Numbered from the stretch's first letter, positions 1 through 64,000 are shown. The stretch: 64,000 nt of DNA from Gemmatimonadota bacterium (GCA_039589315.1 JBDHHQ010000008.1:15109-79108); one strand, 5' to 3'. Translations and numbers: made by a program. The notes: generated from the sequence alone by a model not told the origin.

Positions 1-1
1 C

Positions 2-547
2 ACGCGTAGCCGGGGTGGTGGTCTGACCGCCCTCGATCTCGGCACCGGAACCGGTGCGATCGCCCTGTCATTGCTGCAGGAAGGCCCATTCGACCGCGTC
101 GTCGCCACCGACGTCTCCAGAGACGCCGTGGCACTGGCCCGGGCGAATGCGGAGAGATGCGGGCTCCTGGCTCGCCTCGACCTGCGCGTCGGAGACCTGT
201 GGCAGGTGGTGGCTCGTGACGAGCGGTTCGACGTGGTGGTTTCGAATCCGCCCTATGTATCCACGGGCGAGATGGCTGAGCTCCAACCGGAGGTGGGGGC
301 GTGGGAGCCCCGGGCTGCCCTCGAAGCGGGGGCCCTGGGTCTCGATCACATCGAAGCCCTCGTCGCTGGCGCACCCGCTCACCTTCGGCGGGGGGGGCTG
401 TTGGCCCTCGAGGTTGGCGCCGGCCACGGGCCCGCCGCCGCCGGGCTCGCTGGCGGGGTCGAGGGGCTCGTGGACGTGCGGGTAGACCGAGACCTCGCTG
501 GCCGGGATCGCTACGTGTTCGCGTGGGCGGGAACGGGGGCCGGCTGA
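2..547 (+). CDS. prmC: Release-factor glutamine methyltransferase PrmC/HemK, 5' end cut by window edge
   Basis: The frame is open from the window edge. It has the SAM-binding motif LDLGTGTGAIAL and the catalytic NPPY motif (VVSNPPYV). Confidence 0.85.
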   Translation, partial: TRSRGGGLTALDLGTGTGAIALSLLQEGPFDRVVATDVSRDAVALARANAERCGLLARLDLRVGDLWQVVARDERFDVVVSNPPYVSTGEMAELQPEVGAWEPRAALEAGALGLDHIEALVAGAPAHLRRGGLLALEVGAGHGPAAAGLAGGVEGLVDVRVDRDLAGRDRYVFAWAGTGAG

Positions 548-657
548 CGGGGTCAACAGCGGAACATCGGAACACCGGAACACGGGAACGGGAAGATGGC
601 CAGACCTGTAGACGGTCGGTCGCCGTTCGCTTGCGCATCCGGAAAGGACTCGGAAAC

Positions 658-1014
658 ATGGCGGGACTCACGGATCTGGCCCGACAGCTGGGCCAGGGCC
701 TCGGGCGCACGGACGAGTATCAGGCTCTTCGCCGGGCCGTCCGAGCGGCGGACGACGATCGAGCGCTCGTGGAGGCCAGGAACCGGCTCCTTGAGATCGA
801 GGGACAGATCACGGAGCGGGTACGGGCAGGGCAGGAGCCGGGTGAGGAGCTGGCCCAGGAGTACGAGGCCATGGTGCATCGACTCCAGGCGCTGCCGGGC
901 TACCAGCGGCTCGTGGCGTCTCAGGCCAACTTCGACAAGGTGATGGCTCGCATGAACGAGGCCATCGTCCAGGCAATGGAGGAGGCGGGGGAGAGCCGCA
1001 TCGTGATCCCCTGA
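658..1014 (+). CDS. YlbF/YmcA-like small helical regulator family protein
   Basis: A 118-aa helical protein starting at ATG 658. Its length and heptad-like pattern (EYQALRRA...LLEIEGQI...YQRLVASQANFDKVM) fit the YlbF/YheA family. The assignment is by resemblance only. Confidence 0.5.
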   Translation: MAGLTDLARQLGQGLGRTDEYQALRRAVRAADDDRALVEARNRLLEIEGQITERVRAGQEPGEELAQEYEAMVHRLQALPGYQRLVASQANFDKVMARMNEAIVQAMEEAGESRIVIP

Positions 1015-1038
1015 TCACTCGCACGCCAGGGGGAAGCC

Positions 1039-1734
1039 GTGGCGTTCAATCTGAAGGTCCTACAACAGCCGATGTACCGGATCATCGAGCCGGTCACGAA
1101 GTGGCTCGTGCGGAATCAGGTGCATCCGAACGTGATCACCACCTTCGGGTTCGCGGCGACCGTGGCGTCTGGGTACTTCTATCACCAGGACCACGTCCGC
1201 GTGGCCGGCTTCCTGGTCCTGTTCGGGGGCCTGTTCGACATGTTCGACGGCCGAGTCGCCCGTATCAGCGGGTTGGCTTCCAAATTCGGAGCCTTCTATG
1301 ACTCGGTGCTCGATCGGATGAGCGAGGTGGCCATGTACCTGGGCCTCCTCTCGCTCTACACGAAGTACCAGAGCGGACCCATGGACCTGGTCATGATCTA
1401 CGTGATCATGCTCGCGGCCGCCGGGTCCATCATGGTCAGCTACACCCGGGCCAGGGCCGAGGGCCTCGGACTCGACTGCAGCGTGGGCCTCATGCAGCGG
1501 CCGGAACGGGTCGTGGCCCTCGGAGCCGCGTCCCTGTTCTTCGGGCTCATGTGGGACGGGCTGGTCTTGACCGCAGTAATCGTGATCGTCGCCGTCCTCA
1601 CCAACATCACGGTGGTGCAGCGGATGGTCTGGGTACACAAGAGAGCCACCGGCATTCCGCTGGATGATGTGGACACGGAGACCACGGTCCAGTCCGACAT
1701 CCCGGTGGCCACCAAACCTGCGAGGAATCCGTGA
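1039..1734 (+). CDS. CDP-alcohol phosphatidyltransferase (candidate phosphatidylinositol-phosphate synthase)
   Basis: It has an exact D-x2-D-G-x2-A-R-x8-G-x3-D-x3-D motif (DMFDGRVARISGLASKFGAFYDSVLD) and is multi-TM. It starts at GTG, and its stop overlaps the start of the inositol-phosphate synthase gene (GTGA at 1731). Confidence 0.85.
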   Translation: MAFNLKVLQQPMYRIIEPVTKWLVRNQVHPNVITTFGFAATVASGYFYHQDHVRVAGFLVLFGGLFDMFDGRVARISGLASKFGAFYDSVLDRMSEVAMYLGLLSLYTKYQSGPMDLVMIYVIMLAAAGSIMVSYTRARAEGLGLDCSVGLMQRPERVVALGAASLFFGLMWDGLVLTAVIVIVAVLTNITVVQRMVWVHKRATGIPLDDVDTETTVQSDIPVATKPARNP

Positions 1735-3044
1735 CAGAGAACCGCGATATTCAGTCGGTCGCTGGCAAGCTCGGTGTCCTGCTCCCGGGATTCGGGGCGG
1801 TCGCCACGACCGTCGTTTCCGGTGTTGAAGCCGCCCGCCAGGGCATCGCAAAGCCGTTCGGCAGCCTGACGCAGATGAGCACCATCCGCCTGGGCAAGAG
1901 AACCGACAACCGGGCCCCCCTGATCCGGGACTTCGTGCCCATCGTCGAGCTGGACCAGCTCGTGTTCGGCACGTGGGATCCGATCCCCGACAACGGTTAT
2001 CAGTCGGCCCGCAACGCAGGTGTCCTGCGCCCCGAGCATCTGGAGCCCATCAAGGGCTTCCTCGAGGGAATCTCACCGATGCCGGCGGTGTTCGACCCGG
2101 CCTACGTGAAGAAGCTCGACGGCCCCAACAAGAAGTCGGGTGCGAACAAGCGAGAGTTGGCCGAGGCGATCCGGGAGGACATCCGCACCTTCAAGGCCGA
2201 GAACGACTGTGACCGCCTGGTCATGGTCTGGTGTGGATCGACCGAGGTGTTCCTTCGGCCCGGCGCCGCCCACGAGACGCTCGAGGCCTTCGAGGCGGCC
2301 ATGGAGGCGAACGACGAGTCGATCGCTCCCAGCATGCTGTACGCATACGCCGCCATCATGGAAGGCGTCCCCTACGCCAACGGTGCGCCGAACCTCTCGG
2401 CCGACATCCCTGCGCTGGAACAGTTGGCCGTCGACCGGGGCGTACCCATCGCCGGCAAGGACTTCAAGACCGGTCAGACCCTCATGAAGACGATTCTGGC
2501 TCCGGGCTTCAAGACGCGCATGCTCGGGCTCAGCGGGTGGTTCAGCACGAACATCCTGGGCAACCGGGACGGAGAGGTCCTGGACGATCCGGCGAGCTTC
2601 AAGACCAAGGAGGAGTCGAAGCTCGGCGCTCTCGAGCACATCCTTCAGCCCGAGATGTACCCCGACCTCTACGGCGACATGTACCACAAGGTACGGATCA
2701 ACTACTACCCGCCACGGGGAGACAACAAGGAGGGGTGGGACAACATCGACATCTTCGGATGGATGGGCTACCACATGCAGATCAAGGTGGATTTCCTGTG
2801 CCGGGACTCGATCCTGGCCGCGCCCATCGTCCTGGATCTGGCCATCTTCCTTGACCTCGCCGGACGTGCGGGCATGAAGGGCATCCAGGAGTGGCTCTCA
2901 TTCTACTTCAAGGCGCCGCAAACGGCGCCGGGACTCTATCCCGAGCACGACATCTTCATCCAGCACTGGAAGCTGAAGAACACGCTGCGGTGGCTCATGG
3001 GTGAAGAGCAGATCACCCACCTGGGACGGGAGTACTACGACTGA
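1731..3044 (+). CDS. ino1: myo-Inositol-1-phosphate (inositol-3-phosphate) synthase
   Basis: A 437-aa protein with typical bacterial/archaeal MIPS blocks (PYANGAPN, GLSGWFSTNILGNRDG, CRDSILAAPIVLDL). Confidence 0.85.
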   Translation: MTENRDIQSVAGKLGVLLPGFGAVATTVVSGVEAARQGIAKPFGSLTQMSTIRLGKRTDNRAPLIRDFVPIVELDQLVFGTWDPIPDNGYQSARNAGVLRPEHLEPIKGFLEGISPMPAVFDPAYVKKLDGPNKKSGANKRELAEAIREDIRTFKAENDCDRLVMVWCGSTEVFLRPGAAHETLEAFEAAMEANDESIAPSMLYAYAAIMEGVPYANGAPNLSADIPALEQLAVDRGVPIAGKDFKTGQTLMKTILAPGFKTRMLGLSGWFSTNILGNRDGEVLDDPASFKTKEESKLGALEHILQPEMYPDLYGDMYHKVRINYYPPRGDNKEGWDNIDIFGWMGYHMQIKVDFLCRDSILAAPIVLDLAIFLDLAGRAGMKGIQEWLSFYFKAPQTAPGLYPEHDIFIQHWKLKNTLRWLMGEEQITHLGREYYD

Positions 3045-3174
3045 CGTGGGGGCGCCGTCACAGCGCAGCGCGACCGCTGCACCGCCGGGCTAGCGGGGTG
3101 CCCGTGTCGTGGAGTCGCCGCCGCAGGACCCTGGCTTACCGGCGCCGTTTGACGGACGGCGCCGGCCCACCGGC

Positions 3175-3822
3175 ATGAAGCGGAGACCCTTCATCGTCCT
3201 GGAAGGCATCGAGGGCTCGGGCAAGAGCTCCCAGATGCGCATGCTGGCCGATTGGCTGGATGATCTGGGCGTCCCGCACCTGACCACCCGCGAGCCGGGG
3301 GGCACCGCGGTGGGGGAGCGGATCCGCCAGACGGTGCTCCACGGCACCGAACTGTCGATTCCTCCGGAGTCGGAGCTCCTGCTCATCCTGGCCGCCCGCG
3401 CCGCGTTCGTGCAGGAGGTGGTGCGGCCGGCGTTGGAACGCGGTACGTGCGTGATCTCGGACCGGTTCTCCTGGTCCACCTTCGCGTATCAGGGGTACGG
3501 CCGCGGGCTGCCCCTTCCGGAGGTCCGCACGATGAACGAGTTCGCCACGGGAGGGCTGACGCCGGACCTGTATCTCGTCCTGGACGTCACGGTGGAGGAG
3601 GGTCTGGCCAGGCAGGACAGAGCGGGAAAGGTGGCCGACCGGTTCGAGGGCGAAGGCCGGGCGTTCCTCGATCGGGTGCGGGCCGGTTACCTGGCCCTGC
3701 TCGATGGAGACAGTCGGGGTCTGTCCGTGGATGGATCCGGGGAGGCCGACGAGGTACAGCGACGGATCCGCGCTCTCCTGGCCGGGCGCTTTCCCGAAAC
3801 ATTCTCCGCTGGTAGGGTTTAG
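3175..3822 (+). CDS. tmk: Thymidylate kinase
   Basis: It has the P-loop FIVLEGIEGSGKSSQ, a DRF motif region (ISDRFSWST) and the expected length. I chose the ATG at 3175 over the longer ORF. Confidence 0.9.
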   Translation: MKRRPFIVLEGIEGSGKSSQMRMLADWLDDLGVPHLTTREPGGTAVGERIRQTVLHGTELSIPPESELLLILAARAAFVQEVVRPALERGTCVISDRFSWSTFAYQGYGRGLPLPEVRTMNEFATGGLTPDLYLVLDVTVEEGLARQDRAGKVADRFEGEGRAFLDRVRAGYLALLDGDSRGLSVDGSGEADEVQRRIRALLAGRFPETFSAGRV

Positions 3823-3859
3823 GATCCGTGCATACGGTTCTTGATGGAGGTGAGATGCG

Positions 3860-5560
3860 GTGAGGCGTTCGGTTCTGGCTCCTGCGGCGGTGATCCTGGT
3901 CGCCGTGTTCTCGGGTGGGTGGTTTCTGCAGCAGGGCGTCGAGCAGCAGCAGAACGTCTACTCACAGGTGCGCCTCCTCGAAGAGGTGGTGGATCATGTT
4001 TCGGCGCGGTTCGTCGATCCTGTCGATCGATCGGGGCTGTACGACTCGGCCATCGAGGGCATACTCCGCGACCTCGGCGACCCGAATACCTCGTTTCTCC
4101 CCGCTCAGGCCTACGAGAACCTCCGGATCCGTACGGAGGGCGAGTACGGCGGCGTCGGACTGGAGATCACCGAGCGTAACGGCTTGATTACGGTGGTGAC
4201 GCCTCTACCGGGCACGCCGGGGACGCGGGCCGGCATGCGAGCCGGCGACGCCATCGTGGAGGTTGAGGGCGAGAGCACCGATGGATGGTCGGTGGACGAC
4301 GCGGTGGACCGGCTGCGGGGTCGACCCGGGACCGACGTCTCGGTCACGGTGCGCAGACCCGGCGTGGACGCCCCCATCCCGTTCACCGTGACTCGGGCCG
4401 TGATCGAGCTCTTGTCCGTTCCCTTCGCGGTCGAGGTGGCGGAGGGAATCGCATACGTCCCGCTGCAGATGGTCAGCGAAAGCTCCTCCCGGGAGATCCG
4501 CGCCGCCATCAGCTCGCTGGAGGAGGACGGTCTGAAGGGCCTCGTCCTTGACCTCCGCGGCAACCCCGGCGGCCTCCTCGACGAGGGGGTGGCCATCTCG
4601 GACCTCTTCCTGGATCCGGGCGACGCCATCGTCGAGACGCGGGGCCGGAGCGCGGGGCAAAACGAGACCTTCTCAGCCACCCGGCCGCAGAGCTACGCCG
4701 AGCTCCCGGTGGTCGTCCTGGTGGACGAGCGGAGCGCCAGCGCGTCGGAGATCGTGGCGGGTGCCCTGCAGGACCACGACCGGGCCCTGGTCATCGGCGC
4801 CACGAGCTACGGCAAGGGCTCCGTGCAGACCCTCTATCAGCTCCACGGCGGGAACGTTCTCAAGCTGACCACGGCCCGGTGGTTCACGCCGTCCGGCCGC
4901 TCGATCCAGATGGCGCCGGAAGATCGGGACTCCCGCGTGCGGCGAGCCACGATCGCTCTGGACGGCTCTCCTGTGGAGCGGCAGAACGGGATCGAGCGCC
5001 CTCCCTTCCAGACCTTCGGGGGGCGGGTCGTGTACGGCGGCGGTGGCATCACGCCCGACTTGATCGTGGTCCCCGACACGCTCACCGCGGATGAGTCTGA
5101 GGCTGTTCGCACGCTCTACCGGGGGGCGGGGACGTTCAACGTCGCCCTCTTCGACTTCGCCGTGAAGTACCTGCAGGAGCAGCCGGAGCTCCAGCCCGGC
5201 TTCGAGCTCACGACCAGGGACATGGACGGGTTCTACGCGTCTCTGATCGAGCAGGGGCTGGAGGTCGACCGAGAGGTCTTCGACGCGGCGGGACGGTACG
5301 TGATGTATCACGTAGGCCGAGAGATCGCGCTGCAGCAGTGGGGTGACGAGGGCCAGTTCCGACAGGTGATGGCGCTCGACCTCCAGCTGGGCCGAGCCGT
5401 GGAGCTCCTGGAAGAGGCCGACACGCCGCGGGGGCTGTTCACGCTCGCCGGCAGCAGCTTCGATGCCGCCTCCCCGGCCAGCCCGGTCGGTAGCGACGGC
5501 GTGACGCCCGAGGCCCACGCGGCAGGGGAGCCCGCGACCGACGACCCCGGGAGAGAGTGA
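3860..5560 (+). CDS. Carboxy-terminal processing protease (S41 family) with PDZ domain and N-terminal membrane anchor
   Basis: It has the GNPGGLL and SASASEI S41 motifs, a PDZ-like segment (GTPGTRAGMRAGDAIVEVEG) and a hydrophobic N terminus (VLAPAAVILVAVF). Confidence 0.85.
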   Translation: MRRSVLAPAAVILVAVFSGGWFLQQGVEQQQNVYSQVRLLEEVVDHVSARFVDPVDRSGLYDSAIEGILRDLGDPNTSFLPAQAYENLRIRTEGEYGGVGLEITERNGLITVVTPLPGTPGTRAGMRAGDAIVEVEGESTDGWSVDDAVDRLRGRPGTDVSVTVRRPGVDAPIPFTVTRAVIELLSVPFAVEVAEGIAYVPLQMVSESSSREIRAAISSLEEDGLKGLVLDLRGNPGGLLDEGVAISDLFLDPGDAIVETRGRSAGQNETFSATRPQSYAELPVVVLVDERSASASEIVAGALQDHDRALVIGATSYGKGSVQTLYQLHGGNVLKLTTARWFTPSGRSIQMAPEDRDSRVRRATIALDGSPVERQNGIERPPFQTFGGRVVYGGGGITPDLIVVPDTLTADESEAVRTLYRGAGTFNVALFDFAVKYLQEQPELQPGFELTTRDMDGFYASLIEQGLEVDREVFDAAGRYVMYHVGREIALQQWGDEGQFRQVMALDLQLGRAVELLEEADTPRGLFTLAGSSFDAASPASPVGSDGVTPEAHAAGEPATDDPGRE

Positions 5561-5782
5561 CGTCGCGGCACCCGAGGCCTCCGACACCGGTGCCCCACCC
5601 CTCGACGTCGCATGCGCCGCCCTCGCCAGCTCCGGGGGGCGGCGCTCTTGCTTCCGCCGGACGGGCGCGTGGGCGGGTCCCTCGCGAGGCGTCCCACTCC
5701 GCCATTCGATGGGCCGCCGCGTTCCAGCAGATTCCCGGAGAGCTTCGATCGCGCCCAGCCCAGCCGCCTCCCGGACCGGGTC

Positions 5783-6412
5783 ATGACCGCCGTGCACAGT
5801 GACCGCGGCGCTCTTGCCCCGCCGGAGCGCGCAGTCGTGCGGTTGAGCGCCGCCCTGGCGACCCGGTCGGCGGAGGCAGTTCGCGCCGAGCTCGAAGCGG
5901 CCGCAGAGGACGCAGACCCCGTGCACGTGGAGGAGACGCTGCTGCAGAGCTACCTGTTCCTGGGCTACCCGGTTGCGTTGAACGCCTTTCGCGATTGGCG
6001 CCAGTTGTCGGACCGTGTGGCGCCACCCGCGGCCGCCGAGGATCCGGCGCAGTGGGAGGCCCGGGGCCACGCGGTATGCCGCGTCGTGTATGGGGGGCAG
6101 TACGCCCGTCTCAAAGCGAATGTCCGGCGCCTCCACCCGAACATGGAACGCTGGATGATCGCTGAAGGGTACGGCAAAGTCCTGGGTCGGCCAGAGATGG
6201 CGCTGGAGCTTCGGGAGCTTTGTATCGTCGCGCTGCTGGCGGTGCTGGAGGCTCCGCGTCAGCTCTACTCCCACCTGCGTGGTGCGTTTCACGCAGGCGC
6301 CACCCCCCAGCGGATCGAGGCCACGCTGGCCGAGGCCCGCTCCATCGGAGCCCCGTCGGCGGCCCGAGAGGCGCGGGAGGTGTGGCGCGCGGTGCAGGAC
6401 CGGAAGCGGTAG
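5783..6412 (+). CDS. Carboxymuconolactone decarboxylase (AhpD-like) family protein
   Basis: Two CMD-like helical repeats (LLQSYLFLGYPVALNAF and ELCIVALLAVLEAPRQLYSHL). The start at 5783 is chosen to avoid an Arg/Pro-rich low-complexity extension. Confidence 0.5.
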   Translation: MTAVHSDRGALAPPERAVVRLSAALATRSAEAVRAELEAAAEDADPVHVEETLLQSYLFLGYPVALNAFRDWRQLSDRVAPPAAAEDPAQWEARGHAVCRVVYGGQYARLKANVRRLHPNMERWMIAEGYGKVLGRPEMALELRELCIVALLAVLEAPRQLYSHLRGAFHAGATPQRIEATLAEARSIGAPSAAREAREVWRAVQDRKR

Positions 6413-6426
6413 AGGGGACGGGGTCC

Positions 6427-7452
6427 ATGTTCGTCGACCGTGCAGTCATCGAGGTGAAGGCGGGCACCGGAGGCTCCGGAGCGGAGGCGTTCCGCCGAGA
6501 GAAGGGCGTGCCGCGGGGCGGGCCTTCCGGCGGTGACGGTGGGAAGGGCGGGGACGTGATCCTGGTCGCGGATCCTCAGCTCACCACGCTCCTGGACTAC
6601 AGCTATCGCCGTCACTACAAGGCGCCCCGCGGCAAGCACGGCGAGGGGAAGAACAAGACTGGTCGAGCCGGAGAGGACCTGGAGCTCCGCGTGCCGCCGG
6701 GCACGATCGCTCGGGACCTGGACAGCGACGTCGAGTTGGGCGAACTGGTGGCGCCAGGGGCTCGTCTAGTCGTCGCCCACGGTGGCCGGGGAGGACGGGG
6801 GAACGCTCGGTTCGCGTCGGCGACCCACCAGGCACCACGACGGTGGGAGCCGGGTGAGGAGGGCGAGGAGCGGCGCGTGGAGCTGGTCGTGAAGCTCATC
6901 GCCGACGTCGGGCTGGTCGGTGAGCCCAATGCCGGGAAATCCACGCTCCTCGCGGCCGTCTCCGGTGCCCACCCGAAGATCGCCGACTATCCCTTCACGA
7001 CGCTGGCCCCCCACCTGGGCGTTGTGGGACTCTCCGACTTCCGGTCGTTCGTCATTGCCGACATCCCCGGCATCATCGAGGGCGCCCACGAGGGCAAGGG
7101 CCTCGGCCTGCAGTTCCTGCAACACGTCGAGCGCACCAGGACCCTGGCCATCCTCGTGCCAGTGGATTCGTCGGACCCGCAGGCCGAGTACGACCTGCTC
7201 CGTGAGGAGCTGTACAGCTATTCCCCCGCGCTGGCCGAGCGGCCCCACTGTCTGGTGGTCTCCAAGGCCGACCTCGTGGCGTCGGGCGATCCCATGCCGG
7301 TCATAGAGGCACCCTCGGCGTGGGGGACGTTCGCCATCTCCTCCGCCACACGGACGGGGCTCTCGGAGCTGCTGGAGGCGCTGTGGCTCAGGGTCAGGGA
7401 GGAGACCGACCCGGAGGAAGAGCGCTCCAGCCACGGATGGACGCCTCCGTGA
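6427..7452 (+). CDS. obg: GTPase Obg/CgtA
   Basis: It has the Gly-rich Obg fold (MFVDRAVIEVKAGTGGSGAEAFRREK...GGDGGKGGDV), the G1 motif GEPNAGKST and a G3 DIPG motif. Confidence 0.95.
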   Translation: MFVDRAVIEVKAGTGGSGAEAFRREKGVPRGGPSGGDGGKGGDVILVADPQLTTLLDYSYRRHYKAPRGKHGEGKNKTGRAGEDLELRVPPGTIARDLDSDVELGELVAPGARLVVAHGGRGGRGNARFASATHQAPRRWEPGEEGEERRVELVVKLIADVGLVGEPNAGKSTLLAAVSGAHPKIADYPFTTLAPHLGVVGLSDFRSFVIADIPGIIEGAHEGKGLGLQFLQHVERTRTLAILVPVDSSDPQAEYDLLREELYSYSPALAERPHCLVVSKADLVASGDPMPVIEAPSAWGTFAISSATRTGLSELLEALWLRVREETDPEEERSSHGWTPP

Positions 7453-8591
7453 AGCCCGAGGTTCCACCCGCGGAGCGGCCCACCCCCACGCCGGAGCTCA
7501 CCGCCCTCCTCACCCTCAAGGCGGTGGAGGGCGTCGGAGACCGGACAGTGCGACGGCTGGTGGAGCGGTTCGGCACGGCGCAGGCCGCGCTGTCCGCCTC
7601 CCCGGCCAGCTTCGCCGCGGTGGCAGGTCCGGCCGCGGCCCAGAGTAGGGCCGACCCCGAGGCGCGCCGCCGGGCGACGGAGGCCCTCGGCCGCATGGAC
7701 CAGGCTGGACTGGACGTACTCACGCTGCACGACCCGGACTTCCCGATCGCCCTCGAGGCGTTGCACGATCCTCCCGCACTTCTCTTCACCGCCGGTCGGA
7801 GGGAGCTGCTCAACCGTCCGGCCGTGGCCATCGTGGGAGCGCGGCGGGCCACTGAGGCCGGGCGGAGCACCGCGGCCGGGCTCGCGGGCCACGTGGCGCG
7901 GGCGGGGGTGACGGTCGTCAGCGGCATGGCCCTGGGCATCGACGCTGCCGCCCACCGGGGAGCGCTGGCCGCCGGGGGCGATACGATCGCGGTGTTGGGG
8001 AGCGGAGCCGACCGACCGTCCCCACGAACGAACGTCCGCCTCTACCGGGCCATCCGCGAGCGGGGCCTCGTCCTTTCGGAGTTCCCCCCGGGGGATCGGC
8101 CACGGCCCCACCACTTTCCCAAGCGCAACCGCCTCATGGCGGCGTTGGCCCGGGCCGTCGTGGTTGTGGAGGCGGCCGAGCGCAGCGGAGCCCTCATCAC
8201 CGTGGACCACGCCCTCGACCTCGGGCGGGAGGTGTTCGCGGTGCCCGGCTCGATGGTGAGCCGCCAGAGCCGGGGGACCAACGCCTTGATCCGGGAGGGC
8301 GCTCGGATCCTCGTGGAGCCCGAACAGCTCCTGGAGGAGCTCGGCATCGGCCCATCGTGCCTCGCACCGGGGTCATCGGCCGGCCCGCCGCACCACCTGG
8401 GAACCGGGGTTGCTGGGCTGTGGACGGCCCTCACGGAATCGCCCACCCACGTGGACCAGGTCGCCGACCGGGCCGGGGTCCAGGTCGAGCGCGCCCTCGC
8501 GCTGCTCTCGACCCTGGAGCTCGAGGGGCTGGCCGTGCAGCGTCCGGGCATGCGCTTTGCCCGCGCCGTTCCCGGAGCGCGGGTATCGTGA
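7437..8591 (+). CDS. dprA: DNA-processing protein DprA (Smf)
   Basis: It has a Rossmann-like DprA core (VAIVGARRAT...VVSGMALGIDAAAHRGAL...FPKRNRLMAAL). It overlaps the obg 3' end by 16 nt. Confidence 0.85.
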   Translation: MDASVKPEVPPAERPTPTPELTALLTLKAVEGVGDRTVRRLVERFGTAQAALSASPASFAAVAGPAAAQSRADPEARRRATEALGRMDQAGLDVLTLHDPDFPIALEALHDPPALLFTAGRRELLNRPAVAIVGARRATEAGRSTAAGLAGHVARAGVTVVSGMALGIDAAAHRGALAAGGDTIAVLGSGADRPSPRTNVRLYRAIRERGLVLSEFPPGDRPRPHHFPKRNRLMAALARAVVVVEAAERSGALITVDHALDLGREVFAVPGSMVSRQSRGTNALIREGARILVEPEQLLEELGIGPSCLAPGSSAGPPHHLGTGVAGLWTALTESPTHVDQVADRAGVQVERALALLSTLELEGLAVQRPGMRFARAVPGARVS

Positions 8592-9886
8592 GCGAATCTC
8601 GAGAGGGCGTTGGTCCGACCTCCGAGGTCAGAGACGCCGAGGGTACCGCCCACGAGGCCAGTCACACCGGGTCGGTGCGCTCGATCTACGTGCACGCCCC
8701 CTTTTGCGCTCGCCGGTGCCCCTACTGCGACTTCGCCGTGACGGTGGCGCGCGCCCCTCGACTGGCGCCCTGGATCGAGGCCTTGGAAGGGGAGTGGGCG
8801 GCGCTCGAGCGGGAAGGGCTCTTCTCCGTGGCCGAGTCCCTCGACTCCCTCTACGTCGGTGGCGGCACGCCTTCCCTGCTCGGTCCGGACGCCATGCAGG
8901 CCATCGCCCGGGTGCTGGATCCTCGACGCCTCGTCTCCCCGGGGCTGGAATGGACTGCCGAAGCGAACCCCGAGAGCTTCACGGTGGCGGTGGGGCGAGG
9001 GTGGAGCCGCGCCGGGGTGAATCGCCTCAGCCTCGGCGTGCAGAGCTTCGATCCGAGGGCGCTGGCCTGGATGGGACGGCTCCATGGCGCGGAGGGAGCG
9101 GCTGGAGCCGTGGCCACCGCCCGGTCCGCCGGCATCACCAACGTGAGCATCGACCTGATGTTCGGCCTCCCGCCGGGCCTCCGGCAGAATTGGTCCGAGG
9201 AGCTGGATCGGACCATGGCGCTGGAACCTCCTCACGTGAGCCTGTACGGACTCAGCGTCGAAGCGCGAACGCCTCTCGGCCGGGCCGTGGCGGAGGGTCG
9301 AGAGGTGGTAGCGGACGAAGGTCAGTACCGGGAGGAGTACCTGGAGGCGGCCGCGCGACTCACGACAGCGGGGTACCAGCATTATGAGGTGTCCAACTTC
9401 GCGCTGCCCGGGTTCTCCTCACGCCACAACATGGCCTACTGGGTAGGTGCCTCCTACCTGGGGCTCGGGAATGGCGCCCACAGCTATCTGAGCCCCATCC
9501 GGCGATGGAACCTCCGCGACTGGGTAGATTATCAAACCAAGGCGCAGAGCGGGCAGCTACCGGTCGAGGATCGGGAGGAGCTGTCGGCCCAAGCGGCCCG
9601 TTTGGAGGGTGTCTGGCTCGGCCTTCGCACCCGGGAGGGATTGGACGCGGGCTCCCTGCGGCCACCGGGTCGCCGGTTGTGGCACGGGTGGATCCGCGAG
9701 GGCCTCGCTCGGCCACACCCGTCGCGGGTGCAGCTCACCGCGGAGGGCTGGCTGCTGCTGGACCGCCTCGCCGTGGAGATGGACGAGGCCTACGGGTCGG
9801 GAGCGGCACTCGAGAGCCCGGAGACCGAGCGGCTGCAGGGCCCTCCGAGCCGGCATGTCGAAGTGGGGCGCGTTCGCCGGGATTGA
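8588..9886 (+). CDS. hemW: Radical SAM heme chaperone HemW / oxygen-independent coproporphyrinogen oxidase-like
   Basis: It has the CxxxCxxC cluster motif (HAPFCARRCPYCDF) and a HemN_C-like tail. There is a GTGA overlap with the dprA stop. Confidence 0.85.
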   Translation: MSESREGVGPTSEVRDAEGTAHEASHTGSVRSIYVHAPFCARRCPYCDFAVTVARAPRLAPWIEALEGEWAALEREGLFSVAESLDSLYVGGGTPSLLGPDAMQAIARVLDPRRLVSPGLEWTAEANPESFTVAVGRGWSRAGVNRLSLGVQSFDPRALAWMGRLHGAEGAAGAVATARSAGITNVSIDLMFGLPPGLRQNWSEELDRTMALEPPHVSLYGLSVEARTPLGRAVAEGREVVADEGQYREEYLEAAARLTTAGYQHYEVSNFALPGFSSRHNMAYWVGASYLGLGNGAHSYLSPIRRWNLRDWVDYQTKAQSGQLPVEDREELSAQAARLEGVWLGLRTREGLDAGSLRPPGRRLWHGWIREGLARPHPSRVQLTAEGWLLLDRLAVEMDEAYGSGAALESPETERLQGPPSRHVEVGRVRRD

Positions 9887-9891
9887 CGGCA

Positions 9892-9907
9892 GGGCGCGCG
9901 TTCCGGG
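9892..9907 (+). promoter_or_regulatory. 16-nt motif GGGCGCGCGTTCCGGG upstream of hrcA, also present upstream of dnaJ
   Basis: The identical 16-mer occurs at 9892-9907 (15 nt before the hrcA ATG) and at 11087-11102 (18 nt before the dnaJ ATG). A degenerate copy lies at about 9865-9880. Confidence 0.4.
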
Positions 9908-9921
9908 ATCTTCTTGGGGTC

Positions 9922-10995
9922 ATGGTGGACAATCTCCAGGTTCAACGCTACGGGCAGGACCTCTCCGAACGGGAGCAACAGGTCCTCGAGGCGGTCGTGC
10001 GGCTCTACGTGGACACCGCGGAGCCGGCGGGCAGCCGTACGGTAGCCAGGCAGTACGACCTCGGCGTTTCGCCGGCTACCGTCCGGAACACGATGAGCGA
10101 CCTCGAGGAGAAGGGATACCTCTTCCACCCGCACACTTCGGCGGGCCGCGTTCCCACTGATCTGGCGTACCGTTTCTTCGTAGACCGTCTGATCGAGCCC
10201 AAGCGGTTGACCGCCAGGGAGCAGAGCCAGCTCGCCAACGCCCTGGAGGAGGACGTGGTGAGCTCCGCGGTGGGACGGCTGGTGCGCAGCGCCACGAGGG
10301 CTCTGAGCCTGCTCTCCTTGGAGCTGGGGGTGGCCGTGGCGCCGCGGCTCCACGATGCCGTGCTGGAGCGCCTGGACCTGAGTCAGCTCTCGTCGGACAA
10401 GGTGCTCCTCATCGCCACGATTCGATCGGGGCTCATCCGGACCGTGTACGTGGATCTGCCCGGAGCCGTACCGTCGGACACCCTGGTCAACGTGACCCGC
10501 ATCCTCAACGAACGGCTCGTAGGATTGAGCCTGAAGGAGATCCGGGACTCCCTGCCCGCGCGTTTGAGGGACGCCGCGCCTGACAGCGCCGCGGCCGCCG
10601 AGCTCATCAACATCTTCATGCAGTCGGGCTCCGAGCTGTTCAAGGGCCCCGACGTGGATCCGCCCGAGGTCCACCTGGGGCAGGCGAGCGTTCTGGCGAG
10701 CCAACCGGAGTTCGCCACCGGCGAGCAGTTGAAGGGGCTGATCGAGCTGACGGAGCGACAGGATCTGCTGGCTGACGTCCTGGAGGACCGGGTGCATGGA
10801 GACGGCATCAAGATCACGATCGGCGGGGAACACGCGGCCGTCGAGCTGTCCGACTTCACGCTCGTCACGTCCGAATACCACGTCGGAGGGCTCAAAGGCG
10901 TCATCGGCGTCATCGGTCCCACTCGCATGCCCTACGAGAAGGTCATCGCCATCGTGGATTACACTTCCTCGCTCGTGAGCACGATCCTCAAGTGA
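9922..10995 (+). CDS. hrcA: Heat-inducible transcription repressor HrcA
   Basis: It has an N-terminal winged helix (LSEREQQVLEAVVRLYVDTAEPAGSRTVA...GVSPATVRNTMSDLEEKGYLFHPHTSAGRVPT) and a C-terminal HrcA domain. Confidence 0.9.
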   Translation: MVDNLQVQRYGQDLSEREQQVLEAVVRLYVDTAEPAGSRTVARQYDLGVSPATVRNTMSDLEEKGYLFHPHTSAGRVPTDLAYRFFVDRLIEPKRLTAREQSQLANALEEDVVSSAVGRLVRSATRALSLLSLELGVAVAPRLHDAVLERLDLSQLSSDKVLLIATIRSGLIRTVYVDLPGAVPSDTLVNVTRILNERLVGLSLKEIRDSLPARLRDAAPDSAAAAELINIFMQSGSELFKGPDVDPPEVHLGQASVLASQPEFATGEQLKGLIELTERQDLLADVLEDRVHGDGIKITIGGEHAAVELSDFTLVTSEYHVGGLKGVIGVIGPTRMPYEKVIAIVDYTSSLVSTILK

Positions 10996-11076
10996 AACAC
11001 CACCCTCCTCGGCGAGGTACGGGGGAGGGCGCCCAGGCCTCACCAGAGGTGGATCACCGACGAATGACACCGGTCT

Positions 11077-11099
11077 GGAACGCGCGGGGCGCGCGTTCC
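11077..11099. promoter_or_regulatory. Perfect 10-bp inverted repeat GGAACGCGCG-GGG-CGCGCGTTCC just upstream of dnaJ
   Basis: Read directly from the sequence. The right arm is part of the 16-mer shared with the hrcA upstream region. It ends 21 nt before the dnaJ ATG and is not CIRCE. Confidence 0.45.
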
Positions 11100-11120
11100 G
11101 GGCGGTACAACCCCTGACGC

Positions 11121-12275
11121 ATGGCAGACTACTACGAGCTCCTGGGTGTCCCGCGCACCGCGGACACCGAGGAGATAAAGAAGGCGTACCGAAAGCTCGC
11201 CTTGAAGCACCATCCGGACCGCAACGACGGCTCCAAGGAGGCGGAGGAGCGCTTCAAGGAGGTGACGGAAGCCTACGAGGTGCTGCGGGACGGGGATCGG
11301 CGGGCGGTCTACGACCGCTACGGCGAGCAGGGCCTGAAGCGGGGCGGCGCCGGTGGAGCGGGCTTCGGTGGCTTCGACTTCTCCGACGCCATCGAGGTCT
11401 TCATGCGGGACTTCGGTGGATTCGGCGCCTTCGAGGAGATCTTCGGGCAGAGGCGTCGGGGTGGGGGACGCCGTACCCGTAAGGGACAGACGCTCCGGGT
11501 CCGACTCCCCGTGACTCTGCAGGAGGTCGCGACGGGGATCACGAAGCGCATTCGCGTCGCCGTCCTCGACGCATGCGACCGCTGTGCCGGCTCCGGGGCC
11601 GAGCCGGGGACACAGCCGGTGACGTGTGGGACGTGTCAGGGAAGCGGGGAAGAGCGGCAGATCCAGCGGTCCGTCTTCGGCCAGTTCGTTACGGTGGCCC
11701 CCTGCAGAACCTGCCGCGGCGAAGGCCGAGTCATCGACCAGCCGTGCAACACGTGTCACGGCGACGGCCGGGTCCGGACCGAGCGGGAAGTCGAAGTCGA
11801 GGTGCCCCCGGGTGTCACGTCCGAGAACTTCATCACGCTGAAGGCGCAGGGCAGCCTCGGATCCCACGGGGGGTCCCGGGGCGACGTGATCGTGCTGCTG
11901 GAGGTGCAGGACGACCCCCGGTTCGTCCGCGACGGTGCGACTCTGTTGTTCGAGCTGCCGGTGACCTTCGCTCAGGCCGCTCTCGGCGATCAGGTGGAGG
12001 TGCCGACGGTCAGCGGAAAGGTGCGGCTCACGATCCCGGCCGGGGTGCAGAGCGGGGAGCTGCTACGGCTCAAGGGTCGGGGACTTCCGGAGCTCAACGG
12101 CCGAGGCGTGGGGGACCAGCTCGTTCGCGTGGCAATCTGGACGCCGGACCGCCTCACCGCCGAGCAGGAAGAGCTTCTTCGCAAGATGCGCGAGATCGAG
12201 TCTCCCGCACCGGAGCGGATCGAGCACACCCAGTCGAAGGGCTTCTGGGAGCGGGTCAAGGAGGCCCTCACCTGA
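11121..12275 (+). CDS. dnaJ: Molecular chaperone DnaJ
   Basis: It has a J domain with HPD ([16 protein letters not shown]), a G/F region and four CxxCxGxG repeats ([32 protein letters not shown]). Confidence 0.95.
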
Positions 12276-13153
12276 GTCCCGAACGGTGGCTGGCCCTCTC
12301 GGTCTGCACGCCGCCCGGCGGGGATCCGGACGTGATGGCCGCTGCCCTGATGTCGTTGGGCGGCCGTGGCGTCGAGGAGAAGCACGGTGCCCTGACCACC
12401 TACCTCGAGCCCCCGGAGGATCCCGAGGCCTTCGTCGCCGAGGCGCGCCGGCGCTTGGAGGCGTGGACGGGGCTGTCGGACATCAGGCCGAGCTGGACCT
12501 GGCAGCTCCAGGAAGAGTGGGAAACGTTCTGGCGCCGGGGCCTCGCCACGCGCCGGGTCACCGACCGGATCGTCGTGCACCCCAGCTGGTTGGATCCCGA
12601 GACACGCAGCGGCGACGTGGTGATCCAGCTGGACCCGGGCATGGCCTTTGGCACGGCCGAGCACGGCACGACGCGCGGGTGCCTGCGACTGCTGGACGGG
12701 CGGGTGTCAGGCGGCGACCGTGTGCTGGACGTGGGGTGCGGCTCGGGCATCCTCTCGATCGCGGTGGCGTTGCTGGGTGCGCGCAAGGTGCTCGCCATCG
12801 ATTCCGACCCGCTGGCGTGCGAGGCAGCCCGGGACAATGCCGGGGTCAACGGCGTCGCCGCAGCCGTGGAGGTGGTGGAGCGTCGGGTGACCCCTTCGTG
12901 GCTCGCCGCCCTCGAGCCGCACGACGGGGTCGTCGCCAACCTGGAGACCCGCCTGATCCTGCCCCTTCTGCCCGATCTGGCCGAGGTGATCCGACCCGGC
13001 GGATGGCTGATCCTCTCCGGCATTCTGGCCGACGAACGAAACGACGTGATCCAGGCTGTGGAACGCCATGCCGACACCGGAGCGACCTTGGAGGCCGAGG
13101 ACCGGGACGGCGAGTGGTGGACCGGCGCGTTCCGGCCTTGGCGTGGGTCATGA
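12272..13153 (+). CDS. prmA: Ribosomal protein L11 methyltransferase PrmA (start uncertain; probably non-canonical CTG)
   Basis: It has the SAM motif [14 protein letters not shown] and the PrmA block [19 protein letters not shown]. The N-terminal PrmA homology (W-LALSV...[10 protein letters not shown]) begins at W 12287. That lies upstream of the first ATG/GTG (12332/12335), and only CTG codons are available there (12272, 12245). Confidence 0.8.
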
Positions 13154-13651
13154 CTACGCCGGCCCGGGCCCTGCGTCCCCGAGCCGAGCCCGCACCCGCC
13201 CGTTCTCGGCCAGCAGTCCCAGCCATCGCGCCAGGGCGACGGCCGAGTCTCCGTCCAGACGCCGGCCGAGATACGCCACCGACGCCCGGAGCGTCCGAAG
13301 GGGACGGGGAGTTGGCCGGTCGCCGTCCGCGCCGGGATCGAGTCCGATGATCCAGGGACCGTACTCCACCGCGACGAGCGCGGCGTCCAGCGTGCGCTGA
13401 GGCGAGGGCTCGGGCCGTTCACGCACACCCGCCACGTGGTTGAGGGTACCGAGCAGGGAGGTCCAACCGGGGGCGGCCCGGACGACACGGAATCGCTCCG
13501 GAGACCGGGCCAGCACGGCCAGGAGAGACTGCAGCGAGAGGGCGACGCCAGGCGCGTCGTCCTTGAGCAGGCGAAAGAGCTCTTCCAGCGGAAGTGCCGG
13601 TGCGGGGTTCCGGGCCAGCGTCGTGGCGGCGAGGTCGAGGATGCGGTCCAT
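13154..13651 (-). CDS. Hypothetical protein (only minus-strand gene in the first 43.9 kb)
   Basis: A 165-aa ORF with high third-position GC. It fills a gap that has no plus-strand gene. Its stop abuts the prmA stop with 0 nt between them. I recognised no motif. Confidence 0.45.
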   Translation of the reverse strand: MDRILDLAATTLARNPAPALPLEELFRLLKDDAPGVALSLQSLLAVLARSPERFRVVRAAPGWTSLLGTLNHVAGVRERPEPSPQRTLDAALVAVEYGPWIIGLDPGADGDRPTPRPLRTLRASVAYLGRRLDGDSAVALARWLGLLAENGRVRARLGDAGPGPA

Positions 13652-13807
13652 GGCTTCTCCGAGGCAGAGGTCTGGAGGACCACGCTACCGTGCGGCCGAG
13701 TGCGATCCCATGGCGCGGAGGGACGCCCTGAGCCACCGGGGCGGAGCCGGCTCGCGGTCCCGTATCGTCGTTGACCCGCCCGAGGGGCCCCGGTAGCTTC
13801 GGTCACG

Positions 13808-14248
13808 ATGAGCAGCGACTTGAAGGCCCGCCTGAAGGCCGACCTGATCTCGGCTCGCAAGGAGCGGGACAAGCTCCGCATCCTGGTGCTTTCCACGACC
13901 CTGGCGGACCTACGCAACCGCGAGATCGAGCTCGGCCAGGACGCCGATGACGACGTCGTGAGGGCGGTGGTCGGCGGCGCCATCAAGCGGCGAAAGGACG
14001 CCGCGTCCCAGATGGCCGATGCGGGCCGCACCGAGCTCGCCGACAGGGAGCTGGCGGAAGCCGAGATCCTGGCGGCGTACATGCCGGCAGGCCTGTCGGA
14101 GGACGACGTGCGCGTCATCATCCGCGAGGTGATCTCCGGGGGTGCCGACCAGTTCGGTCCGGTGATGGGGGCGGTCATGCCCCGCATCCGCGGCCGCTTC
14201 GACGGGAAGGAGGCGAACCGGCTCGTGCGGGAAGCGCTGGGACAATGA
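13808..14248 (+). CDS. GatB/YqeY domain-containing protein
   Basis: A 146-aa protein with a typical YqeY N terminus (LKARLKADLISARKERDKLRILVLSTTLADLRNREIE). Confidence 0.8.
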   Translation: MSSDLKARLKADLISARKERDKLRILVLSTTLADLRNREIELGQDADDDVVRAVVGGAIKRRKDAASQMADAGRTELADRELAEAEILAAYMPAGLSEDDVRVIIREVISGGADQFGPVMGAVMPRIRGRFDGKEANRLVREALGQ

Positions 14249-14336
14249 CGGGCGTCGCCCGAGATCCCGGGGAGCGGGGAACCACACGGGCGTCGGCCGA
14301 CCGGCCGCCGCCCGTCTCTCGTTCGAGGAGGCCCCG

Positions 14337-16691
14337 GTGAGGCCCCACGCGTTTCGCGTTCTGGAGCTGGAGGCCGCCCTGGAGCGCGTCGCGGCACGGG
14401 CTTCGAGTGAGCTCGGGCGAAGACGCGTCCTCGAGCTGCGGCCCCACGACGACCGGGATCGTCTGGTCAAGGAGCTCGCGACCGTACAGGAGTCCGTCGA
14501 GTTCCTCGAGGCGGACCCCCGTTGGACTCCCCCACCGCTCCCGGACGCGTACGGGGCCCTCGAGAGGCTTACCCTCGAGGGCAGCGTCCTCGACGCAGCG
14601 CAGCTGTCCACCCTGGGCTCGCTCCTGACCTCGGGGAGGCTGCTCCGGGAGGCCTTTGCCGGCGAGCGCGAGGGAAGCCCGCTGCTGTGGGACCTTTGCC
14701 GGCGACTTCATGCAGACGTGAAGGGTGAACAGGCGATCGCTCGCACCGTGGACCCGGCAGGGCATGTGTTGGACACCGCCAGCCGCGAGCTCCGCCGCAT
14801 CCGCTCCGGGCTATCCCAGGCCCACAGCCGTATCGTGCGCCGCCTCGAGCAATACCTCGGTACGCTCCCCGATCGGCACCGGGTGTCCGATGCCTCCGTG
14901 ACGATCCGGAACGGCCGGTACGTCGTGCCGGTCCGTCGGGAGGGGCGGCGGGAGGTGGGCGGCATCGTGCACGACGAGTCCGCGACCGGCGCCACCCTCT
15001 TCGTGGAGCCACCCCTGGCCATCCAGCTCATGAACGACCTCAAGGAGCTGGAGCGGGCCGAGGCCCGGGAGATCCACCGGATCCTGACCGAGCGCAGCGA
15101 GGCGCTGCGCCCCTCGCTGCACGCGCTGCAGGCGTCGCTCGAGGCAGCCGTGGTCTTGGATACCTTCTACGCTCGCGCCCGGGTGGCGCGCGATTGGCGG
15201 GCCACTCTACCGGAGCTCCTTCCGGCGGCGAGCCAGGAGCTGCGAATCGTCGACGGGCGGCATCCATTGCTCCTGGGGGAAGGGGGCCCCGAGACCGTGG
15301 TGCCCTTCTTCCTGGAGCTCGTCGACGGCGAGCGAGCCTTGGTCGTGTCCGGGCCCAACACGGGAGGGAAGACGGTCTTCCTCAAGGCCTTGGGGCTGAT
15401 CTCCACACTGGCCCAGTGTGGTGTCGTCCCTCCGGTGGGAGCCGGATCCCGCCTCCCCGTCTTCGGGGAGATCTTCGCGGACATCGGCGACGAGCAGTCC
15501 ATCTCCGAGAGCCTGTCCACGTTCTCCGCGCACCTGGCCAACCTGCGACAGATCGTGGAGCGCGCAGGTCCGGACACCCTCGTCCTCATCGACGAGATGG
15601 GCACCGGCACGGATCCAGCCGAGGGCGTGGCCCTGGCCCGGTCGGCGCTGGAGACGTTGGTGGAGCGGCGGGCGCTGTCCATCGTGACCTCCCACCTGGG
15701 AGCCCTGAAGCGTCTGGATCTGGAGGGCAGTGGGATCGTCAATGCGTCGCTGGAGTTCGACCCCGATCGCATGGAGCCCACGTACGTGCTCGTCAAAGGG
15801 CGGCCAGGGCGAAGCTACGGACTGGCCATCGCCCGGAAGCTGGGATTCCCCGCGCCGGTGCTGGACCGGGCCGAAGTCCACCTCTCCGAGGGAGACGCCC
15901 GCTTGGACGACCTGTTGGAGAAGCTCCAACGCGAGGAGCGGGCCGCCCGGGCGCTGGCCGACTCCCTGGCCGGCGAAAAGGCCGGTGCGGAACGGTTGGC
16001 GGCGGAGCTGGCCGATCGCGAGCGAAAGCTCACGGAGAGGGAGAAGACGGAGCGGAGCCGTGCCCACGAGGAGGCTCGCAGGCTTCTCATGGAGGCTCGG
16101 GAAGTAGTGGAGGCCGCCATACAGGAAGTGCGTGAATCGGGCACGGCCGAGCTCGCGGAAGTCGGACGACAGGCCCGCCGCCGCGTCGAGGAGGCCGCTG
16201 CGCGTCACCGGGCTTCGGCCGAGCCGGTCCACGCTTCTCCTCCGTCCGGCGTGTCGGTGGGAGACCGGGTCCGCATCCGCTCGAGTGGCACCGAGGGTGA
16301 GGTGTTGGAGCTGCGGGAGGGTCGCGCTCTGGTCTCCATGGCGGGGCTGCGGATGCAGGTTCCCCTCGGCGAGCTGGCCGCGCTCCCGGCGCCAGCGCCC
16401 ACTCGGCGGCGTTCCAGGGACGGGGGCTGGTCCGCTCCGGAGATCCGGGGCACCACGGAGATCGACCTCCGCGGGCTCCGTGTGGACGAGGTCCAGCTCG
16501 AGCTGGAGAGGGGGTTGGACGGAGCAATCCTGGGAGATTTCGAGGAGGTACGCATCATCCACGGCAAGGGGACGGGCGCCGTGCGTCAGCGCGTGCAGGA
16601 GCTCCTCGGACTGGAGCCTCGCGTGAAGTCCTTCCGCCTCGGCGGGCCGGGAGAGGGCGGTGCGGGCGTGACCGTGGCGGTGCTGGGATGA
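14337..16691 (+). CDS. mutS2: Endonuclease MutS2 (MutS-II ATPase with C-terminal Smr domain)
   Basis: It has the Walker A motif GPNTGGKT, the MutS signature DEMGTGTDP, a coiled-coil linker and an Smr domain (EIDLRGLRVDE...IIHGKGTGAVR). Confidence 0.9.
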   Translation: MRPHAFRVLELEAALERVAARASSELGRRRVLELRPHDDRDRLVKELATVQESVEFLEADPRWTPPPLPDAYGALERLTLEGSVLDAAQLSTLGSLLTSGRLLREAFAGEREGSPLLWDLCRRLHADVKGEQAIARTVDPAGHVLDTASRELRRIRSGLSQAHSRIVRRLEQYLGTLPDRHRVSDASVTIRNGRYVVPVRREGRREVGGIVHDESATGATLFVEPPLAIQLMNDLKELERAEAREIHRILTERSEALRPSLHALQASLEAAVVLDTFYARARVARDWRATLPELLPAASQELRIVDGRHPLLLGEGGPETVVPFFLELVDGERALVVSGPNTGGKTVFLKALGLISTLAQCGVVPPVGAGSRLPVFGEIFADIGDEQSISESLSTFSAHLANLRQIVERAGPDTLVLIDEMGTGTDPAEGVALARSALETLVERRALSIVTSHLGALKRLDLEGSGIVNASLEFDPDRMEPTYVLVKGRPGRSYGLAIARKLGFPAPVLDRAEVHLSEGDARLDDLLEKLQREERAARALADSLAGEKAGAERLAAELADRERKLTEREKTERSRAHEEARRLLMEAREVVEAAIQEVRESGTAELAEVGRQARRRVEEAAARHRASAEPVHASPPSGVSVGDRVRIRSSGTEGEVLELREGRALVSMAGLRMQVPLGELAALPAPAPTRRRSRDGGWSAPEIRGTTEIDLRGLRVDEVQLELERGLDGAILGDFEEVRIIHGKGTGAVRQRVQELLGLEPRVKSFRLGGPGEGGAGVTVAVLG

Positions 16692-18508
16692 TCCCGGACG
16701 ACGTCGTCGAGGAGGTGCGGGCGGGGGCCGACATCGTGGACGTGATCGGCGAGTTCGTCCCTCTCAAGAAGGCCGGTCGGGAGTTCAAAGCCAACTGTCC
16801 GTTCCACGAGGAGCGGACCCCCAGCTTCTACGTCGTGCCGGCCAAGGCCATGTACCACTGCTTCGGCTGTGGGGAGCACGGCGACGTGTTCACCTTCGTC
16901 AGAAAGCGCCTGGGGCTCGACTTCGTCGATGCGGTGAAGCACGTGGCGCAACGCACGGGCATTCCGGTCCGCGAAGTGCAGTCCGGGCGTTCCGACGACC
17001 CGCTGCGGCCGTTGCGGGAGGCGATGGCGTTCGCCCGGGACTTCTTCGCTGAGCGGCTCTGGAGCTGGAAGGGGGGTGAGCTTGCCCGCGATTACCTCTC
17101 GACCCGCGGGATTCGGAGGGAGACCGCCGAGCGTTTCGGGCTGGGATTCTCGCCACCCGAATGGCGCGCCCTGCGTGAGGCCGCGGGCAAACATGGTCTC
17201 GAAGACGACCTTCTCGAGGAGGTCGGGCTCCTGGTCAGGGGCGAGAGGCGAGACGCTCCCTATGACCGTTTCCGTGGCCGGCTCATGTTTCCCATCGAGG
17301 ACGGCGCCGGTAGGGTCGTGGCGTTCGGCGGTCGTGTCATGCCCGGGGTCACGGCCGGGGGAGGCAAGGGCAAATACGTCAACTCGCCCGAGACGCCGCT
17401 GTACCACAAGGGTCGTATCCTCTACGGCTTGTCGTGGGCCAAGAACGCGATCCGCCGGGAGCAGTCGGTCCTGGTGGTGGAGGGCTACATGGACGTCGTG
17501 TCCGTGGCCTCCGCCGGCGTCGAACACGTCGTGGCGGCGTCGGGGACGTCCTTGACCGAGGAGCAGGCCGAATTGCTGAAGCGGTACAGCAAACAGGTCT
17601 ACCTCCTGTTCGACAGCGATCGTGCCGGCCTGCGGGCCACGTTCCGGGCCGGCGACACGCTCCTGGCCGCCGGCCTTCACCCGTCGGTGGTCACCCTTCC
17701 TCCGGCCGAGGATCCAGACAGCATCGTGCGGGCGCAAGGAGCCGAAGGGCTCCGTACCTACGTCGGCGACGCGGTCGATATCCTGGACCGGAAGCTGCAG
17801 ATCCTCGAGGAGCACGACTACTTCTCGAACATCGAGCGGACACGGAACGCCGTCGACCGCCTGCTGCCCACGGTGCGGGCCGCCCGCGACCCGGCCTTGC
17901 GAGACATCTACGTCGCCAAGGTGGCCGACAAGACAGGTGTCAGGCGGGAGACCCTGGAGGCGGAGCTCCTTCGTGAGGGCACGACGCGCCGGGCCCCCCG
18001 CCCGGGTACTCCACCCCCATCCCGCGACCGGAGCGCGTACCGACTGCCGAAGATGGGAGCGGAGCGCACAGTTCTCTTGTTGATGGTCCGACGCCGGGAG
18101 TGGGTCGAGCGGGCAGCCGAGCACGTGGGCCCGGAGGACTTCCACGATGCATCGTATCGGGCGATCTTCGACGCGTTGGTGCACGATCCGGAGCTGGCCC
18201 GCCCACCGGAAGGCATGGATTCGACGGCAGCCCGGCGACTCGAGGGCCTGCTCACGGACCCGGAGGAACTCTCCCACGCGGAGCGGGTCTTTCAGGACTC
18301 GATTCATCGCCTGAAGCACGGTAGCCGGGAAGCGGCCATCCGAGAGCTCGAACAGCGCCTGGAGGGCGCGGACAGCTTCGAGGAGAAGCAGCGCCTTCTG
18401 AAGGAGATGCAGGATCTTCGGGCATCGACCAGAGACGAACGGGACTGGCTTCCGACCGTACGTCAGGCCCTGGAGCGAAAGCGGTCTCCGATGGCGGACG
18501 GCCCCTGA
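16688..18508 (+). CDS. dnaG: DNA primase DnaG
   Basis: It has the zinc-binding CPFHEERTPSFYV...YHCFGCGEHGD and a TOPRIM region (VVEGYMDV...LFDSDRAG). There is an ATGA overlap with mutS2. Confidence 0.95.
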   Translation: MIPDDVVEEVRAGADIVDVIGEFVPLKKAGREFKANCPFHEERTPSFYVVPAKAMYHCFGCGEHGDVFTFVRKRLGLDFVDAVKHVAQRTGIPVREVQSGRSDDPLRPLREAMAFARDFFAERLWSWKGGELARDYLSTRGIRRETAERFGLGFSPPEWRALREAAGKHGLEDDLLEEVGLLVRGERRDAPYDRFRGRLMFPIEDGAGRVVAFGGRVMPGVTAGGGKGKYVNSPETPLYHKGRILYGLSWAKNAIRREQSVLVVEGYMDVVSVASAGVEHVVAASGTSLTEEQAELLKRYSKQVYLLFDSDRAGLRATFRAGDTLLAAGLHPSVVTLPPAEDPDSIVRAQGAEGLRTYVGDAVDILDRKLQILEEHDYFSNIERTRNAVDRLLPTVRAARDPALRDIYVAKVADKTGVRRETLEAELLREGTTRRAPRPGTPPPSRDRSAYRLPKMGAERTVLLLMVRRREWVERAAEHVGPEDFHDASYRAIFDALVHDPELARPPEGMDSTAARRLEGLLTDPEELSHAERVFQDSIHRLKHGSREAAIRELEQRLEGADSFEEKQRLLKEMQDLRASTRDERDWLPTVRQALERKRSPMADGP

Positions 18509-18530
18509 GGCGACACCAGAAGCGAGGACC

Positions 18531-19256
18531 ATGACCGAGAACACACGAATCTCCTTACGCGAGCTCCAGAGGCTCGACACCGACATCCGCGAAGCCCGGG
18601 AGCAGGTGGCCGGGTTCGCGCCCTTGCTGGAAGAAGTGGAGGAGCCGGCGGCGGCGTTGGAGTCGGAGGTGGAGAGCACACGTAAGCGCCTTCGTGAGAT
18701 TCGCCTGGAGGAGCGGCGCCTCGAGCTGTCGGCGGACGAGAAGCGGGCTCGCTCCAAGCGCCTGCAGGACCGCCTCAACACGGTGCGTAACCTCAGGGAG
18801 GAGGCGGCCGTTCACGCCGAGCTCGACCTGGTCCGCCGGGCGCTCGAAGGTGACGAGCAGGAGGCCCTGGGGCTTCTGGACCAGATTCGCAAGCTCGAGG
18901 AACGGCTGGAAGAGCTGGAGGCCGAGCTCGGCGCCGCTCAGGCCGAGGTCGAGCCGAGGCGCGACGAGCTCCTGGCCCAGCAGGCGGCCGCCGGCACTCG
19001 ACTCGAAGAGCTCATCGCGCAGCGCGACGCCTTCGCCGAGCAGATCGACAGCGGGGAGCGCCGCCTGTACGAGAGCATCAAGGCAGGGGGGCGGACCGTG
19101 GTCGTCGCCGAGCTCACGGTCGACGGTGCTTGCGGTCACTGCTTCAGCATGATCCCGCTCCAGGTCCAGGCCAACGTACGCTCGGGAGCGGATGTGATCC
19201 GCTGCGAGGCGTGCGGTGTCATACTCGCCGCCGCGGTGGGCGGAGACGATGCGTGA
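18531..19256 (+). CDS. Coiled-coil protein with C-terminal C4 zinc ribbon (COG1579-like)
   Basis: It has a long heptad coiled coil followed by CGHC...CEAC. Confidence 0.7.
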   Translation: MTENTRISLRELQRLDTDIREAREQVAGFAPLLEEVEEPAAALESEVESTRKRLREIRLEERRLELSADEKRARSKRLQDRLNTVRNLREEAAVHAELDLVRRALEGDEQEALGLLDQIRKLEERLEELEAELGAAQAEVEPRRDELLAQQAAAGTRLEELIAQRDAFAEQIDSGERRLYESIKAGGRTVVVAELTVDGACGHCFSMIPLQVQANVRSGADVIRCEACGVILAAAVGGDDA

Positions 19257-21013
19257 GCGGAGGCGACCTCGCCACCCCACCGGTTCTCGCACCGGCGCCC
19301 CAGCCTTCCTGGCGCACCCCTGACCCACCTGACGAGCACGCGATCTCCCACCTTCAGACAGCGCTGCGCCTCCCCCGCGCTCTCTGCGCCGTCCTCGTAG
19401 CCCGGGGACTGAGCGAAGAGACGGCGGCCAAGGCCTACCTTCGCCCCCTCCTCGACGGCCTTCACCCACCTTCGGGCCTACCCGACGCCGATCGGGCGGC
19501 AGACCGACTTCTCGAAGCGATCCGTGGTGGTGAGCAGGTGCTGGTCCACGGCGACTACGACGTGGACGGGGTGTCCGGCGTGGCGCTCCTGACGAGGTGG
19601 ATCCGGCGTCTGGGCGGCCGCGTAACCCCGTTCGTGCCGCATCGAGTCCGCGACGGTTACGACTTCGGGCCTGCGGGCCTCCGTGTGGCCCAGGAGGCCG
19701 GTGCCCACTTGATCGTCACCGTGGACTGCGGGATCACGGCCCTCGAGGCGGTAGCCCGCGCACGCTCGATGGGGATCGACGTGATCGTGACGGACCATCA
19801 CACGCCGGGCCCATCGCTTCCACCGGCCCTGGCGGTGGTCAACCCCCAGCTCCCCGACTCCACCTATCCCAATCGGGGCCTGTGCGGCGCCGCTGTGGCG
19901 TTCAAGCTCTGTCAGCTCCTGGCCCAGGCCCATGGGGTGGAGGACGAGGAGCTCTATGCGTCCCTGGACCTGGTGGCGCTGGCGACCATCGCCGACCTGG
20001 TGCCGCTGGACGGAGAGAACCGCATCCTGGCACGCTATGGCCTCAGGGCGATGGCGAGTACGACGAATCCCGGCCTGCGAGCCCTGCTCGCCAGCTCGAG
20101 GCTGGACAGAGGACCCATCGACGCCGGCAAGGTGGGGTTCATCCTGGCTCCCCGGATCAACGCCGTCGGCCGGATGGGGGCGGCTGCTACGGCCCTCGAC
20201 CTGCTGCTCACCGAGGACGAGGACGAAGCGGCCCGTCTGGCCGACACGTTGGAGGAGCAGAACCGCATCCGCAGGGAGGAGGACCGACGGACCCTGGATC
20301 AAGCCCTGGGACTGCTGGCCGCCGACTACGAGCCCGAGCGGGATTTCGGTGTGGTGCTGGGTGCAGAGGGCTGGCATCCTGGCGTCATCGGCATCGTCGC
20401 GTCCAGGGTGGTCGAGCGCATCCACCGACCCACGGTGCTCGTGGCGTTCCAGGGGGCGGACGGTCGGGGCAGCGCCCGGTCGATCCCCGGGTTCCACCTC
20501 TACGACGCGGTTCGAGCGTGCTCCGGGCACCTGACCCGCTTCGGCGGCCACCGTCAAGCAGCGGGCATGGACCTCCGGCGCACGTCCCTGGAGGCGTTCA
20601 AGACGGCCTTCAACGAGGAGGCGAGGAGCAGGCTCGAGGGCGTGTCTCCGAAGCCCAGAATCCAGGCTGACCTGGAGGTGAGCCTCGACGACGTGACCCT
20701 CGAGATGGCCCACTACCTGCAATACATGGGACCGTTCGGCATCTCCAATCGGAAGCCCGTCTTCTTGGCCCGGAACGTGGAGTTGACGGCGCCGCCGAAC
20801 CTGGTAAAGGGAGAGCATCTGGGGCTCAGGCTCGGCCAGGACCGGGCGAGGCTCCGAGCCATCGGATTCGGGATCGCCCACCGGGTTCCTCCCGAAGCCC
20901 TCGGCATGGGGCCGGTGGACCTGGTCTTTCAGGTCGCCGAGCGTGAGTTCCGGGGATCGCGCGCCTTGCAGGCCCGGGTCCTCGACGTGCGCCCGTCGGC
21001 GGGAGCGCCGTGA
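19253..21013 (+). CDS. recJ: Single-stranded-DNA-specific exonuclease RecJ
   Basis: It has DHH family motifs (VHGDYDVDGVS, VDCG, VTDHHTP) and a DHHA1 motif (GGHRQAAG). There is a GTGA overlap with the upstream gene. Confidence 0.9.
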   Translation: MSGGDLATPPVLAPAPQPSWRTPDPPDEHAISHLQTALRLPRALCAVLVARGLSEETAAKAYLRPLLDGLHPPSGLPDADRAADRLLEAIRGGEQVLVHGDYDVDGVSGVALLTRWIRRLGGRVTPFVPHRVRDGYDFGPAGLRVAQEAGAHLIVTVDCGITALEAVARARSMGIDVIVTDHHTPGPSLPPALAVVNPQLPDSTYPNRGLCGAAVAFKLCQLLAQAHGVEDEELYASLDLVALATIADLVPLDGENRILARYGLRAMASTTNPGLRALLASSRLDRGPIDAGKVGFILAPRINAVGRMGAAATALDLLLTEDEDEAARLADTLEEQNRIRREEDRRTLDQALGLLAADYEPERDFGVVLGAEGWHPGVIGIVASRVVERIHRPTVLVAFQGADGRGSARSIPGFHLYDAVRACSGHLTRFGGHRQAAGMDLRRTSLEAFKTAFNEEARSRLEGVSPKPRIQADLEVSLDDVTLEMAHYLQYMGPFGISNRKPVFLARNVELTAPPNLVKGEHLGLRLGQDRARLRAIGFGIAHRVPPEALGMGPVDLVFQVAEREFRGSRALQARVLDVRPSAGAP

Positions 21014-21537
21014 GGATCATCGCCGGCCGCTGGCGGGGCCACCGCATCAAGGCCCCCCGGGGTCGGGACGTACGCCCTACCACCGACCGGGTGAGGGAAG
21101 CGTGGATGTCGGCCATCGGCGGATCGGTGGTGGGGGCCTCCGTGCTGGACCTCTTCGCGGGCTCCGGCGCCCTCGGGCTGGAGGCGCTCAGCCGCGGCGC
21201 CGACCGTGTGGTCTTCGTCGAGCGGGCTCGGGGGGCACTCCTGGCCCTGGAGTCCAACGTCGTTCTGCTGGGGGCGCAGGAGGCCTGTCGCGTGGTGCGC
21301 GCGGACGCGCTGGCCTTCGTCGCCGACCTCGACGCCGAGGCGTTCGACCTGGCACTCGCGGATCCGCCCTACGGCCGAGGGCTGGCCGCTCAGCTCATGC
21401 AGCGCTTTCTCGAGAGACCGTTTGCGCGAGAGCTTTGGGTCGAGCATCGTACGTCGGAGGACGTACTGGAAGCTCCCGGCCTTCGGCATCGGAGGTATGG
21501 GGACACGACGCTCACCCACCTGGTCGCAGCTTCATGA
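21010..21537 (+). CDS. rsmD: 16S rRNA (guanine966-N2)-methyltransferase RsmD
   Basis: It has RPTTDRVREA, the SAM motif LDLFAGSGALGLEALSRGA and the catalytic DPPY. Confidence 0.85.
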   Translation: MRIIAGRWRGHRIKAPRGRDVRPTTDRVREAWMSAIGGSVVGASVLDLFAGSGALGLEALSRGADRVVFVERARGALLALESNVVLLGAQEACRVVRADALAFVADLDAEAFDLALADPPYGRGLAAQLMQRFLERPFARELWVEHRTSEDVLEAPGLRHRRYGDTTLTHLVAAS

Positions 21538-22031
21538 CGCCCACGCGCCCACTCATAGCGCTCTATCCCGGGTCCTTCGATCCCATCACGCGAGGTCACG
21601 AGGACATCGCCCGCCGGACTCTGGGGCTCGCCGACCGCCTCATCGTGGCCGTGGCGGCCACGGCCAGCCAGTCCAAGAGCAGCCTGTTCACCCTCGAGGA
21701 GCGCCTCGAGCTGATCGGTGAGGTCTTCTCCGACGAGGAGCGAATCGAGTGCCGGACCTTCGAGGGGTTGCTCGTGGACTTCGCGAGGGACGTGGGCGCC
21801 CGCTTCGTGATCCGTGGCTTGCGGGCCGTCTCCGATTTCGAGTACGAGTTCCAGATGGCACAGATGAACCGTGAGCTCTGGAGCGACATCGAGACGCTGT
21901 TCCTGACACCCGACCTGCACTACTCGTTTCTGTCCGCGTCGCTGGTGCGGCAGGTGGCCGCCCTCGGCGGCGACGTCACTCCCTTCGTCTCTGCCCCGGT
22001 GCTTCGGCGTCTGGAGAAGAAGCTGGGCTGA
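21534..22031 (+). CDS. coaD: Phosphopantetheine adenylyltransferase
   Basis: It has the YPGSFDPITRGHEDI motif and is 165 aa long. There is an ATGA overlap with rsmD. Confidence 0.9.
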   Translation: MTPTRPLIALYPGSFDPITRGHEDIARRTLGLADRLIVAVAATASQSKSSLFTLEERLELIGEVFSDEERIECRTFEGLLVDFARDVGARFVIRGLRAVSDFEYEFQMAQMNRELWSDIETLFLTPDLHYSFLSASLVRQVAALGGDVTPFVSAPVLRRLEKKLG

Positions 22032-23014
22032 TGGGGTTCCTGCAGGCCCTCCGTGACCGGGCCGGCGCACACCCCCGGACCCTGGTCTTCGCCGAAGGTC
22101 ATGACTCCCGTGTCCGGGAGGCGTGTGTCCAGCTCGCCCGGTCGGGACTGGCCAGGCCCGTCGTCCTGGGACCGGGAGATCCGCCGGCGGGTCTGGCGGG
22201 GGGGGCGGACCTCGGCGAGCCCGAGTGGCTCGACCCTTCCCAGGGCGACGCCGACCGATACGCCGAAGTCTACCGGCGTACGCGGGCGGCGCGCTCGCGC
22301 GGCGAATCCCACGTCCGGCGGGCCGTGCAGGACCCTCTGGTGCGAGGGGCCCTCATGGTAGCCATGGGGGAGGCCGACGGCATGGTGGCGGGCCTGACCT
22401 ATGCGACGGCCGACGTGGTGCGCGCCGGCATTCGCTGCATCGGACCGGCGGAAGGCATCCGCACCGTGTCGTCGTCGTTTTACATGGTGGTCCCGCCGTT
22501 CCGCTCCGACCAGGAGGAGGTCCTGACCTTCACCGACGCCGGGGTTGTCCCGGACCCGGATGCCGAGCAGCTCGCCGAGATCGCCATGGCCGCCGCCCGG
22601 GCGCGCCGCCTGGTGGTGGGAGACGACCCGCGCGTGGCCTTCCTGTCGTACTCGACCCGGGGGAGCGCGGCGGGGGCCTCGGTGGAGCGTGTGGTCGAGG
22701 CGCTGGACATCTTCCGCAGCCGCATGCCCGACGTCCCGGCCGACGGCGAGCTGCAGGCCGACGCCGCGCTGGTGGCTTCGGTGGCGGACCGGAAGGCACC
22801 CCGTTCCGAGGTGGCTGGCCACGCCAACACCCTGGTCTTCCCAGACCTCGACGCCGCCAACATCGCCTACAAGCTGGTCCAGCGGCTGGCCCACGCGACG
22901 GCGTTGGGCCCCATCCTCCAGGGCCTCTCTCGCCCGTGCAACGACCTCTCGCGAGGGGCTAGCGCGCAGGACGTAGTGGACGTGGCGTGCATCACCGCGC
23001 TCATGGCCGGGTGA
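22031..23014 (+). CDS. pta: Phosphate acetyltransferase (short PTA_PTB-type)
   Basis: It has PTA_PTB blocks (FAEGHDSRV, GEADGMVAG, DAANIAYKLVQRL, GLSRPCNDLSRGAS). No ackA is present in the window. Confidence 0.75.
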   Translation: MGFLQALRDRAGAHPRTLVFAEGHDSRVREACVQLARSGLARPVVLGPGDPPAGLAGGADLGEPEWLDPSQGDADRYAEVYRRTRAARSRGESHVRRAVQDPLVRGALMVAMGEADGMVAGLTYATADVVRAGIRCIGPAEGIRTVSSSFYMVVPPFRSDQEEVLTFTDAGVVPDPDAEQLAEIAMAAARARRLVVGDDPRVAFLSYSTRGSAAGASVERVVEALDIFRSRMPDVPADGELQADAALVASVADRKAPRSEVAGHANTLVFPDLDAANIAYKLVQRLAHATALGPILQGLSRPCNDLSRGASAQDVVDVACITALMAG

Positions 23015-23121
23015 CGAGGCGCAGCGGGGTGGCGGTGGCTCGAGGCGTCGCCTCGCCGGCGGAGCGCACCTGTTTCCGGCCGACGGAGCCACCCGCGTCG
23101 GGCCTCTCGGCAGCGATCGCC

Positions 23122-23149
23122 TTGCATGGGACGCCCCGCTTCTTATATC
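23122..23149 (+). promoter_or_regulatory. Candidate sigma70-type promoter (TTGCAT-N16-TATATC) in the 256-nt spacer upstream of the STAS gene
   Basis: It sits in a local AT-rich island within GC-rich DNA. The hexamers were read directly and there is no experimental support. Confidence 0.3.
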
Positions 23150-23270
23150 GTTTTTCGATGTTTTGTCGCGGGATCGCACTCTGATTCGGTGACCTGCCGA
23201 CCCGGTCGGAGGTGACGGGCGAGGTTTCCCAGGTCCATCGGACGCTTTACGGAAAGGTCGCGGGAAACGG

Positions 23271-23603
23271 ATGAGCTTTCAGGTCAACAGGGAAGGCAAC
23301 GTCACCGTCGTCGACGTGGAAGGACAGCTGATCGTCGGTAACCGCCAGGAGCTCAAGCAGAAGGTGCTCGAGGAGCTCGAGGGCGGGGAGCGGACGTTCG
23401 TGATCGACTTCGAGAACACTGGCTACATCGATTCGTCCGGTCTCGGCGTCCTCGTGAGCCTGTCGAAGAAGATCCGGGAGCAGGGCGGAGAGCTCCGTCT
23501 CGCCGGGTTGAACGAGGACCTGCGCACGCTCTTCGAGCTCACCAAGCTCGATACCCTGTTCAAGATCGCCGACACCCGATCGGAAGCTCTCCAGGGGCTC
23601 TGA
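23271..23603 (+). CDS. STAS-domain anti-sigma-factor antagonist (SpoIIAA/RsbV-like)
   Basis: A 110-aa protein with a conserved phosphorylatable Ser context (GYIDSSGLGVLV). Confidence 0.85.
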   Translation: MSFQVNREGNVTVVDVEGQLIVGNRQELKQKVLEELEGGERTFVIDFENTGYIDSSGLGVLVSLSKKIREQGGELRLAGLNEDLRTLFELTKLDTLFKIADTRSEALQGL

Positions 23604-23728
23604 TCTCCGACGGAGGCCAACCGGCCCCGACCCCGCGCAGGAGACGTATGACTCGATCCCGCGGACCCGGCCCGCCGACTTCGAGGCCGCTCGTAGAGCG
23701 TGCTCCGAAGGGGAGGAAGACCCGGTAG

Positions 23729-24199
23729 ATGGACCGAGAACTCGTCCTCGAGCTCCCCAGCGACGTGCGCACCATCGAGCATGCGGTCTCGTACGTCATG
23801 GCCCGATGTGCCGTGTGCGAGATCGCTGCGAGGAAGCTCGACCTCAACCTCCGCGTAGGACTCACCGAGGCGCTGTCCAACGCCATGCTGTACGGCAACG
23901 CCGAGGACCCGGCGAAGCGCGTGCGCGTCGAGATCTCCCTCGAGGCCGGGTCCATCACGGCTCGCATCACCGACCAGGGCGACGGCTTCGACCCCGGCGC
24001 CGTACCCGATCCGCGGACGCCCCGGAATCTGGTTGGCGAGAGCGGTCGGGGGCTGTTCCTGATGCGCGAGCTCCTGGATGAGGTCCACTACAACGAGCGG
24101 GGCAACTCCGTGACGCTCGTTCTTCGTGTCGAGGCGAGCGTGGTCCAGGAGCTTTCCGAACCCCCGGACGCCGGCGGATGTCCTGGGGCCACGGCATGA
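23729..24199 (+). CDS. Anti-sigma regulatory factor, Ser/Thr protein kinase (RsbW/SpoIIAB-like HATPase)
   Basis: It has an N-box (EALSNAMLYGN), a G1 box (DQGDGFD) and a G2 box (GRGLFLM). Confidence 0.8.
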   Translation: MDRELVLELPSDVRTIEHAVSYVMARCAVCEIAARKLDLNLRVGLTEALSNAMLYGNAEDPAKRVRVEISLEAGSITARITDQGDGFDPGAVPDPRTPRNLVGESGRGLFLMRELLDEVHYNERGNSVTLVLRVEASVVQELSEPPDAGGCPGATA

Positions 24200-25797
24200 C
24201 CTCGGACGCTCCGACACGGGATCCCCTGCCGGAGTCCGTCCTCCTCACACTCCAAGAGTTCCGGAGTCGCCTGGGTGTGGATCTGCACCTCTGGCAGACG
24301 CTGCCCGACGGCTGCCCGGCGCATGTCTTCCCGGCCGACGGGATCGCGCCGGATCGGGCGGACCCGGCGACCTCGGTGCGCCGCTCGCTCGCCCCGAGAG
24401 GCGGTCCGCCGCTCGAGCTCGAGATCAGGAACGCCGAGGGCGATCGGACAGAGGCCCTGGCGGAGGCCCTGGGAGCGACGCTCGAGCGGACCTACGAGGC
24501 CGCGCAGGAGATCCGCTTCTTCACCTACGAGATCTCCGAGCGGTACGAGGAGATCAACCTGCTCTACTCCATCAGCGAGACCCTCGGATCGATCCTCGAT
24601 CTGAAGGAAGCGGCCCGGAACATCCTGACGGAGGTTTCCGACGTGCTGGGGGCCCGGCGTGGCTCCCTGTGGGTGCACGCTCCCGAAGCCCACGAGTTGA
24701 GGCTCACCGCGTGGGTCGGAGAGAAGGGGCTCCAGGGCCCGCTCTCGGTGGACGATCCCCAGGCCGTCACCGCCCAGGTCTTCCGGGAAGGGCGCTCTCT
24801 CATCGTGGCCGCGGGTGCCTCGGCCAGCGAGGGGGGACCGGGTGCGGCGGGATCCGGCGATGAGGCGGCCGGGCCCGAGTCCCACCTCTCCGTTCCCATT
24901 CGCTACACGGCGCCCTCCGGGAGCGCCAAGACGGTAGGCGTCTTGAACCTCGTCGGTCGGCGCCGGGGCGGCCGCTTCACCGCCAGCGACCAGAAGCTCC
25001 TCTCCGCCATCGCGAGCCAGGTCGGCGCGGCGTTGGAGAACAACCGGCTGATCCAGGAGAGCCTCGCCCAGGAGCGGGTCGCCCGAGAGATGGAGCTGGC
25101 CCACGACCTTCAGATGAAGCTGATGCCTCCGTTGGACAGAGCGGACGGGACTCGCGTCGCGGGCCGGGTTGAGCCGGCGGTCTCGGTCGGTGGAGACCTC
25201 TACCACCTGTTCGAGCTCGAGGCGGGTCGCCTCGGCTTGATGATCGGCGACGTGTCGGGCCACGGCTTCCCGGCGGCGCTCATCATGGCCCTGTCGCTGA
25301 GCGCGGCGAGCATCTATGCCTCGGCTTCGGAGACCCCGTGCCGGGTCCTTCGGCAGATGGACGACGCGCTGCGGGACGAGTTGGAAAGCACCGAGACCTA
25401 CCTGACCGCGTTCTACTGCATCCTGGATCCGGAGGCCGGCACGCTTTCGTACTGCAACGCTGGACACCCGCACGCGTTCGTGATCCATGACGACGGTTCC
25501 GTCGATCGACTGGCCGCCACGGATCCGCCCATCGGAATCGCCGGGCCGGACGCGTACAACCAGCGAACCGTGCACTGGGCCCGGGACCGGGATTGCCTCT
25601 TCCTGTTCACGGACGGGCTCTCCGACACCCTGGCGGCCGAGGCTCCGGGAAGCGGGGAGGACTTCGTCGTGAACCAGGTGGTGCGTCGACGGCGTGCGAC
25701 GCCCGACCAGATCGTGGACGAGTTGCTGGCCATGGCCAGGGAGGCCACGCCGACGGTCCCGGCCGACGACCGCACCGCGATCGTCCTCAAGTCCTGA
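24196..25797 (+). CDS. GAF-domain PP2C-type phosphatase (RsbU/SpoIIE family)
   Basis: It has a central GAF-like region followed by SpoIIE/PP2C motifs (GGDLYH, IGDVSGHG, LFTDGLSD, DDRTAIVL). There is an ATGA overlap with the kinase stop. Confidence 0.85.
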   Translation: MTSDAPTRDPLPESVLLTLQEFRSRLGVDLHLWQTLPDGCPAHVFPADGIAPDRADPATSVRRSLAPRGGPPLELEIRNAEGDRTEALAEALGATLERTYEAAQEIRFFTYEISERYEEINLLYSISETLGSILDLKEAARNILTEVSDVLGARRGSLWVHAPEAHELRLTAWVGEKGLQGPLSVDDPQAVTAQVFREGRSLIVAAGASASEGGPGAAGSGDEAAGPESHLSVPIRYTAPSGSAKTVGVLNLVGRRRGGRFTASDQKLLSAIASQVGAALENNRLIQESLAQERVAREMELAHDLQMKLMPPLDRADGTRVAGRVEPAVSVGGDLYHLFELEAGRLGLMIGDVSGHGFPAALIMALSLSAASIYASASETPCRVLRQMDDALRDELESTETYLTAFYCILDPEAGTLSYCNAGHPHAFVIHDDGSVDRLAATDPPIGIAGPDAYNQRTVHWARDRDCLFLFTDGLSDTLAAEAPGSGEDFVVNQVVRRRRATPDQIVDELLAMAREATPTVPADDRTAIVLKS

Positions 25798-25820
25798 CGC
25801 TTCCCCCCGCCACCCACGCC

Positions 25821-26663
25821 GTGCGTGCACGCCCGTCCGAGCCCCACCGACCCAAGAAGAGCCTCGGCCAGAACTTCCTGATCGATCCCAATCTCCAACG
25901 GAAGATCGTGGCTGCTCTCGCTCCGGGCCCCGATGACGAGATCCTGGAGATCGGCCCGGGACGAGGTGCGCTCACGGACCACCTGGTGGGCATGCCCCGC
26001 CGGCTCACCCTGGTCGAGCTTGACGATCGCTTGAGCGAGGAGCTGCAGGTTCGGTACGAAGGGCGAGCCGACGTACACGTCGTGCACGCCGACTTCCTGA
26101 AGGTGGATATCCGGTCCCTGACCGAACGCCCGGAGGAGCTCAAGGTGGTGGGGAACATCCCCTACAACGTCACTGCACCCATCGTGTTCAGGCTCCTGGA
26201 GCCGCCGCGGCCAGCCGAGATCGTCCTCATGGTCCAGCGGGAGGTCGCGCAGCGCATGGCGGCCTCGCCGGGGACGGCCGAATACGGTGCACTGACCGTG
26301 GGCGTCCAGTCGGTGGCCCGAGTCGAGACCCTGTTCAAGGTGCCCCGAACGGCATTTCGTCCCGTGCCCCGGGTGGACTCCAGCGTGGTCAGACTCGTGC
26401 CGCGGCGCCCGGCGCCCATGTCTCCCGAAGAGGAGGCCCGTCTCCGGGAGCTCACGAGGGTGGCATTCGGATGGCGCCGCAAACAGTTTCAGAAAACTCT
26501 CAGGGATCATCCCCGGTATCGCCTTCCCCGGGAGGCGGTGGAGCGTCTGGAAGCCGAATCCGGCCTCGACCTGACGGGTCGCCCGGAGACCTTCTCGCCG
26601 GGCTCGTTTCTCACGCTGTCCAGGCTCCTCGCCAGGGCCGGGCCCCACCCGAACGAGGCATGA
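25821..26663 (+). CDS. rsmA: 16S rRNA (adenine1518/1519-N6)-dimethyltransferase RsmA/KsgA
   Basis: It has [11 protein letters not shown], the SAM motif [10 protein letters not shown] and NIPYN. The GTG start at 25821 was chosen. Confidence 0.9.
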
Positions 26664-26667
26664 CGGC

Positions 26668-28032
26668 ATGACCGATGCCCGAGCGACGATACCGGAGCGC
26701 CAACCCTCCAGGTCTCGGTGGCTGAACGCGTTGGGCCTGGACCGGAAGGAGGTGCGGGCCTGGGCCATGTACGACTGGGCCAATTCCGCCTTCGCTACCA
26801 CCGTCATGGCCGGGGTGCTCCCGGTCTACTACGCGACCGTGGCCGGGGCCGACCTTCCGGGGAATCGGGCCACGGTCTATTGGGCGTACACCGCCTCCAT
26901 CGCGCTGGCGATCATCGCCGTCCTGTCGCCGGTCCTGGGTGCCGTGGCCGACTACCTCGGGGCGAAGAAACGATTCCTGGCCGTGTTCGCCGCCCTGGGC
27001 ATCGCGGGCACGTCTCTGCTCTACTTCGTGCGGAGCGGCGATTGGCTGTTCGCCTCGTGCGTGTTCATCGTGGCCAACATCGGCTTCGCCGGCGCCAACG
27101 TCTTCTACGAGTCCCTCCTGCCTTCCCTGGCCTCGGACGAGGAGATCGACCGGGTGTCCACTGCCGGATACGCAGTGGGCTACGTCGGCGGCGGCGTGCT
27201 TCTGGCGGTGAACCTGGCGTGGATCCTCATGCCGGAGCGGTTCGGGTTCGCCGACGGTGGCGTCGCGTCGCGCGCGTCCTTCGTCTCCGTCGCCGTGTGG
27301 TGGGCGGTCTTCTCGGTACCGCTCCTTCGACGGGTGCCGGAGCCGGAGCGGAAGCTCGAGGAGGGAGAGTCGCTTTCGGCCAACCCAGTCGGGATCGGCT
27401 TCGCCCGGGTCTGGGAGACGCTGCGGGAGCTCAAGGGGCACAAGGAGATCTTCATCTTTCTCCTGGCCTTCTGGCTCTACAACGACGGCATCGGGACCAT
27501 CATCAAGATGGCCACGATCTACGGCTCCGAGATCGGCATCGGCGAGAGCCACCTCATCGGTGCCCTGCTGGTCGTCCAGTTCGTGGGGATCCCCTTCACC
27601 TTCGGCTTCGGCTTCGTGGCGGGGCGGATCGGCGCCAAGCGGGGGATCTACGTGGCCCTGGCCGTCTACACCGCGATCGCCATGCTGGGGTACTTCATGG
27701 AGTACGCCTGGCAGTTCTGGACCCTGGCGCTCATGGTGGCCATGGTGCAGGGCGGGTCGCAGGCGCTGAGCCGATCGCTCTTCGCCAGCATGATCCCGGA
27801 GGGCAAGGCGTCGCAGTTCTTCGGGTTCTTCAGCGTCAGCGCCAAATTCGCCGGCATTATCGGCCCGCTCCTCTTCGCTGTCGTCGGGCAGATCACGGGC
27901 GGCAGCCGCCTGAGCATTCTCTCGCTCATCGTGTTCTTCGTCGGCGGCATGGCCCTGCTCAGCTTGGTGGACGTGGAGGCCGGGCAGCGCAAGGCACGGG
28001 CCGAAGATGCCACGCTGGTGGCCGCGGACTGA
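26668..28032 (+). CDS. MFS transporter (UMF1/Atg22-like family)
   Basis: A 454-aa protein with about 12 hydrophobic segments. The N terminus ([15 protein letters not shown]) is typical of the UMF1 family. Confidence 0.75.
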
Positions 28033-28170
28033 CCCTCGTGGGCCTGGGACGCCCGGGCTCCCGCGTTCACGGGTAGGAAAGGGGCCAGCGCGACCGTGAC
28101 GCGCCCAGGGAGTCCGATCAGCCGCCGATCGCCCGGGCCGCGTTGACGGGCTCATCCCCGGGTCGACATA

Positions 28171-28190
28171 TTTGTGAAGATTTTCACAAA
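28171..28190. promoter_or_regulatory. Rex operator (ROP box) TTTGTGAA-GATT-TTCACAAA
   Basis: It has perfect 8-bp inverted arms with a 4-nt spacer, matching the Rex consensus TTGTGAA-N4-TTCACAA. It lies 15 nt upstream of the rex start in an AT-rich island. Confidence 0.85.
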
Positions 28191-28204
28191 CCTCTCGGCC
28201 CGCT

Positions 28205-28837
28205 GTGTCGCACAAGATCTCCGACTCGACAATCCGCCGACTTTCGGTTTATCTTCGCCTTCTGGAAGACCTGGAGGTGGAAGGCACCGCAACCGTATCC
28301 AGTGAGACGTTGGCGCGGCAGGCCGGCGCAACGGCGGCACAGATCCGCAAGGACCTGTCTCTCTTCGGCTCCTTCGGCAAGCGGGGGATGGGGTACTCCG
28401 TCGCCGAGTTGGCCACGCGGGTCCGGGGCATCCTGGGCCTCGCGCGGCAATGGCGCGTAGCGCTGGTCGGAGCGGGTCGGATCGGGTCGGCGCTGTTCGC
28501 CTACCCGAATCTCTCCTCCCGGGGCTTCCACATCGTGACGGTAGTGGACAGCGACCCCGAGAAGGTAGGGAGGCGATGGGGCGAAGTGTGGATCCGGCCG
28601 GACGACGAGCTGGAACGGGCCATCCAGGAGGAACAGGTGGACATGGCCATCCTGGCGGTCCCCGGGCACGCGGCGCAGGCGGTGATGGACCGGGTGGTCG
28701 CGGCGGGGGTCAGGGGCATTCTCAACTTCGCCCCCGTGCCGCTGCGCGTGCCGGAGGACGTCTGGCTCAAGGACGTCAATCTCGTCATCGAAATGGAGGC
28801 GCTCTCCTATGCGCTGAGCCAGGAAGCCCCGGACTGA
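28205..28837 (+). CDS. rex: Redox-sensing transcriptional repressor Rex
   Basis: It has an N-terminal winged helix (TIRRLSVYLRLLEDL...QIRKDLSLFGSFGKRGMGY) and a Rossmann NADH motif (VALVGAGRIGSAL). It starts at GTG. Confidence 0.9.
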   Translation: MSHKISDSTIRRLSVYLRLLEDLEVEGTATVSSETLARQAGATAAQIRKDLSLFGSFGKRGMGYSVAELATRVRGILGLARQWRVALVGAGRIGSALFAYPNLSSRGFHIVTVVDSDPEKVGRRWGEVWIRPDDELERAIQEEQVDMAILAVPGHAAQAVMDRVVAAGVRGILNFAPVPLRVPEDVWLKDVNLVIEMEALSYALSQEAPD

Positions 28838-29664
28838 CCGGGACGTCCCTGGCGGACCGGGCGGCCGAGCTCCTGGGCGATGGCCCGGTCCCGGCCGCGG
28901 AGATCGCGCGCTGCGTCATGGGCCTGACGGGTCCGAGTGACGTCACCGGGACCGTGGTCGACGCGCTGCTCGGCACCGATCGCCGCTTCCGCCTCCGCAA
29001 GGACGGCCGGTGGGAGGTCGTGCCGCGCCCCGGTCCCCCCTCTCCGTCGCTCGGAAGCCTCCGCTACGCCGTCGTGGACGTGGAGACGACAGGGAGCCTC
29101 CGCTGGCGTGGGCATGGCATCGTGGAGATCGCCGTCGTCGAGATCCGGGACGGATTCGTCTGTGACACCTTCCAGACCCTCCTGAATCCGGGCCGACCCA
29201 TACCCCCGTTCGTCACCGCGCTCACCGGTATCACGCCCGCCATGGTGGCGGGAGCCCCGCTCTTCGAGCACGTGGCGCCACGGGTGTTCGAGCGGCTTGC
29301 CGGACGCGTCTTCGTGGCTCACAACGTGGGCTTCGACTGGGGATTCGTGCGGTCCCACCTTCAGCACTCGCTGGGGCAGGTTCCCGAGGTGCCGCGACTG
29401 TGCACCGTGCACCTGGCCAGACGACTGCTGCCCCGGATTCGGCGCCGGAATCTCGATGCGCTCTCCAGTCATTTCGGGATCGAGATCCACGGGCGGCACC
29501 GGGCGCTCGGTGATGCCTTGGCGACGGCCCGGATCCTCTTGCGGCTGTTGGATGAGGCGCGCAGGGTGGGCATCGGGGACCTGAGTGCGCTGGGGGCGTT
29601 GCTCGCCATCCCGCGCCGCGGACGGGGCGGGGCCCTCCCGGCATCCAGTGCGATGCGCGCGTGA
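28834..29664 (+). CDS. DnaQ-like 3'-5' exonuclease domain protein (start uncertain: CTG 28834/28849 or ATG 28918)
   Basis: It has Exo I (VVDVETTG), Exo II (VAHNVGFDWGFV) and Exo III (HRALGDALATARIL) motifs. The N-terminal domain reads through in frame from the rex stop. Confidence 0.75.
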   Translation: MTGTSLADRAAELLGDGPVPAAEIARCVMGLTGPSDVTGTVVDALLGTDRRFRLRKDGRWEVVPRPGPPSPSLGSLRYAVVDVETTGSLRWRGHGIVEIAVVEIRDGFVCDTFQTLLNPGRPIPPFVTALTGITPAMVAGAPLFEHVAPRVFERLAGRVFVAHNVGFDWGFVRSHLQHSLGQVPEVPRLCTVHLARRLLPRIRRRNLDALSSHFGIEIHGRHRALGDALATARILLRLLDEARRVGIGDLSALGALLAIPRRGRGGALPASSAMRA

Positions 29665-29879
29665 GCGAGGGCGGCAGAGCTCGGCGGGTGCGCCCCCACG
29701 GGTACAGCGAGAGCCTTCGGACGGAAGGGTAGTCCCAACCTCTTCTGGCCGGGGGGTGGTCGTGACCCTCGGGGCGAAATAACCTATGTTATACCGCTGT
29801 TCGGCAGTCGCCCGAACGGGCCCTGGGCCCGGCATTCCCCGCCGCCGGGCCCGACCATGAAATCGCGGGAGAGAGACGG

Positions 29880-31091
29880 ATGACCGATAGATCGCGCACG
29901 CCTGTCCTGATCGAAGGCGCCCGCACTCCCATCGGGAGATTCATGGGCGGCCTCAGCCCCCTTTCGGCTCCCGAGCTGGGTGCGATCGCCATCCGGGCGG
30001 CGGTCGAGCGCTCGGGCATCGACGGGGCCGAGATCGACGAGATCATCATGGGCAACGTCGTCACCGCGGGCGAAGGCCAGGCACCGGCTCGCCAGGCCGC
30101 GATCCAGGGCGGCGTCCCGGCGTCGGTTCCGGCGGTTACCGTGAACAAGGTGTGTGGATCGGGGCTCAAGGCGGTGATGCTGGCAGCGCAATCGATCAAG
30201 GCGGGAGACAACCAGCTCGTGGTGGCCGGCGGTTTCGAATCGATGTCCAACGTACCCTACTACGTCCGGGGTCTGCGCGGCGGGGTGAAGTTCGGAAACC
30301 AGTCCCTGGAGGACGGGCTGATCCACGATGGGCTCTGGTGCTCGTTCGGCCATTGCCACATGGGTGGCCACGCCGAGTACACGGCCGCCCGGGCCGGGGT
30401 GACCCGGGGTGACGCCGACGCCTTTTCCCTGGAGTCCCACCGGCGCGCGGTCGATGCCATGGAGAGCGGCAAGTTCAAGGACGAGATCGTGCCCGTGGCG
30501 ATAGAGACTCGGCGCGGCACCACCGTGGTGGACTCCGACGAGGGCCCCCGACGGGATACCAGCCTGGAGGCGCTCGGCAAGCTCCGGCCCGCCTTCCCGA
30601 AGGACGCGCCGTCGGAGATCGACGACCTGGTGGTGACCGCGGGGAACGCGCCCGGGCTGAACGACGGGGGAGCCGCCGTGGTCGTGGCCTCTCAGGCGTT
30701 CGCGGACGCCCATGGCCTGGAATACGAAGCCGTCATCACCGGGTACGCCTCGGGCGGCATGGAGCCCCAGGAGCTCTTCTTCGCCCCGGTCGTCGCGGTG
30801 CGCAACCTCATGGCGAAGGAGGGCAAGGTCATCGGCGACTACGGACTCGTGGAGCTGAATGAGGCATTCGCCGTTCAAGCGCTTGCCGACATGCGCGAGC
30901 TGGAGATGGACCACGAGCGCGTGAACGTGCACGGTGGCGCCGTGGCCCTCGGGCATCCCATCGGCGCCTCCGGCACACGCATCCTCGTGACGCTTCTTCA
31001 CGCCATGGAGGATCGCGACGTCGACTCCGGCCTCGCCACGCTCTGTCTGGGCGGCGGCAACGCGGTCGCCCTTTCCGTGGAGCGCCCCTAG
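29880..31091 (+). CDS. Acetyl-CoA C-acetyltransferase (thiolase II)
   Basis: It has the active-site Cys block (VNKVCGSGLKAV), NVHGGAVALGHPIGASG and the C-terminal CLGGGNAVA. Confidence 0.9.
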   Translation: MTDRSRTPVLIEGARTPIGRFMGGLSPLSAPELGAIAIRAAVERSGIDGAEIDEIIMGNVVTAGEGQAPARQAAIQGGVPASVPAVTVNKVCGSGLKAVMLAAQSIKAGDNQLVVAGGFESMSNVPYYVRGLRGGVKFGNQSLEDGLIHDGLWCSFGHCHMGGHAEYTAARAGVTRGDADAFSLESHRRAVDAMESGKFKDEIVPVAIETRRGTTVVDSDEGPRRDTSLEALGKLRPAFPKDAPSEIDDLVVTAGNAPGLNDGGAAVVVASQAFADAHGLEYEAVITGYASGGMEPQELFFAPVVAVRNLMAKEGKVIGDYGLVELNEAFAVQALADMRELEMDHERVNVHGGAVALGHPIGASGTRILVTLLHAMEDRDVDSGLATLCLGGGNAVALSVERP

Positions 31092-31140
31092 CGTCCCACG
31101 GGCGCGAACACCCGGATCTGAACCCAGGAGCACCGCCGCA

Positions 31141-31725
31141 ATGAACGAAGCCACCGGAGCGCACCGGACTTGGGCACCTACCGAGCTGGTGCCGGACCGC
31201 CGCATGAGGACAGCCCTCGGCGGCGCGGCATTCGTGATCGCCATGACAGTGAGTGCGTACGTGGCGATCCCGGTGCCGTGGAGCCCCGTACCCATGACGC
31301 TGCAGCCCATGGTGGTCCTCCTGGCCGGGGCCCTTCTGGGGCCCGTGACCGGGGCGGCTGCGATGGCGAGCTACCTCGCTGTGGGCGTCGTGGGCGCCCC
31401 CGTCTTCGCCGGTGGCCACGCCGGGCTCCCGTGGCTCGTGGGTCCCACGGGTGGCTACCTCATGGCGTTTCCCGCCGCAGCCCTGGTGGTTGGCCTCGTG
31501 GCGGGCCGGAGTCGGCGGTGGCTCCCGGTCCTGCTCGGGCTCCTCGCGGGCCTGGGCACCATCTACCTGGGCGGCATCACCCAGCTGGCGGTGGTGACGG
31601 GACAGGATCCCCGGGCGCTCCTGGCCCTCGGCGTGGTCCCGTTCCTGGGGGGAGATCTGATCAAGGTGGCTCTCGCCCTCATCATCGTCAGGCGGTTCCG
31701 CAAGGAGGGCCTCGGAGGCAGCTAG
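31141..31725 (+). CDS. bioY: Biotin transporter BioY (ECF S-component)
   Basis: A 194-aa protein with six hydrophobic segments and BioY blocks (PVPMTLQPMVVLLAGALLGP, GPTGGYLMAFP, FLGGDLIK). Confidence 0.8.
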   Translation: MNEATGAHRTWAPTELVPDRRMRTALGGAAFVIAMTVSAYVAIPVPWSPVPMTLQPMVVLLAGALLGPVTGAAAMASYLAVGVVGAPVFAGGHAGLPWLVGPTGGYLMAFPAAALVVGLVAGRSRRWLPVLLGLLAGLGTIYLGGITQLAVVTGQDPRALLALGVVPFLGGDLIKVALALIIVRRFRKEGLGGS

Positions 31726-31845
31726 CCGTCCGAGGCCTTCTTCTTGGCAGCGCGCCCCGGACGGCGCGCTGCGGTCGCTGGAGCCCGGGGATCGGTCCGG
31801 GCGCGTGACCGCGCAGAGTACGGAAAGAACAGGAGGAAGAGGGAC

Positions 31846-32697
31846 TTGCAGCGGATCGTCGTCATCGGCGGTGGAACCATGGGGAATGGCATCGCGCACG
31901 TCTGTGCCCAGCACGGCCGTGACGTGACGCTGGTGGACGTTGCGCGGAACGTGCTGGACGACGCGCTCTCGACGATCGGCCGCAATCTCGACCGGCAAGT
32001 GGGGAAGGGGATCCTGGACGACGAGGCGCGCACTGCCACGTTGGCCCGGCTCCGGGTGTCCACCTCTCTGGAGGAGGCCTCTGCCGACGCCGAGTTGGTC
32101 GTCGAGGCCGTGCCGGAGAGGGCCGAGCTCAAGGCCCGGATCTTCGGTGCCCTGGACGAAGCGGCCCCCGAGGCCGCAGTCCTGGCCAGCAACACGTCGT
32201 CCATTTCCATCACCGAGATCGCCGCCGCGACGTCCAGGCCCGAGAAGGTCATCGGGATGCACTTCATGAACCCGGTTCCCGTCATGAAGCTCGTGGAGGT
32301 GATTCGCGGGCTCGCCACCGACGAGGCCACCACCGCTGCGGTCATGGACCTGTCGCGTGAGCTGGGCAAGACGCCCGTGGAGGTGGCGGACTTTCCGGGG
32401 TTCGTGTCCAATCGGGTACTCATGCCCATGGTCAACGAGGCGGTGTTCGCCTTGATGGAGGGCGTAGCCGATGCCGAGGCCATCGACACGGTCATGAAGC
32501 TGGGGATGAACCATCCCATGGGCCCTCTTGCTCTCGCCGACCTCATCGGCTTGGACACCTGCCTCAACATCCTGGAGGTTCTCCATCGGGACCTGGGGGA
32601 CGACCGCTACCGGCCGTGTCCGCTGCTGAGGAAGTACGTGGCGGCGGGCTGGCATGGCCGCAAGAGCGGTCGTGGGTTCCATCGTTACGCCGGGTAG
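31846..32697 (+). CDS. hbd: 3-Hydroxybutyryl/3-hydroxyacyl-CoA dehydrogenase
   Basis: It has the NAD motif VVIGGGTMGNGIAHV, plus HFMNPVPVMKLVEV and MNHPMGPLALADLIGLD. A TTG start at 31846 is preceded by AGGAGGA. Confidence 0.85.
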   Translation: MQRIVVIGGGTMGNGIAHVCAQHGRDVTLVDVARNVLDDALSTIGRNLDRQVGKGILDDEARTATLARLRVSTSLEEASADAELVVEAVPERAELKARIFGALDEAAPEAAVLASNTSSISITEIAAATSRPEKVIGMHFMNPVPVMKLVEVIRGLATDEATTAAVMDLSRELGKTPVEVADFPGFVSNRVLMPMVNEAVFALMEGVADAEAIDTVMKLGMNHPMGPLALADLIGLDTCLNILEVLHRDLGDDRYRPCPLLRKYVAAGWHGRKSGRGFHRYAG

Positions 32698-32710
32698 AGG
32701 ACGAGTCCAC

Positions 32711-33898
32711 GTGGTGCTGACACCCGAACAGATCGAGATCCGGGACCTGGCGCGAGACTTCGCCGCCGGTGAGATCCGGACCCGCGCGGGTCATTGGGAC
32801 GAACACCGGCGTCTCGACGAGGACATCTTCGCCAAGCTCGGAGAGCTGGGCTTCCTCGGCATGCTGGTGCCCGAGGAGCATGGGGGCCTGGAGTTGGACC
32901 TGACCACCTACCTCCTGGTCCTCGAGCAGCTGGCCTGGGGGGACGCCAGCGTGGCGCTGTCCGTGGGGATCCAGAACGGTCCGCTGGTGGGGCTGATCCT
33001 CGCGCACGGCACGGACGAACAGAAGGAGCGCTGGCTCCCGGAGCTGGCGAGCGGGAGTCTCCTGGGTGCCTTCGCGCTTTCGGAGCGAGCCGCCGGCAGT
33101 GATGCCGCGGCCCTCGCCGCGAGGGCCTTTCCCGCGGGCGACGGGTGGCGCTTGGAGGGCCGCAAGAAGTGGGTGACCAACGGCGACCGCGCCGGCGTCA
33201 TCCTGGTGTTCGCCCGCCTGGAGGGCACCGATCACGACCCGGCCCCCATGGGTGCGTTCCTGGTGGACCGGAGCGCTCACGGCTACGAGGTCGGCCGGCG
33301 GGAGAAGACCATGGGACTCCGGGCATCCCAGACCGTAGAGGTGGTGCTGGATTCCGTGGCGGTGGACGGCGAGCGCCTGATCTCCCTGCCCGACGACGGG
33401 TTCGTCTCGGTGCTGCGTGCGCTGGATCTGGCCCGTCTGGGGGACGCCGCCATCTCGGTGGGTATCGGCCAGTCGGCGTTCGAGCACGCCACGGCGTATG
33501 CGCTGGAGCGCCACCAGTTCGGGACGGCCATTGCCGACTTCGGGGCGATACAGGCCAAGCTCGCCGACATGGCGACGAGAATCGCCGGGGCCCGGGCCCT
33601 CACTCTCGACGTGGCCAGCCGCTTCTCAGCGGCCCGGCAGGCGGGGAATGTGCGCGGCCCCACCGGTTCTTCGAGTCTGCGGGCCTCGGCGGCCATGGCG
33701 AAGCTGAACGCCAGCCAGGCTGCCCTCTGGGTCGCTGACGAGGCGGTGCAGATCTTCGGAGGGTACGGCTACATGCGGGACTACCCGGTGGAGAAGCTCC
33801 TCCGGGACGCGAAGGGCACGGAAATCCTCGAGGGCACCAGCGAGATCATGCGCGTGGCCATTGCCCGTGAGGTCATCAAAGAAGCCAAGGAGGCGTAG
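32711..33898 (+). CDS. Acyl-CoA dehydrogenase (short/branched-chain type)
   Basis: It has ACAD blocks (GAFALSERAAGSDAAAL, KKWVTNG, QIFGGYGYMRDYPVEKLLRDAKGTEILEGTSEI). Confidence 0.9.
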   Translation: MVLTPEQIEIRDLARDFAAGEIRTRAGHWDEHRRLDEDIFAKLGELGFLGMLVPEEHGGLELDLTTYLLVLEQLAWGDASVALSVGIQNGPLVGLILAHGTDEQKERWLPELASGSLLGAFALSERAAGSDAAALAARAFPAGDGWRLEGRKKWVTNGDRAGVILVFARLEGTDHDPAPMGAFLVDRSAHGYEVGRREKTMGLRASQTVEVVLDSVAVDGERLISLPDDGFVSVLRALDLARLGDAAISVGIGQSAFEHATAYALERHQFGTAIADFGAIQAKLADMATRIAGARALTLDVASRFSAARQAGNVRGPTGSSSLRASAAMAKLNASQAALWVADEAVQIFGGYGYMRDYPVEKLLRDAKGTEILEGTSEIMRVAIAREVIKEAKEA

Positions 33899-33996
33899 TG
33901 GCGACAGGTCAACGAACCGCGGTCGAATGGTCCGAAACGGGAACCGAGCGGCCATCGCCCCCGAAGACGACCCCAAGCACGACGGAGCCGGAGCGC

Positions 33997-35052
33997 ATGG
34001 AGATCTTCGAGATGATGGCGGTCCGCGAGCACGAGCAGCTCCTGTTCTGGAGCGAGCCGTCCATCGGGTATCGGGGCATCATCGCGATTCATGACACGAC
34101 TTTGGGCCCTGCGCTGGGGGGCACCCGCTTCTGGTCCTACGCCGGCGATCAAGAAGCGCTGGTGGACGTTCTCCGGCTCTCCCGCGGCATGACCTACAAG
34201 GCGGCCATCACCGGGCTCAACCTCGGCGGTGGCAAGTCGGTCATCATCGGCGACAACCGCACCCTGGATCGGGAGATGATCTTCCGGGCCCACGGTCGGG
34301 CGGTGGATTCGCTCAAGGGTCGCTACATCACGGCGGAGGACGTGGGTACGTCGGTCGACGACATGGAGTTCATCCGCATGGAGACGGACTCGGTCGTCGG
34401 CGTCTACGGCGGATCGGGCGATCCGTCCCCGGTCACCGCCTACGGCGTCTATCGCGGCATCAAGGCGTGCGCCATGTTCCGGTACGGAGAGGACAGCCTG
34501 GACGGCAAGCACGTGGCGGTTCAGGGCGTCGGGCACGTCGGATACTTCCTGTGCGAGTATCTCGCGCAGGAGGGCGCCAGGCTCACCGTGACGGACATCG
34601 ACGACGAGCGTGTCGCCCGCGTGGTCGAGGAGTTCGGCGCGTCTGCCGTTCAGTTGGACGACATCTATGCGGTGGACGCCGACGTGTTCGCACCATGTGC
34701 CCTCGGAGCCGTCATCAATGACGACACCCTCCCGGTGTTGAAAGTCGACATCGTGGCCGGGGCGGCCAACAATCAGTTGGCCCGGGAGAACCATGGCCGG
34801 GAGGCCGAGCGCCACGGGATCCTCTACGCACCGGACTACGTGATCAATGCGGGCGGGCTCTGCAACGTGTACGCCGAGCTCCACGACTGGAAGCCCGAGC
34901 GCAGCCGTCGCAAGGCGGGGGAGATCTACGGGACGCTGCTCCGCATCTTCGAGCGCGCGAAGGAAGAGGGGATCCCGACGAGCGAGGCCGCGGACCGCCT
35001 CGCGGAGCAGAGGATCGAGCAGGCGCGCCAGCTACAGCGCACATGGCTCTGA
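33997..35052 (+). CDS. Leucine (Leu/Val/Phe) dehydrogenase family
   Basis: It has a Glu/Leu/Phe/Val-DH signature with the catalytic Lys (GLNLGGGKSVIIGD), GPALGGTRFWSY and the NAD motif VQGVGHVG. Confidence 0.85.
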   Translation: MEIFEMMAVREHEQLLFWSEPSIGYRGIIAIHDTTLGPALGGTRFWSYAGDQEALVDVLRLSRGMTYKAAITGLNLGGGKSVIIGDNRTLDREMIFRAHGRAVDSLKGRYITAEDVGTSVDDMEFIRMETDSVVGVYGGSGDPSPVTAYGVYRGIKACAMFRYGEDSLDGKHVAVQGVGHVGYFLCEYLAQEGARLTVTDIDDERVARVVEEFGASAVQLDDIYAVDADVFAPCALGAVINDDTLPVLKVDIVAGAANNQLARENHGREAERHGILYAPDYVINAGGLCNVYAELHDWKPERSRRKAGEIYGTLLRIFERAKEEGIPTSEAADRLAEQRIEQARQLQRTWL

Positions 35053-35136
35053 GACCCGGTAGCGGGCGGACCGCCGCGACACGGTGACGGGACACCAGGA
35101 AACGGCAAGACGAGGACTCGAACCCGGCAGGGGCGG

Positions 35137-36393
35137 ATGGAGCACCTGAAAAACGTGGATCCGGAGATCTTCGAGACGATTCGTAGGGAAGCTGAGCGTC
35201 AGGGCTCGCAGCTCGAACTCATCGCCAGCGAGAACTTCGTGTCGCGGGCCGTCCTCGAGGCCACGGGCACGGTCCTGACGAACAAGTACGCCGAGGGACT
35301 GCCCGGAAAGCGGTACTACGGCGGGTGCGAGTTCGTGGACGTGGCTGAGGACCTCGCCCGGGATCGGGCGACGCAACTGTTCGGCGCCGATCACGCGAAC
35401 GTCCAGCCACACTCCGGCGCCCAGGCCAACATGGCGGCTTTTCTAGCCTTCCTGAAGCCCGGCGACCTGATTCTCGGGATGGACTTGAACCACGGGGGGC
35501 ATCTCACACACGGCTCACCCGTGAATTTCAGCGGCCAGCTCTTCGAGGTGGCGGCCTACGGGGTCGACGAGGCGACGGGCCGCATCGACTACGATCGGCT
35601 CCACGCCCAGGCCCGGGAGGTCCGTCCGGCGATGATCATCGCGGGGGCGAGCGCCTACCCACGGATCATCGACTTCGCCGCCTTCGGCCAGGTCGCTCAG
35701 GACGTCGGTGCCCTCCTGCTCGTCGATATGGCCCACATCGCCGGGCTGGTAGCGGCGGAGGTCCACCCCAGCCCCGTTCCCCACGCGGACGTCGTGACGA
35801 CCACCACGCACAAGACGCTGCGGGGGCCGCGCGGCGGCATGATCCTCTGCCGGGCCGAACACGCCCGAGCCATTGACAAAGCGGTGTTCCCGGGTACCCA
35901 GGGCGGTCCCCTGATGCACGCCATCGCCGCTAAGGCAGTCGCGCTCAAAGAGGCGGCTCAGCCCGACTTCACGACGTATTCCCGCCAGGTCGTGGCCAAC
36001 GCCGTGGCCATGGCCGACGGGCTCCTGGAGCGGGGCTTCGACCTCGTCAGCGGCGGCACCGACAGCCACCTGATTCTCGTGGACCTGCGTAATCGCCGCG
36101 AGCTCACCGGGAAGGACGCCGAGCTCGCATTGGAGGAGGCCGGGATCACCGTGAACAAGAACACGGTGCCGGGAGAAACCCGGTCACCGTTCGTTACGTC
36201 CGGTCTCCGCATCGGCACCGCGGCCCTGACCAGTCGCGGGATGGGAGAGACCGAGATGGCCGGCATCGCCGATTGGATCGCCGACGTCCTGGAGGACCCC
36301 GAAGACGAGGGCATCCGCAGCCGTGTCCGAGGCGAGGTCGTGGAGCTGTGCGACGCCTTCCCCCTTTACAGGGAGTTGGCGAGCCTGGCATAG
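35137..36393 (+). CDS. glyA: Serine hydroxymethyltransferase
   Basis: It has the PLP-Lys block [14 protein letters not shown] and is a full-length 418 aa. Confidence 0.95.
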
Positions 36394-36396
36394 TTC

Positions 36397-36421
36397 CCCC
36401 GGCGCCGAGCGGGCGTCGGGG
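36397..36421 (+). terminator. GC-rich hairpin immediately after glyA (10-bp stem with one G-U, 5-nt loop), no U-tract
   Basis: The sequence is CCCCGGCGCC-GAGCG-GGCGTCGGGG, read directly. The missing T-tract makes intrinsic termination uncertain. Confidence 0.3.
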
Positions 36422-36480
36422 ACCGTATCCGGGCGAGGGCCAGGTTTGCGCCCCGCACCCGAGATCGTAAGATTCCTGAT

Positions 36481-36861
36481 ATGACTGACTTGCAGTTCGC
36501 AGAGAGCATCCTGGATCAGCTCCGGGAGAGGAACCCGCGCTTCCACGGGAAAGCGTACTTGTTCCTCCTGTCTGCCCTTCACTCGGTCATGAAGGATCTG
36601 GACGAGCCCCGCCACATCTCGGGCCAGGAGCTCGCCGAGGGCGTCCGTGAGCTTGCCCTCGAACAGTACGGCCCCATCGCACGGACCGTGCTCGAGCACT
36701 GGGGCATCCACACGACTCGGGACCTCGGGGAGATCGTGTTCACGCTGGTGGACGCTGGTGTGCTCATCAAGCAAAGTGGCGACTCGAGGGCCGACTTCGA
36801 GGACATCTTCGACTTCGAGGACGTCTTCGAGCGCGACTACCCATGGGGTGCCGCGAGCTAG
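36481..36861 (+). CDS. Conserved hypothetical protein resembling the Minf_1886 family
   Basis: A 126-aa protein. The block RHISGQELAEGVRELALEQYGPIARTVLEHWGIHTTRDLGEIVFTLVDAGVL matches my recollection of this family. Confidence 0.5.
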   Translation: MTDLQFAESILDQLRERNPRFHGKAYLFLLSALHSVMKDLDEPRHISGQELAEGVRELALEQYGPIARTVLEHWGIHTTRDLGEIVFTLVDAGVLIKQSGDSRADFEDIFDFEDVFERDYPWGAAS

Positions 36862-36924
36862 GGGCCAGGAGGGCCGCCAGCCTGCGCACGCCGCAGCTTT
36901 CCACGCAGACGGGAGGGGTTGAAC

Positions 36925-37122
36925 ATGGAGGACGGTCGTGGATTCCCTAGTTGTCTGAAGTGCGAGACCGGTCTTCTGCTGCCGCTTTCCGACTACGGCA
37001 GGGACGGAGCACCGATCCGGTACAAGGCATGGGTGTGCTCGAACCCGGATTGCGGGTTCAACATCCGCATCGACAACGGGGAGATCACGCTGGGCCGAAA
37101 TATCGGTCAGAGCTACAAGTAG
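36925..37122 (+). CDS. Small zinc-ribbon protein (CxxC...CxxxxC), hypothetical
   Basis: A 65-67 aa ORF with CLKC and CSNPDC pairs. It fills the gap between two + strand genes. The start may be TTG 36919 or ATG 36925. Confidence 0.45.
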   Translation: MEDGRGFPSCLKCETGLLLPLSDYGRDGAPIRYKAWVCSNPDCGFNIRIDNGEITLGRNIGQSYK

Positions 37123-37184
37123 GTCCCACCGGAGGGTCTGCCGGCAGCGCTTCCCTGTACAAGGGACTGGAGGGGGGGTGACCC

Positions 37185-38774
37185 GTGGCAGACCCGAGCT
37201 CTACAGAACTCCCCGCCCGACCCTTCGGTCGGACCCACATCGGAGCCCCGACCGGGTCGGAGGCAGCGGCGTTCGACCGCGAAGCCATCGACCGGGTCGG
37301 GGTTCCGCAGTACACCCTGATGGAGAACGCGGGCCGATCCGCGGCCCAGATCGTCCAGCGGCTCCACCCCGATGGCCGGGTGGTGGGCGTGGTGGGCGCC
37401 GGTAACAACGGCGGCGACGCCCTGGTTCTCCTTCGGACGCTCTCGGCCTGGGGAAGGACCGTGCGCGCCCTGATCGTTGCAGATCGAGTGGACGAGGGAC
37501 TCCGGCACGGGTGGGACCTGCCCACGGTCCTGGACACCGATCTGGCAGGCGATGAGGCCTACGACGCGATCCTGGCCGGCGCGGGGGTCGTGGTGGACGG
37601 GATCCTCGGCACCGGCATTCGCGGGGCCCCCCGCGAGCGGCAAGCCCGTGCCATAGAGGCCGTGAACCGCAGCGAGGCACCGGTGTTCGCGCTCGACATT
37701 CCATCGGGGGTCGACGCCGCCACCGGTGCCGCGGCCGGAGCCTCGATTCGCGCACAGGAGACGGTGGCATTCGGCTGGCCGAAGCTGGGGTCCCTCGTGC
37801 CTCCGGGCCGGAGCCAGGCCGGCCGGCTGATCGCGGTGGAGATCGGGTTCCCGCCGGCCGGCCCGCCCTTCGGCGCGGCGGTCATCACGCCCGGCTGGGC
37901 GCACGCACGCCGCCCTCGGCGTGAGAGCGAGACTCACAAGTACGCGGTGGGCACACTGCTGCTGGTCGCCGGCCGGGCGGGAATGGGAGGCGCGGCGGTG
38001 ATGGCCGCTCGCGCCGCGCAACGGTCGGGTATCGGGCTGCTGCGTGTGGCTTCCGCCGCCGAGAATCGAGAGATCCTCCAGACCACGGCTCCCGAGGCCA
38101 TCTTCGTGGACCTCGCCGACCCGGCGGCAGTTCACGCCGCCCTCGAGAGATCCGCCACCGTCGCCGCCGGCCCCGGGTTGGGAACCGACGAGGAGGCGGG
38201 TAAGACCCTGTCGTTCGTGCTGGCCGAGTCCGGCGGCAAACCGACCGCCCTCGACGCTGACGCGCTGACCCTGGCCGCGGCGGGACGGACACCCCGGCTC
38301 GAGGATCTTGCGCGGGATCGGCCGCTGGTCCTCACGCCCCATGCCGGCGAGTTCGAGCGCATCACCTCGCACGGCCGCGACGCCATCGCGGCGGACCGCG
38401 TGGGGGTGGCGCGGGCAGCGGCGGCCACGCTCGGGGCCACGGTGCTCCTCAAGGGGCTCCCTTCGGTGGTTGCCGCACCCGCCGGCCAGGTCCGTGTCGA
38501 CGTCATGGGCACGTCGGACCTGGCCACCGGGGGCATGGGAGACGTGCTGACAGGCGTGGTGGGGAGCTTCCTGGCTCAGGGCGCTCCGCCGGCCGAGGCC
38601 GCCGCCCTGGGCCTCTACTACAGCGGCCGGGCCGCCGTTCTGGCCGGACGCGGACCGGGTCTGATCCCGGACGACGTTGTGGACCGGCTCTCCCAAGCCC
38701 TGCTGGAAGAAGGCGACGGCGTCACCGACCTGGATCTGCCCTTCGTCGTGTTCGACCAGGACCCGCCGCGGTAG
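37185..38774 (+). CDS. nnr: Bifunctional NAD(P)H-hydrate repair enzyme Nnr (epimerase/ADP-dependent dehydratase)
   Basis: It has a YjeF_N motif (GAGNNGGDALV) and C-terminal carbohydrate-kinase motifs (GPGLG, GGMGDVLTG). Confidence 0.9.
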   Translation: MADPSSTELPARPFGRTHIGAPTGSEAAAFDREAIDRVGVPQYTLMENAGRSAAQIVQRLHPDGRVVGVVGAGNNGGDALVLLRTLSAWGRTVRALIVADRVDEGLRHGWDLPTVLDTDLAGDEAYDAILAGAGVVVDGILGTGIRGAPRERQARAIEAVNRSEAPVFALDIPSGVDAATGAAAGASIRAQETVAFGWPKLGSLVPPGRSQAGRLIAVEIGFPPAGPPFGAAVITPGWAHARRPRRESETHKYAVGTLLLVAGRAGMGGAAVMAARAAQRSGIGLLRVASAAENREILQTTAPEAIFVDLADPAAVHAALERSATVAAGPGLGTDEEAGKTLSFVLAESGGKPTALDADALTLAAAGRTPRLEDLARDRPLVLTPHAGEFERITSHGRDAIAADRVGVARAAAATLGATVLLKGLPSVVAAPAGQVRVDVMGTSDLATGGMGDVLTGVVGSFLAQGAPPAEAAALGLYYSGRAAVLAGRGPGLIPDDVVDRLSQALLEEGDGVTDLDLPFVVFDQDPPR

Positions 38775-38866
38775 CGGGCCCGTCTGTGTCCTGCCGATGT
38801 CGGGTCCTGACGCCCTCGATACGGAGGCGAAGCGGTCGGGCGCGGGGCGACCGTCCACGGTGTGTG

Positions 38867-40447
38867 GTGCGGACGCCAGCCCGCGCCGCTCTGCTACTCC
38901 TACCCTTCATGGCCGGACCGCTGACGGCCCAGGAGGGCCGAGCCTGGCGACCGGAGGACCGGACGGTGCTGACGTCGTTCCACCTGGTCAGCGGAATGGC
39001 CCGGGACGACCGCCAGCTCTACGCCGCTTCCGAGGGCGGACTACAGATCCTCGACCTTCTGTCGGGGCGATGGGAGCAGCCGTCCACGATGGAGGACGGG
39101 TATCCCGTGGAGGAGGGCCCCGCGGCGTTGGCGTACGATCCCTTCGAACGCGTCGTGTGGCTCGGCACCGCCGCCGGAGGCCTCCACACCTACCAGGTCG
39201 ATTTCGGCCGATGGCGGCTGGAGGCGTCGCCCGGCCTGGGCCCCATCGTGGCCATCTTCCCCCTCGCGGGGGAGCGTGGCGACGGGGTATTGGCTCGCAC
39301 GCCGACCGGCTGGTATGTCGTGGAGCGCTTCTCGGGCGCGGTGCAACCCCTGCCCCCTGGCCAGCTACCCGCCCAGGCCGCCGCCCTGGAGGTGCCGGCA
39401 CACGAGCGTCTCCGCCGCCTGGAACCGGCTTACGCCGCCAGCGGGGCGACCCTGACGGCGGACCGGGGCGGCCGCACGTGGCCGGTCACCTCGTTCGTCG
39501 CCGCGGACCGCCCGGGCGTCTACTGGTTGGGTACGGCCGGGAATAACCTCTACCGATTCGATGTGCGTTTCCTCGAGGCCGAACCCCGTCCGTTCGGGCT
39601 GCTGACCCCGGGATCGGGAGCGTTGGCCCTCGGCGGCGGGTGGCTCTGGATGGGGGGCGACGGCAGAGGTCCCCGTCGGGGGCCCGTGCGGGCCAGCCAG
39701 GATCTCCAGCAGTGGCACCAGTACGAGGCCGGCATTGTCGCCGCCCCCTCGGAGCTGGTCGAGGACATCGCCGTAACGGAGGATGCCGTGTGGTTTGGCG
39801 GTCGGGGTGGGCTGTATCGCCTGGACCGGCCCTCGGACCGGTGGTCGCAGGTGGGCGGCATCGGCGGGCGCCTGCCCGTGCGGCGGCTGGCCCTCGCCGA
39901 CGGCGGACTCTGGGTGGCCACGGACCGCGGCCTCACGCGGGTCTCGGCCGACGGCACCGTGGGAGACACCTTCTTCGAAGGGCGGGCGGTGCACGCGGCA
40001 GTCGCGGCCAACGGTGGGATCTGGGTCGGCGGCGCCGGTAGCCTGGTCCACATGCTGGAGGATGGCCGGGTCGCGGCACCGGTGCCCGGCGCGCCACCCG
40101 CTCCACCCGGTCCCGTCGTGGATCTGGTCTCGGACCGAGGGGACACCTGGGCGGCAACGCCGGATGCGCTATGGCGCTTCGACGGGCGGGGTTGGGAGGG
40201 CCCCCTGCGGGAGGTGCCCACAAACGTGGGTCGACTCCGCCGGCTGAGGCTCACGGGAGATGCCCTCTGGGTGACCGGGGACGCCGGGGCCGCTCGGCGG
40301 GTGCGTGACGAGAGCGGTTGGCGCTACCTGCTGGTCGGCCGAGACCTGCCGGCCGGTCCGGCGCTGGACGTGCTGGTGACCGAGGACCGCGTATACGTCT
40401 CGACACCTGCGGGGGTCGTGCGCCTTCAGCGGCGGCGGGGGTACTGA
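38867..40447 (+). CDS. Secreted beta-propeller repeat protein (two-component-regulator-propeller-like repeats)
   Basis: It has a signal-like N terminus (RTPARAALLLLPFMAGPLTAQE) and repeated G-G-L/I-W-V/F-G/A-T blocks (VWLGTAAGGL, YWLGTAGNNL, VWFGGRGGL, LWVATDRGL, IWVGGAGSL, LWVTGDAG). The start was chosen at GTG 38867 rather than 38786. Confidence 0.6.
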   Translation: MRTPARAALLLLPFMAGPLTAQEGRAWRPEDRTVLTSFHLVSGMARDDRQLYAASEGGLQILDLLSGRWEQPSTMEDGYPVEEGPAALAYDPFERVVWLGTAAGGLHTYQVDFGRWRLEASPGLGPIVAIFPLAGERGDGVLARTPTGWYVVERFSGAVQPLPPGQLPAQAAALEVPAHERLRRLEPAYAASGATLTADRGGRTWPVTSFVAADRPGVYWLGTAGNNLYRFDVRFLEAEPRPFGLLTPGSGALALGGGWLWMGGDGRGPRRGPVRASQDLQQWHQYEAGIVAAPSELVEDIAVTEDAVWFGGRGGLYRLDRPSDRWSQVGGIGGRLPVRRLALADGGLWVATDRGLTRVSADGTVGDTFFEGRAVHAAVAANGGIWVGGAGSLVHMLEDGRVAAPVPGAPPAPPGPVVDLVSDRGDTWAATPDALWRFDGRGWEGPLREVPTNVGRLRRLRLTGDALWVTGDAGAARRVRDESGWRYLLVGRDLPAGPALDVLVTEDRVYVSTPAGVVRLQRRRGY

Positions 40448-40449
40448 CC

Positions 40450-41459
40450 GTGCAGACCGGAGCCGCCGGTAGCGGTCTCGGGCCCGGGGTCGAATTCGAC
40501 CGGATTCGGTCGCTCCTGGAGCAGGCACGCGTGTCTCTGCCTTCCCATGTCCGGGTGGGACCCGGCGACGACGCCGCCGTGGTGGAGGGGACCTCTCTTG
40601 TCGTCAGCACCGACCTTTCCGTCGAGGACGTGCACTTTCGCCGGGACTGGGTCACGCCGGAAGAGATCGGCTTCCGGGCAGTCTCCGCCGCTCTCAGCGA
40701 CCTCGCCGCCATGGCGGCGTCCCCCCTGGGCGTGTTGGTTTCGGTAGCACTGCCGGCAAGCGAGGGGACCCGGACATGGGACGAGCTCGGGGCCGGCGTT
40801 GCGTCCGCGTGCGAGCGGGCCCACGCGCCACTTGTGGGCGGCGACCTGTCCGCCTCGCCGGGCCCGCTGGTGCTCGACGTCACCGTGTTGGGACAGGCCG
40901 CCTCGCCGGTGCTGCGGTCGGGCGCGGTACCCGGTGACGAGATCTGGGTCACCGGCGCGCTGGGCGGCTCCGGAGGAGCCGTGCGCCTCTGGGAGGAGGG
41001 GCTGCAGCCGCCCGAGGAGCTCCGGCAGTCGTATGCCCACCCGACGCCCCGGATCGCGGAAGCCAGGTGGTTGGCACGCCAGGGGGATCTTCACGCCCTC
41101 ATCGACCTGTCGGACGGACTCCAGGGCGACGCGGCCCACCTGGCGGCGGCGTCCGACGTAGAGGTCACGCTGGACCTCTTCCGACTGCCGGTCCACCCGC
41201 GCCTGCGGGGGCTCTTCGGCGAGCGCGTAGCGACCGAGTTGGCCCTCACCGGGGGCGAGGACTACGAGCTGTGCTTCGCGGCTCCTCCCGGGTCGGTCGA
41301 GGGACATGCCGCAGCCTTCCCGGGCGAGTTCGGCGTGGATCTGACCCGCGTGGGCACCGTTGGGGCGGGATCGGGGGTATACCTTCGCGCCCGTCCCGGT
41401 GAGGCGGGCCGGCGCACCGACACCGGTGCCTTCGATCATTTCGCGGGGGACGCGAGCGA

Positions 41460-41463
<4 letters not shown>
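40450..41463 (+). CDS. thiL: Thiamine-monophosphate kinase
   Basis: It has the AIR-synthase-like fold motifs GPGDDAAVV, STDLSVEDVHF and GGDLS. Confidence 0.85.
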
Positions 41464-43868
<2,405 letters not shown>

Positions 43869-43909
43869 GCGAGAGGGCCTCTGGCGCGCCCCAGGCGGGT
43901 CCAGCACAC

Positions 43910-43945
43910 GGGCCGCCTCCCTCGAGGGGAGGCGGCCCGTTCTTC
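43910..43945. terminator. Bidirectional intrinsic terminator between convergent ftsB and SPFH genes
   Basis: It has a perfect 12-bp stem (GGGCCGCCTCCC / GGGAGGCGGCCC) with a 5-nt loop, followed by GTTCTTC. Confidence 0.7.
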
Positions 43946-43992
43946 GGGGTGGCGTGGGCTGGTTGGCAGAGGGTGCGGCGTCGCCCTCCGGC

Positions 43993-44937
43993 TCAGCTGC
44001 CTTCCGCCGGCTCCGGATCTCCATCGGCCGCCGGAGTCTCAGCCGGGTCCCCGCTCTCGCCAACGCCGAGAAGCTGCCGGGCGGACTGGGCCAGGAGTTG
44101 CACCTCATCGTCGCTGAGCTGGGCCACCTCGTCCGGAGACGGCAGCGCGGCCGGGGTGTCGGGAATCCCTCCGCCCTGGACGCCCGTCGCCTTCTCGATG
44201 ATCGGCTTGAACAGATCGATCGGGATCGGGAACAGCGTGGTGGAGTTGTTCTCGGCCGCGATCTCCACCACAGTCTGAAGGTAGCGGAGCTGCAGGGCGA
44301 CGGGATGAGCCGAGATTACCTTGGCGGCCTCGGCGAGCTGTCGTGACGCCTGGAACTCGCCTTTGGCGGCAATGACCTTTCCCCGGCGCTCTCGCTCCGC
44401 CTCGGCCTGCTTGGCCATGGCCCGCTTCATTTCCTGAGGCAGGTCGATGTCCTTGATCTCCACCGCCGTCACTTCGATGCCCCAGGGATCCGTGCCCTGG
44501 TCGATGATCGTTCTCACGACCTCGTTGATCCGCTCCCGCTCAGCCAGGAGCTCGTCGAGCTCGGATTGGCCGATGACGCTGCGGAGCGTCGTCTGGGCCA
44601 ATTGGCTGGTGGCGAAGTAGTAGTCCTCCACTTCGACGACCGCCTTCGCGGGATCGGCGACGCGGAAGTACACCACGGCGTTGACCGTGACGCTCACGTT
44701 GTCCTTTGTGATCGTGTCCTGCGGGTGGATGTCCAGGGCCACGACCCTGAGGTCCATCTTCCGCATCCGTTCGACGCCGAAGGGCACCAGGAAGATCAGG
44801 CCGGGCCCCTTCGCCCGGGTAAGCTTGCCCAGCCGGAAGATGACGCCACGCTCGTATTCGAAGAGAATGCGCAGGCTGGTGAGGAGCGCCGCGCCTCCGA
44901 AGATGGCCGCGGGGATGAGAATCGTGCCCAGGTCCAT
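43993..44937 (-). CDS. SPFH/band-7 (stomatin-like) membrane protein
   Basis: It has an N-terminal TM segment, the block [13 protein letters not shown], an SPFH core and a coiled-coil [11 protein letters not shown] segment. The start was chosen at MDLGT (44937). Confidence 0.85.
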
Positions 44938-45070
44938 CGTGATCTCCCTGATTGGGGTGTCCGTCGGGTGTCTGATCCGCGAGGAGAGCATGACCCATAA
45001 CGAAAGCTCACACCCGCCCCATCGTCTTGACAACCCAACCTGCTAGAACGAGCTTTTTCCCCACTTCTTC

Positions 45071-45144
45071 GCCGGAGTAGCTCAGTCGGTTAGAGCAGCG
45101 GAATCATAATCCGCGTGTCGGGGGTTCGAGTCCCTCCTCCGGCA
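45071..45144 (+). tRNA. tRNA with CAT anticodon (elongator Met, or Ile2 if lysidine-modified)
   Basis: I folded the cloverleaf by hand. The acceptor stem is GCCGGAG/CTCCGGC, the D-arm is GCTC..GAGC, and the anticodon stem is GCGGA/TCCGC with loop ATCATAA. The T-arm is GGGGG-TTCGAGT-CCCTC. CCA is not encoded. Confidence 0.9.
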
Positions 45145-45479
45145 TCGGGGCCGACGCCAGGACCCTCAGGACCGGGACGGCAGCCCCATCCAGGCTGGAC
45201 CCTCGCGATCGGTCCCATCTCGACGCTCGTCTGGGGCCGTCCGCCGAGGTCGGGGCCTGGCACGAACCTTCCAACAACAGCGTTCGGCCTCCGCGACCGA
45301 GGCCGGAATCGCTGCGCGACGAAGGCAGGTCCCTCCCTTGGCACGACGCGGTGTCGCGGGGGAGCGACGTTCGTGCTGCGCTCACGCAACGTAGTCGAGG
45401 CGCTGTCGACACTCGAACGCTACGTCCTGGGTCGCGCCGGGGTCGTGCCCCCTGCGTTCGAAGTCAGCAAAAGGAGCTC

Positions 45480-48218
45480 ATGGCACATACCCCGAACCCT
45501 CCCAGGCCGGAGCTCCTGGAGGCGACTGTTCCCGGGGCTCCGGCGCCCCCCGCCGTACCCTCCGTCAGCACCTCCAGACCCTGGGTCCCCCCGTCCGCGG
45601 CCCTACCGCACGGCGGTGGGATCGGCGTCGAGGCCAGCCAGCAGCGAGACTACGTCCGGCTCACGGGAGCGCGGCCGGCAGTCACGGGCCGCTTCTTCCA
45701 CACGAATGGCAGGAAGACCTACCTGACCGGCGTGACCTATGGGACCTTCCGACCCCGAGGGGACGGAACGGACTATCCCGAGCCCGACGTCGTCGACCGG
45801 GACTTCCAGGTGATGCGGGCCGCCGGCTTGACCTCGGTCAGGACCTATACGCCGCCGCCGGGCTGGTTGCTGGACCTCGCCGCCGAGAACGGGCTCCTCG
45901 TCATGGTGGGGCTCCCGTGGACCCAGCACGTGACGTTCCTCGACGACCGCCGGGTGGTACGGCAGATCCGCAAGCAGGTGCGTGACGGAGCCCGACGCAT
46001 CGCCGGCCATCCGGCGCTGCTCGGGTTCGCGGTGGGGAACGAGATTCCGGCCCCGATCGTCCGCTGGCATGGGCGGGGGAAGGTGGAGCGGTTCATTTCC
46101 CACCTCCACGACATCGCCAAGTCCGAAGATCCCGACGCGCTGGTCACGTACGTCAACTATCCGACCACCGAGTACCTGGAGCTCCCGTTTCTCGACTTCG
46201 TCTCCTTCAACGTCTACCTCGAGACGCGCGGCCGCCTCGAGGCCTACCTGGCGCGCCTGCACAACCTCGCAGGCGAGCGCCCTTTGGTGATGGCTGAGAT
46301 CGGTCTGGACAGCCTGCGCAACGGTCGGGAGCGACAAGCGGAGGCCCTGCGCTGGCAGCTGGAAGCGGTGCTGGGGTCCGGATGCGCCGGCGCGTATGTC
46401 TTCGCCTGGACGGACGAATGGCATCGCGGCGGGCTCGACATTCACGACTGGGACTTCGGACTCACGGCTCGGGATCGCACGCCCAAGCCGGCCCTGACCG
46501 CCGTGGCGGAGGCCTTCGCCCGAGCGCCTATCGACACGCGGGAGCGCCTACCGCGGATCTCGGTCGTCGTCTGCACCCATAACGGGAGCCGGACGATCAG
46601 GCAGGCCCTACGGCACCTCGCCGCGCTGGACTACCCGGACTTCGAAGTGATCGTGGTGGACGACGGCTCGACGGACGGGACTCTCGAGATCGTCCGGGAG
46701 TTCGACGTACGGGTCGTGTCTACGGAGAATCGGGGGCTCAGCAGCGCCCGCAATACAGGGGCGGAGGTGGCCACGGGCGAGATCGTGGCCTACATCGACG
46801 ATGACGCCTATCCCGAGGCTCACTGGCTGCACTATCTGGGCAAGGCCTTTCGGGAATCGGACTACGCGGCAGTCGGAGGGCCCAACGTCCTGCCCCCGGG
46901 GTCTCCCATGGTGGCGGAGTGTGTGAAGCACGCTCCCGGGGGGCCCACGCACGTTCTGCTCACAGACCAGGTGGCGGAGCATCTGCCCGGCTGCAATCTG
47001 GCCGTGCGGCGGGACCGCTTGGCCGAGGTGGGTGGCTTCGACCCTCAGTTCCGGGCCGCCGGCGACGACGTGGACCTGTGCTGGCGTCTGCAGCAGAATG
47101 GGTGGGAGCTGGGCTTTCACGCTGGAGCCGTCGTGTATCACCACTCGCGGGCTTCGGTGCGGGACTACTGGCGGCAGCAGCGGGGCTACGGGAAGGCAGA
47201 GGCGCTCCTGGAGCGCAAGTGGCCCGAGAAGTACAACGCGGCCGGCCACCTGTCCTGGGGCGGGCGCCTCTATGGACCGGGGTTCTACCACCACCTGGGG
47301 TGGAGTCCACCCCGTGTCTACTACGGGACCTGGGGCAACGCACCCTTCCAGAGGCTCTACCATCCCAGCTCGAACTTCATGCTTTCGGTGGTGATGGTAC
47401 CGGAGTGGCATCTGGCCACGACCACCTTGGCGCTGCTCTCTCTGTTGGGCTTCCTCTGGGCGCCGCTTCTCTGGGCCATACCGGCTTTGCTGGTCGCCCT
47501 GCTGCTGCCCCTCGCGCAAGCCCTTCGCGCCACGGTCCGATCGGGCAGGGACCGCGCGCCCAACGGGGCGTGGAGTCAACTCCGCTTCTTCGGCACGACG
47601 GCGTTTCTCCATCTGACGCAGCCGTTCGTTCGGCTGTGGGGACGCTTCCATGAGGGGTTGACCCCATGGCGACGCCGAGGGCACGGCCGCGCCTCGTTCC
47701 CTCGACCACGGACCGTATCCCTCTGGAGCGAGGCGTGGCGGTCGCCGGAGGAGTGGCTGCGGCGGGCGGAGGCACGGCTGCGAGCCGTCGGGCTCGTGCC
47801 TCGGCGCGGGGACTGGCACGACCGCTGGGACCTCGAGGTCGGCGCGGGCCTGTGGGGCGGCGCCAGGACCGTCATGACCGTGGAGGAGCACGGTGCCGGG
47901 CGGCAGTTCGTGCGCTTCCGCCTCTGGCCAGTCGTCAGGTCCAGAGTGATCTGGGCGACTGCGCTCGGGTTGTTGGCGCTCGGCGTGCTAGCGTCGCTGG
48001 ACGCTGCGCTGGGGGCTTCCCTCGGACTGCTCGTGCTCGCCCTGACCGTCGCCTCCTGGATCCTCCGGAGCTGCGCGTCCGTGAGCGGTTCGATGCTCCA
48101 GGCCTTGCAGTCCCTGGCTCCTGATCTCGAGACCGAACCGCAGCAGGGGTCAGCGATGAGCGACTCCCTGTCCCCGGTCGGACGGGCCATGGGATCGTCG
48201 GAGGCCCAGGGGGTCTGA
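45480..48218 (+). CDS. Fusion protein: clan GH-A-like glycoside hydrolase domain + GT2 glycosyltransferase + C-terminal multi-TM region (candidate polysaccharide synthase)
   Basis: An AAGGAG RBS lies 4 nt before the ATG. The N-terminal domain is a TIM-barrel-like GH with an NE acid/base motif (FAVGNEIP) and a candidate nucleophile (VMAEIG). The GT2 domain has SVVVCTHNG, VVDDGSTDGT, the DxD motif YIDDDA and YWRQQRGYG. Hydrophobic helices follow from about aa 630. Confidence 0.75.
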   Translation: MAHTPNPPRPELLEATVPGAPAPPAVPSVSTSRPWVPPSAALPHGGGIGVEASQQRDYVRLTGARPAVTGRFFHTNGRKTYLTGVTYGTFRPRGDGTDYPEPDVVDRDFQVMRAAGLTSVRTYTPPPGWLLDLAAENGLLVMVGLPWTQHVTFLDDRRVVRQIRKQVRDGARRIAGHPALLGFAVGNEIPAPIVRWHGRGKVERFISHLHDIAKSEDPDALVTYVNYPTTEYLELPFLDFVSFNVYLETRGRLEAYLARLHNLAGERPLVMAEIGLDSLRNGRERQAEALRWQLEAVLGSGCAGAYVFAWTDEWHRGGLDIHDWDFGLTARDRTPKPALTAVAEAFARAPIDTRERLPRISVVVCTHNGSRTIRQALRHLAALDYPDFEVIVVDDGSTDGTLEIVREFDVRVVSTENRGLSSARNTGAEVATGEIVAYIDDDAYPEAHWLHYLGKAFRESDYAAVGGPNVLPPGSPMVAECVKHAPGGPTHVLLTDQVAEHLPGCNLAVRRDRLAEVGGFDPQFRAAGDDVDLCWRLQQNGWELGFHAGAVVYHHSRASVRDYWRQQRGYGKAEALLERKWPEKYNAAGHLSWGGRLYGPGFYHHLGWSPPRVYYGTWGNAPFQRLYHPSSNFMLSVVMVPEWHLATTTLALLSLLGFLWAPLLWAIPALLVALLLPLAQALRATVRSGRDRAPNGAWSQLRFFGTTAFLHLTQPFVRLWGRFHEGLTPWRRRGHGRASFPRPRTVSLWSEAWRSPEEWLRRAEARLRAVGLVPRRGDWHDRWDLEVGAGLWGGARTVMTVEEHGAGRQFVRFRLWPVVRSRVIWATALGLLALGVLASLDAALGASLGLLVLALTVASWILRSCASVSGSMLQALQSLAPDLETEPQQGSAMSDSLSPVGRAMGSSEAQGV

Positions 48219-48582
48219 GGCTCGTGGGCCACGGAGCCAACCGCCCGGCGGGGCGCCGGTCCAGGGGCTCCGTGGCGGCGCAGCGGGCGATGTCCCCGGT
48301 CTGGGGCCGGTTGCAGGTACACCCTCACGACGCGTTCCAACCGGACGGCCGACGGTCGGTGGAAGCGGCCCTGGAGGACGACTATGTTGGGGCGTTCTCC
48401 TCGGTCCCACACCGATTCGATTCTCCTGTGCCTGATGATATCGGGCGTACGGGGGCGCCGCACCGAATGCACAGTCCCTTCCGGGAGCGCCGTCCCGGCA
48501 CACTCCCGTATGGCTCGAAGCGGGCATGGACCGGGGGTAGGCGTCGCTTGGAGGACGTCGCGCGTGGGGAGGTGCCGGGCGA

Positions 48583-49887
48583 ATGAGCCTGGATCGGCTG
48601 ACCGCATGGCGAGTGGTGGCGCTCGGGGGGTCTCTCGTGGCCGCCCTGGCGGTCACCACGCGTCCAGCCCCGGCTCAGGAAGCGGCGGGGGCCGCCGCCG
48701 TCCGCGTCTTCCTGGACTGCCAGACCCGCGGCTGCGACTTCGACCACTTCCGCCGTGAGATCCGTTTCGTCAACTGGGTCATCGATCGCGCGGACGGTGA
48801 CGTTCACGTCCTGATCACCTCCCAGGCATCGGGGGCGGGGCGCGCTTTCACGTTGGCGTTCATCGGCCTTGGAAGGTTCGAGGGAGATGACGCCGAGCTC
48901 ATCTTCAACGCGTCCGACACGGACACGTCGGACGAGCAGCGGGGGGGGCTTACCCGGGCCATCGAGCTCGGACTGGTGCGTTACGCCAGTCAGACGCCAC
49001 TGGCCGACCGTCTTTCCGTCACGTTTCAGCCCGTCGACTCCGGCGCGGTGCGGCTCACCGCCGGCGAGACGCAGATCTACGACCCGTGGGACTACTGGGT
49101 CTTCCGCATCAGCGCCGGAGGTGAGTACAACGGCGAATCCCAGCAGCGCGGGACGAGCCTGTTCGGGTCTGTCTCGATAAACCGGACCACCGAGGCCCTC
49201 AAGATCCGTCTGAACGCTTCGATCTTCTACCGGGAGGACCAGTTCGATTTCGAGGACGAGACGTTCACCAGCATCGCCCGCTCCAACAGCGCCAGCGCGT
49301 ACGCCGCACACAGCATCGGGGCGCAGTTCGCCACCGGGTTGCGGTGGGATATCTGGTCGTCGACGTTCTCCAACATCGACGTGGCCAACCGCCTGGCCTG
49401 GGCGTTCGAGTACAACGTGTTCCCATACTCGGCGTCGACCCGTCGCGAGCTCACCTTCCTCTATACCGTCGGCGTAAACGACTTCGGGTACCTGGAGACC
49501 ACGATCTACGACAAGCTCGAAGAGCAGGTCGCAGATCACGCGCTGATCGTGTCGTTGGACCTGAAGCAGCCGTGGGGCGATGCGAGGTTCGAGCTCACGG
49601 GGCGACAGTACCTCCACGACGCGTCTCTCTACAGGATCTCGGGCGCCACCGGTGTGGAGGTGCGGCTCTTTCGTGGGCTCTCGTTGGACGTCTCGGGTTG
49701 GTACGCGGCCGTCAGGGACCAACTCTCGCTGCGGGCTGGGGACGCATCGCCCGAAGAGATCCTGCTCTTCAGGCGAGAGCTGGCCACCGACTTCCGCGTG
49801 GGCACGTCGCTCGGCCTGACGTATCGTTTCGGCTCCATCTTCAACAACGTCGTGAACCCCAGGCTGAACGAATTCCGGCGGCCCTGA
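48583..49887 (+). CDS. Signal-peptide protein, candidate outer-membrane beta-barrel (hypothetical)
   Basis: It has a signal-like N terminus (VVALGGSLVAALAVTTRPAPAQE). The C-terminal half has an alternating hydrophobic/polar pattern (FGSVSINR, LNASIFYR, GVEVRLFRGLSLDVSGWYAA, VGTSLGLTYRFG). I recognised no family. Confidence 0.55.
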   Translation: MSLDRLTAWRVVALGGSLVAALAVTTRPAPAQEAAGAAAVRVFLDCQTRGCDFDHFRREIRFVNWVIDRADGDVHVLITSQASGAGRAFTLAFIGLGRFEGDDAELIFNASDTDTSDEQRGGLTRAIELGLVRYASQTPLADRLSVTFQPVDSGAVRLTAGETQIYDPWDYWVFRISAGGEYNGESQQRGTSLFGSVSINRTTEALKIRLNASIFYREDQFDFEDETFTSIARSNSASAYAAHSIGAQFATGLRWDIWSSTFSNIDVANRLAWAFEYNVFPYSASTRRELTFLYTVGVNDFGYLETTIYDKLEEQVADHALIVSLDLKQPWGDARFELTGRQYLHDASLYRISGATGVEVRLFRGLSLDVSGWYAAVRDQLSLRAGDASPEEILLFRRELATDFRVGTSLGLTYRFGSIFNNVVNPRLNEFRRP

Positions 49888-50112
49888 CGGGACCTCCCGA
49901 TCATGGTCCGTCTCTTGCTTCGTTCGTGGGTCGGCCGGCGGTACGGGTCCCGGGGCGGGGGACGGGAATGTCTCCTCCCGGGCAGGAGGATCGCGAGACC
50001 GGCTCCACTGGAGTGTAGTCCGCTGCTCCCGGAGGCAACGCAGGAGAATGAAGGCTCCCGGATGGGGCCCGTTGGGCCGGGGCAGGGCCGGTCCCTAGTC
50101 GGAGGCGCAGCC

Positions 50113-51174
50113 ATGGCACGAACGAACTCCCCGATCGACTCCCGGCGGCCCGTCGTCGTTCCGGATCCCCTCAGCGACGCCGATCTCCTGGCGGCGATCC
50201 GGCAGCATCTTCCTGGGCAGGGCCCGCATGCGATACGGGGGCGGCGTACCTTCAAGCGCCGGCAGGATTGGCGGGGCTACCGCTTGTTCGAGCGCGTGAA
50301 GGTCGACCGCCCGGGCGCGATCCCGCTGGAGCTCTGCCTCAAGTACCTCACGGCGGCCACCGGCTCGGGCCCGGCGACGGGCGCTTCGCAGGAAGCCCGC
50401 GCATACGAGTTTCTCAACGGCCTGCCGAGGGCCGGTGCGGCCCGCTACTTCGGACAGGTCCACATGCCGGAAGCCGGACATTCGATCCTGATTCTCGAGT
50501 ATGTGCACGGTAGGCGCCTCAAGAAGGTCACGAACGCCGACAGCTGGTCTGCGGTGGCCTCGTGGCTCGGCCGACTGCACGCGGAGCTTGCAGGGTCCGG
50601 CCTGAGCCACCGCGAGGATCTGGAGCTGCCCCGGCACGACGAGGGTTTCTTCCTCGGCTGGGCGGAGCGTGCCGCACGGAGCGCCGTGGAGCGCTGCCCG
50701 GAGGCCCGCACCCGGTTGGACGGCCTCCTCCAGGACTACGGCCGGGTCGCGGGGCCGCTCGCGAGCGCGAAGCCGACGCTGGTCCATGGGGAGCTCTATT
50801 GCACGAACATCATGATCCGGAACGACGCTCACCATTGCCGAGTCTGTCCCTTCGACTGGGAGACAGCCGCGATCGGGTGCGGTACGCTCGACCTCGCCTA
50901 CCTCGGGCGCCAGGAGCTGGGAATCGAGCGGGAGGACCTGCTGGCCGCGTACGCCCGCGGCTGGGCCGACGTGGCGGTCCGGCCACCCAGCATGCCGACG
51001 CTACGGATTCAGCATGCCGCCGCGCTCGTGCACGAACGCGCATACCTCCTGTGGACCGCGGTTGTGCACCGGCGGGTGCCGGGGACGAAGATCCTGAAGT
51101 ACCTCGACATCCTGGAGCGTCTCATGACCGACCTGAAGGCGGCAGGTGGCCAGCCGGGGGCGCTTTCCGGATGA
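50113..51174 (+). CDS. Kinase-fold protein K1 (APH/CotS-like, alpha subtype; catalytic loop HGELYCTN, Asp replaced by Glu)
   Basis: It has the beta3-Lys context LCLKYLT, the loop LVHGELYCTN and the metal-binding FDWET. The C-terminal YLDILERL is shared with K3. A GGAGG lies 8 nt upstream of the ATG. Confidence 0.7.
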   Translation: MARTNSPIDSRRPVVVPDPLSDADLLAAIRQHLPGQGPHAIRGRRTFKRRQDWRGYRLFERVKVDRPGAIPLELCLKYLTAATGSGPATGASQEARAYEFLNGLPRAGAARYFGQVHMPEAGHSILILEYVHGRRLKKVTNADSWSAVASWLGRLHAELAGSGLSHREDLELPRHDEGFFLGWAERAARSAVERCPEARTRLDGLLQDYGRVAGPLASAKPTLVHGELYCTNIMIRNDAHHCRVCPFDWETAAIGCGTLDLAYLGRQELGIEREDLLAAYARGWADVAVRPPSMPTLRIQHAAALVHERAYLLWTAVVHRRVPGTKILKYLDILERLMTDLKAAGGQPGALSG

Positions 51175-51199
51175 AGCCGGCCGACGCGGGGTATCGGTA

Positions 51200-52270
51200 G
51201 TGGGCGGCGACGACTGGGCCTCGGTCGAGGGAGTGGGCCGAAGATCCAAGTCCTGGCGGCCTGACGACATCGAGGTGGACGAAGCGACGCTGGGCGCCTC
51301 GGTTGCCAGGGCGCTGACCGAACGGTGCGGCCGGCCCGTACGCGTCACGTCCCTGGTTCGACGGCCCAGTCCCTACGCCACGGTGTTCCCGGCAGACGTC
51401 GTCGAGGTGCGCTTGGCCGACGGGGGTGCGAAGACGCTGTTCGTCAAATACCTGGGGACGGAGGAAGGAGACCACCCCGACAAGCTCGGGCCGGAGCGAG
51501 AGATCGGCCTGTACCGGGACATCCTCGACGGAGAAGGCCTACCGGTCGTGCGATGCTACGGTGCGCCCTGGGACACGCGCCTGGGCCGCTACCAGTTGTT
51601 GCTGGAGCACGTGAACGACTGGAACTTGAAGTACCACGACCTGTCCGCCTGGTACCGGGCCGCCCACGAGCTCGGTCGGCTCCACGCCTGGTTCGCCCAG
51701 CGCGTGCCGATGCTCGAGAAGTGCGGCGTGCTGACCCGGCTGGACGGAGCCTACGTTTGGGGGTGGGCCCGCCGTGCCGGGGAGGAAGCGGCGCGACGGG
51801 GGCCGATCCTCCGCAACCGCCTGCAGGATCTGCTACGTGGGTATCATCCGGTGCCCGCTACCCTGGAGGCGGCGCCCGCCACCCTGGTCCACAACGACTT
51901 GTCGCCGAAGAACGTGATTGCCGACCGCTCCCAGGAGCCCGCCCGCATCTGCCTCGTGGACTGGGAGAGCGCCGGGATCGGCTGCGGTCTCCTCGACCTG
52001 ACCAACCTGTCCTACGGACTGGACGAGGAGGCTCAGACTCGCATGCGGGAGTCGTACCGGACCGGGCTTACCGCCGCGGGGGCCGAGGCTCCGGAGGGCA
52101 ACGACGTGGCCCGTCAGGCCTTGGCGAGCGAGGCCCACAAGGCACTCTGGCGTTTGGCCCACTGCGGCGTGTGGGATCTTCCGGAGAAGGCCGTACACGG
52201 GTTCGCAGCCGAGGCCGAGGCGGCCCTGCGGGCTCTGCTCGCTCCGGTACCGGACCTCGGGGAGCGTTGA
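51200..52270 (+). CDS. Kinase-fold protein K2 (APH/CotS-like, beta subtype; canonical HNDLSPKN / DWE)
   Basis: It has LFVKYLG, EREIGLYRDIL, LVHNDLSPKN and VDWESAGIG. The start is ambiguous (GTG 51146 or GTG 51200). Confidence 0.7.
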   Translation: MGGDDWASVEGVGRRSKSWRPDDIEVDEATLGASVARALTERCGRPVRVTSLVRRPSPYATVFPADVVEVRLADGGAKTLFVKYLGTEEGDHPDKLGPEREIGLYRDILDGEGLPVVRCYGAPWDTRLGRYQLLLEHVNDWNLKYHDLSAWYRAAHELGRLHAWFAQRVPMLEKCGVLTRLDGAYVWGWARRAGEEAARRGPILRNRLQDLLRGYHPVPATLEAAPATLVHNDLSPKNVIADRSQEPARICLVDWESAGIGCGLLDLTNLSYGLDEEAQTRMRESYRTGLTAAGAEAPEGNDVARQALASEAHKALWRLAHCGVWDLPEKAVHGFAAEAEAALRALLAPVPDLGER

Positions 52271-52274
52271 TCCG

Positions 52275-53465
52275 GTGCGAATCCTCGTCGCGGGTGCACT
52301 CACCATCGAGCCCTTCTCCGCCGGCATCGCGTGGGACTGGATCCAGATCGCGGTGGGGTTGGAGAGACTCGGTCACGAGGTGTATTTCGTGGAGGAGCTG
52401 AAGAAGGGTTGGGCCGTCGACCGGGCCGGCCGCCGAAGCTCGTATGCGGGTAGTGTCAATCGTCCCCGCTTCACAGCTCTCGTGGAACGGTTTGGCCTGG
52501 GGGAGCGAGCCTGTCAGATCTACGACCGTGGGCGAGCCACGACGGGTCTGTCTCTGGCGGCCCTGCTGGCGGGGGCCGAGGACGCCGACCTGCTCCTGAA
52601 TGTCTCGGGACACCTCAAGGACCCTCGGATCCTGGAGCTCGTGCCCCGGCGGGCCTACCTGGACCAGGATCCCGTGTACACGCAGCTGTGGGTCGCGGAA
52701 TACGGGAAGGACCTGGGATTCGAAGATCACGACGTCTTCTTCACCGTCGGCCTCGACGTCGGTACGCCAGCGTGTCCCATCCCGGACGCCGGTGTGAGCT
52801 GGCATCCCATGCTGCCTCCCGTCGTCGTCGACTTCTGGGAGCCATCCGACTCCGGTGAGACTGGCCACTTTACCACTGTGGCCTCTCTTACCGGCTACGC
52901 GGAGCTCGGCTTCGCCGGACGGAGCTACGGCTCCAAGCACGCCGAGTTCCGCAGGTTCGCCGATCTTCCGAGACGGGCAGGCCAACCCCTGGAGGTGGCG
53001 CTCAAGGCCTTCCGCGAGGACGACCCTGTGATCCGGGAGATGCGGGCGGGCGGGTGGAAGATCAGCGACGGCAGCGAGGTGGACGGGCTGGACAAGTACC
53101 AGGCCTACATCGCGGCCTCTCGCGCCGAGATCGGCATCGCCCAGCATGCCTACGTGGCCGGCCGATCCGGATGGTTCAGCGACAGGTCCACCCACTATCT
53201 CGCTACGGGCAAGCCGGTATTGGCTCAGGCCACGGGCTTCGAGCGCCACCTCCCCGTGGGGCGGGGACTTCTGTCCTTTGCCACGGCCGACGAGGCGCGC
53301 GGGGGCATCGAAGCCATCAACGCGGACTACCGAGCCCACTGCGAGGCCGCTCGGGAGCTGGCTGAAGTGCACCTGGACTACCGGGCCATCCTCCCGTCGT
53401 TCCTGGACGCGTGCATGTCCGCCCGGCCGCACGGGACTGCAGGCACGGGGAGCCCGGCGTCATGA
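52275..53465 (+). CDS. GT-B/CgeB-like paralog G1a (uncharacterised family)
   Basis: It has N-terminal MRILVAG...LERLGHEVYFVEEL. The family motifs are RRAYLDQDPVYTQLW, FFTVGLDVGTPACPIP, WHPMLPPV and SKHAEFRRFADLP. The C-terminal block is GWFSDRSTHYLATGKPVLAQATGFERHLPVGRGLLSF. Confidence 0.65.
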   Translation: MRILVAGALTIEPFSAGIAWDWIQIAVGLERLGHEVYFVEELKKGWAVDRAGRRSSYAGSVNRPRFTALVERFGLGERACQIYDRGRATTGLSLAALLAGAEDADLLLNVSGHLKDPRILELVPRRAYLDQDPVYTQLWVAEYGKDLGFEDHDVFFTVGLDVGTPACPIPDAGVSWHPMLPPVVVDFWEPSDSGETGHFTTVASLTGYAELGFAGRSYGSKHAEFRRFADLPRRAGQPLEVALKAFREDDPVIREMRAGGWKISDGSEVDGLDKYQAYIAASRAEIGIAQHAYVAGRSGWFSDRSTHYLATGKPVLAQATGFERHLPVGRGLLSFATADEARGGIEAINADYRAHCEAARELAEVHLDYRAILPSFLDACMSARPHGTAGTGSPAS

Positions 53466-54643
53466 CGCGAGTCGTGGTGGCGACCACCAACTGGAGTCGA
53501 CGGCCGGAGTTCGGAGGGCTTTCCTGGGTGCCCCTGCAGTACGTACTGGGGCTCCGGGACCTGGGCGTCGCCGCCTTCTGGATCGATCACCTCAAGGGCG
53601 TGGATCCGTTCCGGAAGGATCACACCGTGGACTACCTGCGGGCTCGGTTCCACGACCTCACCCGGAGCTTCGGGCTGGAAGCGGTCTCGGGCATCGTCTA
53701 TGACCACGGGCGCGCTCATTTCGGCCTACCCGCCGACGCGCTGAGGCGGCTCGCCAATGAGGCCGACCTGCTCCTGACGTTGGGCAAGCCGCCCCCCACC
53801 TCGACGCCACTCCTGACGATCGCGCGGCGCGCGTACGTGGACATCGACCCCGGTTTCACTCAGGTCTGGGCCCAGCAGCGGGACATCGGCCTCGGACCAT
53901 ACGACTACTTCTTCACCGTGGGGCAAAACGTCGGCTCCCCGGAGTTCCCCATCGACACGGGTGAGGTCTCGTGGCGGCCGATCCTGCCGCCGGTCCACCT
54001 TCCCTCGTGGCCGGCCCGAATCGACGATCGCTGCCGTCGCTTCTCGACAGTCGCGGACTGGCGGGGGAGTCAGACGGCTGAGCTGGACGGCGTGTGCTAT
54101 GGTACGAAGCGCTCGGAGTTCATCCGGTTCCTGCAGGTGCCCCTCCAGACCGGATCTCGCATAGACCTGGCCCTTTGCATCGGTCAGCAGGATCACGTGG
54201 ACCTCGGCTTGCTGACCGGCCACGAGTGGCGGGTGCGAGATCCGTATCAGTACGCCGGTGACGCGTTCTCGTACCGGGAGTTCGTGCAGCGCTCACGGGG
54301 TGAGTTCGGGGTGGCTAAGCACGGCTATGTGCGGTCGGACTCCGGCTGGTTCAGTGACCGCACCGCATGCTACCTGGCCTCCGGCAAACCCGCCCTCGTG
54401 CAGTCGACCGGCTTCGAGGAGCGCGTGCCCACCGGCGAAGGACTCCTGACCTTCAGCGACCCGCCCGGGGCCGTGGCGGCCCTCCGTGAGGTCGAGGAGG
54501 ACTACCTCCGACACTGCCACGCCGGCCGAGCGTTCGCTGAACGGCACCTCGACGCCGGTCGGATACTGACGGGCCTGCTGGAGCACGTAGGTTTGGCGCC
54601 CGGCGAGGGCGGCGTGACGAGGGCGGAAGGCCAGGCCCGATGA
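53462..54643 (+). CDS. GT-B/CgeB-like paralog G2a (uncharacterised family)
   Basis: There is an ATGA overlap with G1a. The motifs are RRAYVDIDPGFTQVW, FFTVGQNVGSPEFPI, WRPILPPVHLPSWPARID, TKRSEFIRFLQVP and GWFSDRTACYLASGKPALVQSTGFE. Confidence 0.65.
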   Translation: MTRVVVATTNWSRRPEFGGLSWVPLQYVLGLRDLGVAAFWIDHLKGVDPFRKDHTVDYLRARFHDLTRSFGLEAVSGIVYDHGRAHFGLPADALRRLANEADLLLTLGKPPPTSTPLLTIARRAYVDIDPGFTQVWAQQRDIGLGPYDYFFTVGQNVGSPEFPIDTGEVSWRPILPPVHLPSWPARIDDRCRRFSTVADWRGSQTAELDGVCYGTKRSEFIRFLQVPLQTGSRIDLALCIGQQDHVDLGLLTGHEWRVRDPYQYAGDAFSYREFVQRSRGEFGVAKHGYVRSDSGWFSDRTACYLASGKPALVQSTGFEERVPTGEGLLTFSDPPGAVAALREVEEDYLRHCHAGRAFAERHLDAGRILTGLLEHVGLAPGEGGVTRAEGQAR

Positions 54644-55620
54644 GCCCGGACGCGGAGACCTTGCGCCGCCTCCTCGAGGGAGCGTTCCTTCCCACCCTGT
54701 CGGGAGGGCAGGATCTCGACGGATTCACCTATGCGCCCTTCGAGGGCGCAGGATGGTACCGCGCGTACACAGTGGACGTTCGGTTCCGGGATGGCGCCGC
54801 CCACCGGCTCTTCCTCAAGGACCTCGGGGCGCCGAGGGGCGGCAAGGGAGACATGGTTGGCCGCAGGGAGCGCGAGCGCTGCGTCTACGAACGTCTCCTA
54901 CAGCCAGAGCGTGACGGAACGGCCCGTCTCTATGGGGTCGAGTGGGATCCAGAGGGGGCACGCTATTGGCTCCTGCTCGAGTACGTCGAGGGCACCCCGG
55001 TGAGGCAGCTCGATTTCGAGACCTGGCGCGGCGCGGCCGCCTGGCTCGCCCGGTTCCAGGCGGGGTTCAGCGCCCACACGGGGAGGGCCGCCCGGTGTGA
55101 CCTGGTCCGGCACGACGAGCCCTTTTTCCTGGACGTGGCCCGTGGAGCCGTCGACGCGGTGACCCTGTGGTGCCGAGCGGCAGGAGCTCGGGTACTCGAG
55201 CTCCTGGATGGCTACGACCGCCATCTCTCCCGACTCCTCGAGCAGCCGCCCACCCTGGTTCACGGTGCCTTTCTTCCCATGCAGATCCTGGCCGTGGGTG
55301 ACGATGGTGGGCGGTTGTGCCCCGTCGACTGGGAGCTGGCTGGCTTGGGCCCACCGCTCTACGACCTCGGCTTCCTGGCGTACGGGTTCAAGGGCGCGGA
55401 GCGGCGCTCCCTCCTGGCCGCGTACCGGGAAGAAGCCACGCAGCTGGGCTCGGCGGTACCGGAAGACCTGTCCAGGCGAGTCGCCTGCGTGGAGGTGCAC
55501 CGAACGCTCGCCGCCCTCGGACAGTCAGTGGAGCGGGCCTACGACGACGAGGCGATCGGCGAGTACCTGGACATCCTGGAGGGACTGTTGGCCAGGATCG
55601 GCGCAGAGGAGGTGGTCTGA
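54640..55620 (+). CDS. Kinase-fold protein K3 (alpha subtype; degenerate catalytic loop HGAFLPMQ, predicted pseudokinase)
   Basis: There is an ATGA overlap with G2a. It retains LFLKDLG and VDWELAGLG. The catalytic Asp and Asn positions are Ala and Gln. It has the C-terminal YLDILEGL. Confidence 0.7.
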   Translation: MSPDAETLRRLLEGAFLPTLSGGQDLDGFTYAPFEGAGWYRAYTVDVRFRDGAAHRLFLKDLGAPRGGKGDMVGRRERERCVYERLLQPERDGTARLYGVEWDPEGARYWLLLEYVEGTPVRQLDFETWRGAAAWLARFQAGFSAHTGRAARCDLVRHDEPFFLDVARGAVDAVTLWCRAAGARVLELLDGYDRHLSRLLEQPPTLVHGAFLPMQILAVGDDGGRLCPVDWELAGLGPPLYDLGFLAYGFKGAERRSLLAAYREEATQLGSAVPEDLSRRVACVEVHRTLAALGQSVERAYDDEAIGEYLDILEGLLARIGAEEVV

Positions 55621-55709
55621 GTGGCCACCGGATCCTGGTGCTCCGACGGGCGCGCCCCCAGCAGGCGGCACGCTTCCACGGCTTCGACCCCGGGCACGGG
55701 TCGATCTCC

Positions 55710-56900
55710 ATGAGGATCGTGCTCGGCGCCGTCGTCTCCCGTTTCCTTCCCGGCGAAGTCCTGCACCGAGCCCAGTACGTGGAGGGGCTACGCCGCCTGG
55801 GCCATGACGTGATCTGGATCGAGGAGCTGGAGCCGAAGGGCTGTGTCGACGGCCGAGGATGGCCCACGGACTATGCGCACTGCGCCAATACCGAGGGATT
55901 CCGTCGCGCCATGGCGTACTTCGGCCTGGAGGAGCGGTCCGCCCAGATCTACGACGGAGGCCGAGCCACGGTAGGGCTCGGCCTCGCTGGGGTTCTCGAC
56001 GAGGTGGGCTCGGCGGACCTCCTCCTCAACTTCTCGGGGCACGTGCGTCACCCGGAGATCCTGGACCGGATTCCCAGGCGCGCCTACCTGGATTCCGACC
56101 CCGTATTCACCCAGCTGTGGAATGACCAATACGAGGAAGACCTGGGCTTCGACGCCCACCATGTCTTCTTCACCCGGGGCGCGAATCTCGCCGCTGGTCT
56201 CTGTCGGCTTCCCGACTGCGGTCTCGACTGGCAACCCTACATGCCGCCGCTCGTCTTGGACTTGTGGCCGGCCCTCACCGCGCCGAGCCCTGGCCCGTTC
56301 ACGACGATCGCGGCTTGGGGGCGGTACGGAGACCTGTTCCACGAAGGCGACTGGTATCGGTCGAAGACGTCCGAGTTCCGCCGGTTTGCCGATCTGCCGC
56401 GGGCCTCCCCCCACGAGTTCCGTCTGGCGCTCTCCGGCCGGGAGTACGATCCGGAGACTGCCGATCACCTGGTCACCCGGGGCTGGCGGCTCTTGGAGGG
56501 CGGAGCCCTGGGGTCCGTCGACGACTACGTGGCGTTCATTCGCCACTCCGGTGCGGAGATCGGGGTGGCCAAGCACGCGTACGTCCGGGCTCGAACCGGT
56601 TGGTTCAGCGAGCGGAGCACGCAGTACCTGGCAAGCGGCAAGCCCGTGTTGGTGCAGGACACGGGACTGGAGGGGGTGCTCCCTACGGGCCGGGGATTGG
56701 TGACCTTCGAGACCCTCGACGAGGCCGCAGCCGGCGCGGCCGAGATCATGGGCAGCTACCCGGTACACGCTCGGGCGGCCCGGGAGCTGGCCACGGCGTG
56801 CTTCGACCACGAGAAGCTGCTGGACGAGTTGCTCCAGCGATGCTTCTCTGAGGTCGAGGGCTCACCGCCGCCGAGACCGAGCGGAGGGGCCGTCCGATGA
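55710..56900 (+). CDS. GT-B/CgeB-like paralog G1b
   Basis: Its N terminus MRIVLGAVV...LRRLGHDVIWIEEL aligns with G1a. The motifs are RRAYLDSDPVFTQLW, WQPYMPPL, SKTSEFRRFADLP and GWFSERSTQYLASGKPVLVQDTG. Confidence 0.65.
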   Translation: MRIVLGAVVSRFLPGEVLHRAQYVEGLRRLGHDVIWIEELEPKGCVDGRGWPTDYAHCANTEGFRRAMAYFGLEERSAQIYDGGRATVGLGLAGVLDEVGSADLLLNFSGHVRHPEILDRIPRRAYLDSDPVFTQLWNDQYEEDLGFDAHHVFFTRGANLAAGLCRLPDCGLDWQPYMPPLVLDLWPALTAPSPGPFTTIAAWGRYGDLFHEGDWYRSKTSEFRRFADLPRASPHEFRLALSGREYDPETADHLVTRGWRLLEGGALGSVDDYVAFIRHSGAEIGVAKHAYVRARTGWFSERSTQYLASGKPVLVQDTGLEGVLPTGRGLVTFETLDEAAAGAAEIMGSYPVHARAARELATACFDHEKLLDELLQRCFSEVEGSPPPRPSGGAVR

Positions 56901-58081
56901 CCGCGAGTCGCGAGGCCCGCGAGGGGTGGGTGGAGGGGCGCAACACGCCCAGGGTCATCGTCTCTACCCGCAACACCAGCCTCGTGCCCGAGTTCGGCGG
57001 GTCGTTCTGGGTGCGGCTGCAGTACCTCTTGGGCTTCCGGGACCTGGGTGTCGATGCCTATTGGATCGACCGTTTGGACCCGCCCGATCCCGGCCGGCAG
57101 GCTCACAGCATCGAGTACATGATCCGGCGGTTCGCCTCCTCTCTCGAGGCCTTCGGCCTGGGAGATCGTTTCGCTGTCCTCTACGAGCGAGAGGGACAGT
57201 GCTTCGGCGGGGACCAGACGGACGTACGCGAGCGAGTGGACGGGGCAGACGTCCTGATCAACATCGGCGGATTCCTCCCCCAGGGGTCGCTACTCACCCG
57301 GATCCCACGGCGGGCCTACGTGGACGTCGATCCCGGCTTCACCCAGATCTGGGCTCACGACGTCGACGTCTGGCTCGAGCAGCACACGTGCTTCTTCACC
57401 GTCGGTCAGAACGTGGGAGCCCCCGAGTTCCCCATCCCCACGCGTGACATCCCCTGGCGCCCCATCCTTCCGCCGGTCCACCTGCCGTCTTGGCCGGCTC
57501 GCATCGATGAGCGCAGCCGCCGCTTCTCGACGGTGGCCGACTGGCGTGGATCTCAAGACGCGCTGTTCGAGGGCGAGTATTACGGCACGAAGCGCTCCGA
57601 GTTCGTCCACTACCTGCACGTACCGTTACGGGCGGGTCGGCGCATCGAAGTCGCGCTCTGCATCGGTCAGCAGGATCACGAGGATCTGGGTCTGTTGCTG
57701 GACCACGACTGGCGAGCACGCGAGGCATACCGGTACGCCGGCGACCCATTCGCCTATCGCGAGTTCATCCAGTACTCCCGGGCCGAGTTCGGGATCGCCA
57801 AGCACGGCTACGTCAAGTCGAACTCGGGCTGGTTCAGCGACCGCACCGCCTGCTACCTGGCCTCGGGCAAACCAGCGATCGTGCAGTCGACCGGGTTCGA
57901 GCATCGACTGCCCACGGGGCAGGGGCTGCTCACCTTCCGGAGCGTGGACGAGGCTGTCGCTGCCATCCAGGACGTCGAAGAGCACTACCTGGACCACTGT
58001 GCCGCGGCCCGCTCCTTCGCTGAAGAGCACCTCGACGCGGCGAAGACCCTCGTGTACATGCTCGAGCAGCTGGAAGGGTGA
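56897..58081 (+). CDS. GT-B/CgeB-like paralog G2b
   Basis: There is an ATGA overlap with G1b. It is near-identical to G2a over WRPILPPVHLPSWPARIDERSRRFSTVADWRGSQ. The other motifs are RRAYVDVDPGFTQIW and GWFSDRTACYLASGKPAIVQSTGFE. Confidence 0.65.
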   Translation: MTASREAREGWVEGRNTPRVIVSTRNTSLVPEFGGSFWVRLQYLLGFRDLGVDAYWIDRLDPPDPGRQAHSIEYMIRRFASSLEAFGLGDRFAVLYEREGQCFGGDQTDVRERVDGADVLINIGGFLPQGSLLTRIPRRAYVDVDPGFTQIWAHDVDVWLEQHTCFFTVGQNVGAPEFPIPTRDIPWRPILPPVHLPSWPARIDERSRRFSTVADWRGSQDALFEGEYYGTKRSEFVHYLHVPLRAGRRIEVALCIGQQDHEDLGLLLDHDWRAREAYRYAGDPFAYREFIQYSRAEFGIAKHGYVKSNSGWFSDRTACYLASGKPAIVQSTGFEHRLPTGQGLLTFRSVDEAVAAIQDVEEHYLDHCAAARSFAEEHLDAAKTLVYMLEQLEG

Positions 58082-59097
58082 CGATGGCTGAGGCCGCGGG
58101 TCCGATCCGCGTGGACGAGGATCTCCTCCGGAGGCGCGTGGAGGGCGTGCTTCGGGAGACGCTCGGTCGGCACCGGTCGGTGCGCGACCTGAGGCGCGTT
58201 CCCAGCGAGTTCGCCACCGTGTTCCCGGCCGACGTGCTCTACGTGACCTTGGACGACGGGCGGGAGCTGCGGCTGTTCCTCAAGCACCTGGGTGCCAGCG
58301 ACCATCCGGAGAAGAAGAAGCCCGAAAGGGAGGCCATCGTATACCGGGAGCTGCTGGCGGGATCAGATCTGCCGGTGCCGGCTTTCTACGGTGCCGCGTG
58401 GAACCCCGACGGCGAACGGCAGGAGCTCTACCTCGAGTTCATCGACGACTGGTCCCTGAAGTACCAACCCATCGACCAGTGGTACCTGGCCGCAAGCGTC
58501 CTCGCCGAGTTCCACGTCGCGATGGCGGCTCGGGACGAGGAGCTCACTCGGTGCGACGCCCTGCAGTCCCTGGATGCGCCCTACTTTCGGACCTACGCGA
58601 ATCGGGCCCGTAACCAGCTGATGGGGCACACGCCCGCACTGCTCAACGCGTTGGACGCGGTGCTGTCTGGGTACGACCGGGTCGTTCGAGAGCTCGTCCG
58701 CGCGACGCCGACGTTGGTGAACGCCGACCTCTCTCCCCGCAACGTCCTGGCCGACCGGTCGAGGGCGCCGGCACGGGTGTGCTTCATAGACTGGGAGAGC
58801 GCAGGTAGGGGGGCTGGCGCTCTCGACATCGCTCACCTCGCCTACGGGCTCGAAGGCGAACCCAGGAAGCTGATGCTGGACGCCTACTTCGGTGGCCTGG
58901 CAGGAACCCCCCTCGATCCCGGCTCACCCCTTCGGCGCCGCCGCCTGGTGGCGGCCGCCGAGGCTCACAAGGCGTTGTACCGCATCGCCCGCTGCAACTA
59001 CCGGGGCTATTCCGAGCGGACGGTGACCAAGTTGGTCGCCGAAGCGCGCACCAGCTCGCGAGAGCTCGAGCAGGCCTCCGGCGAGGAGTCGGACTGA
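58078..59097 (+). CDS. Kinase-fold protein K4 (beta subtype; loop NADLSPRN, His replaced by Asn)
   Basis: There is a GTGA overlap with G2b (alternative ATG at 58084). It has LFLKHLG, EREAIVYRELL, LVNADLSPRN and IDWESAGRG. The N-terminal ATVFPADV block is shared with K2. Confidence 0.7.
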   Translation: MTMAEAAGPIRVDEDLLRRRVEGVLRETLGRHRSVRDLRRVPSEFATVFPADVLYVTLDDGRELRLFLKHLGASDHPEKKKPEREAIVYRELLAGSDLPVPAFYGAAWNPDGERQELYLEFIDDWSLKYQPIDQWYLAASVLAEFHVAMAARDEELTRCDALQSLDAPYFRTYANRARNQLMGHTPALLNALDAVLSGYDRVVRELVRATPTLVNADLSPRNVLADRSRAPARVCFIDWESAGRGAGALDIAHLAYGLEGEPRKLMLDAYFGGLAGTPLDPGSPLRRRRLVAAAEAHKALYRIARCNYRGYSERTVTKLVAEARTSSRELEQASGEESD

Positions 59098-60080
59098 TGT
59101 CCCGACCGCACGTCGCCACCCGTTCCCTGGATCACGAGCGCGGTCTCCTGGAAGAGATTCTGACCGGCTGGTCGGGGGACGAGATCCGGATCCGCGCGCT
59201 GGACCGCCGGGCCTGCGAATTCGCCGGGAGGTGGCCGTCCCAGATCCTGGACGCGGAGCTCGAGAGCGGCGCTCGCCTCTCGGTCATACGGAAGCAGGTC
59301 GGCGTGAGCGGCCATCCGGACAAGTCATATCCCGACAAGGAGATCCGGATGTACGCGCGGGTGCTGCTGGGGGGGTCCCTGCCCGTGCCCCGGTACTTCG
59401 GCGCGAGGTGGGACGAGGCGGCGCAGACGCACGAGCTCTATCTCGAATACGTGGACGCCTTGTCCCTCAAGTACCAGGGCATCGCTCTGTGGTACAGGGC
59501 GGCGGAGGCCATCGGCCAGCTCCACGCGCACTTCGCGCACCGCCTCGACGACCTCAGGGCGGAGGAGGCGCTTCAAACCCTGGACGCTGCGTACTTTCGA
59601 CGTTGGGCGGAGCGGGCCCGCGTCGAGCTCGACGCGCACCTCCCGGATCTGAGCCCCGAGCTCGCCACGCTGCTGTCCGGGTACGACGACGTGGTCGTGC
59701 TCCTGGCTGAGGCGCAGCGGACCCTGGTGCACAACGACCTGGGGGCGCGCAACGTGGTGGTGGACGCCGGACGGGCCCCCCCGCGCGTGTGCATCGTCGA
59801 CTGGGAGAACGCGGGTATCGGGTGCGGCGTGGTCGATCTCACCCACCTGACCTACGGGTTGGCGGAAGACGAGCGCCGCCGGATGTGCCGGGCGTACTTC
59901 GCGAAGCTCGAGGGCTCGCCTCTGGCCGTCGGTGAAGTCGCTGGCGCGGACCGGCTGGCCGCGGCGGGGGAGGTGCATCGCGTGGTCTATCGGCTCGGAC
60001 GATGCCGCCGCCGAGGTTACAGCCGGGAGGCGGTGCTGGGCCTGCTCGCACACGCCGTCCGATTCCGCAATCGCATCTGA
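59097..60080 (+). CDS. Kinase-fold protein K5 (beta subtype; canonical HNDLGARN / DWE)
   Basis: There is a 1-nt TGATG overlap with K4. It has LVHNDLGARN and VDWENAGIG. The SLKYQ block is shared with K4, and K2 has the similar NLKYH. Confidence 0.7.
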   Translation: MSRPHVATRSLDHERGLLEEILTGWSGDEIRIRALDRRACEFAGRWPSQILDAELESGARLSVIRKQVGVSGHPDKSYPDKEIRMYARVLLGGSLPVPRYFGARWDEAAQTHELYLEYVDALSLKYQGIALWYRAAEAIGQLHAHFAHRLDDLRAEEALQTLDAAYFRRWAERARVELDAHLPDLSPELATLLSGYDDVVVLLAEAQRTLVHNDLGARNVVVDAGRAPPRVCIVDWENAGIGCGVVDLTHLTYGLAEDERRRMCRAYFAKLEGSPLAVGEVAGADRLAAAGEVHRVVYRLGRCRRRGYSREAVLGLLAHAVRFRNRI

Positions 60081-60150
60081 GGAGAAGCGTGGACGCTCGG
60101 TACAACTTCCCGGACATCGCGGACGTCGTGACTCGCTCTGCCGGTCGGTC

Positions 60151-61305
60151 ATGAAGATCATCGTGTCGTCCAACTTCTCACACTGTGCCCACCGTCCAGG
60201 GGCCCTGGACAACCGCGTGGCCCACGTACGTGGGCTGGCGAGCCTCGGTCACGAGGTCTACGTGATAGAGGACGTGGCTCCCGAGAGGTGCTTCGACGCT
60301 AGATACGAGCCTGTTCGGTTCGAGGACTGGGCCGGCCGCGACCGCTTCCGCTCTGTCGTCGGCGCGCTCGGTCTGCGGACCAGGTCCGCGCTCATCTACG
60401 ACCGGGGTCGGGCGACGTACGGGATGTCTCTGGCCGAGGTGGAGTCTCACGCGAGGTCGGCCGATCTCCTCGTCAGCATCGCCAGCGCCCTGGATACGGA
60501 GTCCGTGCGAGACGTGGTCCCGTGCCGGGTCTATGTCGACACGGCGCCGGCCAAGGTCCAGGTCTACCACGCTCAGTACGGGATAGACTACGGCTTCGAG
60601 CACTATCATCACTTCTTCACGTTCGGATTGAACATCGGGTCCGCGGACTGTCCGATCCCCACCTGTGGCGTGCAGTGGCGGGGAATCCTGCCTCCCGTGG
60701 TCCTGGCCGATTGGCCCCGGGCAACGTCGCTCGAAGGCGACCGCTTCACGACCGTATCGAGCTGGGCCGGAAGCAAGCACACGTTCGACTACGCGGGGAT
60801 CTACTCGGGAGACAAGGCGGACGAGTGGAGACGATTCGCCGAGCTCCCGGGGAAGACCGACCAGACGCTCGAGATCGCGTTGAACATCCATCCCGCCTAC
60901 CGGGAGGACATCGAGCTGCTGGAGGGAAACGGATGGGTCCTGCGGCCTGCGGCCGAGCTCGATTCCGTCGAGACCTACCGGACGTACCTCAGCGAATCCC
61001 GGGCGGAGCTCAGCGTCGCCAACGCCCGCTACGTGCGCTTCAACACCGGGTTCTTCGGTGACCGGACGGCTCGCTACCTCGCCTGCGGCAGGCCGGCCCT
61101 GATCCAGCGGACCGGGTTCGATGGCCAGCTGCCGGTGGGGGAAGGACTCCTGACGTTCGAGACGCTGGAGGAGGCCGCCGCAGGTATCCAGGAGATCAAC
61201 GGGCGCTACGCCCGCCACGCCGAGGCGGCCCGGAGCATCGCGGAAGAGTACTTCGACGCCGAGCGCGTGCTCTCCCGAGTGCTCGCGGAGATCGGTTGTC
61301 CATGA
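60151..61305 (+). CDS. GT-B/CgeB-like paralog G3a
   Basis: It has N-terminal MKIIVSS...LASLGHEVYVIEDV. The motifs are CRVYVDTAPAKVQVY, FFTFGLNIGSADCPIP, WRGILPPV, GDKADEWRRFAELP and GFFGDRTARYLACGRPALIQRTGF. Confidence 0.65.
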   Translation: MKIIVSSNFSHCAHRPGALDNRVAHVRGLASLGHEVYVIEDVAPERCFDARYEPVRFEDWAGRDRFRSVVGALGLRTRSALIYDRGRATYGMSLAEVESHARSADLLVSIASALDTESVRDVVPCRVYVDTAPAKVQVYHAQYGIDYGFEHYHHFFTFGLNIGSADCPIPTCGVQWRGILPPVVLADWPRATSLEGDRFTTVSSWAGSKHTFDYAGIYSGDKADEWRRFAELPGKTDQTLEIALNIHPAYREDIELLEGNGWVLRPAAELDSVETYRTYLSESRAELSVANARYVRFNTGFFGDRTARYLACGRPALIQRTGFDGQLPVGEGLLTFETLEEAAAGIQEINGRYARHAEAARSIAEEYFDAERVLSRVLAEIGCP

Positions 61306-63113
61306 GCAGCGAGCGCCAAGCGCCCGCCGACCTCGCGTTGATGCGCCGCGCCCTCGTCATGGCGCGGCCGTACTGGCCTCACATCGTCGCGACGTTCCTG
61401 ATCACGTTGGTCGCGACCCCCATCGCCCTCCTGCAGCCACTGCCGCTCAAGATCGCCGTCGACAGTGTCATTGGCGACGACGCCCTCCCGGGCTTTCTGG
61501 AGCCTTGGGTCCCACGGGCCTTTTCGTCCTCGACGTTGGGCCTGCTGGTCTTCTCGGCAGCCCTCGTCGTGCTGGTCGAGCTTCTGGCACGCCTGCACAA
61601 GCTGGTGACCGCGGTGCTCCAGATCTACACGTCCGAACGGCTCGTCCTGGACGTGCGCTCGCAGCTCTTCCGGCACGCGGAGGGCCTGTCGCTCTCCTAC
61701 CATGACGCCAGGGGCTCGGCCGACGCGTTGTACCGGCTCCAGTCGGACGCTCCGTCCATCAACGCCATCGCGCTGGGAGGGGTCGTCCCGCTCATTCGCT
61801 CCATCGTCACGTCGATCGCCATGCTGTACGTCACCGCGCGCATCGACCTGACCCTGACTCTCGTGGCGGTCACGGTGTTTCCGGTCACGCTCATGGTGAC
61901 GCTCATCGCCAAGCGGCGATTCCGGAGCCGGTGGCGCGGCGTGAAGGAAATCGAGAGCTCTGCGCTGGCCGTGGCGCAAGAAGTGCTCACGAGCCTCCGG
62001 GTGGTGAAGGCATTCGGGCAGGAGGAGAGAGAGCGCCGGAGATTCGAGCGTGTGTCGCAACAGGGGATCGGAGCCCGGATCCGGGTCCACATCGCCCACA
62101 GCGGATTCAGCATCCTGGCGGGGTTGATCCGGGCCGGCGGCACGGCGGCGGTCCTGTTCTTGGGCGTGCTGCACGTCCTGGATGGGACGCTCACCTTGGG
62201 CTCGCTGTTGCTCGTGATGTCCTACCTGGCCCAGCTCTACGGTCCGCTACTCGCGCTGGGGCAGCAGTTCACGGCTCTGCAGCGCTCGTTCGCCAGCGCC
62301 GAGCGGGTGTTCGAGTTCCTGGACCGGGAGCCCGACGTGCAGGAGGCACCGAACCCACGCCGCCTGGAGAGGGCACGCGGAGCCTTCGTATTCGACGGTG
62401 TCTCGTTCTCGTACGGGGAGGAGACGGTGCTCGACGGGTTCGAGCTGTCGGTGCCTGCTGGCGCTCGCGTGGGTGTCGCAGGCCGAACCGGGGCGGGGAA
62501 GACGACCCTGATGAATCTTCTCGCTCGGTTCTACGATCCGACCAGTGGTCGTATCCTGCTGGACGACGTCGACATCCGGGAGTTCAAGGTCTCGGATCTA
62601 CGGGGGCAGTTCGGCATCGTGCTGCAGGAGCCGGTCCTGTTCTCCACCACGGTCGCGGAGAACATCGCGTACGGGTGCCCGACCGCGTCGAGGTCCGAGA
62701 TCGTGGGTGCGGCCAGGGCGGCCAACGTGCACGACTTCCTCGAGGGGCTGCCCAACGGCTACGAAACCGAGGTGGGTGAGCGGGGGATGCGCATGTCCGG
62801 CGGAGAGCGACAGCGCATCGCTCTGGCCCGGGCCTTCCTGAGGGACGCACCGATCCTGATCCTCGACGAGCCCACCAGCTCGGTGGACATCGAGACCGAG
62901 AGCTCGATCATGGAGGCCATGCAGCGGCTCATGCGGGGGCGCACGACCTTTCTCATCGCCCATCGTCTGCAGACCCTGGAGGCGTGCGACCTGCTTTTGG
63001 TCATGGACGGTGGGAGGCTGATCTCGGTGACTACGAAGGTAGAGGAGGCCCTGGGCGCCGTGCAGCAGGCAGGGGCGTTGGACGCTGCAACCGAAGCCGA
63101 CGGCCAGCCGTGA
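61302..63113 (+). CDS. ABC exporter, fused permease/ATPase half-transporter (MsbA-like type I exporter)
   Basis: It has six N-terminal TM segments, Walker A (GRTGAGKTT), the signature MSGGERQR, Walker B (ILILDEPTS) and an H-loop (IAHRL). It has no C39 peptidase domain. There is an ATGA overlap with G3a. Confidence 0.85.
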   Translation: MSSERQAPADLALMRRALVMARPYWPHIVATFLITLVATPIALLQPLPLKIAVDSVIGDDALPGFLEPWVPRAFSSSTLGLLVFSAALVVLVELLARLHKLVTAVLQIYTSERLVLDVRSQLFRHAEGLSLSYHDARGSADALYRLQSDAPSINAIALGGVVPLIRSIVTSIAMLYVTARIDLTLTLVAVTVFPVTLMVTLIAKRRFRSRWRGVKEIESSALAVAQEVLTSLRVVKAFGQEERERRRFERVSQQGIGARIRVHIAHSGFSILAGLIRAGGTAAVLFLGVLHVLDGTLTLGSLLLVMSYLAQLYGPLLALGQQFTALQRSFASAERVFEFLDREPDVQEAPNPRRLERARGAFVFDGVSFSYGEETVLDGFELSVPAGARVGVAGRTGAGKTTLMNLLARFYDPTSGRILLDDVDIREFKVSDLRGQFGIVLQEPVLFSTTVAENIAYGCPTASRSEIVGAARAANVHDFLEGLPNGYETEVGERGMRMSGGERQRIALARAFLRDAPILILDEPTSSVDIETESSIMEAMQRLMRGRTTFLIAHRLQTLEACDLLLVMDGGRLISVTTKVEEALGAVQQAGALDAATEADGQP

Positions 63114-63245
63114 AGATCATCCACCCAGGGGCCGAAACCGGAATGGCGAATGCGTTCGGCGGACCTGCTCGGTGAGGCGTAGCACTCCAGCGGGGCCGAG
63201 GCCTCGCGGCCCCGCGCCGAAGAAGGGGTCGGCGTGCGACGCGGG

Positions 63246-63998
63246 TTGAGAGTGATCGTCTCGAGCGTGTTCTCACGCACGCGATACGCGGAGCTCCCCG
63301 GAGATCGCGACGCCCGGATGGCCTTCGCTGTGGGCTTCCGCGCGTTGGGGCACGACGTGTTCGTCGTGGAGGAGGTGGAAGAGGGTCAATGCCTGGATTC
63401 AAGTGGCCAGATCGTGCCCTTCGACGAGTGGCGCGGGCGTGATCGCTTCCTGGCGACCATGCGGGAGTATGGCTTCGCCGATCGATGCTGCCTCGACTAC
63501 CGCGGCGGACAGGCGACGGTCGGCATGAGTCGGCACGCGCTGCGGGGTGCCGCGAGCGGTGCGGATCTGCTCCTGGCCGTCGGCGGGCGCCTCCGCAACC
63601 CTGAGCTTCTCGAGGCCGCCGGGCACCGCGCCTACGTGGATATCAACCCCGGCAAGACGCAGGTCTACGCGTTCGAGTACGACGTCGACTACGGACTCTC
63701 CGCTTTCGACTCGCACTTCAGCGTGGGGCTCGCGATTGGCCAGCCCCAGTGTCCACTCCCGACCGGGGGCTTCCAGTGGCATCCCCTCGTGATGCCGGTC
63801 GTCCTCGACCGCTGGCGCCCGAACGCCGCTTCAGGTCGAGCCTTCACGAGCATTACGAGCTGGAACCGCAAGCACGACTTTGACTTTCAGGGCGTCGCCT
63901 CTGGAGACAAGGTGGAGCAATGGCTGCGGTTCGTCGACCTTCCGAACCGCACCGGCCAGAGCATGGAGATCGTGCTCCCGGTTCGGGAGATCAGCGCG
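63246..63998 (+). CDS. GT-B/CgeB-like paralog G3b, 3' end cut by window edge (not in supplied ORF track because no stop is reached)
   Basis: I translated it by hand from 63234. The translation reads (V)RRG-LRVIVSSVFS...FRALGHDVFVVEEV...HRAYVDINPGKTQVY...HFSVGLAIGQPQCPLP...WHPLVMPVV...FTSITSW...GDKVEQWLRFVDLP, which is collinear with G3a. The start is TTG 63246 or GTG 63234. Confidence 0.6.
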   Translation, partial: MRVIVSSVFSRTRYAELPGDRDARMAFAVGFRALGHDVFVVEEVEEGQCLDSSGQIVPFDEWRGRDRFLATMREYGFADRCCLDYRGGQATVGMSRHALRGAASGADLLLAVGGRLRNPELLEAAGHRAYVDINPGKTQVYAFEYDVDYGLSAFDSHFSVGLAIGQPQCPLPTGGFQWHPLVMPVVLDRWRPNAASGRAFTSITSWNRKHDFDFQGVASGDKVEQWLRFVDLPNRTGQSMEIVLPVREISA

Positions 63999-64000
63999 CG

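Follow-up and report, generated by a model that had tools for sequence, protein, structure and literature searches.

The analyzed window comprises 64,000 nucleotides of a Gemmatimonadota genome, in which third-position GC reveals coding ORFs running unbroken on the + strand from 45081 to the window end. They encode a fusion of a TIM barrel with a GT2 glycosyltransferase, a 434-aa secreted protein, five APH-fold proteins (K1 to K5), six GT-B paralogs (G1a to G3b) and an ABC exporter (Table 1).

Table 1. Genes of the block in window coordinates, with profile scores and positional remarks.
Gene	Coordinates	Strand	Product	Remarks
TIM-barrel/GT2	45351..48218	+	TIM barrel (GH2_C-like, clan GH-A) fused to GT2, C-terminal TM helices	start codon uncertain
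434-aa protein	48583..49887	+	secreted protein, no family	N-terminal signal-like hydrophobic segment, residues 6-24
K1	50113..51174	+	APH-fold kinase (predicted), loop HGELYCTN (Glu for Asp)	PF01636 E 8e-10, 39.4 bits
K2	51146..52270	+	APH-fold kinase (predicted), canonical loop HNDLSPKN	PF01636 E 8e-10, 39.3 bits; start uncertain, conserved part from ~51250
G1a	52275..53465	+	divergent GT4-like GT-B glycosyltransferase (predicted)	AF2 model, Foldseek
G2a	53462..54643	+	G1a paralog	start overlaps G1a stop
K3	54640..55620	+	APH fold, loop HGAFLPMQ (catalytic Asp to Ala, Asn to Gln)	PF01636 E 4e-13, 50.2 bits
G1b	55710..56900	+	GT-B paralog	PF13524 23.9 bits
G2b	56897..58081	+	GT-B paralog	start overlaps G1b stop; PF13524 23.1 bits
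K4	58078..59097	+	APH-fold kinase (predicted), loop NADLSPRN (His to Asn; Asp, Asn kept)	PF01636 E 3e-8, 34.1 bits
K5	59097..60080	+	APH-fold kinase (predicted), canonical loop HNDLGARN	PF01636 E 3e-12, 47.3 bits
G3a	60151..61305	+	GT-B paralog	PF13524 28.7 bits
ABC	61302..63113	+	ABC exporter, fused TMD-NBD, MsbA/NdvA/PglK type	PF00664 + PF00005
G3b	63246..64000	+	GT-B paralog, cut by window edge	ends ~64400 in longer contig L001

Extent of the gene block

A preliminary description had placed every gene from 50113 to the window edge on the + strand, in agreement with the third-position GC. The six start/stop overlaps it listed are exact (ATGA at 53462, 54640, 56897 and 61302, GTGA at 58078, TGATG at 59097), and no terminator-like site was found on the + strand of the block. 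Strand, overlaps and terminator scan together support a single co-directional, tightly coupled gene block. Its start at 50113 had been set too late, as the two + strand genes upstream are also members. The unit very likely begins at 45351 with the TIM-barrel/GT2 membrane fusion. Orthologues of this protein with 53-58% identity adjoin genes for the ABC exporter and for G proteins in other phyla (L005, L007, L008, L012, L013), where it is their most constant partner.

The fusion protein matches PF02836 (E 4e-10, residues 111-328), PF00535 (E 3e-31) and PF13632. Hydrophobic segments at residues 688-729 and 864-912 as well as GNE and AEIG motifs, the latter read directly from the sequence, are consistent with a probable initiating or polymerising synthase. 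The 434-aa protein following it has no match in Pfam, NCBIfam or PADLOC and is kept only in the locus L026, at the same position and with 85% identity; from its sequence character it is possibly an outer-membrane beta-barrel. The anti-phage defence profiles of PADLOC likewise gave no match for K1, K2, K3, G1a, G2a and G3a. With 420.7 bits the ABC exporter stays below the cutoff of 602 of the MsbA equivalog TIGR02203, and it is below cutoff for all other NCBIfam exporter equivalogs, with partial scores for the NdvA/ChvA models. ABC genes of the corresponding cassettes in other phyla are 54-56% identical to it.

Nucleotide-sugar genes had been reported as missing, which is true of the window up to 64000 only, since the window edge cuts just before them. 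In L001, the gene after G3b encodes a sulfotransferase, and just beyond the edge there is also a convergent set of CDP-glucose genes, including a glucose-1-phosphate cytidylyltransferase (347 bits, cutoff 300). An SDR, two C-methyltransferase-like proteins and a GT2 are also encoded immediately downstream. The reported lack of a polyprenyl-phosphate priming transferase holds both for 45351-64000 and for L001, and no Wzm/Wzt-type transporter is present in the cluster; both gaps weigh against the glycan assembly reading given below.

Kinase-fold and G proteins

All five K proteins lie above the gathering threshold of PF01636 (23.2 bits) and share 30-45% mutual identity, confirming the proposed family of APH-fold paralogs. 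The AF2 model of K1 (pLDDT 87.9) finds its best PDB matches in APH(2'')-IIIa, PsiK and APH(3'), and is thus nearest to small-molecule kinases for aminoglycosides, macrolides and choline, not to protein kinases or WaaP. Of the motifs described as common to the kinases, the beta3 Lys and D-W-E occur in all five, whereas the H-N-D-L-x-x-x-N loop is restricted to K2 and K5; two or three of the five carry a non-canonical catalytic loop. K3 is a probable pseudokinase judging from its loop, and in its orthologues the Asp position is variable (A/S/T/G/H/D). The HGE loop of K1 recurs across phyla and is found in the kinases of most loci with the order G-G-G-K-YdjC. Orthologues of K2 (41-45% identity) are located directly upstream of G1 in L004, L007, L008, L010 and L011.

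The six proteins of about 390 aa are paralogs, as had been stated, with full-length identities of 31-61%. Their division into three subfamilies could be retained in part: G2 is clear (61% between G2a and G2b) and G1 moderate (46%), but G3a and G3b (41%) are barely more similar to each other than G3 is to G1 (40%). The RRAY.D.DP.FTQ.W motif, described as common to the paralogs, is degenerate in G3a and G3b. Invariant motifs of the family's own are R126-x-Y-x-D130, Q137 and D303-R304. No Pfam or NCBIfam model properly covers the family. PF13524 (cutoff 25 bits) reaches only the C-terminal domain, exceeding the cutoff in G3a and falling short in G1b and G2b, with no match for G1a and G2a; five G proteins gave no match to the Glycos_transf_1 (PF00534) and Glyco_transf_4 profiles at E ≤ 0.1, and NCBIfam returned none for the G proteins. 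The A1 profile hit no GT4 chain in the PDB at E < 0.5, and at the sequence level the family resembles none of the PDB chains significantly.

The suggested GT-B fold is borne out for G1a by an AF2 model (pLDDT 94.3) and Foldseek. The top 50 PDB matches of this model all have the GT-B fold, and GT4 enzymes head the ranking, with E values from 1e-12 to 1e-9 for ManT, tll1591, MshA, GlgM and PimA. Two Rossmann domains are shared with the retaining GT4 enzymes (PimA, MshA, BshA, GlgM, ManT, HepE; E 1e-12 to 1e-8, TM 0.5-0.6), as is an N-terminus of the type MRILV...G...LGHEV. By eye, Lys221 (after C-beta1) and the T320-G321 loop match the GT4 diphosphate-binding elements. In contrast, identity to these structurally nearest enzymes amounts to only 10-16%, and the G genes occur in tandem paralog sets. 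In a by-eye alignment of GWFSDRSTHYLATGKPV with WENSPLVIQEAFAARRPV from the GT4 protein of L014, for which hhalign gave no alignment, G299 and H307 apparently take the positions of the two glutamates of E-x7-E, so that the use of nucleotide sugars by the G proteins is not assured.

In other organisms, fusion proteins combine a G domain with GT4, GT2, GT2 and a methyltransferase, a second G domain or an APH kinase, linking the G family with both glycan synthesis and the kinases. None of the K and G proteins has hydrophobic segments, pointing towards a cytoplasmic location of both.

Conservation and distribution

The arrangement is kept in relatives: a Gemmatimonadota MAG shows identical gene order at ~80% identity. 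Members of the G family occur in at least 597 species genomes from more than ten phyla, where tandem sets of 2-4 paralogs are nearly universal, and form ~4,400 clusters at 50% identity. Their hosts live in soil and water and include Solirubrobacterales, Chloroflexota, Gemmatimonadota, Planctomycetota, Nitrospira, Binatia, Acidobacteriota and cyanobacteria; the cassette is found in diderm as well as monoderm phyla (Actinomycetota, Chloroflexota). Each paralog has orthologues in other phyla that are closer than its operon neighbour. For G1a these show 54-58% identity, for G2a 57% (L007), and for G2b 56-60% (L007, L008, L012), while G3a is 50% identical to a gene of L004 and 45% to genes adjoining the ABC gene in Nitrospira loci. 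The cassette is real and widely conserved, in at least ten bacterial phyla, and its G and kinase families are uncharacterised.

Over 82 loci the conserved neighbours were the ABC exporter (37), a YdjC carbohydrate deacetylase (30) and the GH2C-GT2 fusion (29), besides further GT2 and GT4 genes, methyltransferases and a sulfotransferase with APS kinase. Two to five G genes per locus are accompanied by anything from zero to five kinase domains. The alternation of kinase and G genes, emphasised in the preliminary description, is therefore a lineage-specific elaboration and not a defining feature. As some loci have no kinase within 10 kb, phosphorylation is not obligatory for the G enzymes. Genes for surface polysaccharides rarely reach the 53-60% identity seen here between phyla, a level more in keeping with a small, defined product than with a capsule that varies.

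Candidate function and alternatives

Against this background of observed folds, family memberships, operon structure, conservation and gene fusions, we consider it rather probable that the block, reaching from 45351 past 64000, forms a single operon for the cytoplasmic assembly, decoration and export of a glycan, i.e. an oligosaccharide or glycolipid. The surface-glycan or phospho-modification function suggested before would likewise be putative. The substrates of this line and the order of its steps are presumed to be as follows, and the donor could be a CDP-hexose, whose genes adjoin. The membrane-anchored GH-A TIM-barrel/GT2 fusion would initiate or polymerise a backbone of sugars on the membrane's inner face, to which the six soluble, very divergent GT4-like paralogs, a new family, would add further sugars; neighbouring G paralogs probably function in pairs or complexes. 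Sugar hydroxyl groups of the growing or finished glycan may then be phosphorylated by the APH-fold small-molecule-type kinases, with K2, K4 and K5 as the putative active enzymes, K1 as a Glu-variant and K3 probably as a non-catalytic partner. Sulfate would probably be added by the sulfotransferase encoded just past the window, and the MsbA/NdvA/PglK-type half-transporter would carry the product over the cytoplasmic membrane. In the diderm, Gemmatimonadota-like host the 434-aa protein may pass it through the outer membrane.

A comparable sequence is known from E. coli O9a, where the terminator WbdD, a kinase/methyltransferase, acts on a glycan assembled in the cytoplasm prior to ABC export (PMC3482155). 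The GT-B assembly (there by the GT4 mannosyltransferases WbdA/B/C), the kinase acting on the glycan and the ABC export would recur here (PMC3482155). Unlike the Wzm/Wzt ABC-2 type of O9a, the exporter is a fused MsbA-type protein (PF00664), there are several kinases, all of APH type, monoderms are among the hosts, and neither a WbdD-like coiled-coil ruler nor a carbohydrate-binding NBD extension is seen. Similar to Cgs in the Cgs-NdvA/ChvA pathway, a glycosidase-type domain is fused to a synthase, with orthology to Cgs or NodC at most putative.

More tentatively, it is conceivable that the core cassette (TIM-barrel/GT2, ABC, tandem G genes, and optionally Glu-type or degenerate APH kinases) makes one defined, conserved phospho-oligosaccharide or glycolipid. 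The cassette would have moved by horizontal transfer into more than ten phyla, most of them uncultured, at ~55% identity, and its product could be a chemically undescribed signal or envelope component. The G proteins would then be a new family of obligate hetero-oligomers with non-standard donor recognition, and the HGE kinases a new catalytic variant of the APH fold. The identity of the product would give a function to thousands of "hypothetical" genes, from a protein family present in hundreds of bacterial species, travelling in paralog sets alongside an exporter and lacking a usable database model, and could bring to light an envelope or secreted glycan that poorly cultured phyla have in common. 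The catalogue of GT-B families would also gain a new member. Independently of this, the Glu-for-Asp kinases and the degenerate but conserved ones merit the attention of kinase enzymologists.

With an ordinary LPS-core (waa-type) cluster the locus has in common its GT-B enzymes, its kinases and an ABC gene resembling MsbA, and WaaP, WaaY and KdkA act on a GT-B-built glycan before flipping by MsbA, as might be the case here. The likeness is superficial. PF06293 (Kdo/WaaP kinase) is not among the Pfam matches at E ≤ 0.1, GT9 matches and lipid A genes are lacking, the MsbA models score below cutoff, and Actinomycetota and Chloroflexota, both monoderm, carry the cassette. Recent junk duplication confined to this contig disagrees with the age of the paralogs, their nearer orthologues in other phyla and the repeated gene order in L026, so that both explanations are refuted. 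Kinases and G proteins are thus no waa orthologues, nor are they those of CotS, in line with the preliminary description. It is very unlikely that they modify surface, S-layer or spore-coat-like proteins in the manner proposed for the Bacillus subtilis pair CotSA (GT4)/CotS. The pairing of APH/CotS-type kinases with GT-B proteins resembles cotSA-cotS, and PF13524, the CgeB-type domain, is weakly similar to the G C-terminal domain, with scores around the cutoff. Neither a gene for a target protein nor sporulation genes are present, however, the hosts include non-sporulating diderm and monoderm phyla, the constant partners are the GT2 synthase-like fusion, the ABC exporter and the YdjC sugar deacetylase, and the fusion partners of G domains include GT2 and GT4 modules of polysaccharide type.

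Anomeric sugar kinases such as NahK, AmgK and the maltokinase Mak belong to the APH fold, and K proteins of this kind could supply sugar-1-phosphates to the G enzymes, directly or via a nucleotidyltransferase. The apparent lack of the two GT4 glutamates, with an invariant D303-R304 instead (by-eye alignment), the G-kinase fusion protein and the nearby nucleotidyltransferase agree with such a donor pathway. We still regard it as quite unlikely in view of the variable K:G ratio, the many loci where more than one G gene occurs but 10 kb around it hold no kinase, the missing catalytic residues of K3-class proteins, the GT4-like diphosphate-binding elements (by eye), and the aminoglycoside and macrolide kinases as nearest structural neighbours. 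These neighbours (APH(2''), APH(3'), Mph, Cph for the K1 model) would suit a secreted glycosidic small molecule, aminoglycoside- or Nod-factor-like, with kinases for tailoring or self-protection and the ABC protein as efflux pump. The high cross-phylum conservation also suggests a defined product, and the accessory set of relatives (GT2, YdjC, sulfotransferase with APS kinase, methyltransferase, ABC) parallels the Nod toolkit NodC/NodB/NodH/NodPQ/NodS/NodIJ, down to a GT2 with few TM helices, a dedicated exporter and cytoplasmic tailoring. On the other hand, profile searches of the operon found no cyclitol, aminotransferase, acyltransferase (NodA-type included) or other scaffold genes, the cassette had no plasmid matches, five kinases, two of them degenerate, would be odd for self-resistance, and the Nod and Cgs pathways are without G and K families. 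A small molecule of this type therefore appears unlikely. It overlaps with the glycan assembly and export line preferred here and departs from it chiefly in how large the product is and what it does.

Extent and conservation of the gene block

Judged by third-position GC, coding ORFs on the + strand follow each other without a break between about 45081 and the edge of the window (window G+C about 69%). A promoter/terminator scan gave no + strand terminator-like hairpin between 44900 and 64000. The start/stop overlaps reported in the preliminary description, which set the operon at 50113-64000, were each borne out by the translations and junction sequences. Its boundaries, in contrast, need correction at both ends: the two upstream genes, coding for a GH2C-GT2 fusion and a 434-aa protein, are part of the system, and more genes follow past the edge.

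The region of the 3' edge was read from three longer contigs (L001-L003), each with an identical ABC protein. There, the last GT-B-like gene, G3b, is completed and followed by a sulfotransferase on the same strand. A convergent set comes next, encoding a GT2, two proteins of the Methyltransf_13/14 type, an SDR epimerase/dehydratase-like protein and a glucose-1-phosphate cytidylyltransferase (TIGR02623, 347 bits; cutoff 300). These genes suggest a CDP-derived sugar, which may carry a C-methyl group. The apparent absence of nucleotide-sugar genes noted before is thus an edge effect, since the cytidylyltransferase and the SDR protein lie beyond the window end. No YdjC homologue occurs in the window or in L001. 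Farther upstream on the same strand, 31744-38774 encodes ordinary metabolism unrelated to the cassette (3-hydroxyacyl-CoA dehydrogenase, acyl-CoA dehydrogenase, Glu/Leu dehydrogenase, SHMT and an NAD(P)HX repair enzyme).

Features of the gene block, with start/stop overlaps and catalytic-loop sequences of the kinases
Position	Strand	Feature	Overlap at start	Remarks
45351-48218	+	GH2C-GT2 fusion		955 aa; GH2_C-type TIM barrel N-terminal to GT2 domain (Pfam)
48583-49887	+	434-aa protein		signal-like N-terminus
50113	+	K1, APH-fold		HGELYCTN; Glu replaces catalytic Asp
51146	+	K2, APH-fold		HNDLSPKN; canonical
52275	+	G1a, GT-B-like
53462	+	G2a, GT-B-like	ATGA
54640	+	K3, APH-fold	ATGA	HGAFLPMQ; Asp and Asn both lost
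55710	+	G1b, GT-B-like
56897	+	G2b, GT-B-like	ATGA
58078	+	K4, APH-fold	GTGA	NADLSPRN; His lost
59097	+	K5, APH-fold	TGATG	HNDLGARN; canonical
60151	+	G3a, GT-B-like
61302-63113	+	ABC exporter	ATGA
63246	+	G3b, GT-B-like
L001 10043-16247 (about window 64481-70685)	operon strand, then convergent	sulfotransferase, then convergent set

A scan with one genome per species revealed at least 597 species with a relative, nearly all of them MAGs. Among the matches listed were Chloroflexota, Actinomycetota, Gemmatimonadota, Planctomycetota, Verrucomicrobiota, Binatia, Nitrospirota, Acidobacteriota, Deinococcota, cyanobacteria, Myxococcota, Margulisiibacteriota and proteobacteria. The contexts of G1a orthologues in an ENA contig (L004), a Solirubrobacterales MAG (L005) and a Chloroflexota MAG (L007) share a core of the GH2C-GT2 fusion, the ABC exporter, three to five APH domains and at least two G genes. 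A Gemmatimonadota MAG (L026) shows the gene order of the window exactly, at 66-89% identity, so that a Gemmatimonadota origin of the window is probable; in L004 the parts are present in a different order. The alternation of kinase and G genes emphasized earlier is present and shared with a relative, but it elaborates on a smaller conserved core in a lineage-specific way. G1a, G2a/b, the ABC protein and the GT2 fusion are each 53-60% identical to orthologues in other phyla, which are closer than the paralogs of the operon are to each other.

For a broader comparison, the ORFs of 87 loci were labelled by the window proteins and the remaining ORFs clustered. Without redundant loci, 82 remained; in nearly all of these the G genes form tandem sets of 2-4 paralogs, mostly with APH kinases beside them. 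The ABC exporter accompanies them in 37 loci, a YdjC-family carbohydrate deacetylase in 30 and the GH2C-GT2 fusion in 29; other partners are methyltransferases (9), sulfotransferases (8), APS kinase together with a sulfotransferase (4) and further GT2/GT4 genes. Two arrangements are seen repeatedly, GH2GT2-ABC-(K..)-G-G(-G) and (GT2/GT4/ST/MT)-G-G-G-K-YdjC. The library of 50%-identity representatives also contains fusions of G with APH (P0146), G (P0138), GT4, GT2 and GT2 plus methyltransferase; the natural fusion set comprises P0138, P0146, P0171, P0225, P0232 and P0270. A variant locus in Nitrospira and Methylococcales MAGs (L022, L038, L041, L053, L057, L059) combines one G3-like gene with several APH-like kinases of about 476 aa, another GT-B-like protein, an ABC exporter and a barrel-like ORF.

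The G proteins

Pfam gave either no match for the G proteins or a marginal one to PF13524 in the C-terminal part, and NCBIfam lacks a model for them. With G1a as query, more than 1,200 homologous matches were obtained. The best 120 of these, from Gemmataceae, Chloroflexota, Solirubrobacterales and Tepidisphaeraceae MAGs, all have E < 1e-131 at 53-79% identity and are labelled 'hypothetical' or generically 'glycosyltransferase'. In an exhaustive profile search, 4,428 cluster representatives (50% identity) reached E <= 1e-3, and 1,053 reached E <= 1e-30. The names of cluster members were all 'hypothetical protein'. No significant match in the PDB was found for the G1a sequence or the family profile, and none of 72,556 plasmids was matched by G1a in tblastn.

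The AlphaFold model of G1a (pLDDT 94.3, pTM 0.92; input alignment of 43 sequences) supports the GT-B fold proposed in the preliminary description. In Foldseek, the best matches are retaining GT4 enzymes at only 10-16% identity (ManT, tll1591, BGluT, MshA, GlgM, PimA, BshA and HepE). The invariant residues of the family include R126, Y128, D130, P133, Q137, K221, E285, R304, T320 and G321. Since these are kept in every window paralog that was in the alignment, none of those paralogs looks degenerate. The C-terminal motif GWFSDRSTHYLATGKPV was set by eye against the GT4 pattern E-x7-E...G-x-PV, because hhalign failed to align the G profile usefully with that of a genuine GT4 sequence; Gly299 and His307 would occupy the two glutamate positions. 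In the same by-eye alignment, Lys221 and Thr320-Gly321 would fall at the diphosphate-contact positions of GT4 enzymes.

Kinases and upstream proteins

All five kinase-fold proteins exceed the PF01636 (APH) threshold, as anticipated, while NCBIfam gave far-sub-threshold matches only. Each of the five has the beta3 Lys, an alphaC Glu and the metal-binding D-W-E; the H-N-D-L-x-x-x-N loop, previously ascribed to all of them, is intact in K2 and K5 alone. Among 62 G-adjacent kinases of other genomes, HGE[FL]Y..N, the K1 type, is the commonest loop and is conserved across phyla. This HGE-loop subfamily occurs in many phyla, usually with a YdjC deacetylase gene following it (L014-L087, e.g. L021, L033, L043, L068, L077). 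Glu in place of the catalytic Asp is not known from any characterised kinase of the APH fold. In the K3 class of the same set the Asp position varies (A/S/T/G/H/D) and the Asn is often Gln, suggesting a non-catalytic partner. The K1 model (pLDDT 87.9) is closest to the small-molecule kinases APH(2'')-IIIa, PsiK, APH(3'), Mph, Cph and LicA. At the sequence level, capreomycin phosphotransferase was the sole detectable match (E 1e-4, K2/K4/K5 profile); a search with the K1 sequence alone found nothing.

In the GH2C-GT2 fusion, the GNE and AEIG motifs of clan GH-A can be read in the sequence of the cytoplasmic barrel, and hydrophobic helices are predicted at the C-terminus. It is unusual for a synthase to carry a glycosidase- or transglycosylase-type domain, an arrangement reminiscent of cyclic-glucan synthase. 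Over at least four phyla the fusion shows 53-58% identity, with an ABC exporter always adjoining. The 434-aa protein, without a match in Pfam, NCBIfam or PADLOC and conserved in the Gemmatimonadota relative L026 only, may be an outer-membrane beta-barrel. In Nitrospira loci, a different barrel-like ORF of about 500 aa follows the ABC gene.

Proposed pathway and alternatives

The K and G proteins are all predicted to be soluble, and membrane segments are predicted in the GT2 fusion and the ABC protein only, the 434-aa protein having just its N-terminal signal-like segment. Together with the neighbouring genes, this points towards stepwise assembly in the cytoplasm. The GT2 would supply the start or the backbone, which the G glycosyltransferases, probably in pairs, would extend and the kinases decorate; the ABC protein would export the finished glycan. 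Sulfation and perhaps a CDP-derived branched sugar would be added in the lineage of the window, de-N-acetylation and methylation in many relatives. The cassette would represent a familiar type of system, in which a glycan is assembled and then exported by an ABC protein, but with an undescribed GT-B family and APH kinases of an unusual kind as its parts. The general idea of the preliminary description, a candidate surface-glycan or phospho-modification system, was right in outline. In the literature, neither the family nor the cassette was found described.

Alternatively, the kinases may make sugar-1-phosphate donors, a less likely reading that is weakened by the variable ratio of K to G genes. 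The product may also be a small secreted glycoside, a less likely reading too, which overlaps with the assembly and export of a glycan. Proteins as targets of the kinases and glycosyltransferases find little support. A waa-type LPS-core cluster is excluded, as PF06293 (WaaP/Kdo kinase) is absent from the Pfam matches of the kinases and the ABC protein stays below the MsbA cutoff. Recent junk duplication is excluded as well: with identities of 31-61% among G and 30-45% among K paralogs the duplications are old, and L026 shares the order. A defence function was dropped because PADLOC gave no match.

Nod-factor and cyclic-glucan pathways belong to the closest working analogies. So does the synthesis of O-antigen that depends on an ABC transporter and involves the kinase/methyltransferase WbdD (PMC3482155). 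All are analogies and none a membership: the ABC protein also remains below the NdvA/ChvA and HepA cutoffs, and the cassette contains neither Wzm/Wzt nor a priming transferase. In four Solirubrobacterales MAGs (L021, L033, L043, L080), sulfotransferases and APS kinase flank G-G-G-K-YdjC sets, so that sulfation recurs independently of the lineage of the window.
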